A DNA stretch of 64,000 nucleotides from Botryllus schlosseri (taxonomy: Eukaryota): contig CM119382.1 of the NCBI GenBank assembly GCA_051294905.1, positions 5,580,001 to 5,644,000 of the forward strand, given 5' to 3'. The stretch's first letter is position 1; each line of letters opens with the position of its first letter. This document shows positions 1 through 64,000 of this stretch, piece by piece. The notes under the pieces were generated by a model. That model did no database searches and was not told the DNA's origin. It saw nothing but the letters and a program-made list of their open reading frames with translations. The position numbers were made by a program, and so were the translations under genes.

Positions 1-375
1 CCTGGGTTGCCTGAAACGAAACGCGATCGCACGGTAAAACAAGGTAATAAACAGATGGGGTGTTCAAAAATAAATTTTTTCTTCAAATTTTACTGGCTAT
101 TCAATAATATTGTTAGGTCGGCTGAAAAAACGCTGCATACCAAATTTGGCTTAATTACAACGTGTAGAAAAGATGCTATTAGAGAGCAATAATTGGACTT
201 GTGCTGGGGTAGAAATTCATAATGTTACTTCTACTTCTACTTGAGTAAGACATACCAACGATGGCTACTTTTTCCAGCTCATTTTTGAAAATTTTGCTAC
301 ATCTACCTTCAGCAAGGTAGCCGTCAGTTGGACTAACGCACATTATACATAATCAACCTGAACAACATTACATAC

Positions 376-3300
376 CTTGTTACAGGCGCGCTTTTTTCAT
401 CGAAGTAAAACGATGACCTGAAACATAGTTATTTAGTGAAAGAGGAGCGCCAGAATTGAGAATAACAACGTAAGAAAATATTTGTGGTTCAGTTTCATTC
501 ATATCAAACGCATACTCTACCCTGACAAAGAAAGAATTTTGGCACAAAGGCACCAGAAGCACACAGCAAACATTGCCATCAGATCTATGTACAGGGAAGA
601 GCTGTACTGGCAAGCTCGAAAAAACCAAAACAAAATCCACAAGTCAACTTGTAGAGATATGCACTTTATAATTGCACCCAAAAACTTCACTGGAAAAATC
701 TTATTTGAAACGAAACCAGTGTCCTTGCATCAGCAGGTGGATGCCAAAACATAAAACATAGCATTGAATAGCAAGCGTATTCGAACCTAACGCAAACATA
801 ACGTGACTAGTTCCCAAATATACAGTACCGGTATATTCGGGAATAAATATACTAAGGAGGTGTGGCAAAGGCGAATGGTAATGAGCAGCACATACAACAG
901 GAAACCATCAGATTTTAAAATGATTTGCAAGAAAAATGAATATCAAATCATAAAACAATTTCAGTGGTTTTACTGATGTTGAAGTTAACACACTTTCAAT
1001 ATCCAATTGACTAAGACTATATTCATAATTCATATTCCTTCCCTTGGAGTGTGTGTAGTATCTAAAAATAGTACATTGAGCTCAAGTGATCTCTTCACCC
1101 AGATTATTCAAAGTTTCATGGCGGCGACGTCATATTTGGTGATACGATTGTTGGTATACAATGTTATTTCAAATTCTCTACCAGTTGCTGACTAAAATAT
1201 CCGGGGTTATTTCAATATGAATATACCAAGTTCTGTACCTCTGAGAAACCCTTTAACAAACTTTGACCGTGTTTTCAAAGCAATACTGACATAAAAACAA
1301 CCAGTCTTTCTCTCACTGATGATATATAACTGCAGCCTGGCAATGCAGACAATTAAAAATCCTAACTACAATGGTCTTGCAGTAGGTACATATGCCATTA
1401 ACAGTTGATTACTCGATGCAATTATGCTGGTTCATGTTCCAAATTAGCCATGTAACACTTTAACTGAAAATCCTAGCAAGAAATTAGCCAGTTGATGTAG
1501 TATCTTTACCTGGTCAAATTACTGTCACTATCCGAGTGTGAAGAGTCCAAGTAGAATGCTGATCCGCCTCGATCAGATCTGTAAATATAACACGATATCA
1601 AAACGGCTGTGAATTATTCTTCATTGGAGATGGTGCATTTTAGAACGATTAAACAACCTATCTCACATTTTGTAGGAAACTACAGGCCATACTTGCCTTG
1701 TGAGGTTCGTTTCACTAGCGGGGTGCATCGTCCCTGAATTTGTGTAGAAACTCGAGTTTCCTTGACCTGACCTGTGATATATGAATGCATGCACAGTGTC
1801 ATTTCCTCACAGTACCCCAAGAACCATGTAATATTCCTGTACCTCGCGAGATTTGTTTCGCTAGCAGTCAAAGGCGTTGTGTGTCTGATAAAAATTGAGA
1901 ATTGAATTGTAGTTACCCTTTATCAGTAGTGATATATGTATAAAATTTATAAGTGTTCGTAATGACAGTAGTAGTACAATATCGGTCTAATGAATCAAGA
2001 TCAATCTCCTGGAAGATATCATCATAACCCTAGAAATTATGCCATTAGAAAACTTCTCACAATGGTTATGTAATGAAATGTTTTCAGTGCTGACTTCCAT
2101 TCACAACTGCGAACTCAATATTCTGTGTTCCTACATAAAAACTACCATTTTGTGATCATTGGACAATAAATGCATATCATGAGTCAGTCATCCATGCAAA
2201 ATAGAATTCACTACATGTAAGAGTCCCTCGGACAAACCGTTATAATTTTGTATTTTGATCCTGTACAATCATACACAGCAATATCAATTGATCGAAAGAT
2301 AATAATAACAGCATAAGCGCAAACACATAAGCTCCAGACAAAATGAAAGTAGTTTATTTGTGATCAATGGATGGCAATAACCGCAAGAGCTCAAAAGCAG
2401 TGATTTGGTTCAAATGAAACAGGTCACAGAATATATTTGAAATATTAGTACAAAACAGATCACAAATAACAACAAAGGTAGACCTAGTCTCCTCAGAGTA
2501 GACTATCGAATGATGACTAAAAAGAAATGTTCACCAGCCTCCACAATCTATCTTTTTCAGTCACTGTAGACTATTTATAACACTACACAGCATAACTTAC
2601 AAACAACACTATTAAGGGTTCAGCAATAGCATGACCGTTTGGCTTATATAAAGTAGCCTATGTCACCTGTGTGTACCATGAGGAGATTTACCAGTAGGAA
2701 GTCAGAGAACCAACACACGCCCACTACAACTCTTAGTAATAACAACTCAATGAGACGAGGTGCCGTAATCAGGGTCCGTGTATCTTTTCCGCATGCCATA
2801 TGAAAAGAGTTGATGAAACAAAATACTTTGAAAGTCTTGTACTTTAGAGGTGATGTAAATATGATAAATGTAAACAATGAACTTTCATCACAACCATTTA
2901 TTTTGATGCCAATGTAACTACAGACAAAGATGACAGGGATTGAAACTAATAAACCCATTATTAGGCCTACCATTTCAAAAAGCTAAGGAATCTTCATATG
3001 TGTAGTTCGAATTTCCGTCAACCATGGTTGACTGGTCAGTTGAATATTTCTACTACATTCATCTACACGTGCCCACCATGAGCAGCTACAAATGCTAGGT
3101 GTTATACTCAGAGGAAATTTAATGCTCATGCAGTGCCATCGAAGGATTCATAAGCGTTAAAGATATTTGCAATGAAATTCAGACAATCATAATAGAGACT
3201 TGTGTTGAATTGTAAAATACAAACCACTTTACTAAACAGCTCAGACACATTATATAAAATGATTTCCCTATTCCACTTAGGGACTCGGTAATGATTGACA

Positions 3301-4995
3301 AGATGCTGTTTTAAATAGACAGTCACAGTTTACTTACAAAGTATGCTTGTCATCACTTTAAGTGTTTGATTCAAGTCATGAAATATTTTCAGTCAGCTAC
3401 TTTTATTAGCATCTATCTACTATGCTCATTGACTCACATCTTGCAAGAGATAAGCATGCCTCATTCACAGAACATTGTGGTGTCATAGATATAAAGCAAG
3501 ACATTTTCTGCACAGAGTGGGCAATGAATCAATGATAGTAAACTACCTATTCTCAGCTCTTCATTAAACAGATACGCAATAGTTTTTCTATAGGCCTATA
3601 TAGCCATAGTATTTTAAATGTTTGTTACAACAAGTGGGGTAAAGATTTCTATTCTGTCCTGACCAAGCATGGAAGTAGAGAAATTATAAATTGCCATAGA
3701 AAGTGAAAAGCTATCAAGGCATGATAGTGGAAAATATATGAAGATAAAAAGACGGGGATAAATCCTACTGCACCAAAACTCATCCAAACAGTTCAAAGCT
3801 AGAATTGATTAAGCATTAAGTCCAATGCTACAAAGCACAATACCAATTTTAACGTAAAAAGCAACTAGGCCCAACGAACATACTGCAAATATAGACTAAA
3901 AGGCACGCACCGAAAAGGATTTCAAGCATTCAGCACATTATCTACAAGGTTCTCCCTACACAAATACACCGAGAAATTGAGCCTTCCTTACAGGAGCACT
4001 AAAATCTATCAATCCCACAAAATCAATACGACTTAAATCGCAAGATACAGGAGGATTATTTTTACAAAATACGAACGATTGATATGCGATATGCAAGCAC
4101 TGCGTGAATATCAATGTCAAATGATAAGTTCACCGACAGTGCAAACATCTAGCCCACGATACAAACGAAATGCAGGTTGCAAAAAAATATGACTTGGTAA
4201 ACAATTTTGACAATATTTCAGCCCAACACAAACATTTTGACTTAATTTGACATGTCAAAAAAAAACCGCCCTGGTATAATCACTAATCAGCTTCCCAAAT
4301 AGGCTTTGAGAATGTCTGAACTAGGATGCTGACCTTCCCAAATTTAAGGAGGGCCATGGAACATGATTAAATCAGAACCATATTATATAAAAGGAACGGC
4401 AACCACTGCACCAACGCATTAAGCAACACTACGAGAAGCATTCAAGTTAATAATTAACGAATGTGTTTGTTGTCGCTATGACACTAATTCACGAATTAGG
4501 GCCATGGTTGATGCAATAAATGAGAGAAGTGTTATCATAACTCACTGAAACTGTAATATACAACTGGAAATAGACAAAGACAATCAACAGAAGCGGCAGT
4601 TTCATTACTACTGATCAAGTTTTGAAAACTTACCTTTGCAACTGTTGCTCTTTTCTTGGCAAGCTGGATGTTCGCTGGTCTTGATCCAGAAGAGTATTGT
4701 CACTGGCGGACCGACCTTTCATTGGTGGTGGCGGGGGAGGACGCGCTGGTTTCGGTCCATCTCTCCTGGGTACATTCGGAACAGACTGTGTTGTTGGCAC
4801 GGCAGTAGAGAGGCCTGTAGGGTCAGATCTCTTGCGGTCTGGCATAGACGAGGTTTGTTCCAGTGACATGTTGTGTGCAGAACTTCCATTTTCGCTATTT
4901 GCGTCATCAGTCAAAGAAATTTTAATATTCGATAGTAAGTCAGTATTCGATTCATTAGATTTATCATGTAACGGGTCAAACTCTGATATGTCCAT
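376..4995 (-). CDS. Unidentified multi-exon protein, N-terminal low-complexity/proline-rich part; continues beyond the left edge
   Basis: Phase-compatible exons 4995-4634, 1884-1843, 1771-1697 (GC donor), 1578-1510 and 417-376, all with AG acceptors. Translation: MDISEFDPL...PARPPPPPP...QLQR|HTTPLTASETNLAR|SGQGNSSFY...SETNLTR|SDRGGSAFY...SDSNLTR|SSFYFDEKSAPVTR. No recognisable domain within the window. The ATG directly follows an acceptor (tacttttag|ATG), so upstream exons are possible. Confidence 0.6.
1105..1255 (+). mobile_element. PLE terminal-repeat remnant
   Basis: tttcatggcggcgacgtcatatttggtgatacgattgttgg..gttgctgac..aaaatatccgggg..caatatgaatata; ribozyme core deleted. Confidence 0.7.
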
Positions 4996-6249
4996 CTAAA
5001 AGTATTAAAATACAACGCGGTATGGTACCTGCAAGGCTGCAACAGCTATATATAACAGGCAGATGCTATATATTCCATGCATAAAAAATTGAGACATCGT
5101 ATGTAATTTGCTAATTTAACAAGTTACGTGTTACTGTAACAGAATTTTAACCATGTCACGCCGGGAAGTGGGTTTAAAATGGTTCACAATAACTTTTAAA
5201 TCACTACCGTAATAGCTAGATTAGGCAACATTTGGGGTGTATTGTAATGCAGAGCTGTGGTCGGCAACGTTGGCATTATAGTACGGAAGTCAAGATAAAT
5301 GATGGAAATTTAAGAAAAAAACAGGTTACTCTCTTCAAGTCTTCAATTGAAACATGTGTTTTGCTGCCCTGCTGGGCACACTATAGTGATCATATATTAT
5401 CTGAGCCGCAATGAATTTTCAATTCTCAACATTTGTGTGGAGTATTGGCGATAGTGTGGTAGTATACGCATCAATCACTCGGCACTATGCATCCCTCCAG
5501 GGCAACCGTTTATTGTGGATGGCCAAAGCCGCACTTAAAAAGCACCAAGTTCAAGTGGTACACCAAATATCGCTACACTATAATATAATGGAGAAACATA
5601 CGAATATTCAATCATTTACTAACTAAATAAAGGTCTCAATGCAACCAATTTAAGCCTGACAAATTACTGCACTACACACATCTTGCTAAGAACATGAGGC
5701 CAAAGGAAATAAACAGACAAGTATGGAGCACAGAAAATCACCTAAGCATGACACCCATTGTTTCGTTTGAGCGTGGCTAACATTTGTGCCTTCATAGATT
5801 GGTCGGACTGCGCGGAAACATATTCCGTTTGCAACCAGCCTGCAGAGCGAAAAAGGTTGCCGCCCGATAGAGTATACGGACATACGGTACTTTGTTTTGT
5901 ACAAGAGTTCTTGTAATAATCCAACGATTACGTAAAAAACATTATATGACAGGGCACTTTATTGTAGTTCTTGCAGATACTGTAACATAGCCTGCCTCTG
6001 CGTATGTATCTCGCCGAACTTGACTCCAAAAAAATAACCAACCAGCATAGCTCCTCTGATCAGTCAGAATCGCTCCGATCAGATCAGTTGTAAAACAAGT
6101 CAGGCGTGACAAAACATCAGATCAAAACACCACAAAATTGCGATATCACGAAAATAGGAGGCTGCAGTTTATATAGCTAAGTGGCTGCGAACGACTTGAA
6201 GAGGTCTTTTTAACAGACATCCACGCGGAAGATAAATAGAGAAACAAAT

Positions 6250-6700
6250 TGCATTTGTCATTTATGAGGCAATGGAAATCATCGCTCTGTCAAATATGCC
6301 GGACCTCATGTATGGAAAAGTATCTCGCCGGCTATCAGTCAGTCGTCGAGCATGTCCAATTTGTTCATGTCCTGTCCATGTCCACATTCAAGTCGATATA
6401 CAAACAATTTCTACTGAATGAGAATACTAGTCAGCCCTCTACTTAACCAGACCACGACCTGACATATAGATCTCGCCTACTGTAACATATGCCACCTCAT
6501 TTTGTCGCTTGTCCTTTTATAATTACTTTTTACTTTCATTCAGTGTGCAGTGCATTCTGCAAACCTCATCTTTACATCATCTAGGCCCAGGTGGGTGTGT
6601 GATCTCAAAGACTACTCCAAGTCGTTTCGACACCTTCCCATCGTGTCGCAGTCTTGTGGTGTTTTGAAATGATGAAATTTTAATAATAAACTGAACTGAC
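6250..6700 (+). mobile_element. L2/CR1-type LINE 3' end (ORF2 C-terminus, UTR and tail)
   Basis: Residual translation HRSVKYAGPHVWKSISPAI..FKSIYKQFLL, followed by UTR and a tail ending aataaactgaactga. Tail copies at 25695-25890 (-), 26398-26530 (+) and 51140-51285 (+). Confidence 0.7.
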
Positions 6701-8259
6701 ACACGCGGACACAATTGATAAAAGAACACGGATTCCCACAGGCTTATATACCCATTTAGACCATCAAACCAGGCATTGACCAATAACAAGCTCCGATAAC
6801 CTATGTCTTGTACTACTAACTTGAATAAACACAGACCAACAAGAAGAGGACTGACAGCAGAGCATATCACGTGAATCCGAAAAGAACGTCTTTTGATATT
6901 GCGATGCCACAAGCTCTTCTTATCCAATTCTATTCAATGCACTCAGCCTTGATTTATGTCTTGGATCACCCTCCTTCCTTCCACCATCTCCGGCTGAAAT
7001 CCACCTTCAACTACATGCATACTGCAATCACCGAGACCAAGTAACCAAAAGAACGTTCAAGGTATGGATTATATTTCTTATATACTTCGCACACAAAAAA
7101 ATTCACTTTGCTAACACAAAATCATCAACAACAAGCAAATGTAACTATTTCGAAACAAAAATATGTATTTGCAACAATAGAAGTTATGGTCCAGAGTTGC
7201 ACCTCAATTTGAGATTGTATCTAAGAGTAAAAAGTTTACATACACCATAGGCATCTTACAACAATTTTCAGCCGGTAACCGCATTGCATGCTTGTTAAGA
7301 CAGAACGTAAGAAACCTTTTGGTCAGCAGAGTGTGCAATATACTAGAAAACTGAATAGTCTTATAAGGTTTTTTTTTATGTCCATACATCTCTACTAAGT
7401 GCAGTGAAAGTGAAGAATTCTACTGACGATAATATTATCAACAATAACAACGATAGAAAAAGGACGAAATCCACAAGTCTGGACTTCTATATGCTTCAAA
7501 ATGGAACAGTTTAGGTGATATCTAAGACAAATTGAGACATAACATGCATGCTATATACTTAAAATTTGAGATATTCGGCGGGTCAGAATTTCAGAAGTGA
7601 TTCAACTCTCAAATATCACATCCAAATTACACTTGACACGCAAACGGTAAATGCTGTTTTAAAGTCTACAAGTAATTAATGGCGAGTAGCTAACCAATGC
7701 TGTGCTTCGGAGTAAGATCAAAATTACTGGATATTGAACGTTTCCATAAAATGCTATGGCCATGATCATGGGGAGGCAAAAATAAAATAAAATGCTGCTA
7801 ACGAATCGAAAATGACAAGAGTAGGTAGGTTCAGGATTTCAATGGCCGATATTTTCTCATAACAAAACAGTACAGTTACAAGGAGCAGGTTTCATTTACA
7901 TTGCCCTGTTGCTGATAGAATTGAAAGACGACCATTGAAAGATGAGATAATTTACTATGGTATTCAAGGACAGTTATGAATTATTTCATTTTCTACAGTA
8001 AATCGATCAAGAAGACTTCAGATTCCGGTTGGCAGATCTACGGGAATATAGTTCGAAAATAAACGTCCTAAACCACAAATATCTTGAGACAGATTCCAAC
8101 ATTTTCATCAAAATAACTCGGTATTGGAATTTTCTAATTCCCACTACCCCTATGTTCACGGTGTTAAGCTCATATTTAGCATATCGAGGTAAAAAGCCCA
8201 ATTAAACCGTCGATCGGTATTTATGTATGTTATTACTGCAGTGAACCATTTTACGTGTA

Positions 8260-8707
8260 CACGTGTTCAAAAGTACTTTTTTCTTCAAATTTGACTGGCT
8301 ATTCGATAAAATTGTTGGTTGGCTAAAAGAAAACGATGCACAACAAATTTGGCTTATTTCAACCAGTAGATACAAAGTTATTAGAGTACAAAATTTTGGA
8401 TTTCAAAAAATAGTATTTACGGTGATTCTTATTATTATTGAATTTTATATCCAAAATTATGAACACCAATAACTTTGCTTATACCAGTTGGAATTGAGTC
8501 AAATTTGCTATGGATCATTTTTTTAGACAACTTGACAATTTCCTGAGACTTGCAATAAAATTTGAACAAAAATGATTTTTATATTATTAATTTGAATATT
8601 TTCTAACGTATAGCTTCACTTCTACAGGTTGGAATTGAGCTAAATTGTGTGCGCAGCGTTTTTAGCCAGTACAATTTGAAGAAAAAAGCTATTTTTGAAC
8701 AACCCTA
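8260..8707. mobile_element. TAGGG-terminus MITE family copy just downstream of the STK40 stop
   Basis: gtgttcaaaag..ttcttcaaatttgactggcta ... tagccagtacaatttgaagaaaaa..tttttgaacaacccta. Further fragments at ~55-190 and ~16300-16720. Confidence 0.72.
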
Positions 8708-8742
8708 GCGTCCATTTATTAAGTCCTATCGATGGCCGGGTG

Positions 8743-11700
8743 TCACGTAGAATTTTGCGTCCTGACCCCCAACGTCGAGTTCACAAGGAGCCTGCGATGC
8801 ATCGCGATCTCTTCCTGGGTCAGGGGCCTGGCGTCGTACGGGCAATGCTGCATTGTCGGCAGTGTGGACTGGTAGGAAGACCGTGCGAATGCTGTAGCAA
8901 AACTTGTTTTAGAATTGCGCCGGCCAAAGTGTGATGCTTTACGGAAACGAATTACCTTTAGTTCGATTTTGTGATGGCGTGGCGTCTTCATCATCACTCA
9001 AGAGCTTCAAACGAAATTCCCTTGTCAATCTCTCTTCAAGGTACTGTTGTTCTTCGTCATCCTAAAAAAGAGATATCGTCTGCGTTCAACATTACCAGTC
9101 ACGATTTCGTCTGCGCATCACGCTGACAGTAGCCTCTTCATTTTCGCAATTCCCATTGAGCGGACAACAGTGGTTCTGCTAAGCCGCAGAACACTTACAC
9201 TAATCTACAAGCATTTGCGAAACCCCAAAAACTGTAATCTGTCCCGAATCCCATCTAACCACACATGTATATATTACTAGAGATTGGTGGTGCACAAAAT
9301 GAACTGTCAATCGTTTCACCATAAATACGCTGTCCGACACTCTCAGACTGCGCGTTAACGGTGCAACACTCTACCATGTATTGACAGTATCGATCGAATT
9401 AGTTGAGCAAAAGCGGTCAATCGTGGATTGTTTGACAGAAGATATCTATGTCACAGTGAATAACACATACTTATTCGCACTAGGTATACGTTGTGGACTC
9501 TATACGGAAGTAACTAAAACATGTACATTTTTACAAGGTTATCTCGTCTTCTTGACTATGTACACACTCGGTTGCCCTGCTCTCGTCTCGCTTCGTGGCG
9601 TAGTTGGTTAGGCGTTGACATTCTGAATCCAACGGTATATTACATGTTGGTTTCGCATCCCATTGAGGTCGTGTTTTACAGTTTTGAAAAGTGAAGTAAA
9701 ATTTTTCGGAAATACCAGCCGGTTATAACCTTGAATACAAATGTAACAGTACCCCGTGCCAAAAACCAATTTCCTATTCCTACGCACTACACCAGGATCG
9801 AATGCCGAACCTTTTTTTCATCCTCTGAATCCGAAGAGCTTTCTTTTTCGTTATCGATATCGGGTACGACTTGCACTTCATTCGGAGAGTACCGATGCAG
9901 CGACCTCGCGGACACACATCGTCTCAGAGCTTGCAGGGTTTCTCCGGACGTCAGACGGGCTGCCGGGTCGAAGGTCAAAAGACCACGGATGATGTCGTTG
10001 ACTTGCGTCGACGTGGTGGAGTTGCTGAAACAGGAGTAGAAAGGGTGATATGTTTGTGAAGTCTTGCGGCCGAATCATGGTTCGAGGGCACCTTTGTAAG
10101 CAAAACTACCTTCTTTTCACACTTGAATGTTTTAACTCGAATGTTTTAAAACGCTTGGCCCGTAGTAAAAACATTGGAGCCTAGGAAACTTAGGCCGCTC
10201 CGTGACTCGTGGCTCGTGATAATGCTACCAATGTTCAATGCAATGATGAGAAATTATAGTCATGGCCTGGACAATTCGCAATTGTCGCTCTTGCACCGCA
10301 AAAGATTTAGGAATGTTTTTTTGATTGCCAGCCCGAGTCTGTGCCGGGCCAATGTTATTCCAGATTGTATCACACAAGCTCCAGGGTTAATTTCCCCACA
10401 ATGAAAATACTACACCATCTTAGCTGACAGTAGATATCATATTGAAATTAATCCAGATCATATGCAAAGACAGGCTGGACCATTGATACACAAGGCAACT
10501 AGGCCACAATTCATTGCGCATCTTTACTATTCATATTTGAGCGCAGAATGGAAAGATCTCCCCGCTGTGCTGTAATATGATCTCCACGTTCTCTCTGAAT
10601 AAGGAACCTCGCTTTGGTAACTAAGGCCAAGATACATCTCTGTCTCTGTTTCTGCTGTTATCATAGTTAAATTGTACTATTACAACTAGGTTTTATACAG
10701 GCAAATGATGAAGTCACCAGCACCATGAGGATTATCTGACAGTTGTAATATCTGCATGACTGCATTTGTGCATACATTTAACCTGATGTGTGATGAATCG
10801 TTAGATCTTCGAACTTGAAACATCATTTTCTGAAGCATTCTCCTATTTTTTAATAAATATACCACTTTTCTTTTTAAATATCCCTTGTTTTTTTCCGGCT
10901 GGCTACACCCCTGTTATATTCATATTGAAATGAACCCGAATATTTCCGGCTGACACTCGTCATTTATCAAAATACGTCAACCAAATATGTGTCTACTGAA
11001 GGATCTCGTGTACCGCGTAAAAATAGTATATTGGAGTTCAAGCGCTCTCTCCGTCCCGACTATTCGAAATTTCATGCAGGTTACGTCATATTTTGCGACA
11101 GGATTATTGATATGCAATGTTCTCTCCCATTCTCTACTAGCTGCTGACGATTACCCCTGACGAGTGTCAGCCGAAAATATTCGGGTTCATTTCAATATGA
11201 ATATCCGACTCAATTGTATATTGCTGTTCTGTACCTCCAAGAAGCAGTTGTAATTGAGAAGAAACATATAGTGTTTCTTCAACTTAAACTGCGACTAGCA
11301 ACACCCATGACTTTGGCCACCTCCCCTTTTTGATTACTAAATACATTCGTATCCCGTCAACAAAGAGTGTGTCATTCTCACCTTGGAATGACAAAGTCTG
11401 CTTTACGAATCTTTTTGAAGAGTTGCATCGGATCCTTGTCGTAAAACGGAAACTGACCGTACAGCATCATAAAAAGCACGACACCGAGTGACCACATGTC
11501 GCTGGGCTTTCCAGCATAAGGTTTTCCTGTCAATAGAATTGAAGATATAGTTTGAGTATAAACATACTGCAGCAAAATCATATGAGCTCGATACCACAAA
11601 AATGTCGAAGCAAAGCATCAGTGATCACATAAGATTATATCAGCAACCAGACACTAAAACCAGATTTGTATGACAGTCCATGGACATATGAGCATGCAAC

Positions 11701-14700
11701 ACTTGGCCATGCAACACTTCAGCATGCAACACTTGGCCATGCAACACTTCAGCATGTAACGCTTCAGCACGCAACACTTGGCCATGCAACACTTCAGCAT
11801 GAAACGCTTCAGCACGCAACACTTGGCCATGCAATAATTCAGCATGCAACACTTTGGGTTGAAGTTTGGGTTGGGTTGCATTTAAGACTAGGCAGTGTTG
11901 TAATGACTCGAGTCACAATTTTTTGTTGACTCGACTTGCCTCGAATCATTTCCTGAAAAAAATGGAGGATGACTCGATTTGAGTCACTTTGTGTATTGAT
12001 TCGACTTGTACTCGAGTCATTGGGCATGACTCGACCAAGTCATGTGACTCGAAACGCTCTATATGACTTGATTCTTATCATGTTTATCGGGGCCGATACT
12101 TGAAAATAGGCCCAGAAAATTTGTTTCATGTGTTCGAATAAACATGTTAAGAGTGAGAAAAATTAGCATATTATGAATGTGAGGCTGTCGATAGCACCCA
12201 AGAGTTTCAAAAAAGTGAGTTGAACATATCTTGAACTCTATAACACAAACTGAACATTATGACTCGGACTCGAGTCTCAAGACGATGACTCGGACTTGAC
12301 CGTTGCTCTGTGACTTGGTTGCAATCCTGGAACTAGGTTATGGTTAATTGTGAGGGTCGTGATCGGGAAAGTTGTGGGTTATAAAGTCATATGCACAAGT
12401 GTTGCATGCTCAAATATCATTTTTATAGTATCGCACGCTCAAATGTTAGGCAAACTCGTTAGACATAGGCATAAAAGTACACCGGTAACATTTCCTCACC
12501 GCTCAAGACATCAGGGCTGATGTAAGCGGGACTTCCGCGTCTGTCTTTCAATAGGTCGTCGTCGGACATCAGATGCCTCCCCAGACAGAAGTTGGTCAAG
12601 ACCACTTTTTGGCTCTTCTCCAACAGAACCATATTCTCTAATTTCAAATCCCTGAAACACAGCGCACGCGTTCAGCTAGACAAGAAACAGATGCGACAAA
12701 TACATACACAATTGAAAGTTACTTGATAGTGGCAAGGAGCGTACAATTGCAGTGCTAGAAAAAATCATGTCGCACTACTTTACTTCCAATTTATTTCCAG
12801 ATTTTTATGTTGTCAAAACAAAGCCACCGACCTATGCACTACATTCAGCGAATGCAGCGAATGCACAATATCCAGGATCAGAGTGAAGATCCGCACCGTC
12901 TCGCGTTCCGCCAAATGCCCCGCCCTCATCACGTGCTTCTGCAGGACCAAACAGTCCCGGGTGGCAGGGTCAAACTCATGCGGCGTCAGGCAGTCCAGAA
13001 CCAGACACACACGCTCCCTAGCCTCGCCAGTGGCTCCATCAAAAGCCACATCTTTGTAAAGACCATGCTCGCGAACCACACCTGAATGATTTTTGAGCAG
13101 AGTCAACAGCGAGTGCTCCGAGTACAGGAGCAAGCGTCCGCTACGGTCGTCATCAGTACGACCTCCCATTAAAAATACTTTTGCCAGATAATACTTGAAC
13201 GTGCCTTCCTTACGGACTAGATACTGAGATATGCTCTTGACCGGGGACGAATCTAATTTGGGGCCGAAAATGAAAGGTCCCATCCTGCGTTTCTCGGTGT
13301 AATCGGCGGGGCACTTCACGATGCAGTCCAGGCGGTCCTGCGAAAAGCCTGGTTTTGTCGGCCATGGTGATACTTTGTCACGCGGGACATTGAATTTAGT
13401 GTCGTCCTTCCAAGCGACTTGCTTTTTCAAAGGCAAAGACTTGACTCTCAACCCCTCGGGGTTCGTCGAACTTTGACGTGTCGACACACTCGCCGAGTCG
13501 GACTTGTTTTGACTTGGGGCTGCTTTCTTGAGTTTGGGGTTTTTCAGGATGGACGGGCTTGGGGTCATTTTCCTTTGTGTCGCAGTGTCAGTGACTTTCA
13601 ATTTATTATGATTGCTTTCTTCTGAAATGAGAATAGAAATTTCTTCAGATCAGGCTACTTCCACTTCTATGTAAAAGCTACTCAGGAAAAACCAACAGGG
13701 CTGTAATGACTCGAGTCACAATTTTTCGTCGCCTCGACTTGTACTCGAGACGTTGCACATGACTCGGTGGTGAATTGAAAATGACTCGAGTCAACATTAT
13801 AAAAGTCAAATTCACTTGCCACTTCGTTACACCCAGGGTTGTAATGACTCGAATCACCTTTTTTGGTGACTCGAGTCATTTTTTGACTCGTAACTAGGAC
13901 GCTCAAGACAGTCATTTCTCCAAAGAATAGTAAAGGTACCACATTATTGGCATGTCGTCTATCAGTCCTGATACTCGGAAAATAGGGCCAGAAACTGTTA
14001 AAACTGAGGAAAAATACGATATTATGAATGCGAGCCATTCTATATCACTCGAGCAGAGTTGAAAAAAAGTGGTTTGAACCAGATTGAACTGAAAACTGAG
14101 CAGCGAACTTGGACTCGGAGTTGACTCGGTGGTGAATTGAAAATGACTCGACACTCGGAACCTTGTAACTCGGTCACAACCCTGCCTCCACTCAACAATT
14201 TTTCGGGCAAAACCACCGCGTAGCAACAAACTATGTCTGCTTTTTGCAATACTCCAGCGCGTCTTACCAAGGTGAACTAGTTACTCGACCAGTGATGCTT
14301 TAGACTGCACCCATTTCCCCTCAAGAGTTTTCGGCTATTTTATGAAAAAGGCATACTTCTACTTACTTGGAAATCTCCAAATACTCGTACTTGAGTAGAT
14401 ATTTATGTTACTCAGACTTCTGCATCTACTTTCACCACCTCTGGTGCTCGTCATGTCCTATCGCCACAATAATAGCAATCACTTTCCCATACCTATCGTG
14501 ACTGATTTCGACGGAGTTTCACTCGGCCTTGCATTGGCGCAACTTTCAATACTACGCGAAGTGCCAGGAACGTCGTCACACCGCGTTTCCGTCTCGTGTG
14601 ATCCCTCGCTTGTTTGAGGCGCCCGTTCTTCCGCGTTATCGGCGTCGCAACGCCGAAATCTGGGCCTACGAAGCTGGTCGGCGGGGCACGGGTATTTCGG

Positions 14701-17700
14701 GTTCAACGGTGTCCCGCCGCATGTCGCGGCTCTCTTTCTCGTCTCTCGAAGCTGTTCCAGAAAGGAGGCGGCGTCTGAAATCCAACAGAAATAGCGTCAG
14801 AGTTGGGACAAATACCGGAACGATTATTTTCAATATTGGCAAATCGAATCCGGCATTGGCAGAAGTAACAAAAGAAATTTGTACTCGTACAGTCAGAGAA
14901 TAATTAAATCATAAGAGACTAAGGTATTCATGTCGAAATAACCCAAATATATACGGCTGACATTCGTCAGGGGTAATCGTCAGCAACTCATAGAGAATTC
15001 GAAAGAACGTTTTATAAATCTACACCAACAATCGTAGGCCTACCACAAAATATGACGTCACTAATCAAATTTGGCGACACGATTGTTGATATACCGAGTT
15101 TTTTTTATTGCTCCACTACTTGCTGACAATTACCCCGGACGAGAATATTTGAGTTTATTTCCATATGAATACATCATTCAATTGTATAATGAAGCTCTGT
15201 ACCTCAAAGAGCCTCTTGAACTATAAGACATAAGTCCCTGCCTTTCGAGTAGGCTAAAAGTACTTCAAATGCAAAGTAGAAGTGAGAATGCGAGTCTTGA
15301 CGTCGGTGTTTTGAAGCAGTTTGAGACAAGGCGCTAATATAATAACGAAGAAAATGGTTCTGATTCCGTGAAATCTACATTGGCGCGACGTAAGATACTT
15401 CCGGATATCGACTATCACCTGGGTATAGATTTTCTTGCATTCTATGTCAGTTTATATGCTCCTCTTGGTCACCGATTTCATTGTGAAAAGTATTATATTA
15501 TTTGTGAATTACATCGCTATCGTTTTAACGAGGCTATTTATAGATGACTGACCTACGGATAGATAGTAGATACGCAACACCCGCCGTCACGCTTGCTTGC
15601 CCAGAGGAAATGACTGCTCAGCAATCTGAACGCAACATATTTGCCAATACCATAGCTGACGACACGAGCGGCGAGCGTTCAAATTCAATAAAGTTGATCT
15701 TATTTGTAAGCTACTGTCGCACTGATTACGAAAATATACATTAAAATCTGATCAGGGCAATGGAACTTCCTCGAAATACACCTGAAAGTCTGAAAATCGG
15801 CATCGTTCTGAACAATCGCAACCACGCAAGGGCCATTGTTATGGTCATTGTGCTGCGTCGCTACGATTGTTGAGAACAATGCCGATTTTCAGACTTTGAA
15901 GGCTATTTCGGGGTGGTTCCATTGCCTAATGAAATTTTAATGTATATTTTCAGAATCAGCGCGACGATAGCTTTCAAATAAGATCAACTTTATTTAATTT
16001 GAGCGCTCGTGTCGTCAGCTATTGTGTTGGCAAATATGTTGTGTTCAGATTGTTGAGCAGTCATTTCCTCTGGGCAAGCAAGCGTGACGACGGGTGTTGC
16101 GTATCTATCCGTAGGTTAGTTATCTATAGGCTATTTCAACGAAGTTTACTAATTTCCGGCCCATCCGCGTCACATTTTTTCCTCAATAATTAGCAATTTC
16201 TTTCTCCAAACTCAATCACACATGAACATGAACAAGAACAGTGAACTGGCTGAAAAAAAACATAATCTCCATTCAAGCATGCCCGGAACATTATGTTTCG
16301 TAATGGCAAAGCAACGAAATTCACCGTCGTAAATGCTATCATTTTAAAAAATGGTCAAGATTCAAATTCTAATTTTCACGGTTTCCACTGGCCGGAATTG
16401 AGCCAAATTTTGAATGCCACGGTTTTTCATTCAACCTAACAATTCACTGACGTATGCAACATGCAAGTGAAATTTCCGAAAGAGTTTTCTTTTTACCGTA
16501 CAATAGGGCTGTTCCAAACTAACTTTTACTAAAAAACCCCACTCAATTCTGACCGTACAATATGAAATTGAAATTACGGTGGGAAATTTCCAATTTCAGA
16601 TTGTACGGCTTCTTATGGTCGAAATTCAGTCAAATTTGGTGCGCTGTGTTTTTACTTACGTAACCTAACAATTTAATCACTATTGTAGCGAAATTTTGAA
16701 AAAACTTTTTTTTTGACATACAATCATGCATCGGAAAGATAAGATCACCAACCGGTAGCGCTGTGAGGGGCGTTGACCGGTGGCGAAGCCTCGAATACGT
16801 CGTCGTCATCATCGTCGACAGAAGAGGAATTTTCCGTGCTTTCTTCCGAAATATGCTGAACCTCCAACGATGTCGGCGTCGAATTCCTGCGGAGCATTGC
16901 AAAATTCCTTGCGACCGGCGCGATCGATGAAAACGGGCCACCGACGCTGTATCGCTCTCTCCTAGATGGAAGATAACAGATAAGCAATTCGTTATTTGCG
17001 TCGCAGCGTCTAGAAACAATTTTGTGACAAAATTGCTGACCACCCACGCAAACCGTATGTCCACATCGCGTCCATCAACTCCTTAACATAGTTCTACCTT
17101 TCCACAGCGCTCCCCACCTCCACTGGTTACTTGTTACATCGGTGATTTTGTAAAGTAAAAGATAGTTTCAGGATGGGCTTGAAGCACTTTTTACGAGTGA
17201 AATTGTCATGAAAACTTGGCGGTGGGGCCCCTGAATCCCCGCAAATTATTGTACTTGCACCAAATTGTAGCAGGGTTGTAGCCTAATCACAAGGTTCCGA
17301 GTCACAAGTCAATCTCACTCTTATAGTTTTGACTCGAGTCAAGTCGAGTCATTTTCAATTCACCGCCGAGTCAAGCCGGGATCCAACTCAGTGAGTAGAG
17401 GGTTGAGTCCGAGCCATAGTGCTGTGACTTGAGTCCGAGTTCAAGTCATTGTGTTCACTGTTCAGTTTTGAGTTCAGGTTCAACCCACTTTTATCAACTC
17501 TGCTCGAGTGATATAGAATGGTTTACATTCATAATATCGTAATTTTCCTCATTTCCAACAGTTTCTGGCCCTATTTTCCAAGCATCAGGGCTGATAGACG
17601 AAATACTAATAATGCGGTGACTTTACTATTCTTCGAAGTTACAATGAAATATCTGTCTCGGCCATCCTGGTCTCGAGTCATATGACTTGGTTACGCATTT

Positions 17701-20700
17701 GAAAAAATGACTCGAGAGTCAAGAAGAGTCACCAAAAATCGCGACTCGAGTTGAGTCATGACTCGAGTCATTTCAACGCTGATTTGTAGTCTCGTTGGTC
17801 ATTTTGTGTTAGTCGCAAAGATGCACTAAAATTTTGATAGTGTCCACTCCCAATTAACTGGTTAAGGTATACGACCGAAGTAGTTTTGGCTTGCCTTTGC
17901 TACTTCTACTTGTAATTGAGTTGAAATTTACCAACTTCTTCTGCTTTAGTAACAGCAAAGCTGACTAGTTTCAGTATCTCTAGTTGTCTTTCTGATACGA
18001 TTCAGAGATCAGCATGGATTCGGACCAGAATTATGATTTCAAAGCTGGAATTCGACAATAATTTATATCTATTCTCAAATTTTATGCAAATCTCAGTAAT
18101 TCACAAATTCGAACTTCGGCAAGATATCGTCGCTAGAAAACCAAACCGTCTTATGTCCACTTTTGGTATTTTTGAATGTTCTTCTTCTATCACTATTTGG
18201 ACATGGCCATAGATCTATCTTTTTAACTGGGTTCCATGTTCTTTAAGTAGCATGAATTTCTAGTGAAATGGACATATGGAACTCGAATTTTCAAGGTAAA
18301 TTGAAAACCAAACTGGTTTGTGTCCAAATTATATATTAAAATTGCCCAAAATAGATAGAAAACTGTTTGGTTTTCCAGTGACGATATGGCGCCGTGATAA
18401 ATAACTTTTACTGTAGCTAACGGAATGTCCACATAATTACTGCTGACATTGCTGACAACAGTTTCTCGGCTCACCAGTAGCCTATATCGATAGAAAATTT
18501 CTCACAGCGACTTCTTAAGGGGTTAAATTATTTACGGCTAAAGAATCCTCGGGCAGAATCATAGCTACAAAACCGACAAGATAGCGTGGTGGTGGAGTGC
18601 CCGGCTTCTTGGTCGGTAGGTCGTGTGTTCAATCCCCGGCCGGGTCAGACCATAGACATGATATGATTAGTAACGCCGGTACCATGACTTCACCACTTGG
18701 AGCTCAGCATTACCGGATAGCATGGAGGGGTTGTGCAAGACATAGAAAGTCTTACAAGGATATATCTGCAGATCTGCACCTTCCTTGTCATGTGCACATC
18801 GTGCACTCATGGTATGCTTGTGTGAATTTATATCATGAGGCGCAAAAAATATCAAGAACACAAATACATAACAACCTTTCCTTTTCGAATAGGCCTATAG
18901 GCAGTTGCCTGCTATTGAGAAGACGATCGAAGCAAACATTTCTATCTCTCTGACAAAATACAGATCCGCAAATGGCGTAAAACAACATCTCATACTGGAT
19001 TTCCAGTTATAGGATACATAACAATGTTTCTTAACCAGGGTTCACACGAATCCCAGAAGTTCGCTGGAAGTCAAGACACACAACCTACTCTTAGAGCAGA
19101 GCTCACATCAATTGGTGTGTAGTAAATATTCATTATCATCTTTTTGTTTTGTGTGAAAATCATATTTAAATGGTTTTCTTAGTTTAACACCGTTGTTGAT
19201 GCACAGTTCAATACATTCTATAGCAATGTGTTAAATGTGTGATGTGATAGATTTCTGTTTTACGATTAGCCAGAAATTTGGAATTAGCCACGTTACTAAA
19301 CGTTAAGTACCCCTAGGATACGTACCTGGCCGCGGTGTGATTCGCAATCATCTGATGATACATATTATTCCTGGCCACCCCGTCAGAGTCTGTAACAGTT
19401 GGGTAAGGTGGCGGCGGTCGTTCGTAATGCGGGGGCGCATTGCCAACACCGGGTGGTCTATGACTCGTGCTGGAAGCGCCCTCCTGAGGTAGTGAGGTGT
19501 TTGTAGAATTTCGGCGGAATGAAGCGGATTCGTTCACTAAATTTGATTGAAACTTTCGAACGTAGTACGGATAATGAGCATTGCTCGCGATAGGGTAATG
19601 AAGTCCGAGAGCCCCGCTTTGGTGCATCTGAAAACAGATCACAAAGTTGCTCCATGTTCAATTGTTCATATATAGCTGTACCTAAACGATAGGGTTGTTC
19701 AAAAATAACTTTTTGTATAATAATTTGGCTCGATTCCAACTGGTAGATGTGAACGCACAGGAGTTTGAAAATTTTGAATCCATTATATAAATTTTTTTTT
19801 TTAATTTAAAATGTTACAGTCAACCCCTTGAAATTGTTCAGTTGTCTACAAAAACGATTTGAGTTTTCCATTCATAATTCTGGGATTAGCCTACCTACCG
19901 TCCAGGCTATTTTTGCGAATCCAAAACTTTCAACTGCAATAACTTCGCTTCTACCGGTTGGAAGTGAGCAAAAATTGGTAAGCACCGTTCTTTCACACAA
20001 CTTGACGGTTGACAGTAAAATTTGATGAAAAAATTTTTCAATTTTTTAAAATAAATTCAAAATTTTCAGACTCCTGTGCGTTCACACCTATCAGTTGGGA
20101 TTGAGCCATATTTAGTGCGCAGTGTGTTTTTACGCAACCTAACAATTCAGTCAGTGAATCCACGGAATCCAGAAAGAAGTTATTTTCGAACAACCCTACT
20201 GTATAAAGAAAGAGCTACCAAGCTAGAAAAGGAGATCTGCATGCTGGATGTTGTAATACCGAGACTCAAGACACCTCAAAACCACTGATAAATAGTTTTG
20301 AATTGTCAAACATAGACAATGGACATGCTGCTTCAGGTTGCGAAATGACCAGGGTAGTTGTTTGAAGAACTGCCAACGATCCACTAATCCAAAACTCATT
20401 CATGTTCGATTTGAAGTGGTTCGTCTTCTAAAGAAATCAATGAAGACTGACTTCCTGAGCAACCAAGTAGGTTACGCAAATACATGTGCTAGTTGCCTGG
20501 ACTGAACATACCGTACGTGTTTTCTTTACGTGAAGTGGCCATAAAAATGCAATCTGCAATTGATGGATTCGATGCGATAATAATCAAATTAATTACTTTT
20601 TGTAACCTTTGTTCACCAGAAATTAAACTGTGGAACCCTAAATAGTTCAGAAGACACTCATGCAGGTACAGAACTTCAGTTAAAAATTGAATAATATAAT

Positions 20701-21331
20701 TATAACGAAATAAACAAAAATTTTGACTAAGCAACTAGCAAAGAACTGAGAAGAATATTGTGCATCAACTTCAACACTCATATCACCATTACCCCTTAAA
20801 ATATTCCGGGATAAATTCAATATGAATATATCATGAAATAGTGCAAGGCTGTTATCAAGTTAGACCTTTCCGAGGGGCAGAGATACACGAATACTCTCGG
20901 CATAATAAAGATCATACCTCTAAAACGGATGAATGGGAAGCGGCCCTGCTTCTGCTGTTGCAATTATTGTTATCATTGGAGCTCAGGAGGAGAACGGGGT
21001 TTATCTGATTTAAACCGGTCAAGGCGGGTCGGTATCCGCTTTGGAGCTGCAAGCCGGGATGCATCCGCGGGATCAAGTACGGTCTCTGCATTGACGAATA
21101 CAACACCGGGTCGAAAAGCAGTCCTTGAATATTGCGGCCATACGGCGGGAACAAAGAAGTGTTCGGAAACTTTGTAGCATTGTGGGGTGAGTTCACGGAC
21201 TGCGCCGTACAATGGAATGCCGCCGGTAGTTGCGGTCTAGCCTGTGCTCGATTCTCTGAAGTCTGGGCTCCGTCGATATCGTTTCTCGAAGAACCATCCG
21301 CAAAACTTCCTCTCATCGTTCGGTTATCCAT
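8743..21331 (-). CDS. STK40: Serine/threonine kinase 40 (Tribbles-related pseudokinase) with long N-terminal extension
   Basis: Exons 21331-20918, 19627-19326, 16961-16753, 14774-14493, 13621-12832, 12651-12500, 11526-11382, 10024-9811, 9061-8956 and 8891-8743 join in frame with GT-AG boundaries (2763 nt, 920 aa). STK40 hallmarks: KRRMGPFIFGPKLDSSPV, HRDLKLENM, TNFCLGRHL, RGSPAYISPDVLSGKPY, QVVPDID, YDARPLT. The kinase exons are high confidence; joining the first four exons is less certain. Confidence 0.85.
10916..11250. mobile_element. PLE remnant with inverted terminal repeat
   Basis: Minus-strand partial repeat 10916-10962 abuts a plus-strand copy that begins with a degenerate end of the GIY-YIG ORF (FIKIRQPNMC..VYRVKIV vs FIKIHQPKLC..VYHLKIV) and continues through the 3' repeat. 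Confidence 0.8.
11143..11186 (+). ncRNA. Putative minimal type I hammerhead ribozyme in a PLE terminal repeat
   Basis: accc-CTGACGA-gtgtcagcc-GAAA-atat-TC-gggt: complete core, 4-bp stem I, and a 1-bp stem III with a palindromic tetraloop. Upstream GCTGAC is complementary to GTCAGC in loop II. Confidence 0.65.
11692..11856. repeat. 15-bp minisatellite (CATGCAACACTTGGC / CATGCAACACTTCAG), ~11 units
   Basis: Direct reading; lies in an STK40 intron. Confidence 0.95.
11893..12329. mobile_element. hAT-type GACTCGAGTC MITE
   Basis: Same family; flanks agactagg / gaactagg (6/8). Confidence 0.8.
13697..14184. mobile_element. hAT-type GACTCGAGTC MITE with duplicated left end
   Basis: Two CAGGG(C/T)TGTAATGACTCGA starts (~13697, ~13833) and an end at CACAACCCTG. 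Confidence 0.75.
14925..15235. mobile_element. PLE remnant, inverted pair of terminal repeats
   Basis: Minus copy ~14925-15062 and plus copy ~15055-15235, both homologous to 51894-52060. Confidence 0.7.
15540..16127. mobile_element. 588-bp fully palindromic non-autonomous DNA element with 9-bp TSD (Mutator/foldback-like)
   Basis: Arms pair almost to the centre; perfect AGGCTATTT duplication (15531-15539, 16128-16136). Confidence 0.88.
17271..17781. mobile_element. hAT-type GACTCGAGTC MITE
   Basis: Same family; flanks aattgtag / atttgtag (7/8). Confidence 0.85.
18573..18740 (+). mobile_element. tRNA-derived SINE, diverged copy
   Basis: gatagcgtggtggt..ggtaggtcgtgtgttcaatccccggccgggtcagaccatagac..gctcagcattaccggatagcatggagg. 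Confidence 0.7.
19690..20198. mobile_element. TAGGG-terminus MITE family copy
   Basis: TAGGGTTGTTCAAAAATAAC...TTTTCGAACAACCCTA; internal homology to 34073-34716. Confidence 0.75.
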
Positions 21332-22399
21332 GGCCGACAAAATAAATACGCTAGTTCATCCTAAAAAGTTGGATACGGTCTAAAATTTACAACAACATTA
21401 TATATTATATGTACTATTTCAAAAGCATTGAATTTAAGGAAATTTAAAGGAATGTGGTTTACAGAAAGTTTCATGGGTTCCGCTAAAGAGAGCGTTTGCA
21501 GAAACAATGTTTCAGTTATTTTCTAACATTTGATATAGAGATATCTAGATAATACTTTCATATCGGCATTAAATTTTGACAGGGACATGGGAACAGTGGA
21601 TTAAACTATTGTTATCATTCACAAAAAGAATGCAAATGCATCAACAATGAACCAGACGAATTCAAATATGGGCTACTTTATTTGTGAAATGTGAATCAAG
21701 TTCAACATGCGTCTCGGACACAAGAGTAGCTTGTGAATAAAATCGATAGAAAATGAAAGCTTATCAATCATTCCTCGCTAATATCAATAATGTATCGTCA
21801 AATCGTGAATACAGTGTGGTCTGCTAACAAGAAATAGCCACACTATGCTGATTGCTGATATAGCCACACTGTCATGCTCAAATACAGCAATCGACTGCCA
21901 AAACATCCAAATTTCGGAGCAGTATCATAGGTTGTCTTCATTCGATACATTTCTCGGAAATAAGACATTCAATGCAGCATTGATTAGGAATTCTAATTTC
22001 CGCACACCAAGTGAAGTATTTAATCCAGAGAACAAATTGAAGCACCGATTATGTACTAGACATGTGCAAACTACTACCGTTTGAATTCAAAGACGGCGTC
22101 AAATAGAAATATCACAGTACTAGTTCTTACAGATTATCAAAAATAGAGTAGTTTCAAGTATAATGTGAGAAACTACGCAAGTAATTCAAATATAAGATGC
22201 TTTGTGAACCACAGCAATCATTTCCTAGAAGCAATTGCAGAAATATGAAAATATCAAGTTCGTTATGAAGCGTGGTGTGTTCTAGCAGGCAAAAAATTGC
22301 TGTTAAGCCCTTTGAATTTGTCTACATGTGTTGTAGTGCTATGCACTACACCTTCCCAAACAGACGACTACCTTACTACAATACACATACAACTGTCCA

Positions 22400-22966
22400 T
22401 TATTTCGCAGGTATCATGCTCTGAAGCTGTTCCGACAACCATGATATCCCATCCTGAAGTCCTTCACCAGTTTTAGCGTTACTCGCGCAGATATGCCACG
22501 CTTTGTTTTTGATGTTATCCAAGCCTAGCAGCTGCGAGCACTTTACAGCTGACAAGGAGTCGGGCAGGTCCATTTTATTGGCGTAAAACAAAATAGGAAT
22601 CTTTCTACCGCTAATGTCCGAATGGTTCAAAAGCTGCGAGAGTTCGTCTTTAGCTACGGCGATGCGTAATTTATCGGCGCTGTCGACGACGAAAATGATA
22701 GCGTGCGCTTCCTTGTAATAATGTTCCCACAAGGTACGGTACCGTCCTTGCCCAGACATGTCAAACACTGTAAACGCGAGGCTCTGCGATTGAAATTTTT
22801 CTACGCTAAAGCCAACAGTCGGGACGATATCCTGTTTTTGAGAATCTTTCGGCCGCAAAAAGTTTATAACAGTGCTTTTTCCGCTGTTATCTAGTCCCAC
22901 ACATAGGATGCCTGCTTCCTTCTTCTTGTTGCCAAATAGTTTCCTCAACGAGTCGAAAAGTCCCAT
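22400..22966 (-). CDS. ARL6: ADP-ribosylation factor-like protein 6 (BBS3), intronless CDS
   Basis: 188-aa ORF with MGLFDSL N-terminus, GLDNSGKS P-loop, [27 protein letters not shown] and CASNA. Confidence 0.95.
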
Positions 22967-23976
22967 ATTTCAATCCGACTTGCACCGCAGTAAAAATATT
23001 TTTGCAACGTCTTCAATCTCAAAGATAACTCCAAAGATTTAAATCAGTACTTCAAGTCCTTGATCTTTACGGCACCATAATATTAGAAGTAAATTTACGT
23101 AGAAAAAGTAGTCTGAAAGAAAATCCAGCATAAATTAACGCATCACGAATATTCCAATACATGATTGCATGTTAATTTCATACGATGGTTATGCCGTGCT
23201 TCAAACAGATACCCGAATCTAAGCGAAATGGTATTGATCCAGTATGGAATCGGTGTCCAAGGCACGCAGGATCACGCCGACTTGGTCGCCAGTTGCACGC
23301 GGTCACGCCGTCACGGGTCGTTGATTTCATTTAAAAAAAAATAAAAAAAAAATAAAAAAAATTGAAAAAAAGTCAATGTTCTCAGCCACCCCAAATGCTA
23401 TATTCCAGTTAGTATGTGGTATATAATGTTTTGACCTAATCCTCAAGCCAGGATCTGTTGATTACTGTCTGTTGGTAAAGTACTTGCACCTTACCAGTTG
23501 CTAACCATAACCATTAGCATCTGATCTCCTGTCACTGGCTTAACACAGTCATTTGAAGTCAGTAACCTAGCTTGTCACGCCGCAAAGTTGGCTCTGTCAC
23601 GCGAAAAAAGCTCCTATCACGCAGGATTTATTTCAAAAAAAGGACGGAGATTCCAATCAGGGTATTGATGATAAATACACGCCCCGCAGCTTTCTAGGGC
23701 CCGCCACTCGGCACCAGCACATTTGCTATACTCATGCTTATGAGATTGAACTTTCATTTGACCAAGTTTTCTACTTCTGATATCATCATTTGGAAAAAAA
23801 CTGTTCCGTTTCAATTCTAACTTTAATCTAATTCGGAAAGGGTGAAAATTTACTAATTGCTCAAGTCTGGTCCGGATGTGAGCGAGTATAGACAGCTGTC
23901 ACGAATTGCGGGTTAAAATCACATGATTTTGAACGCACATATGTTATTTAAAAGATAAATTCAACTTCCGGATAGG

Positions 23977-24393
23977 CTAGTTATCTTTGAACACAATTTT
24001 CTTCGTCCTTGAGAATATTTCTTCGTTAGAAAGGTGTGGTTCGGCTTGATGAATTTTTCTGAAAATTTCTACCACACGCTGCGACATATTCGCATCGGCT
24101 TGCTCGTTCAGATCGTACACCGATTTGAAATCATTGAACATTCTCTTCACAGCAACCCTGGCCCAGTCTTCCGGGTACAATATCTTCTTCACAGTATTGT
24201 CTTTAGGAATAAGTCCGAATTGATCTGGCGAAGGCGGCGCAGCGTAAACTGGTTCCCGTTCCGGCGGAAATGCCTCGTAAACGTCAAACCAGATGGGTTT
24301 GTTTTCTTGTGAAATCAGCCCGGACTGTAGCATGTTCTTCACTCGCGAATAAATCGAGCCGAACTTGTGTGCTCGAGTACCGATTGTCGTCAT
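23977..24393 (-). CDS. MRPS23: Mitochondrial ribosomal protein S23, intronless CDS
   Basis: 138-aa ORF with GSIYSRV..MLQSG..KPIWFDVYEAFPPEREP, typical of the MRP-S23 N-terminal domain. Confidence 0.9.
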   Translation of the reverse strand: MTTIGTRAHKFGSIYSRVKNMLQSGLISQENKPIWFDVYEAFPPEREPVYAAPPSPDQFGLIPKDNTVKKILYPEDWARVAVKRMFNDFKSVYDLNEQADANMSQRVVEIFRKIHQAEPHLSNEEIFSRTKKIVFKDN

Positions 24394-25376
24394 CTTGGGA
24401 CAACGGGACTGGAGTTACATGCAACCCAACAGAAGTATTTATTGACAATGATTCCTACTAGAAAAAAAAATTATCTTTCATCCAAAGGGCATGAAGTTAA
24501 CAACTCAACTGTGCCAAAGCAGATTATTACGGTGGTTACGGCGGACTTAAAGTACATTTTGTTATATATTAGCTCCTTGATGCATGATGCTATGGCTTCC
24601 TAAACAATTACTAGCTTAACCTGATAAACTTCTTCACAAATTAACAAATCGCAAATTTTTAGCGAAGCTGTTAATAATGGGTTGCATTGCCGTTAATGCA
24701 CTGGTACAGAATAAGAATCTACATTAAGTACACCCCGATCACTAAACATGCCCCAGACAATACATGACGCACCTGCAACACAGCGCCGATTTATATTTCG
24801 TATTACGCTATTACAGCACTAGGCCTAGGCCTATAGTGTCCGAACTCCGGACACGGACGCCGACAGCCTTTTCCAAAGTATCCATTTACTGTTGTCCATA
24901 CTTTCAACGGACACTACGAAATCGGTACGCGATCAACGATAACTACGGCATATGATGACAAAAAGTTTGAAAATGAATATCAACTGATAAGTGATATTGA
25001 AAAGCTTGATGATTTTAGCATCAGAATTACTTCCTATTCATTTCTAACTGAAAAACATCATTTCCGAAACAAAACTTTTGCTCTCAATCTAATTATTTTT
25101 GTTAGTTTGGAGTATACCTGCTTTTTCATTTGAATCTTGTCGAGTAGATGTGATTTTGTTTTGTGCGCATAATTTTGTTTGGAAATCGCACCTGTGCGAC
25201 TTTGCACGATGTTGCAATCTATAGTCTTTTTGCAATAATTTCAGTGGCAAATATGGATTGCAAGTCATCAAGTACTAGCCATATTAATGGCATATCTACG
25301 GTGAATTATAATTGATCGTCGTCCGACGCGATCAAGTAATTTTGTTCACCCACTGTCATATTAATACATAGCATAT

Positions 25377-25890
25377 TTGTTTTCATCACAACATCATATG
25401 ATCAGGACGGAATACAAGAAAATGCATTGCTCTATCAAGTATGCCGGACCCCAATTGTGGGAGCAGCATCTCGCCGGCCACCGACAATCGTCGAGCAACG
25501 AGCATGTCCGCATTCAAGTCGAAATACAAGCAATTTCTTCTAAATTAATACTAGTCAGCCTTCAGGATTACCGGACAGCGACCTAACATCGACCTCGCCT
25601 TCCGCCACATGCCACCTTATTTTGTCGCTTGCGTCTTATATTCTCTGCATTAATTTTCAGTGTGCATATCAATCAATCAAATATTTTCATCGTTTTAAAA
25701 CATCACAAGACTGCGATGCGATGAAAAGATAGGAAAGTGTCGAAACAACTTGGAGTAGCCTTTAAGATCAGTCACCCACCATAGCCTAGGCGAAGTAAAG
25801 AATAGGCATGCACACTGAATGAAAAGTAATGCAGAGAATATAAGACGCCAAGCGACAAAATGAGGTGGCATGTGGCGGAGGGCATGCCTC
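25377..25890. mobile_element. Two LINE 3' fragments in inverted orientation
   Basis: Plus copy with CSIKYAGPQLW and UTR (25377-25680), followed by a minus copy of UTR and tail (25695-25890). Confidence 0.65.
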
Positions 25891-25909
25891 TTCTTTACTT
25901 CGCCTCGGT

Positions 25910-26394
25910 CAGTGGTTCTCAACCAGGCACGAAGAATATATAGACCGAATTTCCTATTTTTTAAATGCTCTCATGCTCATCAACAGTCATATCACCTTCC
26001 ATACCGAGCGAGATAGTGTAATGGTTGTGCGTGCGGCTTCTCGAGCGGTAGGTCGTGGGTTCGATCCCCGGCCGGGTCATACCAAAGACTCGAAAATAGG
26101 TATCCGCAGCTATCCTGCTAGGCGCTCAGCAATCACGGATAGCATGGAGGTGAAAAAAAAAACGGGGGCGCAGACTAGATGACCTCATGGGGCCGTATCG
26201 CAACTCCGTCGTCAAAGCATCTCGATGGTGCAGGCGAAAAAGAATATCATATCTCTCTCTCATCTCTCATGTCATCAAGCAATTTGTTGGGGTTACTAGC
26301 ATCCCGGTTGGATTTTGTGACATGACGATAAGGGGGCGCGAAATTTTTCACCATTATAAAGGGGGCGTGCCTAAAAAAAGATTGGGAACCACTG
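25910..26394. mobile_element. hAT-like MITE (CAGTGGTT termini) carrying a SINE
   Basis: CAGTGGTTCTCAA / TTGGGAACCACTG; the reverse complement of the right part matches 52969-53090; no clean TSD. Confidence 0.7.
26004..26270 (+). mobile_element. tRNA-derived SINE
   Basis: A-box-like gatagtgtaatggt, B box ggttcgatccc, then ggtcataccaaagact..gcgctcagca..ggatagcatggagg; second copy at 18573-18740. Confidence 0.75.
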
Positions 26395-26978
26395 ACCTAT
26401 AGGCCAAGGTGGGTGTCTGATATTAAACACTTCTCCAAGTTGTTTCGACACCTTCCCATCTTTTCATTGTATCGCACTTATGTGGTGTTTTGAAACGATG
26501 AAAATATTAATAAAACTGATTGATTGATTGCAATATTACATTTATTATAACTCGAAGCCTTTTCGGATGTAACCTTCAGGTTCTGTACCAAGGCGCGAAC
26601 CAGCTATTTTTATATTATGTACATTGTACAAGCATAGATATATAAAGACTATGGTATGAGTACAGATAGTGCTTCCAACCAATACAATCTCATCATGCAA
26701 TGAACGATAGAAAAGCGTCGAAATATGACTACACAAGTGCATAGTGTTCAGATCTGAGCTGAATGTGTGCTTATATATTTAATATTCATCAGATTATAGT
26801 TTCATCTGCCCAAGACATACACGCAATGTACAATGCGATATACAAGACACACAATGCGAAGTACCGAACAGACGGGAGGATGCCGAACGACTAACCAGTT
26901 GCGCTCTTTCCTTCTTTATCGGGTCTTTTTTGTGTGGACTTTTTGTCGCCGTAAGAACAGCGACACGGAGCCCAGAAT

Positions 26979-27052
26979 AACATCCTACGGCGAGAATCGA
27001 AACCGCGCCGCATGCGTAGATGGCGCCGACGCCATAACCACTACGCTATGTT
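26979..27052 (-). pseudogene. Degenerate tRNA(Glu)-like sequence or SINE head
   Basis: Minus strand aacatagcgTAGTGGTTAtggcgTCGGCGCcatctacgcatGCGGCgcggTTTCGATTctcg resembles eukaryotic tRNA-Glu boxes, but the cloverleaf does not close. Confidence 0.45.
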
Positions 27053-27266
27053 CCACGCAGATCGGACCGTATTCAAGGCACGATGCTTGCGTTCTCGCCT
27101 GTCGCCAGACGACGCTAGCAAGACGAGACAAACGCTGCCATGTTTAACTCTTTCTTCCCTACGAGCATCTTTGGAACTGTTGTTGAGTTGGTTGCAATGG
27201 AAGTACCATTTGGCGATCACAGCGCCGTCCACTATTATCTCACTGAAATATCTTATTTTTAGGAAT

Positions 27267-27780
27267 CAGGGTGTTGTAATGACTCGAGTAATTTTCTCAA
27301 AATTCGGGAATGACTCGACTCAAGTCAATCTGTGTATTGACTCGACTTGGACTTGAGTCGTTGCGCATGACTCGAACCAAGAAATATGACTCGAGACTCA
27401 GACGGCCAAGACCGACATTTCATTGTTATTTCGAAAAACAGTAAAGTAACGGGCCTATTGGGATTTCGTATATCGGTACTTGTACTTGAAAATGCAACCA
27501 GAAACTGTGAGGAAAATGGACATATTAATAATGCGAACCATTCGATATCGACAATCAGAGTTATATAAATGGGTTCAACAGGACTTTAACTGGAAACTGA
27601 GCAGTCAACACAATGACTTCGAGTCATAATACCATGACTCAGACTCGAACCTCTGTTCGATGACTTGGACTCGGACTTGACTCAGTGGTGAATTGAAAAT
27701 GACTCGACTTGACTCGAGTCAAAGACATACAAGTGAGATTGACTTGTTACTCGGAGCTTTGTGACTTGGTTACAACCCTG
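27267..27780. mobile_element. hAT-type GACTCGAGTC MITE
   Basis: Same family; perfect 8-bp TSD TTAGGAAT (27259-27266, 27781-27788). Confidence 0.9.
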
Positions 27781-30575
27781 TTAGGAATAAACCTGTGTCT
27801 GTCATATTCATAGAACTGCTACCCGACTCGCCGTCTACTTAACTAAATGATGAGGATTGATCCGACAAGAATAGAGTGCCCGCACGTATCAACCACAAAC
27901 TGACAAAACCTGTCGCCACAAACCGTGTGGAGTACCAATAGGAGTGTATTACGATAGGAGTATATTACGAGTGCTTTATTTTAAACATTTGATATCACAA
28001 TGGTTAGTGGGCGTTATAATTAATACCGATAATATACCAAGAAACGTGCAACGAATGGAATGAAATATATGATACAAGAAATGATCGGTCTAGCGATCAT
28101 GCATCGGACTGAGAATATGTGGGAAGAGATCCTTTCGCCCGTTAGCGTAATCCGGGGACAATGTCGCATAAGCCCATCCGTATTGGGTAATATATGTAAC
28201 ACAGAGAGAGGTGATCTGTAATCCCCCTCAAACAGCACCGGAATCTGGACCTTTAAGCGCACGCCTCAGCATAGGCTGGATCATTAAACTATCGAGTGTT
28301 AAATGTTACATTCAATAATTAAACTGAAACACAGTGACGTCACAACACTCAGATTACGCTACGAGATGAAAGGTATTTTACCTCGACATCAAGACCATGC
28401 TCATTCCCAGCCAGGGTACAGAGTAGTGCTATTACAGAAGGCAAAATGGCAGATTTGATGCGGCATTGCGGCTCATATATCAGAGCCAGCTGCTGGACGA
28501 AATGTAAGTTCACAAACAGAAAAAGCAAGAAAAGAACACATAACACTGACTTCGACACAACACGGGACATTCACAGTTACATGCCAACATCACCGACACC
28601 TAAAAAACACACCATTCACTCACGAACAGTACATCAAGGATATGAGGGTATTCGATTTATGCCAGTAGTAATTGAAATAAAATGACCCATTAGGATTCCA
28701 AGTAGCCCCATGATTTGCAAAGTAACTGTAAATCATATTCACAATGTCCAGAGAGCACAAGTTTGAACTACATTGAGTGAGGTGGCATGGCAAAAATACA
28801 AGTCATTACATTCTAATATCAAACCACCATTTGAATACTATCAACTCATTTGGGAGAATATTTTTCAAACTTCAAATCATTTACAGACTTTGGCCAGGAG
28901 TCAAAATAGAACAACATTCTCCGCCCTACATAAAAATCAAACCAAGCAGCCATCCAAATTTCCGGTGGGGTCAAGTCAAGGCTGACCAATTGTCGGTGTC
29001 AACATCAGATAGAAAATTAGGGGCATCTCTAACCTGTTCTGTATCAAACCATAATCACCTGTTTCGATCACAAGAAGTGGATCATCATAGGGAATTTAAA
29101 ATTAAATGTTCAGTAGACATTCCAGTGTTCGATAACTTGTATAACAGTACCAATCGCAGTATAAAATTCAGATAAAAGTCACTACCAAAGGAAACGCTAC
29201 CATTTGAGTGTAAAAATATTTCGGAAATGTTACGTAAACACATATGAATCGTGGAAGCACCGACACATGACATAAACAGTATTATCACAGAATTTCGATT
29301 AGTATCTAGTACCATACCGCGTAACGCATGTGCTAACTGTACCGAAATAATATGAAGAATTTGTGTGAGAAGGCAAAAATACTGTATCAATAGACGCACA
29401 AGACTTTAACTACCACTTTGAAATGTTCCGAGGGCTATGAGAGTAATGAATTATTGAAATCAAAGACAATATTATTAACCTTATTGTATCTATCAGCAGT
29501 CTTAACCTCAGCTCATGTTGTGATGTATCATCCGCAACTTTTGAAACACAATACACACACGTTTTGTTACAGACTAACAAGCCAGAATCTGTTCTGTACA
29601 AAGGCGGCCATTGTTGGCGTCTCACAAACGGGTGAATGGCGCTGAATAAAACATGATTTCAACACATGTAGTACCTTTCACGTAACAAATCACTGGTACG
29701 CACAGCTGAGCTGTGCGACGCTCAACAAATTTAGTCACTTGACTGAGTGTAGACTAAGGAATCGAAGGGGGTGATGTCAGATTATATTTTCACACATTTC
29801 ATTGATTATATTTAACCTTTGGCGGTGATACAATAAACGGGCTTACAACTTACAATTGACCACAGGTTGTAAGGTGACATATTACAAACGTATCATAAGC
29901 ATAAAATGACCACAACTAGACCCATATCATCTCGAATAAACTTGCCTTTCTGCAGTGCAGTCGCTGCAATTCTGATCGTAACGGCGGTGATCCACAAAAG
30001 TAGATATCGGGGATGCATCCCGATGGCGAGTTCTCATAAATAGGTCGAGTGGTAAGCGAGAATTTGAAATGATAAGCCTCATTCCACTTTAGCGTCTATT
30101 TACCAACGAGAATTGCAGTTTGATTCTATTTGCCAACGTGGAAGACTTTGAAATCACGATCGGTCGCATCACAGCGTACGAAACATTAGTGCAAAGCTTC
30201 CCATGTTGGTAGAAATGATATTTACGCGTCCCGATCATCCCACAGCATTGCGAAAAAGAGCATGAAATTGGTGTTGTCAAAAGAAGTCAGGTTTATCGTT
30301 AATGTGATGTGGTACCGACATCATTTTATTTGTGGTTGCGTAAAAGGTACGTATGTGAACTTTCTACGTCATTTATACTCTTACTCGACTTGCAAGTATT
30401 GGGCAGGTTGAAATCTGGCCATGAAATCCTCCGATTGAACTTGGAATATTGCGAATCTGTTATTTTGCGGATATAATCGAACGATATCCGGCTAGAAATG
30501 CATTTTACATTGGCGGGGGGAGGGGGGGGCAGTCTTTCGGCAAACCGACGTACGAAATCGACAGAATCGTGATTT

Positions 30576-33500
30576 TCAGTCCCTGTGCGGCTTGATGCGC
30601 GGCCACATCCCGAGCAGGTTTCTGGCAATGTAGCCCTCGCGATCTTGCTTCCGCGCCCACCACCATTCCGATTCACTGAAAGAAACAGGAATATAAAATG
30701 ATATTAAATAATTCAACATGCACCTTCCGACACTTCCGACGGTATCGATATTGTGACATTCACAACTCAAACATACGGGATGAAAAACGCTCAACTTTGG
30801 GCGTTCTAAATTGAATATTCATGGCCGCGGCCCGTGGCGGCATCACGCCGGCCATGTTAAATTTTAAATGCGCCAATGCTAATCCAGTTGTCAGCAGCAA
30901 GGCAATACAAAAATATCGCAATTTTAAATTCACGGTATGGCACAAAATAACGCACGGGTTCCAATTTTCATCACTCGTCTCTCAGATTTAATATTTTATA
31001 TCCAAAATTCGTTTTGCATCATGATCAAATATGAGTCTAGTCCGTTTCCGGCTTTGACTGCAATTTAATTGAAAAGTAGCACAGAAAATTGTAAATGATT
31101 CCACAACAGCCTTGAACATTTCGATTTCCGAAAATTGTCGCCGAGATTGCGTTTTACGCAGTGCATGTTTCATTGTTTACGAGATATCAGGTACTCGCTG
31201 ATCGACAGCACTGCCACACTCGCCGGCAAACTTGTCACACGCGCAAGTTCGTCAACACGAGAACCTTGTATAATCGTCATTTCCGCATGCGCTAACCCCT
31301 AACCCCTTCTATCTTTTTCAAACCCCTATTTTTGTTTTGGCTGGCTACGTGCCTGATCATGGGTAATATTGAAAGCCTCGGATTCATAATATACTTATTT
31401 GTCTCACTCTATACTTGTTTATTTGAACAGATAAAAGACAGTTTCTGGGCCTATTTTTCAACTATCAGTCCTGATATAAGAGACTAAGTCATACAGAATG
31501 TGTCGAGTCATGCGCAATTACTCGAGTCAATATACAAATTGACTTGAGACGAGTCGAGTCGCGATTAGAGTCATTACAACCCAGGTTAGTGATCTATAGT
31601 TTGACGAACTCACGCCTGTAATTTACAAAACAGCATATGACTGAGTAACAGCATAAAAAATTATGATCACAACTCCGAAAACGTCACCAAGCTCAATTCC
31701 GCAGTTACAATACTTACTTTTCGTCGCCTCTACGGAGGATGGTCATGATGTCGCCGTCTCGGAACGACAGCTCATCGTCTTCAGCGGCGTCGTAGTCAAA
31801 CAACGCAAAAACTTGGCCTTTATTCACCATGCCAAACTTTTCCTGCACAAAATGCGTAAAATATTAAACAAGACTGTCATTTCTGCCATGTTCCATCGCC
31901 AAACGCTGGCGGCCGAGATCAACAGCACAGGCGAAAAAGCAGCCCAAAATGACAGACTGAACTGACGGCTTGACAAGTACGCAACAGGAATGCCCGATAT
32001 CTGATCAACACACCAAGGCGTCATGTCATATTCATAGGATTGTTGCAGTATCACGTGGGAGAGACTTGTACGGGCTGCTGGATTTTCAAAATGCGCAACT
32101 AGGACTAGAACTTGAACTACTCCCAACTAGAACTAGAACTGACGAACTAAAGCACAACTAACTAAGATAGTAAATGATAACATAAATTACAAAATCGCAA
32201 GATATTCAGTAGTTAATCGACCATCAACTACCTAGATTGGTAGTTTGGACTTTTTAGACTAATGCTACTTTAATACTACGCAAAACCAGCAGAAAATATG
32301 AAATATCAAGTCTGTTAGAGAATGTTATCGGGACTGTGAATTGCGAATGACGCTCTGCCTAAGATTGTGGTTACGAATTACGAAACCGTGAGATCGGAAA
32401 AGTGAGACTAACACACCATGGCCTTGAGCAATGCTTGTAGACCAAAATTAGGTTTAAAGAGCCATTCTTCGCTGGAATTAATTTCCCCGTGCTGTTATTT
32501 CATGTGCCTAGTTTATGTATAATGTGCTCATTATTATACAGGAGAGAGCGTTTGAGGATAGCAACAAATGCAGAGACTTGGCGCGCTTCGTTCCTTAAAA
32601 TTCAGATTTCTATTTGAACTTCCAATCAAAAATACATGAGGCGGCACTGAAAAACCGAGTTGCCAACATCATTGCTATCAAGCCGAACTCAATTTACAAA
32701 TCAAACTTCCGCAAACAATGAATCCACTGTGCAAACAACGGGCCGGTAGTGCCTAACAATAGACAACCGGGGAAATTAGAAAATTGTGCCTACACAAGCC
32801 TTCAGCAATGTCATTCAATTTGCTCACACTACCATTTTTAATGAGGTACTTGGAAATACCGAAAACCAAACTTCGTTGATAACGCCATCTCAAATTTTCC
32901 ATTTCATTGAAAAATGCATGTGTTTACGTCAACTAGATTAGCATCACTTTGTGGTAACATAAGTAAGTGTAACGAACACAGCCTTGGCCCTTAAGGTGTT
33001 GTCTATTATTGTCTATTTTATCTCTTTATTATCTGAAAGGCAAGGCTTGCATTCATGAAATCCACGGGCATTCAAGGAAAAACAATGCAGACTGGAGCAG
33101 CGATAAAAATTAGATATTTTCAACCCCTAAAGTTGATATCATTCGACAATGAAGTTCCTACACGAAAGTTGAAGTTGAATCATATCATATTCATAATGAA
33201 TAAACACATAGTCGTGATACAATTGTTGATATACGATGTTCTTTCCAATTCTCTATTTGTTGCTGACAGACGAGTGTCAGCCGAAAATATTCGTGTTTAT
33301 TTCGATATGAATATATTATTCAATTGTATATTGAAGTTCTGCACCTACAAGAAGCTCCCAGAAGAGACTTAAGAATAATCGAAGCCCTACGGCTTAACCC
33401 GCACCTGAATTCCCACCAAGTAGTCGAAACACTGCTGATAACCGTCGTCCAGCTCCTCGCATTTGTCAGCTGCGGTCTCACCATCGCTAATCGTCGTGGC

Positions 33501-36500
33501 AAAGATACAGGCCCCGTTTTCGACAAGAAACTTTGCCATGTTGAGGTTATTGCAAGATGCCGCGCAATGCAACGGAGTCCAACCGTCGGTGTCAGCCGCG
33601 TTGATATCGCTCCTGTACAGGAAGGGCACAGTCAAATCACGCACGGCAAGTAAACACTACCAGTCTGTGAAGTTTGTCATATACCGGTAATTTTTAAGAA
33701 TGCAGCGATCAATTGAAAAACAGCTATGTCTAATTTAATTTATATGACGCATTGGAAATTCAGAAAATCCACCAAAGAAACGTGCCAGCCGTTCGTCAAA
33801 TATAATCGAGTATCACGTTACTCGTGTAGTGTGCATGATATCAATGGAATCGGTACCGTAGCAGCACTTAGGCACCCCGCAAAACGCTGGTCTTGGGCGC
33901 CCCATAGGGTGATCAACCAAAGATTTCGGAACCTCTGAAACGCACCAGACTTAAAGAATTTCTTTGGTGTGACGCATGGATAATTTTTCTCCACGGGCGG
34001 CAATTGTAATGTGGCGCACAGATTGCCAGGACCAGAATATTAGCCGACACCCACTTGGGCGCCTATGGACAATAGGGGGTGTTCAAAAATGACTTTTTAC
34101 TCAAATCGTACTGGCTACTTGATAAAATTGTTAGGTTACGTAATTTAAGCCTACACACCAAATTTGGTTCAATTCCAGCCAGTAGCCGCATTGCTACGGG
34201 AGAAGAAAGTTTCCATTAATTATATAAAAATATATAACATTAAAATTTGAAAATATTCTCTTCAAGTGTTAGGTTGTCTATAGAAACGATGCTCACCAAA
34301 AGTGGAAGTGGAGTTATTGCCGTCGAAAAATTTGAATTTGAATAAAATAGTATTTACGGTGGGCACCACTTTAATAGATGCCACTAATTAAAGAATTGGT
34401 CACCGTAAATACTATTTTATTCACAATCCGGATATTTCGACGGTACTAACTCCGCTTCCACTGGTTGGAATTGAACCAAAATTGGTGAACATCGTTTCTA
34501 TCGACAAATTAACACTTCCATGGGGTGAACAGAAAATTTTCAAATTTTTTGTTATTTATTTTTATGTAATAAATAGAAACTTCCTCATCCTGTAGCAATG
34601 CGGCTACTGGCTGGAATTGAACCAAATTTGGTGTGTAGGCTTAAATAAGGTAACCTAACAATTTTATCAAGTAGCCAGTACGATTTGAGAAAAAGAGTCA
34701 TTTTTGAACACCCCTAATGGACGAGGGAAAATATGACATATACGGTACATCAGTTTCGGCCTACATGAGGCGTTTTTTTTGGGTCAAGGTGTCGTCACAC
34801 ACCGAGCTATTTGGCAGCACACTTTGCAGAGTCGCATGTTAGCTGAAACGTCATTTGTCAACGTCTTGGTGTGTCGTGACGTGGTATTGGCCGACACCGA
34901 AATGCTTATCTCTATAAATTGCGTGTTTTTTTCTTAGGGAAGGGGAAGTCATATTGATAACACGGCATCAACTAACAATAAATTGCGCGGAACGTGAAGA
35001 AAATTTGAAAAGTTCTATAAATATATGAAAAATACTATAATTTATATGAATTTACGATGTCATTTTGGGACCCCTTCGAGCTTTGTCTCCATATATTGGG
35101 GGGTCCGGGGTGCGTCACTTACAGTCTGAATGGAATGTGCTTCTTATTTTTACCAAGAAAAACACAATGGTCAAACTGGAATTAGTCTCAGGTGATATAC
35201 AAATCATTGACCCTTTATGGAATGGAGTCATATGATTACACATAAACTTAGTCCAGACGCTACAAGCTACACACCAGGCGCGCGCAGGAAGTGGATTGAA
35301 ATACCAATCGCATTCTGATTTTTATCTTTGTTTGCCGACCAAACCTACATCATACAACCACAACATTGTACAAGCAGTGTGAACAAGAACACGCCTGCAG
35401 TAAAACAGGACTATCTCATCAGTCACACGTTAAAAAATTGTATCATACACTCAAACACAGACCAATCCACCAAGTCACAGGAGTCATTTGAATGTAACTC
35501 AACACCTCGTAAACTTTCCAAATAACCACAACTTCAAACTGACATCCCAGCAGCCAGATAGTAGATTATTCTGAGTGATTGAAAAGTGAACGCACACACC
35601 AGAAACAGATTCAGGAATTCAATATTAATCATGAAAGAAACTATAAATGTTATTACGACTAATGAATTGCACAAAAACCTTCAAGGTGTTGTGTTATGCC
35701 TGTGACAATGTTTAAATTTGTATTTAGAGTTCTTAGTTACCGTTAGCTTAATTCCTATTTATCGTTCCCACTGATGTGGTATCGTAACAAAATACTTAAA
35801 GGTCAGACTGATCCTTCAAAACAAACCAGTTCATGGTTAAAAAGTAGTACCGTATATATACTTTGGACCTATAAATGAGGTTATCATTAGCTAAGGCATT
35901 TACTAGTGAGAATAGAGTATTAGATTAGTAACTTTATTGAAATGCACTATCCAAACATGATACTTATCTCTCAATCTCGAAAGGAATCATCAAACCACAG
36001 ATAATCCCATACTACTGAAACACACAAGTAGCCTCAAGGCAAAATAGTTGAGGAATGAGTCACTTGTAGCTAGTGAAAAAAATAACATAGCAATTACAAG
36101 GAACACTCATGTCCAGTTTATACAGATGGCTTGTGAATTCTATTTTTAATCTTACCCTATAAGAGAAACACAATAGAAACGTAGTGGAAACTCAAGTTTG
36201 GATGGAACATTGTGTCGGCAGTACGAAAATCATAGAAATTGCAGTAACAGATATTAAGACAGTGTAAACCTGTATTCAATTACATCTATGGAATACGTTT
36301 GCGGAATCAACTGTGACAAGTATGGTGTTAGAATGTTACAATCTGTTACATCTTACATCAATTGTTTATCAGGAACTACAATTTGACACTCTCAAATCTC
36401 TACTCCCGCTGATATCAGTGGAAGCACACACTGTTGTGAAATTTCCTCCCGATCATCATAAAACCACGACACATTCCAACATGTTAATGTCATACCAAAA

Positions 36501-39500
36501 TCCTGCACTAGTTTCCAGGTCAACATTTTGAATTGCACATCAAAAATATGAATCAAGTTTCCCTAGCAGTTAAATTACTGAGACAAGATATAAATTTATA
36601 TCCCACACAGTCATTTAAATCAAGCCATATTTCTTAATATAATGTACTTTGACTACTACCCTTTGGTTTAGTCTTAGAAAACATTGAATTTTGAGGTCTA
36701 ATTGTTATGATTCCCGACTTATCAATAAAAACATCTGTAATAAATTATCCACGGCAGCATAAGGGGCGATAAGAACAATGTTGAATCGTATGAACTGGAT
36801 AACATTATTCGGATATCCGCAGTTTCAAAATCCGAAAATAGAATTCGAATTATTGACCAACGCATAAAAAGTGCCACATCAGCCACGCAGCCCACAACCG
36901 AACTCTGATAACCCAAAAGTGCCGCATAAACTGAAGCCACGCTAGCGGATAACCTTAGAGATCAGAATTTTTAAAACAAGCACAATGACCAAGTGCGTCA
37001 GTCAAATTAATGTGGCATGTTAACCGGATATAGTTTTTTGAAAATCGCACCTAGTTGCAGCATCATGGGCAGTTTCCATTAGTCTCAAAGACGCACTCCT
37101 GTATTTCTAAATCTAGCAACCTACATTTGACTGCCAAGACTGTACGACCCACCGACCAAATCAATTTTATAAACTACCGTACTCTAGTACTTCTGTCCCT
37201 GTAATTTCTATCATTGAAATTGCAAGATACATTTTCGTGACTAGCGCAAAACGACCAACACCGACTACACATAGGTACAATCTTCAAAAACACTAAGTAT
37301 TCCACAAATGATAGGACTGCGTAAAAAACTAAAGATTCCGTCACCGTAATAAGGTTTCATGGACAACTATAAAATTATCAAGATTTGACAAATTAGATTA
37401 GATTTAGAAATCCTGTATTTGCAAAAACTTGGAAATTGATTTATATTCTGAATTAGCAATAAATCTCGCAAAGAACAACGTCAGTTCGTATCAAGTTAGA
37501 GTTCCAATCCCTGTACACCAGGCTAGTTTCGCACTACTGTTTTCAGGAAAACCAGAAATTGATTAGAATTATAATTAGAGCATAGAAACATTTCACAAAT
37601 AATGGATTAAAATTTGAATTAAAGCAAACTAGATTACCAGCATTTCGTTTAACTTGTCCAAGTTTAAAATACACGAGTGTACATTATACAAGAAAAAAAA
37701 CTTACCCGTAATGAACCAGAAACCGGACCAGCTCCGCGTGCCCCGCGCAGACCGCGTTATGCAACGCCGTGATACCTTCGTCGTTGGCCCCGCTCGGGTC
37801 CGGCACCCTGTCTATGATATCCCTCACCAGTTCAAACTCCCCTTCCAAGGACGCGTCCAGCAGAAGTGCCAGCGGGTCAAAACGAATTCGTATCCCCTTC
37901 GGAATAAACCCGGGTTTTTTCAAGTTACTTTTCGTCGGGACTTTGTCGAAAGGCAGCTGGGGCACGACTATGGTCGGACCCGTCCCGGAAGAAACGTCGG
38001 AAGCGGCGTCAAAATCCGCCGGGACCCGCGGCGGTTCCTCCGGGGCAGGCTGTTCTTGCATGCGGCTGAAAGCCTCCGTGATTTTACGCAGGTTTTTCTG
38101 CTGCGACGCAGACGCGTAATCGGCCGTGGACGAAGTCACCGGGGCCGGCGGCGGGGGCCCGGATTTAACATCGGCGGGCGGGACGTACGCTGGCGGCGGG
38201 ACGTCCGGATGCGCCGCGGCTGGGGCCTGATCGCCACCGGGCCTGTAAAACGGAGTGTCCGCTTGTTTATATATCTGCTCGTATATAGACTTTGGTATGG
38301 CGGGGCCTTGCGGACGCTCCTGCTCCGTTATAGAGCTGCGCTTTTTCAAAGGCCTGGGGGCGTGCGCGAATTTCCGCCTCACCGCCTCAAAAGTAGACGA
38401 TTCTCCGGACCTGGACCCGTTCGGGTAAGGCGGCGGGGGGTGCCCAGCCGGAGGCTGCGTGTACCTAATATTCCCGTCCGGCAGGACAGTGACATTGGAT
38501 GGTAAATACGATGGTGTTTTCGGTGCTGGTGGTTGCTTGTATGCGAACAAATTAATGCCGCTGTTCGGTTGCGCGGCGGGGCTACCATTACCCGGGACCA
38601 TCGGTCTAACCGTCGCTTTCGGACTTTCCCCGGGCAGCTGCGATTTCTTTTCAAAAGCGGCCCGGTTGGCCGCGAAATTACTCCCTTGCAGATTATCGCT
38701 ACTCGCGGACTTTGCGAGCGCCGGTTTTTGATTAGCGGCCGTGTCTGGGGCACTGTACGTGTTCTGCCGGGGATACCCGGGTCTGTGCGTGCCTTCCGGC
38801 GCGGGCCTGTGCTTCATGTGTAAAGCGTCGTATTCCTCACGGGCCTTTCTCTCCGTGGCTTGCTTTAAAGGTTCCACCGCGGCCACTATAGTGTGCATGG
38901 GCGTCGAGGGCGCGGCGTACTGCTGCGCTTGAGACTGCCCGCTCGTATTATACTGGTCCTCTGGCAGTCCCGCCACTGCCTTCTTCTTTTTTAACCTATC
39001 GTTCAGATCCTCAATCTGCCTGTCCAAGTCTCTTGCGTCCTCGTTCCGTTTCTTTAACGCGTTACGTTGTTCGTCGAGCCGTCTCTGCTGTTCGTTATTC
39101 ATCAAGTTCAGAAAGTCGAGTTCCTTTTTTAGTTTCTCCAGCTCCGAGCCGGTCTCGGGGGCCTTGTCGACGCCCTGGTTCTGTCGGTCGTCCTGGGCCG
39201 GGGCGGCGCCAAGCTTGTGGTTTTTCAGCTGCTCTAGCTGCTTGGTGAGGTCGTCTACTTTGGTGATGGCACGCGTCAGTTCGTTTTGTTTCTCTTCGAA
39301 CAGCGTGCGGACGGCTTCCAGTTCCACGGACAGCGTGGTGTTGTCGTTTCTGCGAAATGAGAGACCCGTCACTTTCATCACGACAAAAAATTCCGCGCCA
39401 CCCGATTACAAGTAAAAGAAGCGATTTCCGAGAAAAGTCAAAGCTACTTCCAAGTAGAGAATAGAGAACTGAAAAGCACTCAAGAAACCAGTTTTCAGAA

Positions 39501-42500
39501 GTAGATTAGGTCGAGACGTCCCATACTTTTGGTAGTCGATCGAAAGCATATAGTTACTGCGCAAAGGGGGCTTTTTCGCTCCGTCGTTACAAGAGAGCAT
39601 TCAAAGTCTAAAAAGCACGTAGTTTCGCCCAAAAAAACTGCAGAAGTGGAAACAGTTGGGGAGCATAACCACTCAAGTAGTGCGAGAGAGAATAACCTAC
39701 TCAAGTACTCGGCAGGGTTGTGATGACGAGTCATGACTCGATTCGAGTCGATTACATGGTGACTCGAGTCAATTTTTGTATTGACTCGACTTGTACTCGA
39801 GTCATTGTGCATGACTCGAACCAAGTCATATGACTAGAGACTAGGACAGTCAAGACAGACATTTCATTGTAACTTCGAAGAATAGTAAAGTCACCACAAT
39901 ATTGGTATTTCGCCTATCAGTACTGGTACTTGGAAAATAGAGCCAGAAACTGTTGAGACTGAGGTATGAATGCGTGCCATTTTATATCACTCGAGCAGAG
40001 TTGAAAACAGTGGGTTGAACCGAATTGAACTGAACAGTGAACAGGATGACTCAGACTCGAGTCAAAACACTATGACTCGGACTCGACCCTCTACTCACTG
40101 ACTTGGACTCGGTGGTGAATTGAAAATGACTAAACTTGACTAGAGTCAAAACTATAAAAGTGAGATTGACTCAGAACGTTGTGACTTGGTTACACATTCA
40201 AAATCGACCACGACTTATATAACATGAAAATTCTGTGATCCATCTCGCGAGATTTCAAAACAGATTCATCGTACGACCAGCTACTGCCAGAGCGAGCCTA
40301 CCTTCTCTGATCCAGCTTCCCTCTCATTGCCCGGATTTTTTTCAGCTTGGCTTCCTGCGCCTCGGCCTTCTCCCGGAGACGTTTCAAACGGTCGTTCTCG
40401 CCCAGCAGGGCCTGCTGCTGTTGGGCCTGCTGCCGCAGGAAACGCAACCTCTGTTCTTTGCCGACGAGCGACTGCTGCTGACGTTCGATTTGAATCTGCT
40501 GCTGATGCGCTAAATCCTGCGGGCAAGACAGAGTTCAGTACGAATTTGGGTTTGTAATCTCGTGGCTTGTGCGATTTCGAGAATCCGACGACGGACGGGC
40601 ACTTGATTTTGTTGTACTGAACTAGGCACCACAATAATTTTACACGCACTTTACTGCAATACTTTGTAGTATGTGGCATTTTGAATATCCGACAATTCAC
40701 ACTCACTTGTTTTGTGGAACTCGGCTGCCCCACTATCATTTTACTTGAGCAATCATTTTACAGTAACAGTTTGTAATGTGTGCTGTTTTGAATATCCGAC
40801 AACTGACCGGCAGTGGTTGCTATACTCAACTAGGCGCCATATTGAGATTACTCTTCAAACAATCATTCTAAAGGAACATTTCGTAGTATAAGCCACTTTG
40901 AATATATCCAAAAACTGAAGACTATTGTTTTTGTTGTTATCTGGTTGTTTTTGTTGACGGGCAAGTTCTAGTTCTAGTTGCAGTTTTGAAAATTAGTTTG
41001 CCGATCAACTAAAAAACATGTGTCGTCATTTGGTGCGAATCGCGATACCGGGGTTCTGTTGCGAGATGTACTTGCAGTCATTGCTAGCTCAGAGACGTCA
41101 CTATAGTGACACAGCTAGGGGGTGCATTTTGGGGTCGGAACACCTCCCCTTTCGCACTCAAAACGCCGCCGTTTTGAAATGCCGTTTATATCTTCAATAT
41201 TTTCTGATCTCATTTGCTATTCGGTAAGTCGTATTTATTAGTAATTGGTTGTGTTTTAGTTTGCTAGCTGCGGATTCTCAAAGGTTATTAGTTCTAGATT
41301 GAGAGCATCGAAAACTGAGTAGCTCCAGTTTTACCTCTAGTTGTGCATTTTGAAAATCCAATAGTTTGTTCACGTCTGTTGACGGCACAATTATTTGACA
41401 GCAATAGTTTGTAATATGTGCAGTTTCGAATACCGAACAACTGACAAGCAATTGTTCTTGCTGTAATCAACCATCAACCTCACCACGAGTATTTTACAAT
41501 AATTTCACAGTAATAACGGCGACCAGACTAGTGTTTGTTTATTTTATCATCAACAGCCAACACATATATCGAATATGAAACTCATTCACACGATGAACAG
41601 AAGACATTTCAGTTACCTTGAGCTCTGCCAGAGACAGGTTCCCTTGATTTACGTTCAACATTGATTGTTCGTTATTCCAGTTGCTGGAGCGATCCATCAG
41701 TGCGCCCGCGCTGCCTGCAATGTGGCGGAGGTAGAACTGGACTTCTGGGGCGTACGACCCCCATTGTTGCAAAATTGTGTAGGGTTTTTCACCTGAACAG
41801 TTGATCTCACGTTAGGATTGGTCACCCCATGAAATTACTCAAAGAAAGAGTGGCCCATATAGAACAAAATATACTGATCAAGTCGGGCATATTTTTCATA
41901 AACATTAAGCAACTTATCAGTCTCGGTCATAAATTGACATATAGCCCATTTACGAGTTCTTCAAATTTACGAAAATTATGGTGGACTATCAGCATTAGGA
42001 ATTCGATAATTCAATAGGACTAGACAGTTGACTGGTCAAGTGGTAGAAAAGTCACAGCATGACAACGCAAACTAACATCTCCCGGCGATAAGTGCGTAAC
42101 ACTCGCAACGCAAATAGTGCCCGATTAATGACAAATAAAGGACAACTGAGAAATATCAATCGAATAAGAGATGTACATGATTTAATTACAACATATCACA
42201 GCAAGGTAACTTCATGGCACGACTCATGACATTGTCAAAGACAATTCAATTTCAATGACACACAAAAATAACTACTATAAGAGGTAGGTATTGTTGTGAA
42301 ATGACGGATAGAACCCGAGGAGTCTTACATCAAACAATCTGAGGAAAGAAATATGCGGTTTGATCAAAAACTCAATTCATCTGCAGTAATCGCTGATTTC
42401 GGTCATCATTTCAATCGATTTACATAACCCTGACGAAATGATGCATCTTGGAACATCAAATGAAGCATTACCCTATTTAGCACAAAAATAATATATATAA

Positions 42501-43524
42501 CCTCATAATTACAGAATTATCTCCATTAAACACATCCAGTACACTCAATTACTCATCTCTTTATCAATTCAACAAGGTTTATGACTAATTTTCAAAACCT
42601 ATATCATTATCTCGCATACCGCAGCCACAGCATTTGAAATGTCTCAAGCAATTACCAGCCTAAGTTCATGACAATCCAGGGAATTACATTTAATCGCAGG
42701 CACATAGTATCCTATACTAACCATCATGATCAGTCATGCAATAAAATATTCAAGTATTTCTCATAACAAATTGATCTGATCCATCGTGAACTCAGACTGA
42801 TACAGAAATGTATTGAAGATTACCATTTCATTTATATGTGCATCCCAACTACACTAGTGCTCATTCTAATCCTTGCAAGTATGCACTCCATCTTTTATAT
42901 ATATATTCATACTTTTATGTTTTTACTATCACTTGTGTGCAGCACCCTAGTGTAAGTGTAAGTCGGAGCGGGGCCTACGATAAGTATCGTAGGCCCCGGT
43001 CGGAGGGATGATATATTGCCATATATGGTGCTCTATAAGTTATTTACTTATTGTTATCATAAATAAAACAGTACACCAGCTGAATCATATAGATACACTA
43101 AAAAATAGTAACACAATGGTACGAAAACACACTTTGATGGAAATTACAACATCCTCAAGGCAAATTATATAGTTTCATGAATAGCTCAACTGAATAAGCT
43201 AACGACGTAAATGTAGGAAATTTTGATTCACTAAACTTGTAATGTAATGGTTGCGTCAATTAAAGTACATATACCTCTAGTCTAGATCCCACTCTACATT
43301 AAAAATAGAATACAGCGCTCGACAGAATTCTGCCTACGATACATACCTTCGCTAACTTCTCTTTCATTGCCCCGCCACAACTCGGCCAGATGGCAGGCAG
43401 TCTCCCCGGGCTCGCGACATAGTTGAATCACATCCAACGCGGTCGTGTTGGGAGTAATGGGAACTTCTACGGCAGAATTCCTCTCGTCGCTCACGTACAC
43501 TTGAATTACCTTAGGAATCATCAT
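30576..43524 (-). CDS. ASPP family protein (apoptosis-stimulating of p53; PPP1R13B/TP53BP2 co-orthologue)
   Basis: Exons 43524-43347, 41792-41617, 40516-40302, 39349-37706, 33612-33405, 31842-31718 and 30675-30576 join in frame (2646 nt, 881 aa). Domains: ubiquitin-like N-terminus (VEVPITP..LCREPGE), coiled coil, PPPPY, RIRF PP1-docking motif, ankyrin repeats ([23 protein letters not shown]) and SH3 ([26 protein letters not shown]). Confidence 0.93.
31430..31585. mobile_element. Partial GACTCGAGTC MITE
   Basis: Ends gagtcattacaacccag; internal family motifs present. Confidence 0.65.
33215..33372 (+). mobile_element. PLE terminal-repeat remnant
   Basis: gttgctgaca-gacgagtgtcagccgaaaatattcg..tatgaatata..aattgtatattgaagttctgcacc; internal deletion removes the start of the core. 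Confidence 0.7.
34073..34716. mobile_element. Palindromic hAT-type MITE (TAGGG termini)
   Basis: TAGGGGGTGTTCAAAAATGAC...GTCATTTTTGAACACCCCTA; long imperfect palindrome; 8-bp flanks atggacaa / atggacga. Confidence 0.88.
39713..40195. mobile_element. hAT-type GACTCGAGTC MITE, one end truncated
   Basis: Starts CAGGGTTGTG; the body matches 27267-27780; ends gtgacttggttaca. Confidence 0.8.
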
Positions 43525-46019
43525 TCGCCGGCAGTCGCTTTACAGTAGAATCATACTAGTTTTAAGTCTAAGCCCTAAATGTGTAATATTCACAGCAAAA
43601 TGAAGGCAGACCATTTTTGGGGACATACAAATACACGAAAAGAACGACATTCACATACGGCCCCAAAATTACGATGACTTTCACAATTATTCAAGTAGTA
43701 ACGCCACCCCTTTGTTGTTCAGCAATCAGGGTAAGCGGCGACGTAATCAAGGTAAAAAAGTACACAACACATCACTGTCATGACACAACAATATCCAGTT
43801 GTCAAATAGAAAATTCAGAATCGATGCATTCGAAAGGGAAAACCAGTGTTGTCCAATTGTAAACTCTATGACCGAATAAATGAAACCAGGCAAATTGACA
43901 TTGGATGATACTGTCACGCCAGGGTAGGGCTTAATCTGATAGCAGGCCTAGTGCAGATGACAACTTGCACACTGCACAGTCTTCAATGTACCAGCTGGTA
44001 ATGTGCACTTGAGACTGGGTTCAACCATTCAGTGACCAAATGTGAGATTGATGACAAGGAGATCGATCTTGAACTCGGGCACTGGGAATAAATAGAAGCC
44101 ATAACACATAGTGGATCAATTTCAACACCTAATCCTCTCAAGCCAGTATAAATGTGACATACGCAGCAGTATTCTATTCAATTCAGAAAGCCATCCAAGA
44201 TAGTGCACAGATCATAATATGTAGTTATCGTCATTGACAAGTGGAAACAAGCAGCAGCATATGATTCAATGCACTGTCTGAAATATGTAAACCCGAGTAA
44301 ATGTGAAGCACAAAACATCATCCCACGAACCAATCTTAACCAACTGGATATTTGCGATACCAAGTTGAGATACCCGCACAAACAATCGGGGCAAAGTTCT
44401 AACTTCTGCCGTCAAAGTTTCTCATTAACTATAGGTAGTGTCTGCACGTTGGGTACATCGGATTAAGTTCTTCTCAAGATAATCGAGTGGAATCACATTG
44501 AAGAGTGAGTCGATTTGGTTTACTTCAAATTAGATTCAACAATTCCACGGTTCAACAGCCTCTTGAAGGGGCGGGGATTACAAAGTTTCGGGTATAGTGT
44601 CTGCTATTGAGTTCCATGCTGAATTAATTGTTCGGAGTTTAATATCAACTGGTAATTATTCATGCTGGCGAGTATCTCAGCTATACTCAGCCGAAGCACG
44701 GCTCGATTCACCACAACCTAAAACTTCGAGCTATTCCTACTGCTGTGCAAGCAACAAATTCAACTATTCGAAACACTAAGCTGTGAAATATGACAAATGC
44801 CTTCATATCGATATGCCAGTCCGATGGACACACAAAAATTCGCAATCAAATAACCGTAATTACAGTAATTACAACACCAGAATTATGAAACCACAAGAAC
44901 GTATCCAAGAAATAATATCCAAACAAGGAAATAGCAAAATCTTGTTTTTGACACCGCAATATCACAGAATTAGTACATTGTTAAAGCAGCTATAATCGTA
45001 TGTTAAAGTCACTTACCCTAACTGAGATATTCAGAGGTGCAAAGAAGCGATATTTGCGGTGAAATAATTGAGATTCACCACCCATTGAAAGTTATGTTTT
45101 TAGTTGGAGTTGCTTTTTCAGACATTCCTGCAATAGTTTGGGTCACATTCGAGGAATATATACTTAAATCAAGTTAAAGAGTTGCATCAATCCAAATTGA
45201 GAATAAAGTTGAGATTTGAACCTTTGATGCTACGCGTGCTGAACACACAGAGATGAGTTTGATATGAAGTCTATTTTTGAAGTTTTTTGAACCCAGTTTG
45301 TGTTAATTTGATCACAAGTTTATCATTAATATGATTTGGGAATTACATATTCATAATCATACACAAGGATTGCCGTAGTGTTAGTTAACGGTTCCAAGAC
45401 TGAAAGATATTGGCTCAATTTGTCATAATCTCAATTTGATACTATTGCAGTAAATTACATCAATGGCACTGAAATTACTCCAGCATTTAAATACCGTAAA
45501 GCAGAATAAGTAAGGGTGTAGAAAGTCACGCACTTTAGATACTTGTTAAAGGCATGAAACGTATCCCATACTGGCATTCTACTGTAGGGCTGACAGGTAT
45601 CAAAATAAGTGGTGGTGATGTCGGCGAATACCCCAGCAAAATGCTCATGTCTTGAGATACCAAGGATATTCGGTAAGAAATGCGACTGGCCTGCCACCTC
45701 AGATCCAACATTTCAATTCCTAAATATTATCAAAAGTAAATACCAACTATTTGATTGGGAATTAGTTCTTCGCAATATCACCTAAAAAGAGATAAAGGGA
45801 ACAAAGTCTTTGTCGAAAGATGCTCAGTAAGTTCCGATGTGATATTCCTGCGATTTCAGGGGTCGGGTAGGACGCGGAATTGAAATGGCATGCAAGATTA
45901 AATAAGATACTTCGTTGCACCTACACAATATCGGTTTCACCAAACGACGAAAAGAAATTGGAAAATGGGAATATACAACAACAATGTCTCAAGGCCTTTT
46001 TTGCTGGACTTGAAAGCTC

Positions 46020-47192
<1,173 letters not shown>

Positions 47193-47412
47193 TCAGCGGT
47201 ATTAACCGACAAATAATCTGAATAACAGAATCAGACGAGCATTCAATATACAGTACTTTTAATACTTCCAAAAATTCTTGAAACAAATGTAGGCTACTAC
47301 AATTGTTTTCTACCGCCAAGAAGCTTTTCAAAGAATTTAGTCACTTTTCAAGATAATTTACATACAAAATGGCGAATGCGATTAATAAATATTTTGTCAC
47401 TTTTTCGACAGC

Positions 47413-47977
47413 AGGCAGACATCGAACAATGTTCACCATGATCACCAATAAATGTTTCTCATGACCACGTCAAAATAAATTTGCTTCGCATTGGGATTAG
47501 GGTCGGGGGAGAGAGATATTAGGCTGGATGAGGGGGGTATTAGGGATGGGGAGGGTGATATTAGGGTTGGGTAGAGGGATATTAGGGTAGGAGGTGGATT
47601 AGGGATAAGGTTGGGGTAAGGGTATCCCAAGATTGGGGTTGGGGGTGACGTGTATTAGGGTTGAGAGTATCGTGTCCTACCCCCACCCCTACGGTTCTTC
47701 CCACCCTAATCTTGGGATACCTAACTCACTTCCAACCATAATATCGCTCCTGTAAAACTATAATATACCCCATCTGGCCACCTTCAACCCTAATATCCCC
47801 CCACCTCCAACCCTAATCTTGGGATACCCTTACCTTATCCCTAACCCACCTCCAGCCCTATAATATTCGTCTGACCAAAGCAAAAAAAAATATTTTGACG
47901 CTTATAAATTTTGACGTCCTCACCATCACAGGAAACATTTATTGGTGATAATGGTGAACATTGTTCGACGTCTGCCT
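47413..47977. mobile_element. Shorter, related foldback-like element with TTAGGG-like arms
   Basis: Inverted repeat aggcagac(a/g)tcgaacaatgttcaccat..caccaataaatgtttc; G-rich then C-rich arms; shares the ccatga.caccaa.aaatgtttc motif and the central TATCGTGTCC with 53748-54776. Confidence 0.75.
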
Positions 47978-49889
47978 ACATCTAAGAAGCGCCAATATTT
48001 CTGCGTGTGAAAACAGTTTCAAGAACACTCTTTCTATAATTATAATCTTGCTATTTTTATATACACCAGTCACCATGGTTATACTCGACTGTTTTAGTCA
48101 GACTGGAAACCAGAGTTGTTGTCGGCAATATATTGCGCGTGACAGAAGGCTTTCTTACAGAATTATCACGTAATTAAATGGAAGATTGCGTGTGACGTTG
48201 CCATCAGTGCCAATGTGGATTTTATAGCAAATCTCCGGCAGTTACAAAAGTTCAAAGTTTGCTTAAGCTCGTTATATCTGCCATGGAATAATTTACAGTC
48301 ATATACACTCATGTAAAATGTAATACGGTATATAACTAACATAATCCGGTAAAGCGTTATCAGCGAAAGTATATACCGAAATGTATTTATTGTCATATCA
48401 CAGCACAGCTCACTGGGAGAAATGGCATCATATATTTGTTGTAAGATTTTTAAATCTCTTTTCTCAAGTGGTCTGACTGAGTGAAGGTTTTTACTGGTCA
48501 TACAGGTGCTAAATAGGCTACAAAAGTATATTCTTTATAAAGTTCATGTTTGAAAACGCTGAACAGAATACACATACACAGCACTATATTGTATCAAATC
48601 AGCGATAAAGGATTAGGTTTTAAAAACCAAGTAAATGCTGATACAGAAAAGGTCCGGATTCAACACTGAAAAAGTCCGCTATTTTGAGTATTATAGCCCT
48701 GATACACACCGTATACCCGTACGCGTATATAGGCCTAATACAACTTTTGATGCATTCTATCATCTATACCACTGTCTGTTTTAATCCTGACGTACTTTAG
48801 ACGAATAACATGATAATAATAAAGTTTTTCTAATTAATACCAATATGACGAGAACAACGAGAACGAGAAAATTACAACTTGCATAAGATTTTACTGGAAC
48901 GAAGGTATTCCGAGCCACGACGTAGCTATCAAAATGGTCACGAAACTTGTCTCCAAGGAGAAAATGACTGCAACACCGCATCATATTTTCGGAATGCGAG
49001 TTTTATTGCACGAATGAATGTGACTGTTAGTTGGAATATTAAAAATACAACAAATTATGCCTTTTAGGATCTTATTAGTATCGTCGGGAATCATTAAGCC
49101 GCAATAGCTTGAAAAGGTGTGGTACAGATCTGGCAAGAACAAAATCAATACCCTTCGCCAGGCTAACCCGCCCGACGGGAGATGACGTCATATTATACGG
49201 TACATCACACTGGCGAGAATAGAGCATTCTTGGCGCGAAATTGTCGTGCGGACTCCAAAACTACCAAAATATTATGTTCAATTTACCAATTGCGCATGAG
49301 TATTGAGTATGTAAAAAAACACTCAATATCACGAAAAATTAATTCAAAGAGAGGTATCTACTTTCAACGGCTACTTCACCTCGGAGTCAAAAGCGTACGA
49401 GCGTAACAATTAATTTACAGCGTAAATTACGAATTCAACTAGCCATTTATCATTATTATTGGGTATTGGGCCATTACCGCGCCACGACACACCAAGACAT
49501 ACAATCAAGTTTTAGGCCATATAACATGCGACTCCAAGAAGTGTGCCAGAACGATTGGCAGCGAGAAAAGCTTGGCCGAAAAGGTCTATGCCCTTATGCA
49601 GATTAAAGACTTCGCTGTATATACAAAATGCATGTAGGTTTAATTGTCCATAGGCGCCTAAATGACTGGTGCCGAATGTTCCTGTCTTTGCAATCTGAAC
49701 CTCACAAGACAAATACCATCCCGCTGGGAAAAATTTTATGCCAGTGAAGAAATACCAATTTGAAATCGTGTGCGTCTCTTAGTTTAGAAGCCTACGTTTG
49801 GGCGGTTCTATATTTTTTGGTATAGCAGACTGGAAGTCACGAAATAACATCATGTAACGAAGTTATATCAACGGTTCCGCCCGCCCGAA

Positions 49890-50970
49890 GATGTTTAATC
49901 ATTATTTACGGGCCCTCCCGTTTTCAAGACACTTCACTCAGCTCTACCGGTAAATCTAATTACGTGAGTAGAGAGGACAATAAATTGATAGCATATTATA
50001 TATGCAATCGCCGATCTGATTGACCAATTTTATCATAAATTATCGAGAATTTTCGCGCTTCGCGCCGGCTCACAATACAGTACAGGTAATTTCGTGACAA
50101 ACGCAAACAACGTGATGGGAGGGGGGCTTTTATGACCCTATGGCAGGGTTGTAACCAAGTCACATGGCTCCGAGTCACAAGTCAATCTCACTTTTATAGT
50201 TCTGACTCGAGTCAAGTCGAGTCATTTTCAATTCTCACCGAGTCAAGTCCGAGTCCAAGTCATCGTGCAGAGGTTCGAGTCCGAGTCATAGTATTATGAC
50301 TCGAGTCCAAGTCCAAGTCATTCTGTTGACTGCTCAGTTTCCAGTGAAAATTTTGCTAAATCCACTTTTATAACTATGTTTGGTGATATCAAATGGTTTA
50401 CATTATATGATACTATAATTTTCCTCACTTTAAGCAGTTTCTGGTCGCATTTCCAAGTACCAGTACCAATAGACGAAGTGCTAATAGGGTGGTTACGTTA
50501 CTATTCTTCGAAATTACAATGAAATGTCGGTCTCGGCCGTCTGAGTCTCGAGTCATATGACTTGGTTCGAGTCATGTGCAATGACTCGAGTCCAAGTCGA
50601 GTCAATACACAGATTGACTCGACTCGAGTCGAGTCATTTCCGTATTTTGAGAAAATGACTCGAGTCAAGTCGAGTCATCAGAAAATCGTGACTCGAGTCA
50701 TTACAACCCTGCCCTATGGGAGCCCAAGACCCACGTTTTGGGGGCCTGACGAGGTGCTGTTTCGTTCCTGCCAACGGATATACGCCCGAAGATTTTTAAT
50801 TATTATTGAGTGATCCTACCTTTTCAAACACACCTCACTCAGCTCTACCGGCCAATCTGATTACGTGAGCAGAGAGAAGATCAAAATTGATAACAATGTA
50901 TGCAATTCCCGATCATACTGACCGATGAAATCATGAATACTAGAAACTTTGCGCGCTTCGCGCGCTTAGG
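49890..50970 (+). repeat. Two diverged direct copies (~49890-50075 and ~50810-50970) of a repeat ending in cgcgcttcgcgc
   Basis: Both share cactcagctctaccgg..aatct.attacgtgag.agagag..tatgcaat..cgcgcttcgcgc; the 50144 MITE lies between them. Confidence 0.6.
50144..50711. mobile_element. hAT-type MITE rich in GACTCGAGTC palindromes
   Basis: TIR CAGGGTTGTAA / TTACAACCCTG; perfect 8-bp TSD CCCTATGG. Confidence 0.92.
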
Positions 50971-52362
50971 CAACAAAAGTTGCCCCACTAAAGACACTCC
51001 CAATGAATATGATGAATAGTGGTAAAGAGTGTACAGCCGGAGGGGGGTCTGGGGGGCTTCGCCCCCCAGACGTTCGGTCTATAACCAACACCAAAGTTTT
51101 TTTTGGGGGGGGGCCTGACGAAGTGCTGTTACGGCCCTGCCTATAAGCCAAGGTGGGTGTCTGATTCCATAGACTACTCCAAGTCGTTTCAACACCTTTC
51201 TATCTTTTCATTGTATCGCAGTTTTGTGGTGTTTTGAAATTATGAAAATATTGATAAACTGATACTGTTTCAAACTGATAAATAAATGACATTGCCATTG
51301 GTTACACCGGTTCCTTTGCCCTTTCACCTTCGGTATGTCTGTTCCGTAATGTATACGTAGTTTACAGTGTGCACGCTGGTTTTGCGTTGTTGGATTGCAG
51401 ACCAGTTGAGTGGCGTTGGTTGCAATGCATAATGCAGACTTGCAGATGCGAAGTACATATGTCAGGTGGAGGAGACGGTGAGCAAACAGCAAACTCATAT
51501 AGTTGAGTGGGTTTGGTCTCTACAGCGAAAGGCATCGGTGCGCATTTCCTGCTTTTACATTTTTAATTTATCGTTTATAGTCCTTCATGCCAGATTGCCA
51601 GTCATTTATTGGAGGCTTAGGGGTATCGAAACGAAACGATGTTGGGTTACTATAACCTATTAGTTAGACTACCACCTTGGCTATGAGAATGTAAAACTTA
51701 ACTGGATCAAATTGCCCGGGTATACGTGAACGCAACAGTAAGAGAATGAATTTGTTGGTATGAAATCACATGACTTCATTGCCTATACTTATAGAACTAT
51801 TTCATTTTGTCTGAAATGGAAGGCTAGAGGAGGTTTGTGGCTAATTTGATTTATGGTTTTAGAAATTGAAATTTTGGCGCTTCTTCGTTTTACAATTAAA
51901 TAGTATATTCATATTGAAATGAACCCGGATATTTTCGGCTGACACTCGTCAGGGGTAATCGTCAGCAACTAGTAGAGAATTGGAAAGAACATTGTATATC
52001 AACAATCGTATCACAAAATATGACGTCACCAGCATGAAATTTCGAATGAGAGAGCGTTCAATGTACTATTTTTAGGTGATACACGAACTCCTTTTGTTGA
52101 CAGAGTTTTGGTTGGTGTATTTTGATAAAAGTTGATTCCAAGGCACACAAATGGAATTGTGAACGGCCTCGACCTACGATTCGAAATCGGTCATCTCGAT
52201 AATTATTCGCACAAATCGGATTATCCAACAGATGTTTGCCGATGGCAGAATTAATTGCCTTTGATCGATCAGCATCAATCTTAAGTGGATGAGTTAAGGG
52301 TGAGCTTTTCACATCGCGTGACGCCCGTGTTCTGATAAATCTGGGGACATGTTGGTTTATGC

Positions 52363-53440
52363 CAGGGGTGGGCAAACTTTTGAGCTCGCGGGCCGCATTC
52401 AACATCTGAATTCATTCGCGGGCCGCACTATATAAAATTGGGATTATAACCCAAAACGTAATATTGATATATGACGTGGAGACAATATATGTGCTTATTT
52501 AAAACAAGCCAAATATTGCTTTGATGATATCGTACACGCGTCAGAAACATACTGTGGCGAGATTTCATAGGCAGGCGGACCTCAATAACCAATTTGTCAA
52601 AACTATAGAGATAAAAGGCCGTTGGCCCTATTCTTAGAATATGATTGAAATATAAATCTGTAAGCAGGGATCTGTTCATAGATTTAGTAATTCCACTTTT
52701 GGCTCAGTTCCAGGACACACAATGCTAACAGCATCATAATCATGTTAGCTTCAAACACGCTTCTACTTTGTGTAGGTAAAATAGAGATACCCCCATTCCA
52801 CGCATACAGACAACGAATGTGCTTATAACACGCCCGAATCGGTTTTTTATAAGCACTTCACTGAAATAATTAAAAATGAAGTGGGCAATCTAAAACCTCA
52901 CTGGTGATCCAAATTATGTCAATTTCGTTGCAGCTATCCCGCTGTGATATCAAGCATTTACCTTAGATCAGTGGTTCTCAAACTTTTTAAGACACGCCCC
53001 GCCCCCTTATGATGGTCAAAGATTTCACGGCCTCTTATCGTCATATCACAAAACGCAACCAGGATGGAAGCAAACCTAACGGGTAGTTTGATGGCGTGGA
53101 AGGTTACGACTGTGGATGAGAGATTTTTAAATATGTAATTCAGACTAATTACATAGCAATAACACTGAATTGGATGAAAATCGCGCGTAGCGCGAAAAAT
53201 TTTTCAGTCGAGCTCAGCTTCGCGCCCCCAAGGGGGTTGCGTCCACCAGTTTGAAAACCACTGTCTTAGAATTATCATGGTAAAATATAATAAGAAAAGT
53301 TAATCAAGTCCCTGCATTAATTCGATTTTTAGTACGCATTTTATCAAAATTTTTAAAAAGTTTATTTAGACTCTCGCGGGCCGCACAAAACGGCGTGGCG
53401 GGCCGCATGCGGCCCGCGGGCCGTAGTTTGCCCACCCCTG
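52363..53440. mobile_element. hAT-type non-autonomous element
   Basis: TIR CAGGGGTGGGCAAAC...GTTTGCCCACCCCTG; perfect 8-bp TSD GTTTATGC (52355-52362, 53441-53448). Confidence 0.92.
52969..53262. mobile_element. Second hAT-like MITE (CAGTGGTT termini) nested in 52363-53440
   Basis: Termini CAGTGGTTCTCAAAC / GTTTGAAAACCACTG; flanks ccttagat / tcttagaa (6/8 match); homologous to the element at 25910-26394. Confidence 0.7.
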
Positions 53441-53747
53441 GTTTATGCGGTCCTGCAGACGTCTTGACGTTCTTCCCACGTAGCCACAATCACAGTGGCA
53501 CCTATATTCGTACACTACATTACTTTGTTGAAGTGCAGGAAGCACGTCTTTGCGTGTTGAAGGGAGCAGTTGTGTTGTTGTAAAAATCACATTGGTTTTG
53601 ACTGTATCGTAACATTTACCGACAGCAGAAATCAATTGTTTTTCAAAGCGAGTGGAAATGGGGCCAATCCAAGGTAGATGGATATAAACATCTTTTATTG
53701 TTCGTGCGGTGGGCTCTGTTCGTTTTTCTGCGTTTTCTTCGTTTTAC

Positions 53748-54776
53748 GATCATGACAAGCCAGTGTTCCCCCATGACACCAACAAATGTTTCCCATGAAC
53801 ACGAACAAAAATTTATAAACTTTTAAATAAATTGTAAGTTTGATTTCTGCCTGTGGATATATTGATATTAGGGTTGGGTTGGGATGGGAGGGTATCAGAG
53901 CTGGAGGTGGGTTAGGGTCAATGCTGTGGTTGGAGTATCCGAAGATTGGGGTTGGGGGATATTAGGGTTGGAGAGAGGGCATGGTAGGGTTGGGGAGAGG
54001 GGTGATATTAAGGTTAGAGGAGAGGGGGATGTTATGGTTGGGGATATATCAGGGTTAGGGTCGGCGGGATATTAGGGTTAGGGGAGGTGGGATATTAGGG
54101 GTTAGGGTTAGCTTAGGGTTAGGGGAGGTGGGGTATTAGGGTTGAGGGAGAGGGTGATGTTACGGGAGGCGGGATATAGGGTTGGAGAGAGGGGGATATT
54201 AGGGTTGGAGAAGAGGGTTAGGGACACGATATCCAACCCTAACATCCCCCTCTTCCCCAACCCTAATATCACCCCCTCTCCCACACGCTAATATCCCGCC
54301 TCCCCTAACATCACCCTTTTCCTCAACCCTAATATCCCAACTCCCCTAATCCTAACCTAACCCTAATATCCCACCTCCCCTAATCCTAACCCTAATATCC
54401 CACCTCCCCTAATCCTAACCTAACCCTAATCATAGCCCTAACCTAACCCTAATATCCCACCTCCCCTAACCCTAACATTCCACCTCCCCTAACCCTAATA
54501 TCCCACCTCCCCTAACCCTAATATCCCACCTCCCCCAACCCTAATATCCCACCTCCCCCAACCCTAATATCTCCCCTCTCCTCAACCCTAATATCCCCCT
54601 CACGTAACCCTAATATCCCACCTCCCCCAACCCTAATCCGTCTCTCCCAAGGAAAAAAACAATTTATTTAGACGTTTATAAATTTTTGTTCGTGTTCATG
54701 GGAAACATTTGTTGGTGTCATGGGGGAACACTGGCTTGTCATGATCGTAAAACGAAGAAGCGCCGAAATTTTCAAT
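53748..54776. mobile_element. Foldback-like element with G-rich and C-rich TTAGGG-like minisatellite arms (outer left tip displaced to 51865-51893)
   Basis: About 85-bp near-perfect inverted repeat (cttcgttttacgatcatgacaagccagtg...tttataaac). G-rich arm 53870-54225 and C-rich arm 54235-54650 built from ~23-bp CCCTAATATCCCACCTCCCCTAA-type units. Confidence 0.8.
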
Positions 54777-55326
54777 AGGTCGAAAAGGATATTGCTCTTC
54801 GAGGGTGATCTATTTTGACAATGTCGCGAACTATCTCGTCTCTATACCAGGAAATATATCTATTTTTTCCCAGAGTGGAATTGGTGGCAAACGTCACGCG
54901 CAACTTTTTATTCAATTCTTTAATTATTCTATGGAAGAAACCCTTCTGTCACACGCAACTTATTGACGAAAACAACTACTGATTCCAGTCTGGATTTTTT
55001 CTACTTGAATAGCATCAATATCGGCAACTACTCAAGTAGAATATCGAATTCATTGATGGAGTGGTCGAGATAGATGATCATGATTCATGATGCTACTCCA
55101 GTAGATTAATGAAATATTAACTATATGGCAGAGTCGAGATTGTGGCCGACATTGATGCTACTGCAGTAGAATAGTTGAAGATGGTCTAAATAGATAGGCT
55201 ACGGTACACCCCTCTTCGAGTCTCTGAAAGGTCTAGCGACATGATTTGTAATGTCTGCTGGCTGATTTAATTCTCCGTAACTTGAATATTTCAGGTTAAG
55301 TTGTGTTTGATCCTACGCAATCAGCC

Positions 55327-57150
55327 ATGCGATCAGTGGAATTTTCGATTGTCGCCTCTGTTCCCGAGTCACATTTCGTCGGTATCGTTGGTAATCGTGT
55401 TGAACTCGGAGAATGGACATTACAGAAGGCGAAAAAGATGAGAAAAATGGGTTCAAATCGTTGGCAAACACTGATCCAGTTCGATTCCCCTGGCAATATC
55501 ATGTACCGTTACTTCGTTGGACGCAAGGTTAAGACCAGCTCTGGGAAGGAATATCTAGCGGTGAAATATTGGGAATCTGGACCCAAAAGCACAGCTCGTA
55601 TGGTGTTACATTTCGATGAGCCAAGTGTACTACACAAGGATGATCACGAATTCGGTCAAGCGACTCATGCGCAAATAGAGAACGGTTGGCTATCTGGTCA
55701 AAGCGAAGTTAGATTCACATTTAGTCAAAATGGGGAGGCACCATTGATTTCCTTGTCACAAAATATCAATTGTTTACCGATCGAATCACTGTCTTTATCT
55801 TTTTGCTTGGAGTGTGACGTCCTAAGTTCTCACGTGACACACCTGAAATTCTCCCAATCAACCGAATGCACTGTGGACAGCAAAGCATCACTACCTAAAG
55901 AAGCCGAGGTGCTAACGTACGTTATTGAAGCCTCCGATTTGACATCGTTTTCCGGCAAATTTGTCATTTACCAAGATACGAAAATAATCGGGTATGCGGC
56001 TGTCACGTCAGACATGTTGGCAGAGAGCAGTACGTCATACATCCAGCTTGCCATATTGAACGAAAGTTTCAATGTTATCGGCAGTCTTTGTATGGAATGT
56101 GTTGTGATTAATACCTACGCAAATCAGCCTTTATTGAATATGAGAGAAGGATTTTGCAGTCATTGGAAAAAACGACCTACATTACACATCGGACATAGGG
56201 GATGCGGGAATTCGTTCACAGCTGAAATTCCGTCGGACATTTACGAGAATACGATGCTGTCTTTCAAAACTGCCTCCGAGCACAGTGCAGACATGATTGA
56301 ATTTGATGTCCAACTGACGAAAGATAAAATACCAGTTGTTTTTCATGACTTCACCATCTGCACTGATGTCAATGCTAAGCAAGGATCTAAGAGTACTTTA
56401 CTGGAAGTCGAAGTTCAATCCTTGACCTACGACGAGCTGATGAATTGCAAATTAAGACATCGGGCACGTAAAAGTCCGAGTTCTGTTGATCCCGTATTCG
56501 ATGAAGATAGCGACGAGCTGTATTTGAGACCTTTTCCGACTTTTAAGGAAGTACTTGAGAAAGTACCCATTCACACAGGATTCGATATCGAGCTGAAATG
56601 GCCTGAATATAATCAGGACAAGTCATACTCGCACGGAGTGGAGAAGTTTTGCGACGCCAACGAGTTTGTAGATAAGATATTGGACGTCGTGTTTACATAT
56701 TGTGGCAGTAGAAGAATTGTGTTTTCTACGTTCGACACAAATATCTGTACTTTTCTAAAACGAAAGCAGAACCGTTTCCCTGTTCTATTTTTGATGGACG
56801 AAGGCAGCACTTTCATGGACTTGAGAAGTCGCCACAACAGTCTTGCCATTCCATTTGCGGCGTCCGAAAAGTTCGCTGGGATATGCTTCTGTGAACAGTC
56901 GGCCTTTGCGGACGATACCATCGTCAACACAGTTCACAATCAAAACCTACGTTGCTTTTTCTATGGCGATCATGTTGGCGAGGAAGATAATCGTCGAATG
57001 CTATGCCAAAGGGGGGCAGATGGAATTATCTACGACAGGATACACCAAACTTCGTCAAATGGCTGTACTAGTGACAACAACCTGAACTACGTTTCTATAA
57101 TTCACGTAATGGGTTATGTGACGGCTTGGTTGCTCTTCCGCCACCTATAA
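55327..57150 (+). CDS. GPCPD1: Glycerophosphocholine phosphodiesterase (CBM20 + GDPD; GDE5), single coding exon
   Basis: ATG at 55327, 32 nt after an acceptor (atttcag at 55294). N-terminal CBM20-like region (VGIVGNRVELGEW..YRYFV) and a GDPD domain with HIGHRGCG, YENT, IEFDVQLTKD, VFHD and DIELKWP. The last ~30 residues are uncertain. Confidence 0.88.
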   Translation: MRSVEFSIVASVPESHFVGIVGNRVELGEWTLQKAKKMRKMGSNRWQTLIQFDSPGNIMYRYFVGRKVKTSSGKEYLAVKYWESGPKSTARMVLHFDEPSVLHKDDHEFGQATHAQIENGWLSGQSEVRFTFSQNGEAPLISLSQNINCLPIESLSLSFCLECDVLSSHVTHLKFSQSTECTVDSKASLPKEAEVLTYVIEASDLTSFSGKFVIYQDTKIIGYAAVTSDMLAESSTSYIQLAILNESFNVIGSLCMECVVINTYANQPLLNMREGFCSHWKKRPTLHIGHRGCGNSFTAEIPSDIYENTMLSFKTASEHSADMIEFDVQLTKDKIPVVFHDFTICTDVNAKQGSKSTLLEVEVQSLTYDELMNCKLRHRARKSPSSVDPVFDEDSDELYLRPFPTFKEVLEKVPIHTGFDIELKWPEYNQDKSYSHGVEKFCDANEFVDKILDVVFTYCGSRRIVFSTFDTNICTFLKRKQNRFPVLFLMDEGSTFMDLRSRHNSLAIPFAASEKFAGICFCEQSAFADDTIVNTVHNQNLRCFFYGDHVGEEDNRRMLCQRGADGIIYDRIHQTSSNGCTSDNNLNYVSIIHVMGYVTAWLLFRHL

Positions 57151-58142
57151 CTTCTAGACCAGTAATATACTATTGGGTGCGGATATGTTGAAATAGTTGA
57201 ATAATGAATGATTGCCAGGCTACCTTGCCTTCTCTATACCTCTGAATTGTTCCTATTTCTTCAGATCCTTTTTATTCAGTGATCAATAAATTGCCAAATA
57301 TATACAAGTTCTAACTTCCTTGTATCCATCTTTTATTGAAGCAAGATCATAATGTGCGCTGAAACATCACATAATGATAGGAAGAGTCCCACATACACAA
57401 AACTGCTAGCAATCACCGAAGTTCACTGACATTCAAAACATACAGATACACGACTATATATCACCCGCAAAGGAACATGAACTCCCTTTTTACACGCACA
57501 AGTCAAAGCCCTTAATATTAAGGTGTTTCAAGACAATTGAATCATATGTAACGAATTCAGTTCAGCACAGAGAAACAACATAATGAATGTATCTGTCCAG
57601 GATGCAATACAAAATTTCTTTCAGATCAGCATTTTCGATCACCAAATTATTTGCAACAAGAGGAATTTGAATGACAAGTACACCTTTCATATCATATACT
57701 GAAGACAAGATAGACACAGTGCCAGCTACGTATCAGGCACTACAAGTACACTCACATCTCGACCAAGCCCCGCTTTTAGTGTGTCATTCAAGGATTTCAT
57801 CAGATTATCCCAGAGTGTCTGCCCACCCCACTCAAAGAGCAAGAGTTGTTTCTTCGCACGGCATATACCATTAAAATACAAAATAGCCAACCAGCCATAA
57901 GTCCTCTGGTGCGGTTAGCCCTTACCATTATGTTGTGAATATAGAAACGTTGCAAAACACATACTAGACAAGAATGTTGTGCAGGACTTCTTGCAACACG
58001 GCAGCAGTCACAAACAGAGTTACACACAAACGAGATATATACAAGGAGCCAGAACGCAAAAAATTTTTACTTGTATTTCCTCAAAAAATAGCAGACTTTG
58101 AAAGTATCTTTCGGGCAAAAAATAAGAGTAAAACGCAGGTTT

Positions 58143-61100
58143 TCAGATCTGGAAAGGAAATATATTCAAATGCATTAATGAGTTCCAAGGCAAAAGTTAA
58201 GTAATTGAAATACTACACAGCCAACCATCATCAGGCCCAAACGCCAATAACGGGCAACTTTCATGTACCTGCTCTCTACGATCTATAGGGGGTTGTCAAC
58301 AAGCTCATCAGCATGACAATGACGTGCTCGTGCTGACCAATGACCATCTGCCACCGTCCTGATTTAGGATTCATAGTTCAGTGTAGGATGGATATATCTG
58401 TAACTCGGGCAACACAGCAAGCAAATTTAATTTTTTTGACATTACTGCCGCAGTGCGAAAGTCTAGTGTCGCTTATCACCTATCTGAAGGACTGGTGAGT
58501 CATGGTCTGTAATTACCATCTGTTACAAAATTGAAAAATCAATTGGGCTTGGACAATACGACCTCAGTTGTAAATACATATGAATCGATAACAGTTAATG
58601 TTTGCAGAATCGAACAAGAAGACCTATTTCTTTTCTCAGAATGGACAGCTGCGCGTAAACTTATTTGGAGCCGCTCAAACCAGAATGGAATTGAAGCGGT
58701 TCATGAGACCGAAATCATATGTTAAATATTTGTGGCAAATGAAGCTAGAACCTCTTGGCCTTGGGTACTATGAGTGACACACATGCAGTTGCTAGATAAC
58801 GTCCTAAGAAAACTTACGGCATCGACATTGATTCCAGATTTTTTCGTTTCCTTATTATACGTTTGAACGGGCTCGTCTTCCTCCTCAGACTCGGACTCTT
58901 CTTCAGAGGAGGATATTACGTAATCTCGTGTTTCCTGCTGTGGCACGGCGGCGTCGCTTATGTCGTCGAACATAATTTCGCCTTCGTCCGGATTGTTGCC
59001 CATCATATCCATGTCGTTAATTTTAGCTGCGAAAAACGATCGAGAGTGAGAAGCTCTGTCAAAAGCCGACACAGATATATCACAGTGAAGACTACGTGAA
59101 ACTATTTGAAGGTACGGAACTGTTGGAAGTACAGGACAGTATACAATTGGATAATATATTCCTATTGAAAAAAGTCCGAAACTTTTTGGCAGACATTCGT
59201 GCGGGGGTAATCGTCAGCATCTGGTGCAGAATTGGATAGAACATGGTACATCAAAAAATCGTAGAGAATTGAAAACAACATTATATATCATTGTATAGAA
59301 AAAAATAGACCAAATTATATATAGGCCTAATAATCTTTTCAATTCTATACTCTAGTTTCTGTAAATAACCTTCAACATGTATGTTCTCCAGACAAAACTG
59401 AAACTAATTAGAACTCAAAGTATGATACTGGGAATTGAAAGAGAAATACCAATATTACTTCTAAAAAGCAGAAAATTTATTTCATGTCTTTTGTCCAGTT
59501 TGACAGTGGTCTGCTAAATCAGGTGCAAAGCTAAGAAAAAGTCGGAGTCCACTTTTCCAGATTACGACCCGCCATGGGCTGCTAGATTACGACATGATAG
59601 GTAAATGCTAGATTGCAAAATGGTAGTTTCAAACCGCTATCATGGACCATATTTACTGTGATGAAATATTTCATATGGGCGACAATGCGCCGTGAACGGA
59701 GCCACGCAACCTAAATTATATTCACCGATACGTTCGTTCGTCTACTGTGAGCGAAAATTTGGGCTTTACTTCTACTTGACAAACTGAAAATTGCGAAAAG
59801 TAAGTAGATCACAAAATATTACGAAGTAGTAGGAAATATATCTACTTGAGTACGTACCCAAGTAGAAAACCACTTGAGTGCTTCAAAAAAGTAGAAGTAC
59901 TTCGTTACTGACCACCTTTGAGTAAAACTAGTACCGGTGTAGACATCAGTCGTTGCAATGGATGACTTTTCTACTCTTATTGCGCCGATTCCGATCATAA
60001 TAACGGGGATGAGTAAAATTTGTAGCAATTATTACGGCCATAACATGCCAACATGATTTTAAAGCTCAGAATTCAAGCCTATGTTCTATCGAAATTGATA
60101 TGAAGACGGGTGGAAGTAAAACTCCCTGTTCAAGTAGAAGTAGTTGTAACGCACTATGTTACTGTTACTGACGACCTCTGCGTAGAACACACCGTCATCT
60201 TTAGTGTATTGAAGGCACTCTACATCACAACTGGGAATAATTCGCTTCAGAATTAAACTTCTGGAGTATATGTTAAGGTTGGACTTGTGCCAGCTGAAAA
60301 ATCACCAACCAACCTGAGTCTGGGAGTTCGCCGTACAACTTCAAATTACGGGCTTCTTCCGCGTTATACTTCATGATAACGTCAGCTTTGGCGTCTTGGT
60401 AATCGCGCAATCCGATTAATATGATGTCTGCTTGATTTATCCAAACCTAGAAGAGTGTATGTTGACTTGTCTTACCATATACTGTAGTAACCGGCCTCAA
60501 AATGTGAACTGCGAAAAGAAAACCGACCTTTTTCCTTAGCTTTCCTCGAATGTGACATAACCTCTTGACACCGTCGAAGCACATTGCTTCTAATCGTCCA
60601 TTACCAAGCATTTTAACAACCTGTACAGAATTGTAGTTGTATTAATGAGGCTTTAGGCACATGAATAATGCTTGCGTGATGGAAAACAAATAGCAGTGCC
60701 ATCTATAACAGGGATCAGCAACCTTTTTGCTCCAAGGAATGGTTTTAAAATGACTTTATTTTTTGCTGACCAATGTTCAATGTTGGATATTCGTTGCACC
60801 TCAAACAGTATAAGGTCCGTAAAGGGCGCACAGATTAAAGAGATTAACTTGGATTTTTATCAGTGATCACCATGCAATAGTGTACAACTTCTTGCCATCC
60901 GCGGACCACCAGCAGCCGACCACTGATCTAAAGCACAAAAGCTTATAACCTGCCGCACGGATAGGGCTACTTAGATGCAGATGAGGCATGATAGCAGTTT
61001 ACAATCATCATAATTAATCTCAGTTTTTCAGGCATTATGAGAGAATATAGACAACTGCCATACTGGCGTCACAAAACTGGTTTTCTGTGATTAGAATTGG

Positions 61101-62081
61101 TACTAAAATGATCAGCGTGCTTCATGATCCAAACATACTGACCCCACAATAGTTTCATTTAAACGGACATTACACATTGAAAACATGCACTAAGAGGACT
61201 GTGACATGCCATCCATCACCTGTGCATATTCCTGGCCGTCTTCTTTGAAAATGAGTTCTCTCTTTTCTCTGTCATTTTCGTTTTTACCTCTTCTTCTGTT
61301 TTTACCTCCCTTTCCTGTATGAGTTAGTGGGTAAAAAACAAATGAATGAACCACCGATTGCACATCGCATTCCACAGGAATACACAACAAAGTGCAAGAC
61401 CAGCACCAGGTCACGCAACAATTAGAACTGACTCTGCTTCAGTGCAATCGGCACTAAAGCTCGGCATAATCGAGTACCTTTGTGATTTGATTCCGAGTCA
61501 AATATTGAGCTTCAAATAGAGTCATATGACATCGTAACAGTAATAATGAATTAGAAGTTCAGACATCTATCCGTTTAGGTGGCCAGAAGGAAAGGAAAAT
61601 AACGCAAGTTGCACAATGCACATACACACCAATCTTGAAAAATAATTTCCTATTTCTTGACTAAAACTACTTCATAGCAGTTTGTGACCATTTCGAGGGC
61701 CGGTTGTTACTAGACAGAAATGAACTTACATATTCATAGCCTTGTGCCGGGTTAAGACCAACCGAGGGTTCCAACAGTGGCAACAAAGTATTGAAACAAA
61801 ATTCTTCGCTGATAAATTAGTACTCTTGGTACTCACTTTGACACTTGCAGTTGTGAAACAAAAAGGCCAACTTTCACTCATCAAAAATTAAACACAATCA
61901 TGCGACACTACCATTTAACGGAGATGCAGTTAATGCAACTGTGACTATTGACTTCGTGTCAACAGCTCAAATTACTCCATTAAATTCGAAATTACGAGAC
62001 CACCTCGACTGCTTGACCCCTTAGATACAAATCTGGATTACGACACATCAAAACATCAAACTCACCCTTATTTTTCGGCAT
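58143..62081 (-). CDS. EIF1A: Eukaryotic translation initiation factor 1A
   Basis: Exons 62081-62066 (MPKNK), 61314-61220, 60620-60528, 60446-60314, 59026-58818 and 58148-58143 (ATC TGA) join in frame (552 nt, 183 aa). Motifs [52 protein letters not shown] and YGELP. Confidence 0.93.
59165..59300 (-). mobile_element. Degraded PLE terminal-repeat remnant in an eIF1A intron
   Basis: Reverse complement reads gctgacgattacccccgcacgaatgtctgccaaaaagtttcgg. Confidence 0.6.
59760..59960. repeat. Dispersed CTACTT/AAGTAG-rich repeat (probable decayed MITE)
   Basis: Recurrent tacttctacttgagta motifs, also at ~225-310, ~14355-14440, ~17880-17970 and ~39420-39710; termini not resolved. Confidence 0.5.
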
Positions 62082-62483
62082 TTTCTTTCAACTTTTCGCT
62101 ACAATAATGCAAGTTACACAAAGTTATCTGCCAAAAAGAGAGTTGCAAAATTTACGACACAGACAAAAACTGTTTAGAAAGGTCACGAGTTGGAAAACGT
62201 AATTCCGGCAGTGGCACTACGGCAGTAAAGTATTCCAATACCAAAGCATGCCAAGGCTAGGTCACTCGTTGCCCTATTACATAAAAGCATGCCGGTTTTC
62301 AGCCGCTAAATCACGGACGCGGTAAATCTATTGCAAAAGACAAATCCAACGTTCAACTCCATCCCACCATCGACGCACCCAATTGATAAATATTCACAAC
62401 GGCTAAGGATCAGACAGTCCAGATTCCAAGAGTATCAAAATTGCGTATTGTGAAATACTGGCTAAGCAGTATTAAGCTCTCGA

Positions 62484-64000
62484 TCACTCAGAAACAACTT
62501 CAACGGTGGCGTGACCAGCACCAGTCTCTTCCTTCACGTTTGCAGTCTCGACTGTTGGCGTCACGGAAACGTCACCATTCTTCGACTCTTCACAGCCGGA
62601 AGCCTGTTCCTTAACGGTTACGTCTGTAGTGTCTCCATTTTTGGAGTCGCCCGCGTTTTCGGCACGTTTTCTCCGACTATTCCTGTTCGGAACATACTCC
62701 TCGGGAATTTCGTGCCCGATCAGGTTCAAGTAATGAGCACGTTCAAATTTATTCATGTACGCTCTGAGCGAGGTATTCCCTTTCCAACCGCTCAAAATCA
62801 ATTCGCAGGACACTGACGCTTGCCCATTCGCGGGGGTGTATTTAAAAAGCAAACTGCCGGGCAACAAGTCTTTCATTCGTGTCCTGAGCGGTTCGGAGAG
62901 GCTGGTATACGTCGGTTGTTCCTCGCAGAGCAGTTTGATGACATCATCAAGCTCGATTTCGATGACACGGTCGCCCATGAACGGCTCGATAACCTCACAG
63001 CCGTCTTGAGTGACGCGGAAATGACATTGCAAATTCGGTTGGTTGTTATCGCACCTGCTGAACACTCTCACGCCTGTGTTGATCAACTTCAACCGCTTCT
63101 CGTTATTTGTGATGATGTTACGTACCAACGACGATACCATGTATATATGCCGTTTCTTACCTTGACTGGACCTGGTCAAGAGTTGGTTGTGCGGGAAATC
63201 CTCTTTCAGGGAATAGTACGATTTTATTTGCGTAACTATTTCTTTTTCCGAATCCGTCTCGCCGAGGAAGATGAAAGGATCCTCCTTGAAACCCGCTCCC
63301 CAACACTTCTTCTTGGCGGGAGGAGATTTGGTAGCAGAATCGTCTGCAATTTTCGGTGTCATATCGTTTTCCTTGTCCTTTGATTCATCCGTCTCCACAG
63401 ATTCAGGTTTTTTCACGTTAATATCGATTGGGCATGGAATGATTCTTTTCTCCCAAGGCAACACCTTTTTTTTCGCCAGTACTGCAACAAAAAAACCACC
63501 GGTGTCTTGATAATGCGGTAACAAACGCATGCATCGGTTCAAGTTATATTTTTCAGCCGTTTCTGGAGGGAACATCGACGGTCGTATTTCCTTTTGCTTC
63601 GTGTCTGGTACTTCAGAAAATTTACTGTACCAATTCCCGCTGCGGTCCTGCACCTCCCATTCAGAAATTCCGGGACACCATTGAAGCCCTTTCAATTCAT
63701 CCATGACATCGACTAATTCAATCGAATCATCACATTTTGAGAGTAGAGCGCTGACCACGGCTTCATCTTCTATAGGGTTGAGAGAGCAAGTCGAGTATAC
63801 AATCCGCCCGCCAACTTCCAACAGCTCGAGACCACGCTGCAATATACGAACTTGCAACCCGTGGAGATATATGCCGTTTCCGACATTCCATTTTTGCCAC
63901 ACGTCTGTGTTTTTTCTCATCGTACCGTCTCCAGAGCACGGGACGTCAGCGAGAACACGGTCGTATCTTAAGGGCACTTCAAAGCCTTCCTTATTTTTAA
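62484..64000 (-). CDS. NSUN2: tRNA (cytosine-5)-methyltransferase NSUN2, 5'-partial
   Basis: Frame is open to the window edge. Contains DRVLADVPCSGDG (motif IV), YSTCSLNPIEDEAVV (motif VI) and RLLPHYQDTGGFFVAVL, plus the NSUN2-type C-terminal region (FKEDPF, INTGVRVF); >=1.5 kb without an intron. Confidence 0.93.
   Translation of the reverse strand, partial: KNKEGFEVPLRYDRVLADVPCSGDGTMRKNTDVWQKWNVGNGIYLHGLQVRILQRGLELLEVGGRIVYSTCSLNPIEDEAVVSALLSKCDDSIELVDVMDELKGLQWCPGISEWEVQDRSGNWYSKFSEVPDTKQKEIRPSMFPPETAEKYNLNRCMRLLPHYQDTGGFFVAVLAKKKVLPWEKRIIPCPIDINVKKPESVETDESKDKENDMTPKIADDSATKSPPAKKKCWGAGFKEDPFIFLGETDSEKEIVTQIKSYYSLKEDFPHNQLLTRSSQGKKRHIYMVSSLVRNIITNNEKRLKLINTGVRVFSRCDNNQPNLQCHFRVTQDGCEVIEPFMGDRVIEIELDDVIKLLCEEQPTYTSLSEPLRTRMKDLLPGSLLFKYTPANGQASVSCELILSGWKGNTSLRAYMNKFERAHYLNLIGHEIPEEYVPNRNSRRKRAENAGDSKNGDTTDVTVKEQASGCEESKNGDVSVTPTVETANVKEETGAGHATVEVVSE

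What the first reader, a model, noticed from the sequence alone, without database searches (positions are those of the whole stretch)
11143..11186. Intact minimal hammerhead ribozyme with a pseudoknot replacing stem II, carried by a Penelope-like family
Seen: ACCC(11153-56)-CUGACGA(11157-63)-GUGUCAGCC-GAAA(11173-76)-AUAU-UC(11181-82)-GGGU. All core nucleotides are present. Stem III is a single A-U pair capped by a palindrome (AAUAUU). Stem II has only a G-C closing pair, but its loop GUCAGC is complementary to an upstream GCUGAC (11143-48), and the same loop could alternatively sequester the core as a CUGAC-GAGU-GUCAG hairpin. The motif recurs at about 1185, 10940, 14950, 15130, 20800, 33270, 51930 and 59190 in variably mutated form; the copy on the ORF-bearing PLE has C instead of U at position 16.1. 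Established: PLEs encode minimal type I hammerheads with palindromic stem III loops that cleave as dimers. Inference: the leader/loop II helix is a structural variant that may act as a built-in on/off switch; I cannot tell whether it has been described.
Basis: partly seen in the sequence, partly recalled or inferred. Interest (0 to 1): 0.85.

Follow-up and report, generated by a model that had tools for sequence, protein, structure and literature searches.

The report
Penelope hammerhead ribozyme with pseudoknotted helix II
This is the small self-cleaving hammerhead RNA motif in the tail of a dead Penelope-like retrotransposon copy, a known pairing, but in this whole group of elements the ribozyme's second helix is built by pairing with a six-base box just upstream instead of by a hairpin.

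Summary
At 11153-11186 (+) every hammerhead core base is present, with a 4-bp stem I, a G10.1-C11.1 pair, a 1-bp stem III capped by the palindrome AAUAUU, and an upstream box (11143-48) complementary to loop II (11166-71).

The motif lies in a ~280-nt, very high-copy repeat. That repeat is the 3' end of a canonical RT + GIY-YIG Penelope-like element (PLE).

The box/loop II helix is real. Twelve representatives of related PLE lineages (ten or eleven distinct box sequences) keep a perfect 5-6 bp complement. In a 33-sequence alignment all six pairs change on both sides. The support is about as good as for stem I.

The proposed on/off switch is not supported. Core/loop II complementarity exists only in lineages with C at position 7.

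Rfam models miss the motif. RNA-seq shows no pile-up of ends at the predicted cut, so activity is untested.

Pseudoknots linking stems I and II are known, including a validated hammerhead with a 1-bp stem II (Perreault 2011). PLE hammerheads, however, are described as lacking tertiary contacts, so this is a new variant of a known kind.

This scan already noted the same pseudoknot on other DNA of this genome. This particular copy is a solitary, truncated relic.

The parts
10963..11245 (+). 5'-truncated copy (A) of the PLE 3' end: last ~25 codons of the endonuclease ORF, 3' UTR with the ribozyme, and tail
   Evidence: 82% identical to 52129-51891(-), which continues upstream into the GIY-YIG remnant. 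Same layout in L001.
10915..10962 (-). Inverted partial copy abutting the 5' end of copy A. It starts inside the ribozyme core (AUGACGA, GGAA), so it is not a ribozyme.
   Evidence: 98% identical to the reverse complement of 11158-11204. Inverted 5'-truncated copies are typical of PLE insertions (PMC8557442).
11143..11148 (+). Pseudoknot box GCUGAC: the relocated 5' strand of helix II
   Evidence: Perfect complement of 11166-71. Covaries across PLE lineages.
11149..11152 (+). Linker GAUU between box and stem I. GA follows the box in most lineages.
   Evidence: Box-to-core distance is 7-9 nt in the closest lineages.
11153..11156 (+). Stem I, 5' strand (ACCC)
   Evidence: Pairs with 11183-86. 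All 5 stem I pairs in A5 show changes on both sides; 98.7% of cells paired.
11157..11163 (+). Core C3 U4 G5 A6 C7 G8 A9
   Evidence: The 3-8 pair is C-G here, U-A or U.G in relatives.
11164..11172 (+). G10.1, bridging U, loop II strand GUCAGC (11166-71), C11.1
   Evidence: G10.1-C11.1 is invariant in 31 distinct sequences. The 9-nt spacing leaves no room for a hairpin helix II.
11173..11182 (+). G12 A13 A14 A15.1, palindrome AAUAUU (11176-81) as stem III, C17. Predicted cut between 11182 and 11183.
   Evidence: The palindrome is kept as AAGCUU, AACGUU, ACUAGU or AAGUUAACUU in relatives.
11183..11186 (+). Stem I, 3' strand (GGGU)
51883..52129 (-). Copy B of the same PLE 3' end. The ribozyme at 51920-51968 has U16.1 changed to C.
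52061..52351 (-). C-terminal piece of the PLE GIY-YIG endonuclease (97 codons up to the stop)
   Evidence: Fits the C-terminal consensus of alignment A2.
53438..53743 (-). Linker plus GIY-YIG motif piece of the same endonuclease, separated from the C-terminal piece by a ~1.08 kb insertion (52352-53437)
   Evidence: phmmer: 1499 relatives. Full-length relatives carry RVT_1 and GIY-YIG.
14925..15210 (.). Head-to-head pair of decayed copies (14925-15072 minus, 15065-15210 plus)
33214..33355 (+). Decayed copy with a deletion from the linker to the start of the core (stem I 5' strand and C3-U4 lost)
59123..59263 (-). Decayed copy
1046..1239 (+). Decayed copy lacking the ribozyme core but keeping the 3' tail box

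Best explanation
The motif is the type I minimal hammerhead that canonical (RT + C-terminal GIY-YIG) Penelope-like elements carry in their terminal repeat.

In this PLE clade helix II is not a hairpin. G10.1-C11.1 closes a 7-nt loop, and six of its bases pair with a box 7-9 nt upstream of the core. That gives an H-type pseudoknot. It most likely stacks on G10.1-C11.1 to form a ~7-bp helix II, with one strand donated by the leader of stem I. The short linker then ties the far ends of stems I and II together. It would do with Watson-Crick pairs the job of the loop-loop tertiary contact of full-length hammerheads.

Stem III is a single A-U pair. Its palindromic cap lets two copies pair, so cleavage after C17 (11182|11183) is expected in dimers or tandems.

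Shown: the sequence features, the PLE context, and the covariation of the pseudoknot, stem I and the palindrome. Inferred: coaxial geometry, need of the pseudoknot for catalysis, and dimer cleavage.

The copy at 11143-11186 is itself a solitary 5'-truncated relic and probably does nothing now.
For: - Core and helices read directly.
- PLE context: the repeat continues into a GIY-YIG remnant. Piece 1 has 1499 relatives, and full-length ones carry RVT_1 + GIY-YIG. L001 is an uninterrupted copy with an identical ribozyme.
- 35 of 55 metagenome PLE loci with enough downstream DNA have the same architecture, mostly ~460 nt after the endonuclease match.
- Box/loop pairs differ between lineages yet stay complementary: GCUGAC, UCUGAC, GACAGA, UGACGC, UCUAGC, GGCUAG, UCGCA, GCAGC, GCAAC, ACCAG, UGCGG.
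- The count of structure pairs on A5: pseudoknot 6/6 pairs changed on both sides, 90.9% of cells paired. Slid controls give 30-45%. 0 of 500 shuffles reach the observed values.
- Longest perfect complement between a loop II and its own upstream region is 5-6; for other lineages' upstream regions the mean is 3.0.
- Precedent: a hammerhead with a 1-bp stem II and a 6-bp pseudoknot is fast, and is rescued by compensatory mutation (PMC3088659).
Against: - No cleavage data. RNA reads cross the predicted site, and no excess of molecule ends was flagged.
- Rfam hammerhead models do not score it, even at E<=10.
- PLE minimal hammerheads cleave poorly in vitro even as dimers (PMC4209133).
- Covariation cannot tell a pseudoknot within the active fold from a plain long-range hairpin used for something else.
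- The covariation rests on about ten to a dozen lineages, several known from one copy, and L045 has a poor stem I.
- The largest family has U3.G8 in the core, which may be weakly active.
Confidence: 0.75

Rival explanations
1. The box/loop II helix is a plain long-range stem-loop of the PLE 3' UTR. It would serve another step, for instance recognition of the RNA 3' end by the element's reverse transcriptase, and would not be part of the catalytic fold. The hammerhead would then have essentially no helix II and be weak or inactive.
For: The helix encloses stem I's 5' strand and the core as a simple hairpin, which is the predicted minimum-energy fold in the 96-nt context. PLE hammerheads have low activity in vitro. 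No cleavage ends were seen in RNA-seq. A second conserved 3' box lies nearby.
Against: - Stem I, which crosses this helix, covaries equally well.
- G10.1-C11.1 and the one-base bridge are invariant or nearly so.
- The box sits at a fixed 7-9 nt from the core in the closest lineages.
- The same design is catalytically required in a validated hammerhead.
Confidence: 0.15
2. One reading: loop II toggles between the upstream box (on) and the core CUGAC (off), regulating self-cleavage.
For: In the window family both pairings are possible: box/loop -8.1 and core/loop -6.8 kcal/mol. The short construct folds into the core-sequestering hairpin.
Against: Core/loop complementarity is absent in five of the seven lineages computed (-1.6 kcal/mol or weaker), and none was seen by eye in the lineages added. 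It follows simply from the box resembling CUGAC together with C at position 7. Nothing covaries to maintain it.
Confidence: 0.07
3. It is a chance look-alike or a decayed relic, with no selected ribozyme structure.
For: A loose descriptor hits 12% of shuffled windows at least once. Most copies in the window are mutated. Rfam is silent.
Against: The motif holds the same position behind the endonuclease ORF in dozens of PLE loci from several data sets. The core is conserved and three helices covary. Within this genome the ribozyme is the best-kept part of the repeat: no variant reaches 10% inside 11142-11187.
Confidence: 0.03

Closest known systems
Minimal type I hammerheads of Penelope-like elements (Cervera & de la Pena 2014, PMC4209133; Lunse, Weinberg & Breaker 2017, not readable here)
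   Same: Location in the PLE terminal repeat behind the RT-GIY-YIG ORF; type I topology; short helix I (4-6 bp); G10.1-C11.1; helix III reduced to A15.1-U16.1 with a palindromic cap, implying dimers; U3-A8 core covariation in some lineages; massive dispersed 5'-truncated copies.
   Different: The described consensus has a 7-8 bp hairpin helix II with an unpaired base between positions 9 and 10.1. Reviews state that these motifs lack tertiary contacts. Here only 8-11 nt separate A9 from G12, and helix II is made with an upstream box.
[quoted passage not shown] 2011, PMC3088659)
   Same: A 4-6 bp Watson-Crick helix joins the stem I side to the stem II side. Stem II can be as short as 1 bp. The pseudoknot is needed for fast cleavage and can be restored by compensatory change. 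Such pseudoknots are reported for all three types.
   Different: In the validated case the 3' tail after stem II pairs with loop I, in a bacterial/phage-type ribozyme with a normal stem III. Here the 5' leader before stem I pairs with loop II of a eukaryotic retrotransposon ribozyme that also lacks a stable stem III.
Non-circularly permuted hammerheads (type SGC and others; PMC10085705)
   Same: The core helices are formed as pseudoknots, and a short linker joins one side of stem I to one side of stem II.
   Different: There the three conserved blocks are reordered. Here the block order is the ordinary type I order, and only the 5' strand of helix II has moved.

Membership tests
Hammerhead ribozyme | Conserved core CUGANGA ... 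GAAA with A15.1-U16.1 and H17 | tested here: met
   All present at 11157-63, 11173-76, 11181 and 11182.
Hammerhead ribozyme | Three helices around the core, supported by covariation | tested here: met
   Stem I: 5/5 pairs covary. Helix II as pseudoknot: 6/6 pairs covary, plus an invariant G10.1-C11.1. Stem III is 1 bp with a palindrome that changes while staying palindromic.
Hammerhead ribozyme | Match to curated Rfam hammerhead models | tested here: not met
   No hit at gathering score over the window. No hammerhead hit at E<=10 on 131 nt.
Hammerhead ribozyme | Site-specific self-cleavage | tested here: inconclusive
   RNA-seq reads laid on the stretch show no excess of ends at 11182|11183. 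The library is not designed to catch 5'-OH or cyclic-phosphate ends, and most copies are dead. There is no biochemical test.
PLE-associated minimal hammerhead | Sits in the terminal repeat or 3' end of an RT + GIY-YIG element | tested here: met
   L005 and L087 carry it in the terminal repeats flanking intact ORFs; L087 holds both copies.
PLE-associated minimal hammerhead | Hairpin helix II of 7-8 bp with an unpaired base after A9 | tested here: not met
   Nine nt between A9 and G12 admit only G-C plus a loop. Canonical hairpin versions do occur elsewhere on the same metagenome contigs.
PLE-associated minimal hammerhead | Palindromic positions 15.2-16.2 / loop 3 | tested here: met
   AAUAUU here; AAGCUU, AACGUU, ACUAGU and AAGUUAACUU in relatives. 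L087 instead has a 2-bp hairpin.
Pseudoknot-stabilised hammerhead (Perreault 2011) | At least 4 bp Watson-Crick pairing between the stem I side and the stem II side | tested here: met
   5-6 bp in twelve lineage representatives.
Pseudoknot-stabilised hammerhead (Perreault 2011) | The pseudoknot is required for activity | not testable with these tools
   Needs cleavage assays with disruptive and compensatory mutants.

The most novel reading that the evidence does not exclude
A whole clade of canonical Penelope-like elements uses a topologically rearranged hammerhead. The 5' strand of helix II has moved upstream of helix I, so the catalytic three-way junction exists only as a pseudoknot. This form has escaped the stem-loop descriptors and Rfam models used to survey eukaryotic genomes. 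If so, 'core-only' hits and apparent absences of hammerheads in some PLE groups may be hidden pseudoknotted ribozymes. The low activity reported for PLE hammerheads might also not apply to this clade.
Probability: 0.3. Interest if true: 0.65.

Novelty: new variant of a known kind. Interest (0 to 1): 0.5.

Why it matters
PLE hammerheads are among the most numerous ribozyme motifs in animal genomes, yet their activity and role are unsettled. They are usually described as stripped of tertiary contacts.

This work points to a PLE clade whose ribozyme keeps a Watson-Crick clamp between stems I and II while giving up the hairpin of helix II. It gives a concrete, testable construct: box/loop II compensatory mutants in tandem dimers.

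It also shows that surveys based on hairpin descriptors or Rfam models undercount such motifs. [quoted passage not shown]

For this particular locus the biological weight is small, because the copy is a truncated relic.

Tried and rejected
- Rfam at gathering and at E<=10: only spurious weak hits to mir-4003 and sR55.
- Single-sequence folding: not informative (z -0.5 to -2.2). It favours competing hairpins, including CCGAA/UUCGG, which would bury GAAA and the cut site.
- A second reading with the upstream CUGACGA (11144-50) as the core: rejected, because there is no stem I partner and no G10.1-C11.1.
- A distal closing stem beyond the box, which would make the box an internal loop of stem I: short complements in the UCUGAC lineages only, not conserved.
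- A seventh pair (G after the box with the bridging U): changes in L026 and L043 fit it, but it is sterically at odds with G10.1-C11.1 and rests on single dead copies. Left open.
- Pfam on the two endonuclease pieces: nothing.
- Protein alignment A2 was too divergent for the search for related loci; A3 worked.
- P0081 gave no DNA. L002 and L006 showed no ribozyme on the short contigs.
- Lunse 2017 and Arkhipova 2017 could not be read, so prior description there is not excluded.
- The organism stays coded.

Full report
**1. What is in the sequence**

- box GCUGAC at 11143-48 and linker GAUU;
- stem I strand ACCC at 11153-56;
- core CUGACGA at 11157-63;
- G10.1, one U, GUCAGC at 11166-71, then C11.1;
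- GAAA at 11173-76, AUAU, U16.1 at 11181 and C17 at 11182;
- GGGU at 11183-86.

By sequence criteria the core is intact. Rfam gives no hammerhead hit at the gathering score, nor at E<=10 on the 131 nt around the motif. A loose minimal-hammerhead descriptor finds this one site, against 0.125 per shuffled window. The motif alone is therefore only weakly above chance, and context decides.

**2. The repeat and the element**

The motif lies in a ~280-nt dispersed repeat.
- Copy A (10963-11245) is preceded by an inverted partial copy (10915-10962).
- Other copies lie at 51883-52129(-), 33214-33355, 59123-59263(-), 14925-15210 (a head-to-head pair), 1046-1239, and in fragments near 20660-20830.
- Only copy A has a complete core. 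The copy at 51920-51968(-) has C for U16.1.

That second copy continues upstream into the end of an ORF. On the minus strand, 52061-52351 and 53438-53743 encode the C-terminal and the GIY-YIG-motif parts of a Penelope-type endonuclease. A ~1.08 kb insertion splits the two parts.

The upstream piece has 1499 relatives in the 1.8-billion-protein library. The full-length relatives carry RVT_1 followed by GIY-YIG. There is no RT in the window. The repeat is thus the 3' end of 5'-truncated PLE insertions, and the inverted fragment is the usual PLE insertion structure (PMC8557442).

DNA contigs of a run of the same organism give 14,294 pieces on the stretch at 90% likeness or more. Depth peaks on 11136-11207, and no variant reaches 10% inside 11142-11187. 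So the family is very high-copy, and the ribozyme is its best-kept part. That last observation carries some ascertainment bias.

**3. Is the leader/loop II pairing real?**

I fetched DNA around related PLE endonuclease genes: L001-L006 and L087-L090 by exact-protein look-up, and L007-L086 by a scan of metagenome contigs with alignment A3.

*Recurrence.* A descriptor that does not use the pseudoknot finds the same layout downstream of the ORF in 35 of the 55 loci with enough downstream DNA, mostly ~460 nt after the endonuclease match.

*Different boxes, same complementarity.* The box and loop II differ between lineages but remain complementary:

| Source | Box | Loop II |
|---|---|---|
| window, L001 | GCUGAC | GUCAGC |
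| about 40 loci | UCUGAC | GUCAGA |
| L004 | GACAGA | UCUGUC |
| L064 | UGACGC | GCGUCA |
| L045 | UCUAGC | GCUAGA |
| L086 | GGCUAG | CUAGCC |
| L005 | UCGCA | UGCGA |
| L087 | GCAGC | GCUGC |
| L088 | GCAAC | GUUGC |
| L089 | ACCAG | CUGGU |
| L090 | UGCGG | CCGCA |

L005 and L087 carry intact ORFs of 841 and 682 codons, with the ribozyme in the flanking terminal repeats. L087 holds both copies.

*Pair counts.* On MAFFT alignment A5 (33 sequences, 31 distinct) all six pseudoknot pairs show changes on both sides, and 90.9% of cells are paired. The unpaired cells come from truncated or singly mutated dead copies. Stem I has 5/5 pairs changed and 98.7% of cells paired. With the partner slid by 1-3 columns, only 30-45% of cells pair. 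None of 500 shuffles reaches any observed measure.

*Self against cross.* For each lineage I took the longest perfect complement between its loop II and an upstream 16 nt. Against its own upstream region it is 5-6. Against other lineages' upstream regions it averages 3.0. Shuffles of the own upstream region reach the observed length in 0.08-6% of trials per lineage.

*Caveats.* The lineages share ancestry. Several are known from one copy. L045 has a poor stem I. L090 could also form a 3-bp hairpin.

**4. Geometry and mechanism (inferred)**

Only 8-11 nt separate A9 from G12, so no real hairpin fits there. G10.1-C11.1 is invariant. Loop II directly continues the 11.x strand.

The box, read 5' to 3', continues the helix from G10.1. 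The two together would give a quasi-continuous helix II of about 7 bp with a break in one strand. One base (U) would bridge the deep groove, as in H-type pseudoknots.

The box is joined by 0-5 nt to the outer end of a 4-8 bp stem I. This should hold stems I and II side by side. That is the role of the loop-loop contact in full-length hammerheads, and of the pseudoknots described by Perreault et al.

Stem III is one A-U pair whose cap stays palindromic while changing sequence. This fits the dimer model for PLE hammerheads (PMC4209133).

**5. The proposed switch**

The alternative hairpin between the core and loop II has a duplex energy of -6.8 kcal/mol in the window family and -5.2 in L003/L007. 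In the other five lineages computed it is -1.6 kcal/mol or weaker. The pairing is a by-product of a CUGAC-like box combined with C at position 7, not a conserved feature.

**6. Expression and cleavage**

Several RNA data sets of the same organism hold parts of the repeat. In a bulk RNA-seq run, reads lie on both orientations equally: 563 against 573 in the core bin. That fits read-through of dispersed copies.

No place where many molecules begin or end was flagged. This is weak negative evidence. The library does not enrich ribozyme ends, and most copies are dead or solitary.

**7. Comparison with what is known**

That PLEs carry minimal type I hammerheads in their terminal repeats is established (PMC4209133). 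Those are described with a 7-8 bp hairpin helix II and, in reviews, as lacking tertiary interactions.

Pseudoknots between the stem I and stem II sides are also established. About 40% of hammerheads were predicted to use one. [quoted passage not shown]

The present motif combines the two. In the literature I could read, this combination is not described for PLE ribozymes. I could not read Lunse et al. 2017, which may show it.

Earlier follow-ups of this scan reached the same reading on other pieces of this genome. My comparative test is independent of them.

**8. Verdict**

The pseudoknot reading is supported by covariation. The switch idea is not supported. Catalytic activity is untested.

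This is a new variant of a known kind, of moderate interest. The individual copy at this locus is a relic.

Noticed in passing
window 1228-1239, 15192-15203, 20665-20676(-), 33334-33345; L003, L007, L011 and 24 more loci: The 12-mer AAGTTCTGTACC lies some 20-75 nt downstream of the ribozyme. It occurs both in the window's family and in metagenome PLE families whose endonucleases are only ~60% identical. It looks like a conserved 3'-terminal box of this PLE clade, of unknown role. In the window: 5 matches with up to one mismatch, against 0.29 expected.
   Followed up: partly
A5 columns 18/23; L011, L017 and about 40 metagenome loci: The largest related family has U at core position 3 with G at position 8 (a U.G wobble). 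L003 and L007 have U3-A8, and the window has C3-G8. Whether the U.G form cleaves is unknown.
   Followed up: no
window 52352-53437: A ~1.08 kb insertion splits the PLE endonuclease remnant. The codons for I-N-Q appear on both sides of it, possibly a target-site duplication. The inserted element was not identified.
   Followed up: no
window 53900-54650: A block of imperfect direct and inverted short repeats lies between the PLE remnant and the glycerophosphodiester phosphodiesterase gene (55303-57150).
   Followed up: no
window 17268-17759, 27280-27783, 39761-40194, 50143-50667: A second dispersed repeat family of ~450-520 nt (74-83% identical), unrelated to the ribozyme repeat. Not characterised.
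   Followed up: no
L016:3867(-), L015:871(-), L035:1959(-), L047:2029(-), L054:5376(+): Canonical minimal hammerheads with a hairpin helix II of 5-7 bp and an unpaired U after A9 occur on the same metagenome contigs. The pseudoknotted and hairpin types therefore coexist in one data set.
   Followed up: partly
L090:1502-1530: Here loop II can either pair with the upstream box (5 bp) or close as a 3-bp hairpin (GUG-CCG-CAC). This may be an intermediate between hairpin and pseudoknot forms.
   Followed up: no
window 22400-22966(-), 46020-47135(-), 55303-57150(+), 62484-63977(-): Long uninterrupted ORFs for an Arf-family GTPase, a protein kinase, a CBM20-GDPD protein and an NSUN2-like RNA methyltransferase. 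These host genes show long exons for an animal genome.
   Followed up: no

What the first reader, a model, noticed from the sequence alone, without database searches (positions are those of the whole stretch)
13290..21331. STK40 with a ~500-residue disordered N-terminal extension carrying PPxY, 14-3-3-like and Akt-like motifs
Seen: four extra upstream exons join the kinase exon with matching phases at all four junctions (0, 2, 1, 1), placing the kinase-homologous region at about residue 513 of 920. The extension contains ERPPPPYP, RRNSTN, RRNSTP and RKRAATC. Established: human STK40 is ~435 aa with a short N-terminus; PPxY binds WW domains (YAP, NEDD4-family ligases); RxRxxT is the Akt consensus; the C-terminal VPD COP1-binding motif is retained here. 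Inference: a pseudokinase adaptor that could couple COP1 to WW-domain partners and phospho-control.
Basis: partly seen in the sequence, partly recalled or inferred. Interest (0 to 1): 0.7.

Follow-up and report, generated by a model that had tools for sequence, protein, structure and literature searches.

The report
Sea-squirt STK40 with long N-terminal tail
This is the single STK40 pseudokinase gene of a sea squirt, and it really does encode about 510 extra, probably unstructured residues in front of the kinase-like domain; other sea squirts have the same extension, so it is a correct gene model of a family already present in databases, not a new kind of protein.

Summary
Ten minus-strand exons (21331-8743), all with GT-AG introns and the stated phases (0, 2, 1, 1), give a 920-aa protein. 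STK40 homology starts near residue 512.

The protein is 69% identical from first to last residue to a 914-aa uninterrupted ORF on a 3.2-kb contig from a related species. It is collinear with two more such contigs and with the NCBI gene models of Styela clava (954 aa) and Clavelina lepadiformis (848 aa). In this species, one spliced contig joins exon 2 to exon 3 exactly as modelled. Junctions 1-2, 3-4 and 4-5 were not seen directly, and two raw RNA runs had no reads on the exons.

The extension has no Pfam domain, a disorder-type composition and almost no predicted secondary structure. The COP1 motif QVVPD and the STK40 pseudokinase hallmarks are present.

Long N-termini are common in invertebrate STK40, but this sequence is found only in tunicates. 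WW, 14-3-3 and Akt-type binding remain inference. The scan has no earlier record of this on other DNA. Modest interest.

The parts
20918..21331 (-). Exon 1, residues 1-138. The start ATG at 21331 sits in GCCATGG, with an in-frame stop 8 codons upstream. It holds the conserved island LNQINPV..SSNDNNNCN..RSRAASHS. The RxRxxS site RSRAAS lies at 20953-20936.
   Evidence: It is 64% identical to P0151 residues 1-134, which also start MD. It is single copy.
19326..19627 (-). Exon 2, residues 139-239, phase 0 in and phase 2 out. It holds RRNST (19516-19502), PPHY (19435-19424) and PPPY (19414-19403).
   Evidence: The donor at 19326 is confirmed by spliced contig X1 record 4. The RRNST and PPPY islands are conserved.
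16753..16961 (-). Exon 3, residues 239-309. It holds RRERYSVGG, RRNSTP (16891-16874, a 14-3-3 mode-I-like RxxSxP) and DDDDVF.
   Evidence: The acceptor at 16961 comes from the joint 16960/19325 with ends CT..AC. Contigs of X3 end exactly at 16753. Homologues lack the 16 residues that the alternative acceptor at 17009 would add.
14493..14774 (-). Exon 4, residues 309-403, phase 1 at both ends (282 nt). It holds the predicted helix motif FLEQLRETRKRAAT, with RKRAAT at 14739-14722, and RPRFRR.
   Evidence: It has counterparts in all five tunicate homologues, and RKR plus S/T at +3 is kept in 6 of 6. It is single copy. No RNA contig or read covered it.
12832..13621 (-). Exon 5, residues 403-666. 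It carries the last 110 residues of the extension (TPSPSILK, KKQVAWKD) and then the N-lobe of the STK40 pseudokinase from about residue 512. The internal ATG at 13568 is not conserved as Met in the homologues.
   Evidence: A contig of X3 ends at the acceptor (13519-13619).
12500..12651 (-). Exon 6. It holds the catalytic-loop remnant HRDLKLEN (the HR comes from exon 5) and TNFCL in place of DFG.
   Evidence: Hallmarks are taken from the table in PMC7586955.
11382..11526 (-). Exon 7, C-lobe (GKPYAGKPSDMWSLGVV...).
9811..10024 (-). Exon 8, the end of the C-lobe and the COP1-type VP motif QVVPD (9873-9859).
   Evidence: Q-V-V-P-D is invariant in the tunicate set.
8956..9061 (-). Exon 9, an acidic tail and the helix LTREFRLKLLSDDED.
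8743..8891 (-). Exon 10, the C-terminal motif ...CPYDARPLTQEEIAMHRRLL..., ending at the stop codon.
   Evidence: The DA(R/Q)PLTxxE..H(R)xLL motif is shared with STK40 of echinoderms, molluscs, crustaceans and insects; shorter unnamed proteins keep only a partial DAQP form.

Best explanation
This is the single-copy STK40 (SgK495) orthologue of an ascidian. It has ten exons over 12.6 kb and encodes 920 aa.

Residues ~512-810 are the STK40 pseudokinase domain. QVVPD at 816-820 is the COP1-docking VP motif, and a conserved DARPLT tail follows it. [quoted passage not shown] This function is inferred from family membership.

Residues 1-~511 are a tunicate-specific N-terminal region that is probably intrinsically disordered. 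It evolves fast except for about fifteen short islands. The islands include two RxRxx(S/T) sites, two RRNS(T) sites (one in an RxxSxP setting), a tandem PPxY, an acidic DDDDVF patch and a short predicted helix, LEQLRE-RKR.

The most likely role of this region is as a docking and regulatory arm. Basophilic kinases would phosphorylate the RRxS and RxRxxS sites. 14-3-3 would bind at least the RRNS(I/T)P site. The PPxY pair would recruit a WW-domain protein, such as a NEDD4-type ligase or YAP. Together these would control the adaptor's stability, location or substrate choice.

Shown here: the gene structure, the family membership, and the presence and conservation of the motifs. Inferred: the disorder, every binding event and every phosphorylation.
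For: Gene structure:
- All nine introns are GT-AG and the phases are compatible, giving a 2763-nt ORF.
- The model is 69% identical over 900 aligned residues, Met1 to the last exon, to P0151. P0151 is a 914-aa uninterrupted ORF on the 3175-nt Logan contig SRR32906212_13246, with an in-frame stop upstream of its ATG.
- Two more uninterrupted ORFs exist, of 957 aa (SRR32906208) and 904 aa (SRR32906200).
- NCBI models of Styela clava LOC120337384 (954 aa) and Clavelina lepadiformis STK40 (848 aa) have the same layout.
- In this species a contig splices 19326 to 16961, and contig ends fall at the E3 donor (16753) and within two bases of the E5 acceptor (13619).

Family membership:
- The only PDB hit is STK40 5L2Q, E = 4e-35.
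- The nearest named proteins are STK40.
- HRDLKLEN, TNFCL and the degraded glycine loop match the STK40 hallmarks in PMC7586955.
- The gene is single copy.

Extension:
- No Pfam domain is found in it.
- 75% of its residues are disorder-promoting, against 58% in the kinase part.
- AlphaFold predicts coil for residues 1-490 of P0151 except one helix at 298-307.

Function of the family: STK40 is a COP1 adaptor for c-Jun, C/EBPbeta and FOXO1/4 (PMC12808801; PMC11578171).
Against: - In this species only the E2-E3 junction was seen.
- E4 had zero depth in all four runs laid, and E1 was outside the 6-kb stretch.
- Two raw RNA-seq runs gave no read on any exon, so expression is low or restricted.
- The AlphaFold model is poor overall (mean pLDDT 39, five-sequence alignment), so low confidence in the N-terminus is weak evidence of disorder.
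- PPxY and RSRAAS are missing in Clavelina.
- The motif consensus sequences are short and occur often by chance. For example, about 0.6 RxRxx[ST] matches are expected in 513 residues of this composition (my estimate from the residue frequencies).
- Whether this genome has COP1 was not checked.
Confidence: 0.85

Rival explanations
1. There are two products. E1-E4 make a separate mRNA, or are not expressed, and the real STK40 starts at the 13621 acceptor and uses ATG 13568. This start could be created by spliced-leader trans-splicing, which ascidians use. The result would be a protein of about 500 aa with a short N-terminus.
For: No read or contig joined E4 to E5 or E3 to E4 in this species. A contig of X3 stops at the E5 acceptor. 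Reading past the E4 donor meets a stop after four codons, so an E1-E4 product is formally possible.
Against: Three related species have single uninterrupted ORFs that run from the E1 counterpart to the E10 counterpart, and two annotated genomes agree. The Met at 13568 is Ser, Ala, Leu or Thr in the homologues, so that start is not conserved. The phases of E3, E4 and E5 are kept compatible.
Confidence: 0.05
2. The extension is real, but E4 is a cassette exon. Because it is phase 1 at both ends and 282 nt long, skipping it keeps the frame. That would yield an 826-aa isoform without the LEQLRE-RKRAAT helix and the RPRFRR patch.
For: E4 had depth 0 in both contig runs, which did cover E2, E3 and E5 at depth 1-10. 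The exon is symmetric.
Against: Coverage was so thin that a gap is expected by chance. E4 is present in all three transcript-derived ORFs and both gene models, and it carries the only motif invariant in all six species.
Confidence: 0.12
3. The motifs are incidental. The N-terminus would be a spacer or low-complexity region. Its conserved islands would serve something other than WW, 14-3-3 or Akt-type binding, for example nuclear import through RKR and RPRFRR, or an intramolecular contact with the pseudokinase.
For: RKR and RPRFRR look like basic nuclear-localisation patches. PPxY is not universal.
Against: RR-x-S is invariant at two sites, and R-K-R-x-x-(S/T) is kept together with its S/T in 6 of 6 species. 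That is unexpected if only the basic residues mattered.
Confidence: 0.3

Closest known systems
Human STK40 / SgK495 (435 aa; pseudokinase domain structure 5L2Q)
   Same: It is the only solved structure matched (E = 4e-35). Shared features are the HRDLKLxN loop, TNFCL in place of DFG, a degraded glycine loop, a C-terminal QxVP(D/E) COP1 motif, and a DA(R/Q)P... tail that vertebrate-length proteins keep in partial form.
   Different: The pseudokinase domain of the human protein begins at about residue 35 (PMC7586955). Here about 511 residues precede it. That stretch has no Pfam domain and gave no lead in the ESM Atlas.
Predicted STK40 orthologues of other tunicates: Styela clava LOC120337384 (954 aa), Clavelina lepadiformis STK40 (848 aa), and three transcript-derived ORFs (914, 957 and 904 aa)
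   Same: They have the same architecture and the same order of conserved islands in the extension. Overall identity is 38-69%.
   Different: The species differs and linker lengths vary. Clavelina lacks PPxY and RSRAAS. None of these proteins has been studied, and no paper combines STK40 with ascidians.
Long-N-terminus STK40 of other invertebrates (Dreissena 882 aa, Mactra 850, Saccostrea 837, Antedon 777, Macrobrachium 1140, Penaeus 1404, Elysia 1059)
   Same: The pseudokinase domain starts 200-750 residues from the N-terminus, and most of the proteins checked keep the VP motif and the DARPLT tail.
   Different: Their N-termini show no detectable similarity to the tunicate extension. An HMM of the extension hits tunicate sequences only, and they lack its motif set.
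Tribbles pseudokinases (TRIB1-3)
   Same: They have the same logic: a disordered N-terminal region, a dead kinase domain and a C-terminal COP1-binding tail, and they act as substrate adaptors for COP1 (PMC7586955).
   Different: They form a separate subfamily, about 20% identical to STK40, with SLE in place of DFG. Their N-terminal PEST regions are short. The window protein carries the STK40 hallmarks, not the TRIB ones.

Membership tests
STK40 (SgK495) pseudokinase | The pseudokinase domain is closest to STK40 among solved structures and named proteins. | tested here: met
   5L2Q is the only PDB hit, E = 4e-35. The nearest named proteins are annotated STK40.
STK40 (SgK495) pseudokinase | The catalytic loop is HRDLKLxN and the DFG motif is replaced by TNFCL (table in PMC7586955). 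| tested here: met
   HRDLKLEN and LTNFCLG are present in the model and invariant in six tunicate sequences.
STK40 (SgK495) pseudokinase | The glycine-rich loop is degraded to G-x-S-x-x-P (human GNSPVP). | tested here: met
   The window has L-D-S-S-P-V-K. The S and P positions are kept and the first G is replaced by D. The other tunicates have GTSPV(K/R). The loop is therefore non-canonical, as in STK40.
STK40 (SgK495) pseudokinase | A C-terminal VP motif binds the COP1 WD40 domain. | tested here: met
   The motif QVVPD lies at 816-820 and is invariant in the tunicate set. The binding itself was not testable with these tools.
STK40 (SgK495) pseudokinase | No ATP binding and no catalysis. | not testable with these tools
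   This is only inferred from the degraded loop and the missing DFG.
WW-domain ligands (PPxY class) | A PPxY core lies in an accessible region and is conserved in orthologues. | tested here: inconclusive
   PPHY lies at 203-206 and PPPY at 210-213. The second motif is kept in four of six species. P0004 has PPxY elsewhere and Clavelina has none. Accessibility is supported only by predicted coil.
14-3-3 mode-I clients | An R-x-x-pS-x-P motif is phosphorylated in vivo. | tested here: inconclusive
   RRNSTP lies at 263-268. RRNS(I/T)P is present in five of six species, and Clavelina has KRQSSE. Phosphorylation and binding are not testable here.
Akt/SGK/RSK-type basophilic kinase substrates | An R-x-R-x-x-S/T consensus is conserved with its phospho-acceptor. 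| tested here: met
   RSRAAS (127-132) is present in five of six species and RKRAAT (321-326) in six of six with S/T kept. Meeting the consensus does not show phosphorylation, and the kinase is unknown.

The most novel reading that the evidence does not exclude
The tunicate-specific N-terminal arm would be a working signalling hub. It would put the COP1 adaptor STK40 under basophilic-kinase and 14-3-3 control and tie it through its tandem PPxY to a WW-domain partner, such as a NEDD4-type ligase or YAP. Long N-terminal regulatory arms would then be the ancestral state of bilaterian STK40, cut down to about 35 residues in vertebrates.
Probability: 0.2. Interest if true: 0.5.

Novelty: new member of a known kind. 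Interest (0 to 1): 0.3.

Why it matters
Mammalian STK40 is a little-studied COP1 adaptor acting on c-Jun, C/EBPbeta and FOXO1/4, and how it is regulated is unknown (PMC7586955). Invertebrate orthologues carry long N-terminal arms that the literature I could search does not discuss.

In ascidians that arm keeps a compact set of phospho-site-like and PPxY motifs. These could be mutated in an experimentally tractable chordate to ask how a pseudokinase adaptor is switched.

For this window the practical result is a verified 10-exon gene model.

Tried and rejected
- **E3 acceptor.** I first placed it at 17009, which is in frame but 16 codons longer. I rejected that site: the spliced contig uses 16961 and the homologues lack those residues.
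- **Raw RNA reads.** Runs X13 and X15 laid only on intronic repeats and not on any exon. This is uninformative about splicing.
- **Search with E4 alone for own-species fragments.** Nothing was found. The tool's length window makes this blank meaningless.
- **Profile search with the five-sequence alignment.** It found no further tunicate orthologues and otherwise mostly unrelated kinases.
- **HMM of the extension against 150 STK40-like proteins.** Only tunicate sequences matched. I therefore dropped the idea that the extension is homologous across phyla.
- **ESM Atlas with residues 55-345 of P0151.** No usable hit.
- **AlphaFold on P0151.** Mean pLDDT was 39, too poor for a fold search, so I used only its secondary-structure pattern.
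- **Co-transcription with the upstream Arf-like gene.** The 2.9 kb ahead of the ORF on contig L005 has no Arf-like sequence.
- **Second STK40 copy in the genome.** None was found.
- **Complex prediction.** I sent no job. A PPxY-WW or phospho-dependent 14-3-3 docking would not discriminate biological partners, and COP1 of this genome was not in hand.
Full report
**What is there**

The finding lies on the minus strand of an animal genome of 495.5 Mb in 219 contigs; the window is contig C12:5580001-5644000. I translated the region, read the splice sites and assembled a ten-exon model.

| Exon | Coordinates |
|---|---|
| E1 | 21331-20918 |
| E2 | 19627-19326 |
| E3 | 16961-16753 |
| E4 | 14774-14493 |
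| E5 | 13621-12832 |
| E6 | 12651-12500 |
| E7 | 11526-11382 |
| E8 | 10024-9811 |
| E9 | 9061-8956 |
| E10 | 8891-8743 |

- All nine introns are GT..AG, and the acceptors follow pyrimidine tracts.
- The ATG at 21331 sits in GCCATGG with an in-frame stop eight codons upstream.

**Is the upstream part really part of the STK40 protein?**

A full-library HMMER search with E5 alone returned long proteins as nearest relatives, with the match beginning 340-450 residues in: P0002 (957 aa), P0003 (954), P0004 (904) and P0006 (848).

Their sequences, and that of P0151 (914 aa), contain counterparts of E1, E2, E3, E4 and E5 in the same order. They also contain the C-terminal exons.

- tblastn of P0151 against the window recovers every exon, from Met1 at 21331 to the last codon at 8746.
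- The global alignment gives 69% identity over 900 aligned residues.
- P0151, P0002 and P0004 are uninterrupted ORFs on Logan contigs of 3175, 6409 and 3026 nt, from SRR32906212, SRR32906208 and SRR32906200.
- Two of these contigs have in-frame stops ahead of the ATG.
- The same coding sequence is split by nine introns over 12.6 kb here, so those contigs must be spliced mRNA.
- P0003 is the NCBI model LOC120337384 of Styela clava.
- P0006 is annotated STK40 of Clavelina lepadiformis.

Both named species are ascidians, so the window is from a sea squirt. Earlier notes of the scan on other parts of this genome reached the same conclusion.

**Evidence from this species itself**

I placed it on 13480-19479 with two contig runs and two raw RNA runs.

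- Contig X1 record 4 joins 19326 to 16961. The skipped stretch has ends CT..AC, which is GT..AG on the minus strand. This is exactly the E2-E3 junction of the model.
- The same joint rules out the in-frame acceptor at 17009 that I had first considered.
- Two X3 contigs end exactly at 16753, the E3 donor, with 11 further unplaced letters.
- One X3 contig (13519-13619) ends within two bases of the E5 acceptor at 13621.
- E4 had zero depth in all four runs.
- The raw runs, of which 6% and 13% were read, put reads only on intronic repeats.

So in this species one of the four upstream junctions is seen directly and two more exon ends fit. E3-E4, E4-E5 and E1-E2 rest on cross-species evidence. A search for own-species protein fragments of E4 found nothing, but the tool's length window makes that blank uninformative.

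**Family membership**

- E5 matches Pfam Pkinase only weakly on its own. The full orthologues match it at 1e-34 or better, and nothing else matches.
- The only solved structure matched is STK40 5L2Q (E = 4e-35), beginning at E5 residue 110, which is residue 512 of the protein.
- The review PMC7586955 lists the STK40 hallmarks: glycine loop GNSPVP, catalytic loop HRDLKLGN, and TNFCL in place of DFG.
- The window has DSSPVK, HRDLKLEN and TNFCL.
- The tail after QVVPD carries a DARPLTQEE..HRRLL motif. A local HMM finds it again in STK40 of a crinoid, starfish, bivalves, shrimps and a cockroach, and in partial form (DAQP...) in shorter unnamed proteins. The C-terminal exons are therefore ordinary STK40, not a second extension.
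- The pseudokinase N-lobe is single copy in the genome.

**Nature of the extension**

- There is no Pfam domain in E1-E4 or in the first 500 residues of the orthologues.
- Its composition is 75% disorder-promoting and 22% order-promoting residues, against 58% and 38% in the kinase part.
- AlphaFold on P0151 with the five-sequence alignment predicted coil for residues 1-490 apart from one helix at 298-307, the FLEQLRESRKR motif. Normal kinase secondary structure follows.
- That model is poor overall (mean pLDDT 39), so this is consistent with disorder but not proof.
- Identity to P0151 is 42-77% across E1-E4 and the pre-kinase linker, against 85% in the kinase domain.
- 82 of 513 positions are identical in five species, and they cluster in short islands: LNQINPV, SSNDNNNCN, RAASHS, RRNST, PPPYP, RRNS, DDDDVF, LEQLRE, RKRA, RFRR, TPSPSILK and KKQVAWKD.

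RR-x-S at site 1, (K/R)R-x-S at site 2, DDDVF and RKR with an S/T three residues on are kept in all six sequences, including distant Clavelina. RSRAAS and PPxY are missing in Clavelina.

**How unusual is it?**

It is less unusual than the comparison with human STK40 suggests. Among the relatives found with E5, the pseudokinase match starts well inside the protein in many invertebrates.

| Species | Residue at which the pseudokinase match starts |
|---|---|
| Dreissena | 448 (in P0010, a Logan protein of its cluster) |
| Mactra | 415 |
| Saccostrea | 415 |
| Antedon | 376 |
| Macrobrachium | 457 |
| Halocaridina | 424 |
| Elysia | 599 |
| Penaeus | 745 |
| Diadema | 304 |
| Patiria | 211 |
| Platypus | 29 |

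An HMM of the tunicate extension hits none of the non-tunicate proteins, and they lack its motif set. A long N-terminal region is thus a common invertebrate trait, but this sequence is restricted to tunicates. I found no paper that mentions STK40 in ascidians or discusses an N-terminal extension of STK40.

**Mechanism**

Established for mammals: STK40 is a catalytically dead scaffold. It binds COP1 through its C-terminal VP motif and promotes degradation of c-Jun, C/EBPbeta and FOXO1/4.

By membership, the ascidian protein most likely does the same. I read the N-terminal arm as a disordered docking and regulatory region. It offers basophilic-kinase sites, at least one 14-3-3-type site (RRNS(I/T)P) and a tandem PPxY for a WW-domain partner. 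All of this is inference from conserved consensus motifs, and nothing here tests binding.

**Alternatives**

- A separate upstream gene with a short STK40 starting at ATG 13568. This is unlikely, because that Met is not conserved and three species have one continuous mRNA.
- E4 as a skippable symmetric exon. This remains possible and was not excluded.
- Conserved islands that serve other roles, such as nuclear import through RKR and RPRFRR.

**Verdict**

The functional reading is plausible but untested. The object is a new member of a known kind, already present as unstudied predicted proteins in other tunicates.

Noticed in passing
window 22400-22966 (-): An intronless 188-aa ORF of the Arf family (Pfam Arf, E = 9e-52) lies 1.07 kb upstream of the STK40 start on the same strand. 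The 2.9 kb upstream of the STK40 ORF on a related species' transcript contig (L005) holds no such sequence, so there is no sign of co-transcription.
   Followed up: partly
window 46434-46826 (-): This is an exon of another protein kinase (..[30 protein letters not shown]..). From memory it looks like casein kinase 2 alpha. It appeared as a weak side hit of the tblastn.
   Followed up: no
window 38371-38781 (-), within the GC-rich block 38001-40000 (GC 0.54): A proline-rich coding-looking stretch containing HPPPPYP gave a weak match of about 27-29% identity to the PPxY part of the STK40 extension. This is probably compositional similarity in an unrelated gene.
   Followed up: no
window 13680-14280, 14880-15080, 15480-16280, 17280-17880: These intronic repeats have very high word depth in the contig runs (up to about 45,000). 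They drew all the raw RNA reads that were laid. They include inverted copies 13918-14074 / 17482-17638 (157 nt, 86%), which flank exons 3 and 4, and a foldback at 15567-16107 with 104-nt arms at 95%. They look like MITE-like elements.
   Followed up: partly
window 11691-11854: A 15/30/45-nt tandem repeat (consensus AGCATGCAACACTTC, about 11 copies) lies in intron 6 of the STK40 gene. It creates spurious repetitive ORFs on both strands.
   Followed up: partly
window 11143-11186: The Penelope-like hammerhead ribozyme noted earlier by the scan (s1-236790) lies inside intron 7 of this gene, between exons 7 and 8.
   Followed up: no
L006 1-238: The reading frame of the 904-aa orthologue P0004 stays open upstream of its called start and contains another Met. 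That protein may therefore be longer at the N-terminus than called, which would explain its apparent lack of the first ~57 residues.
   Followed up: no
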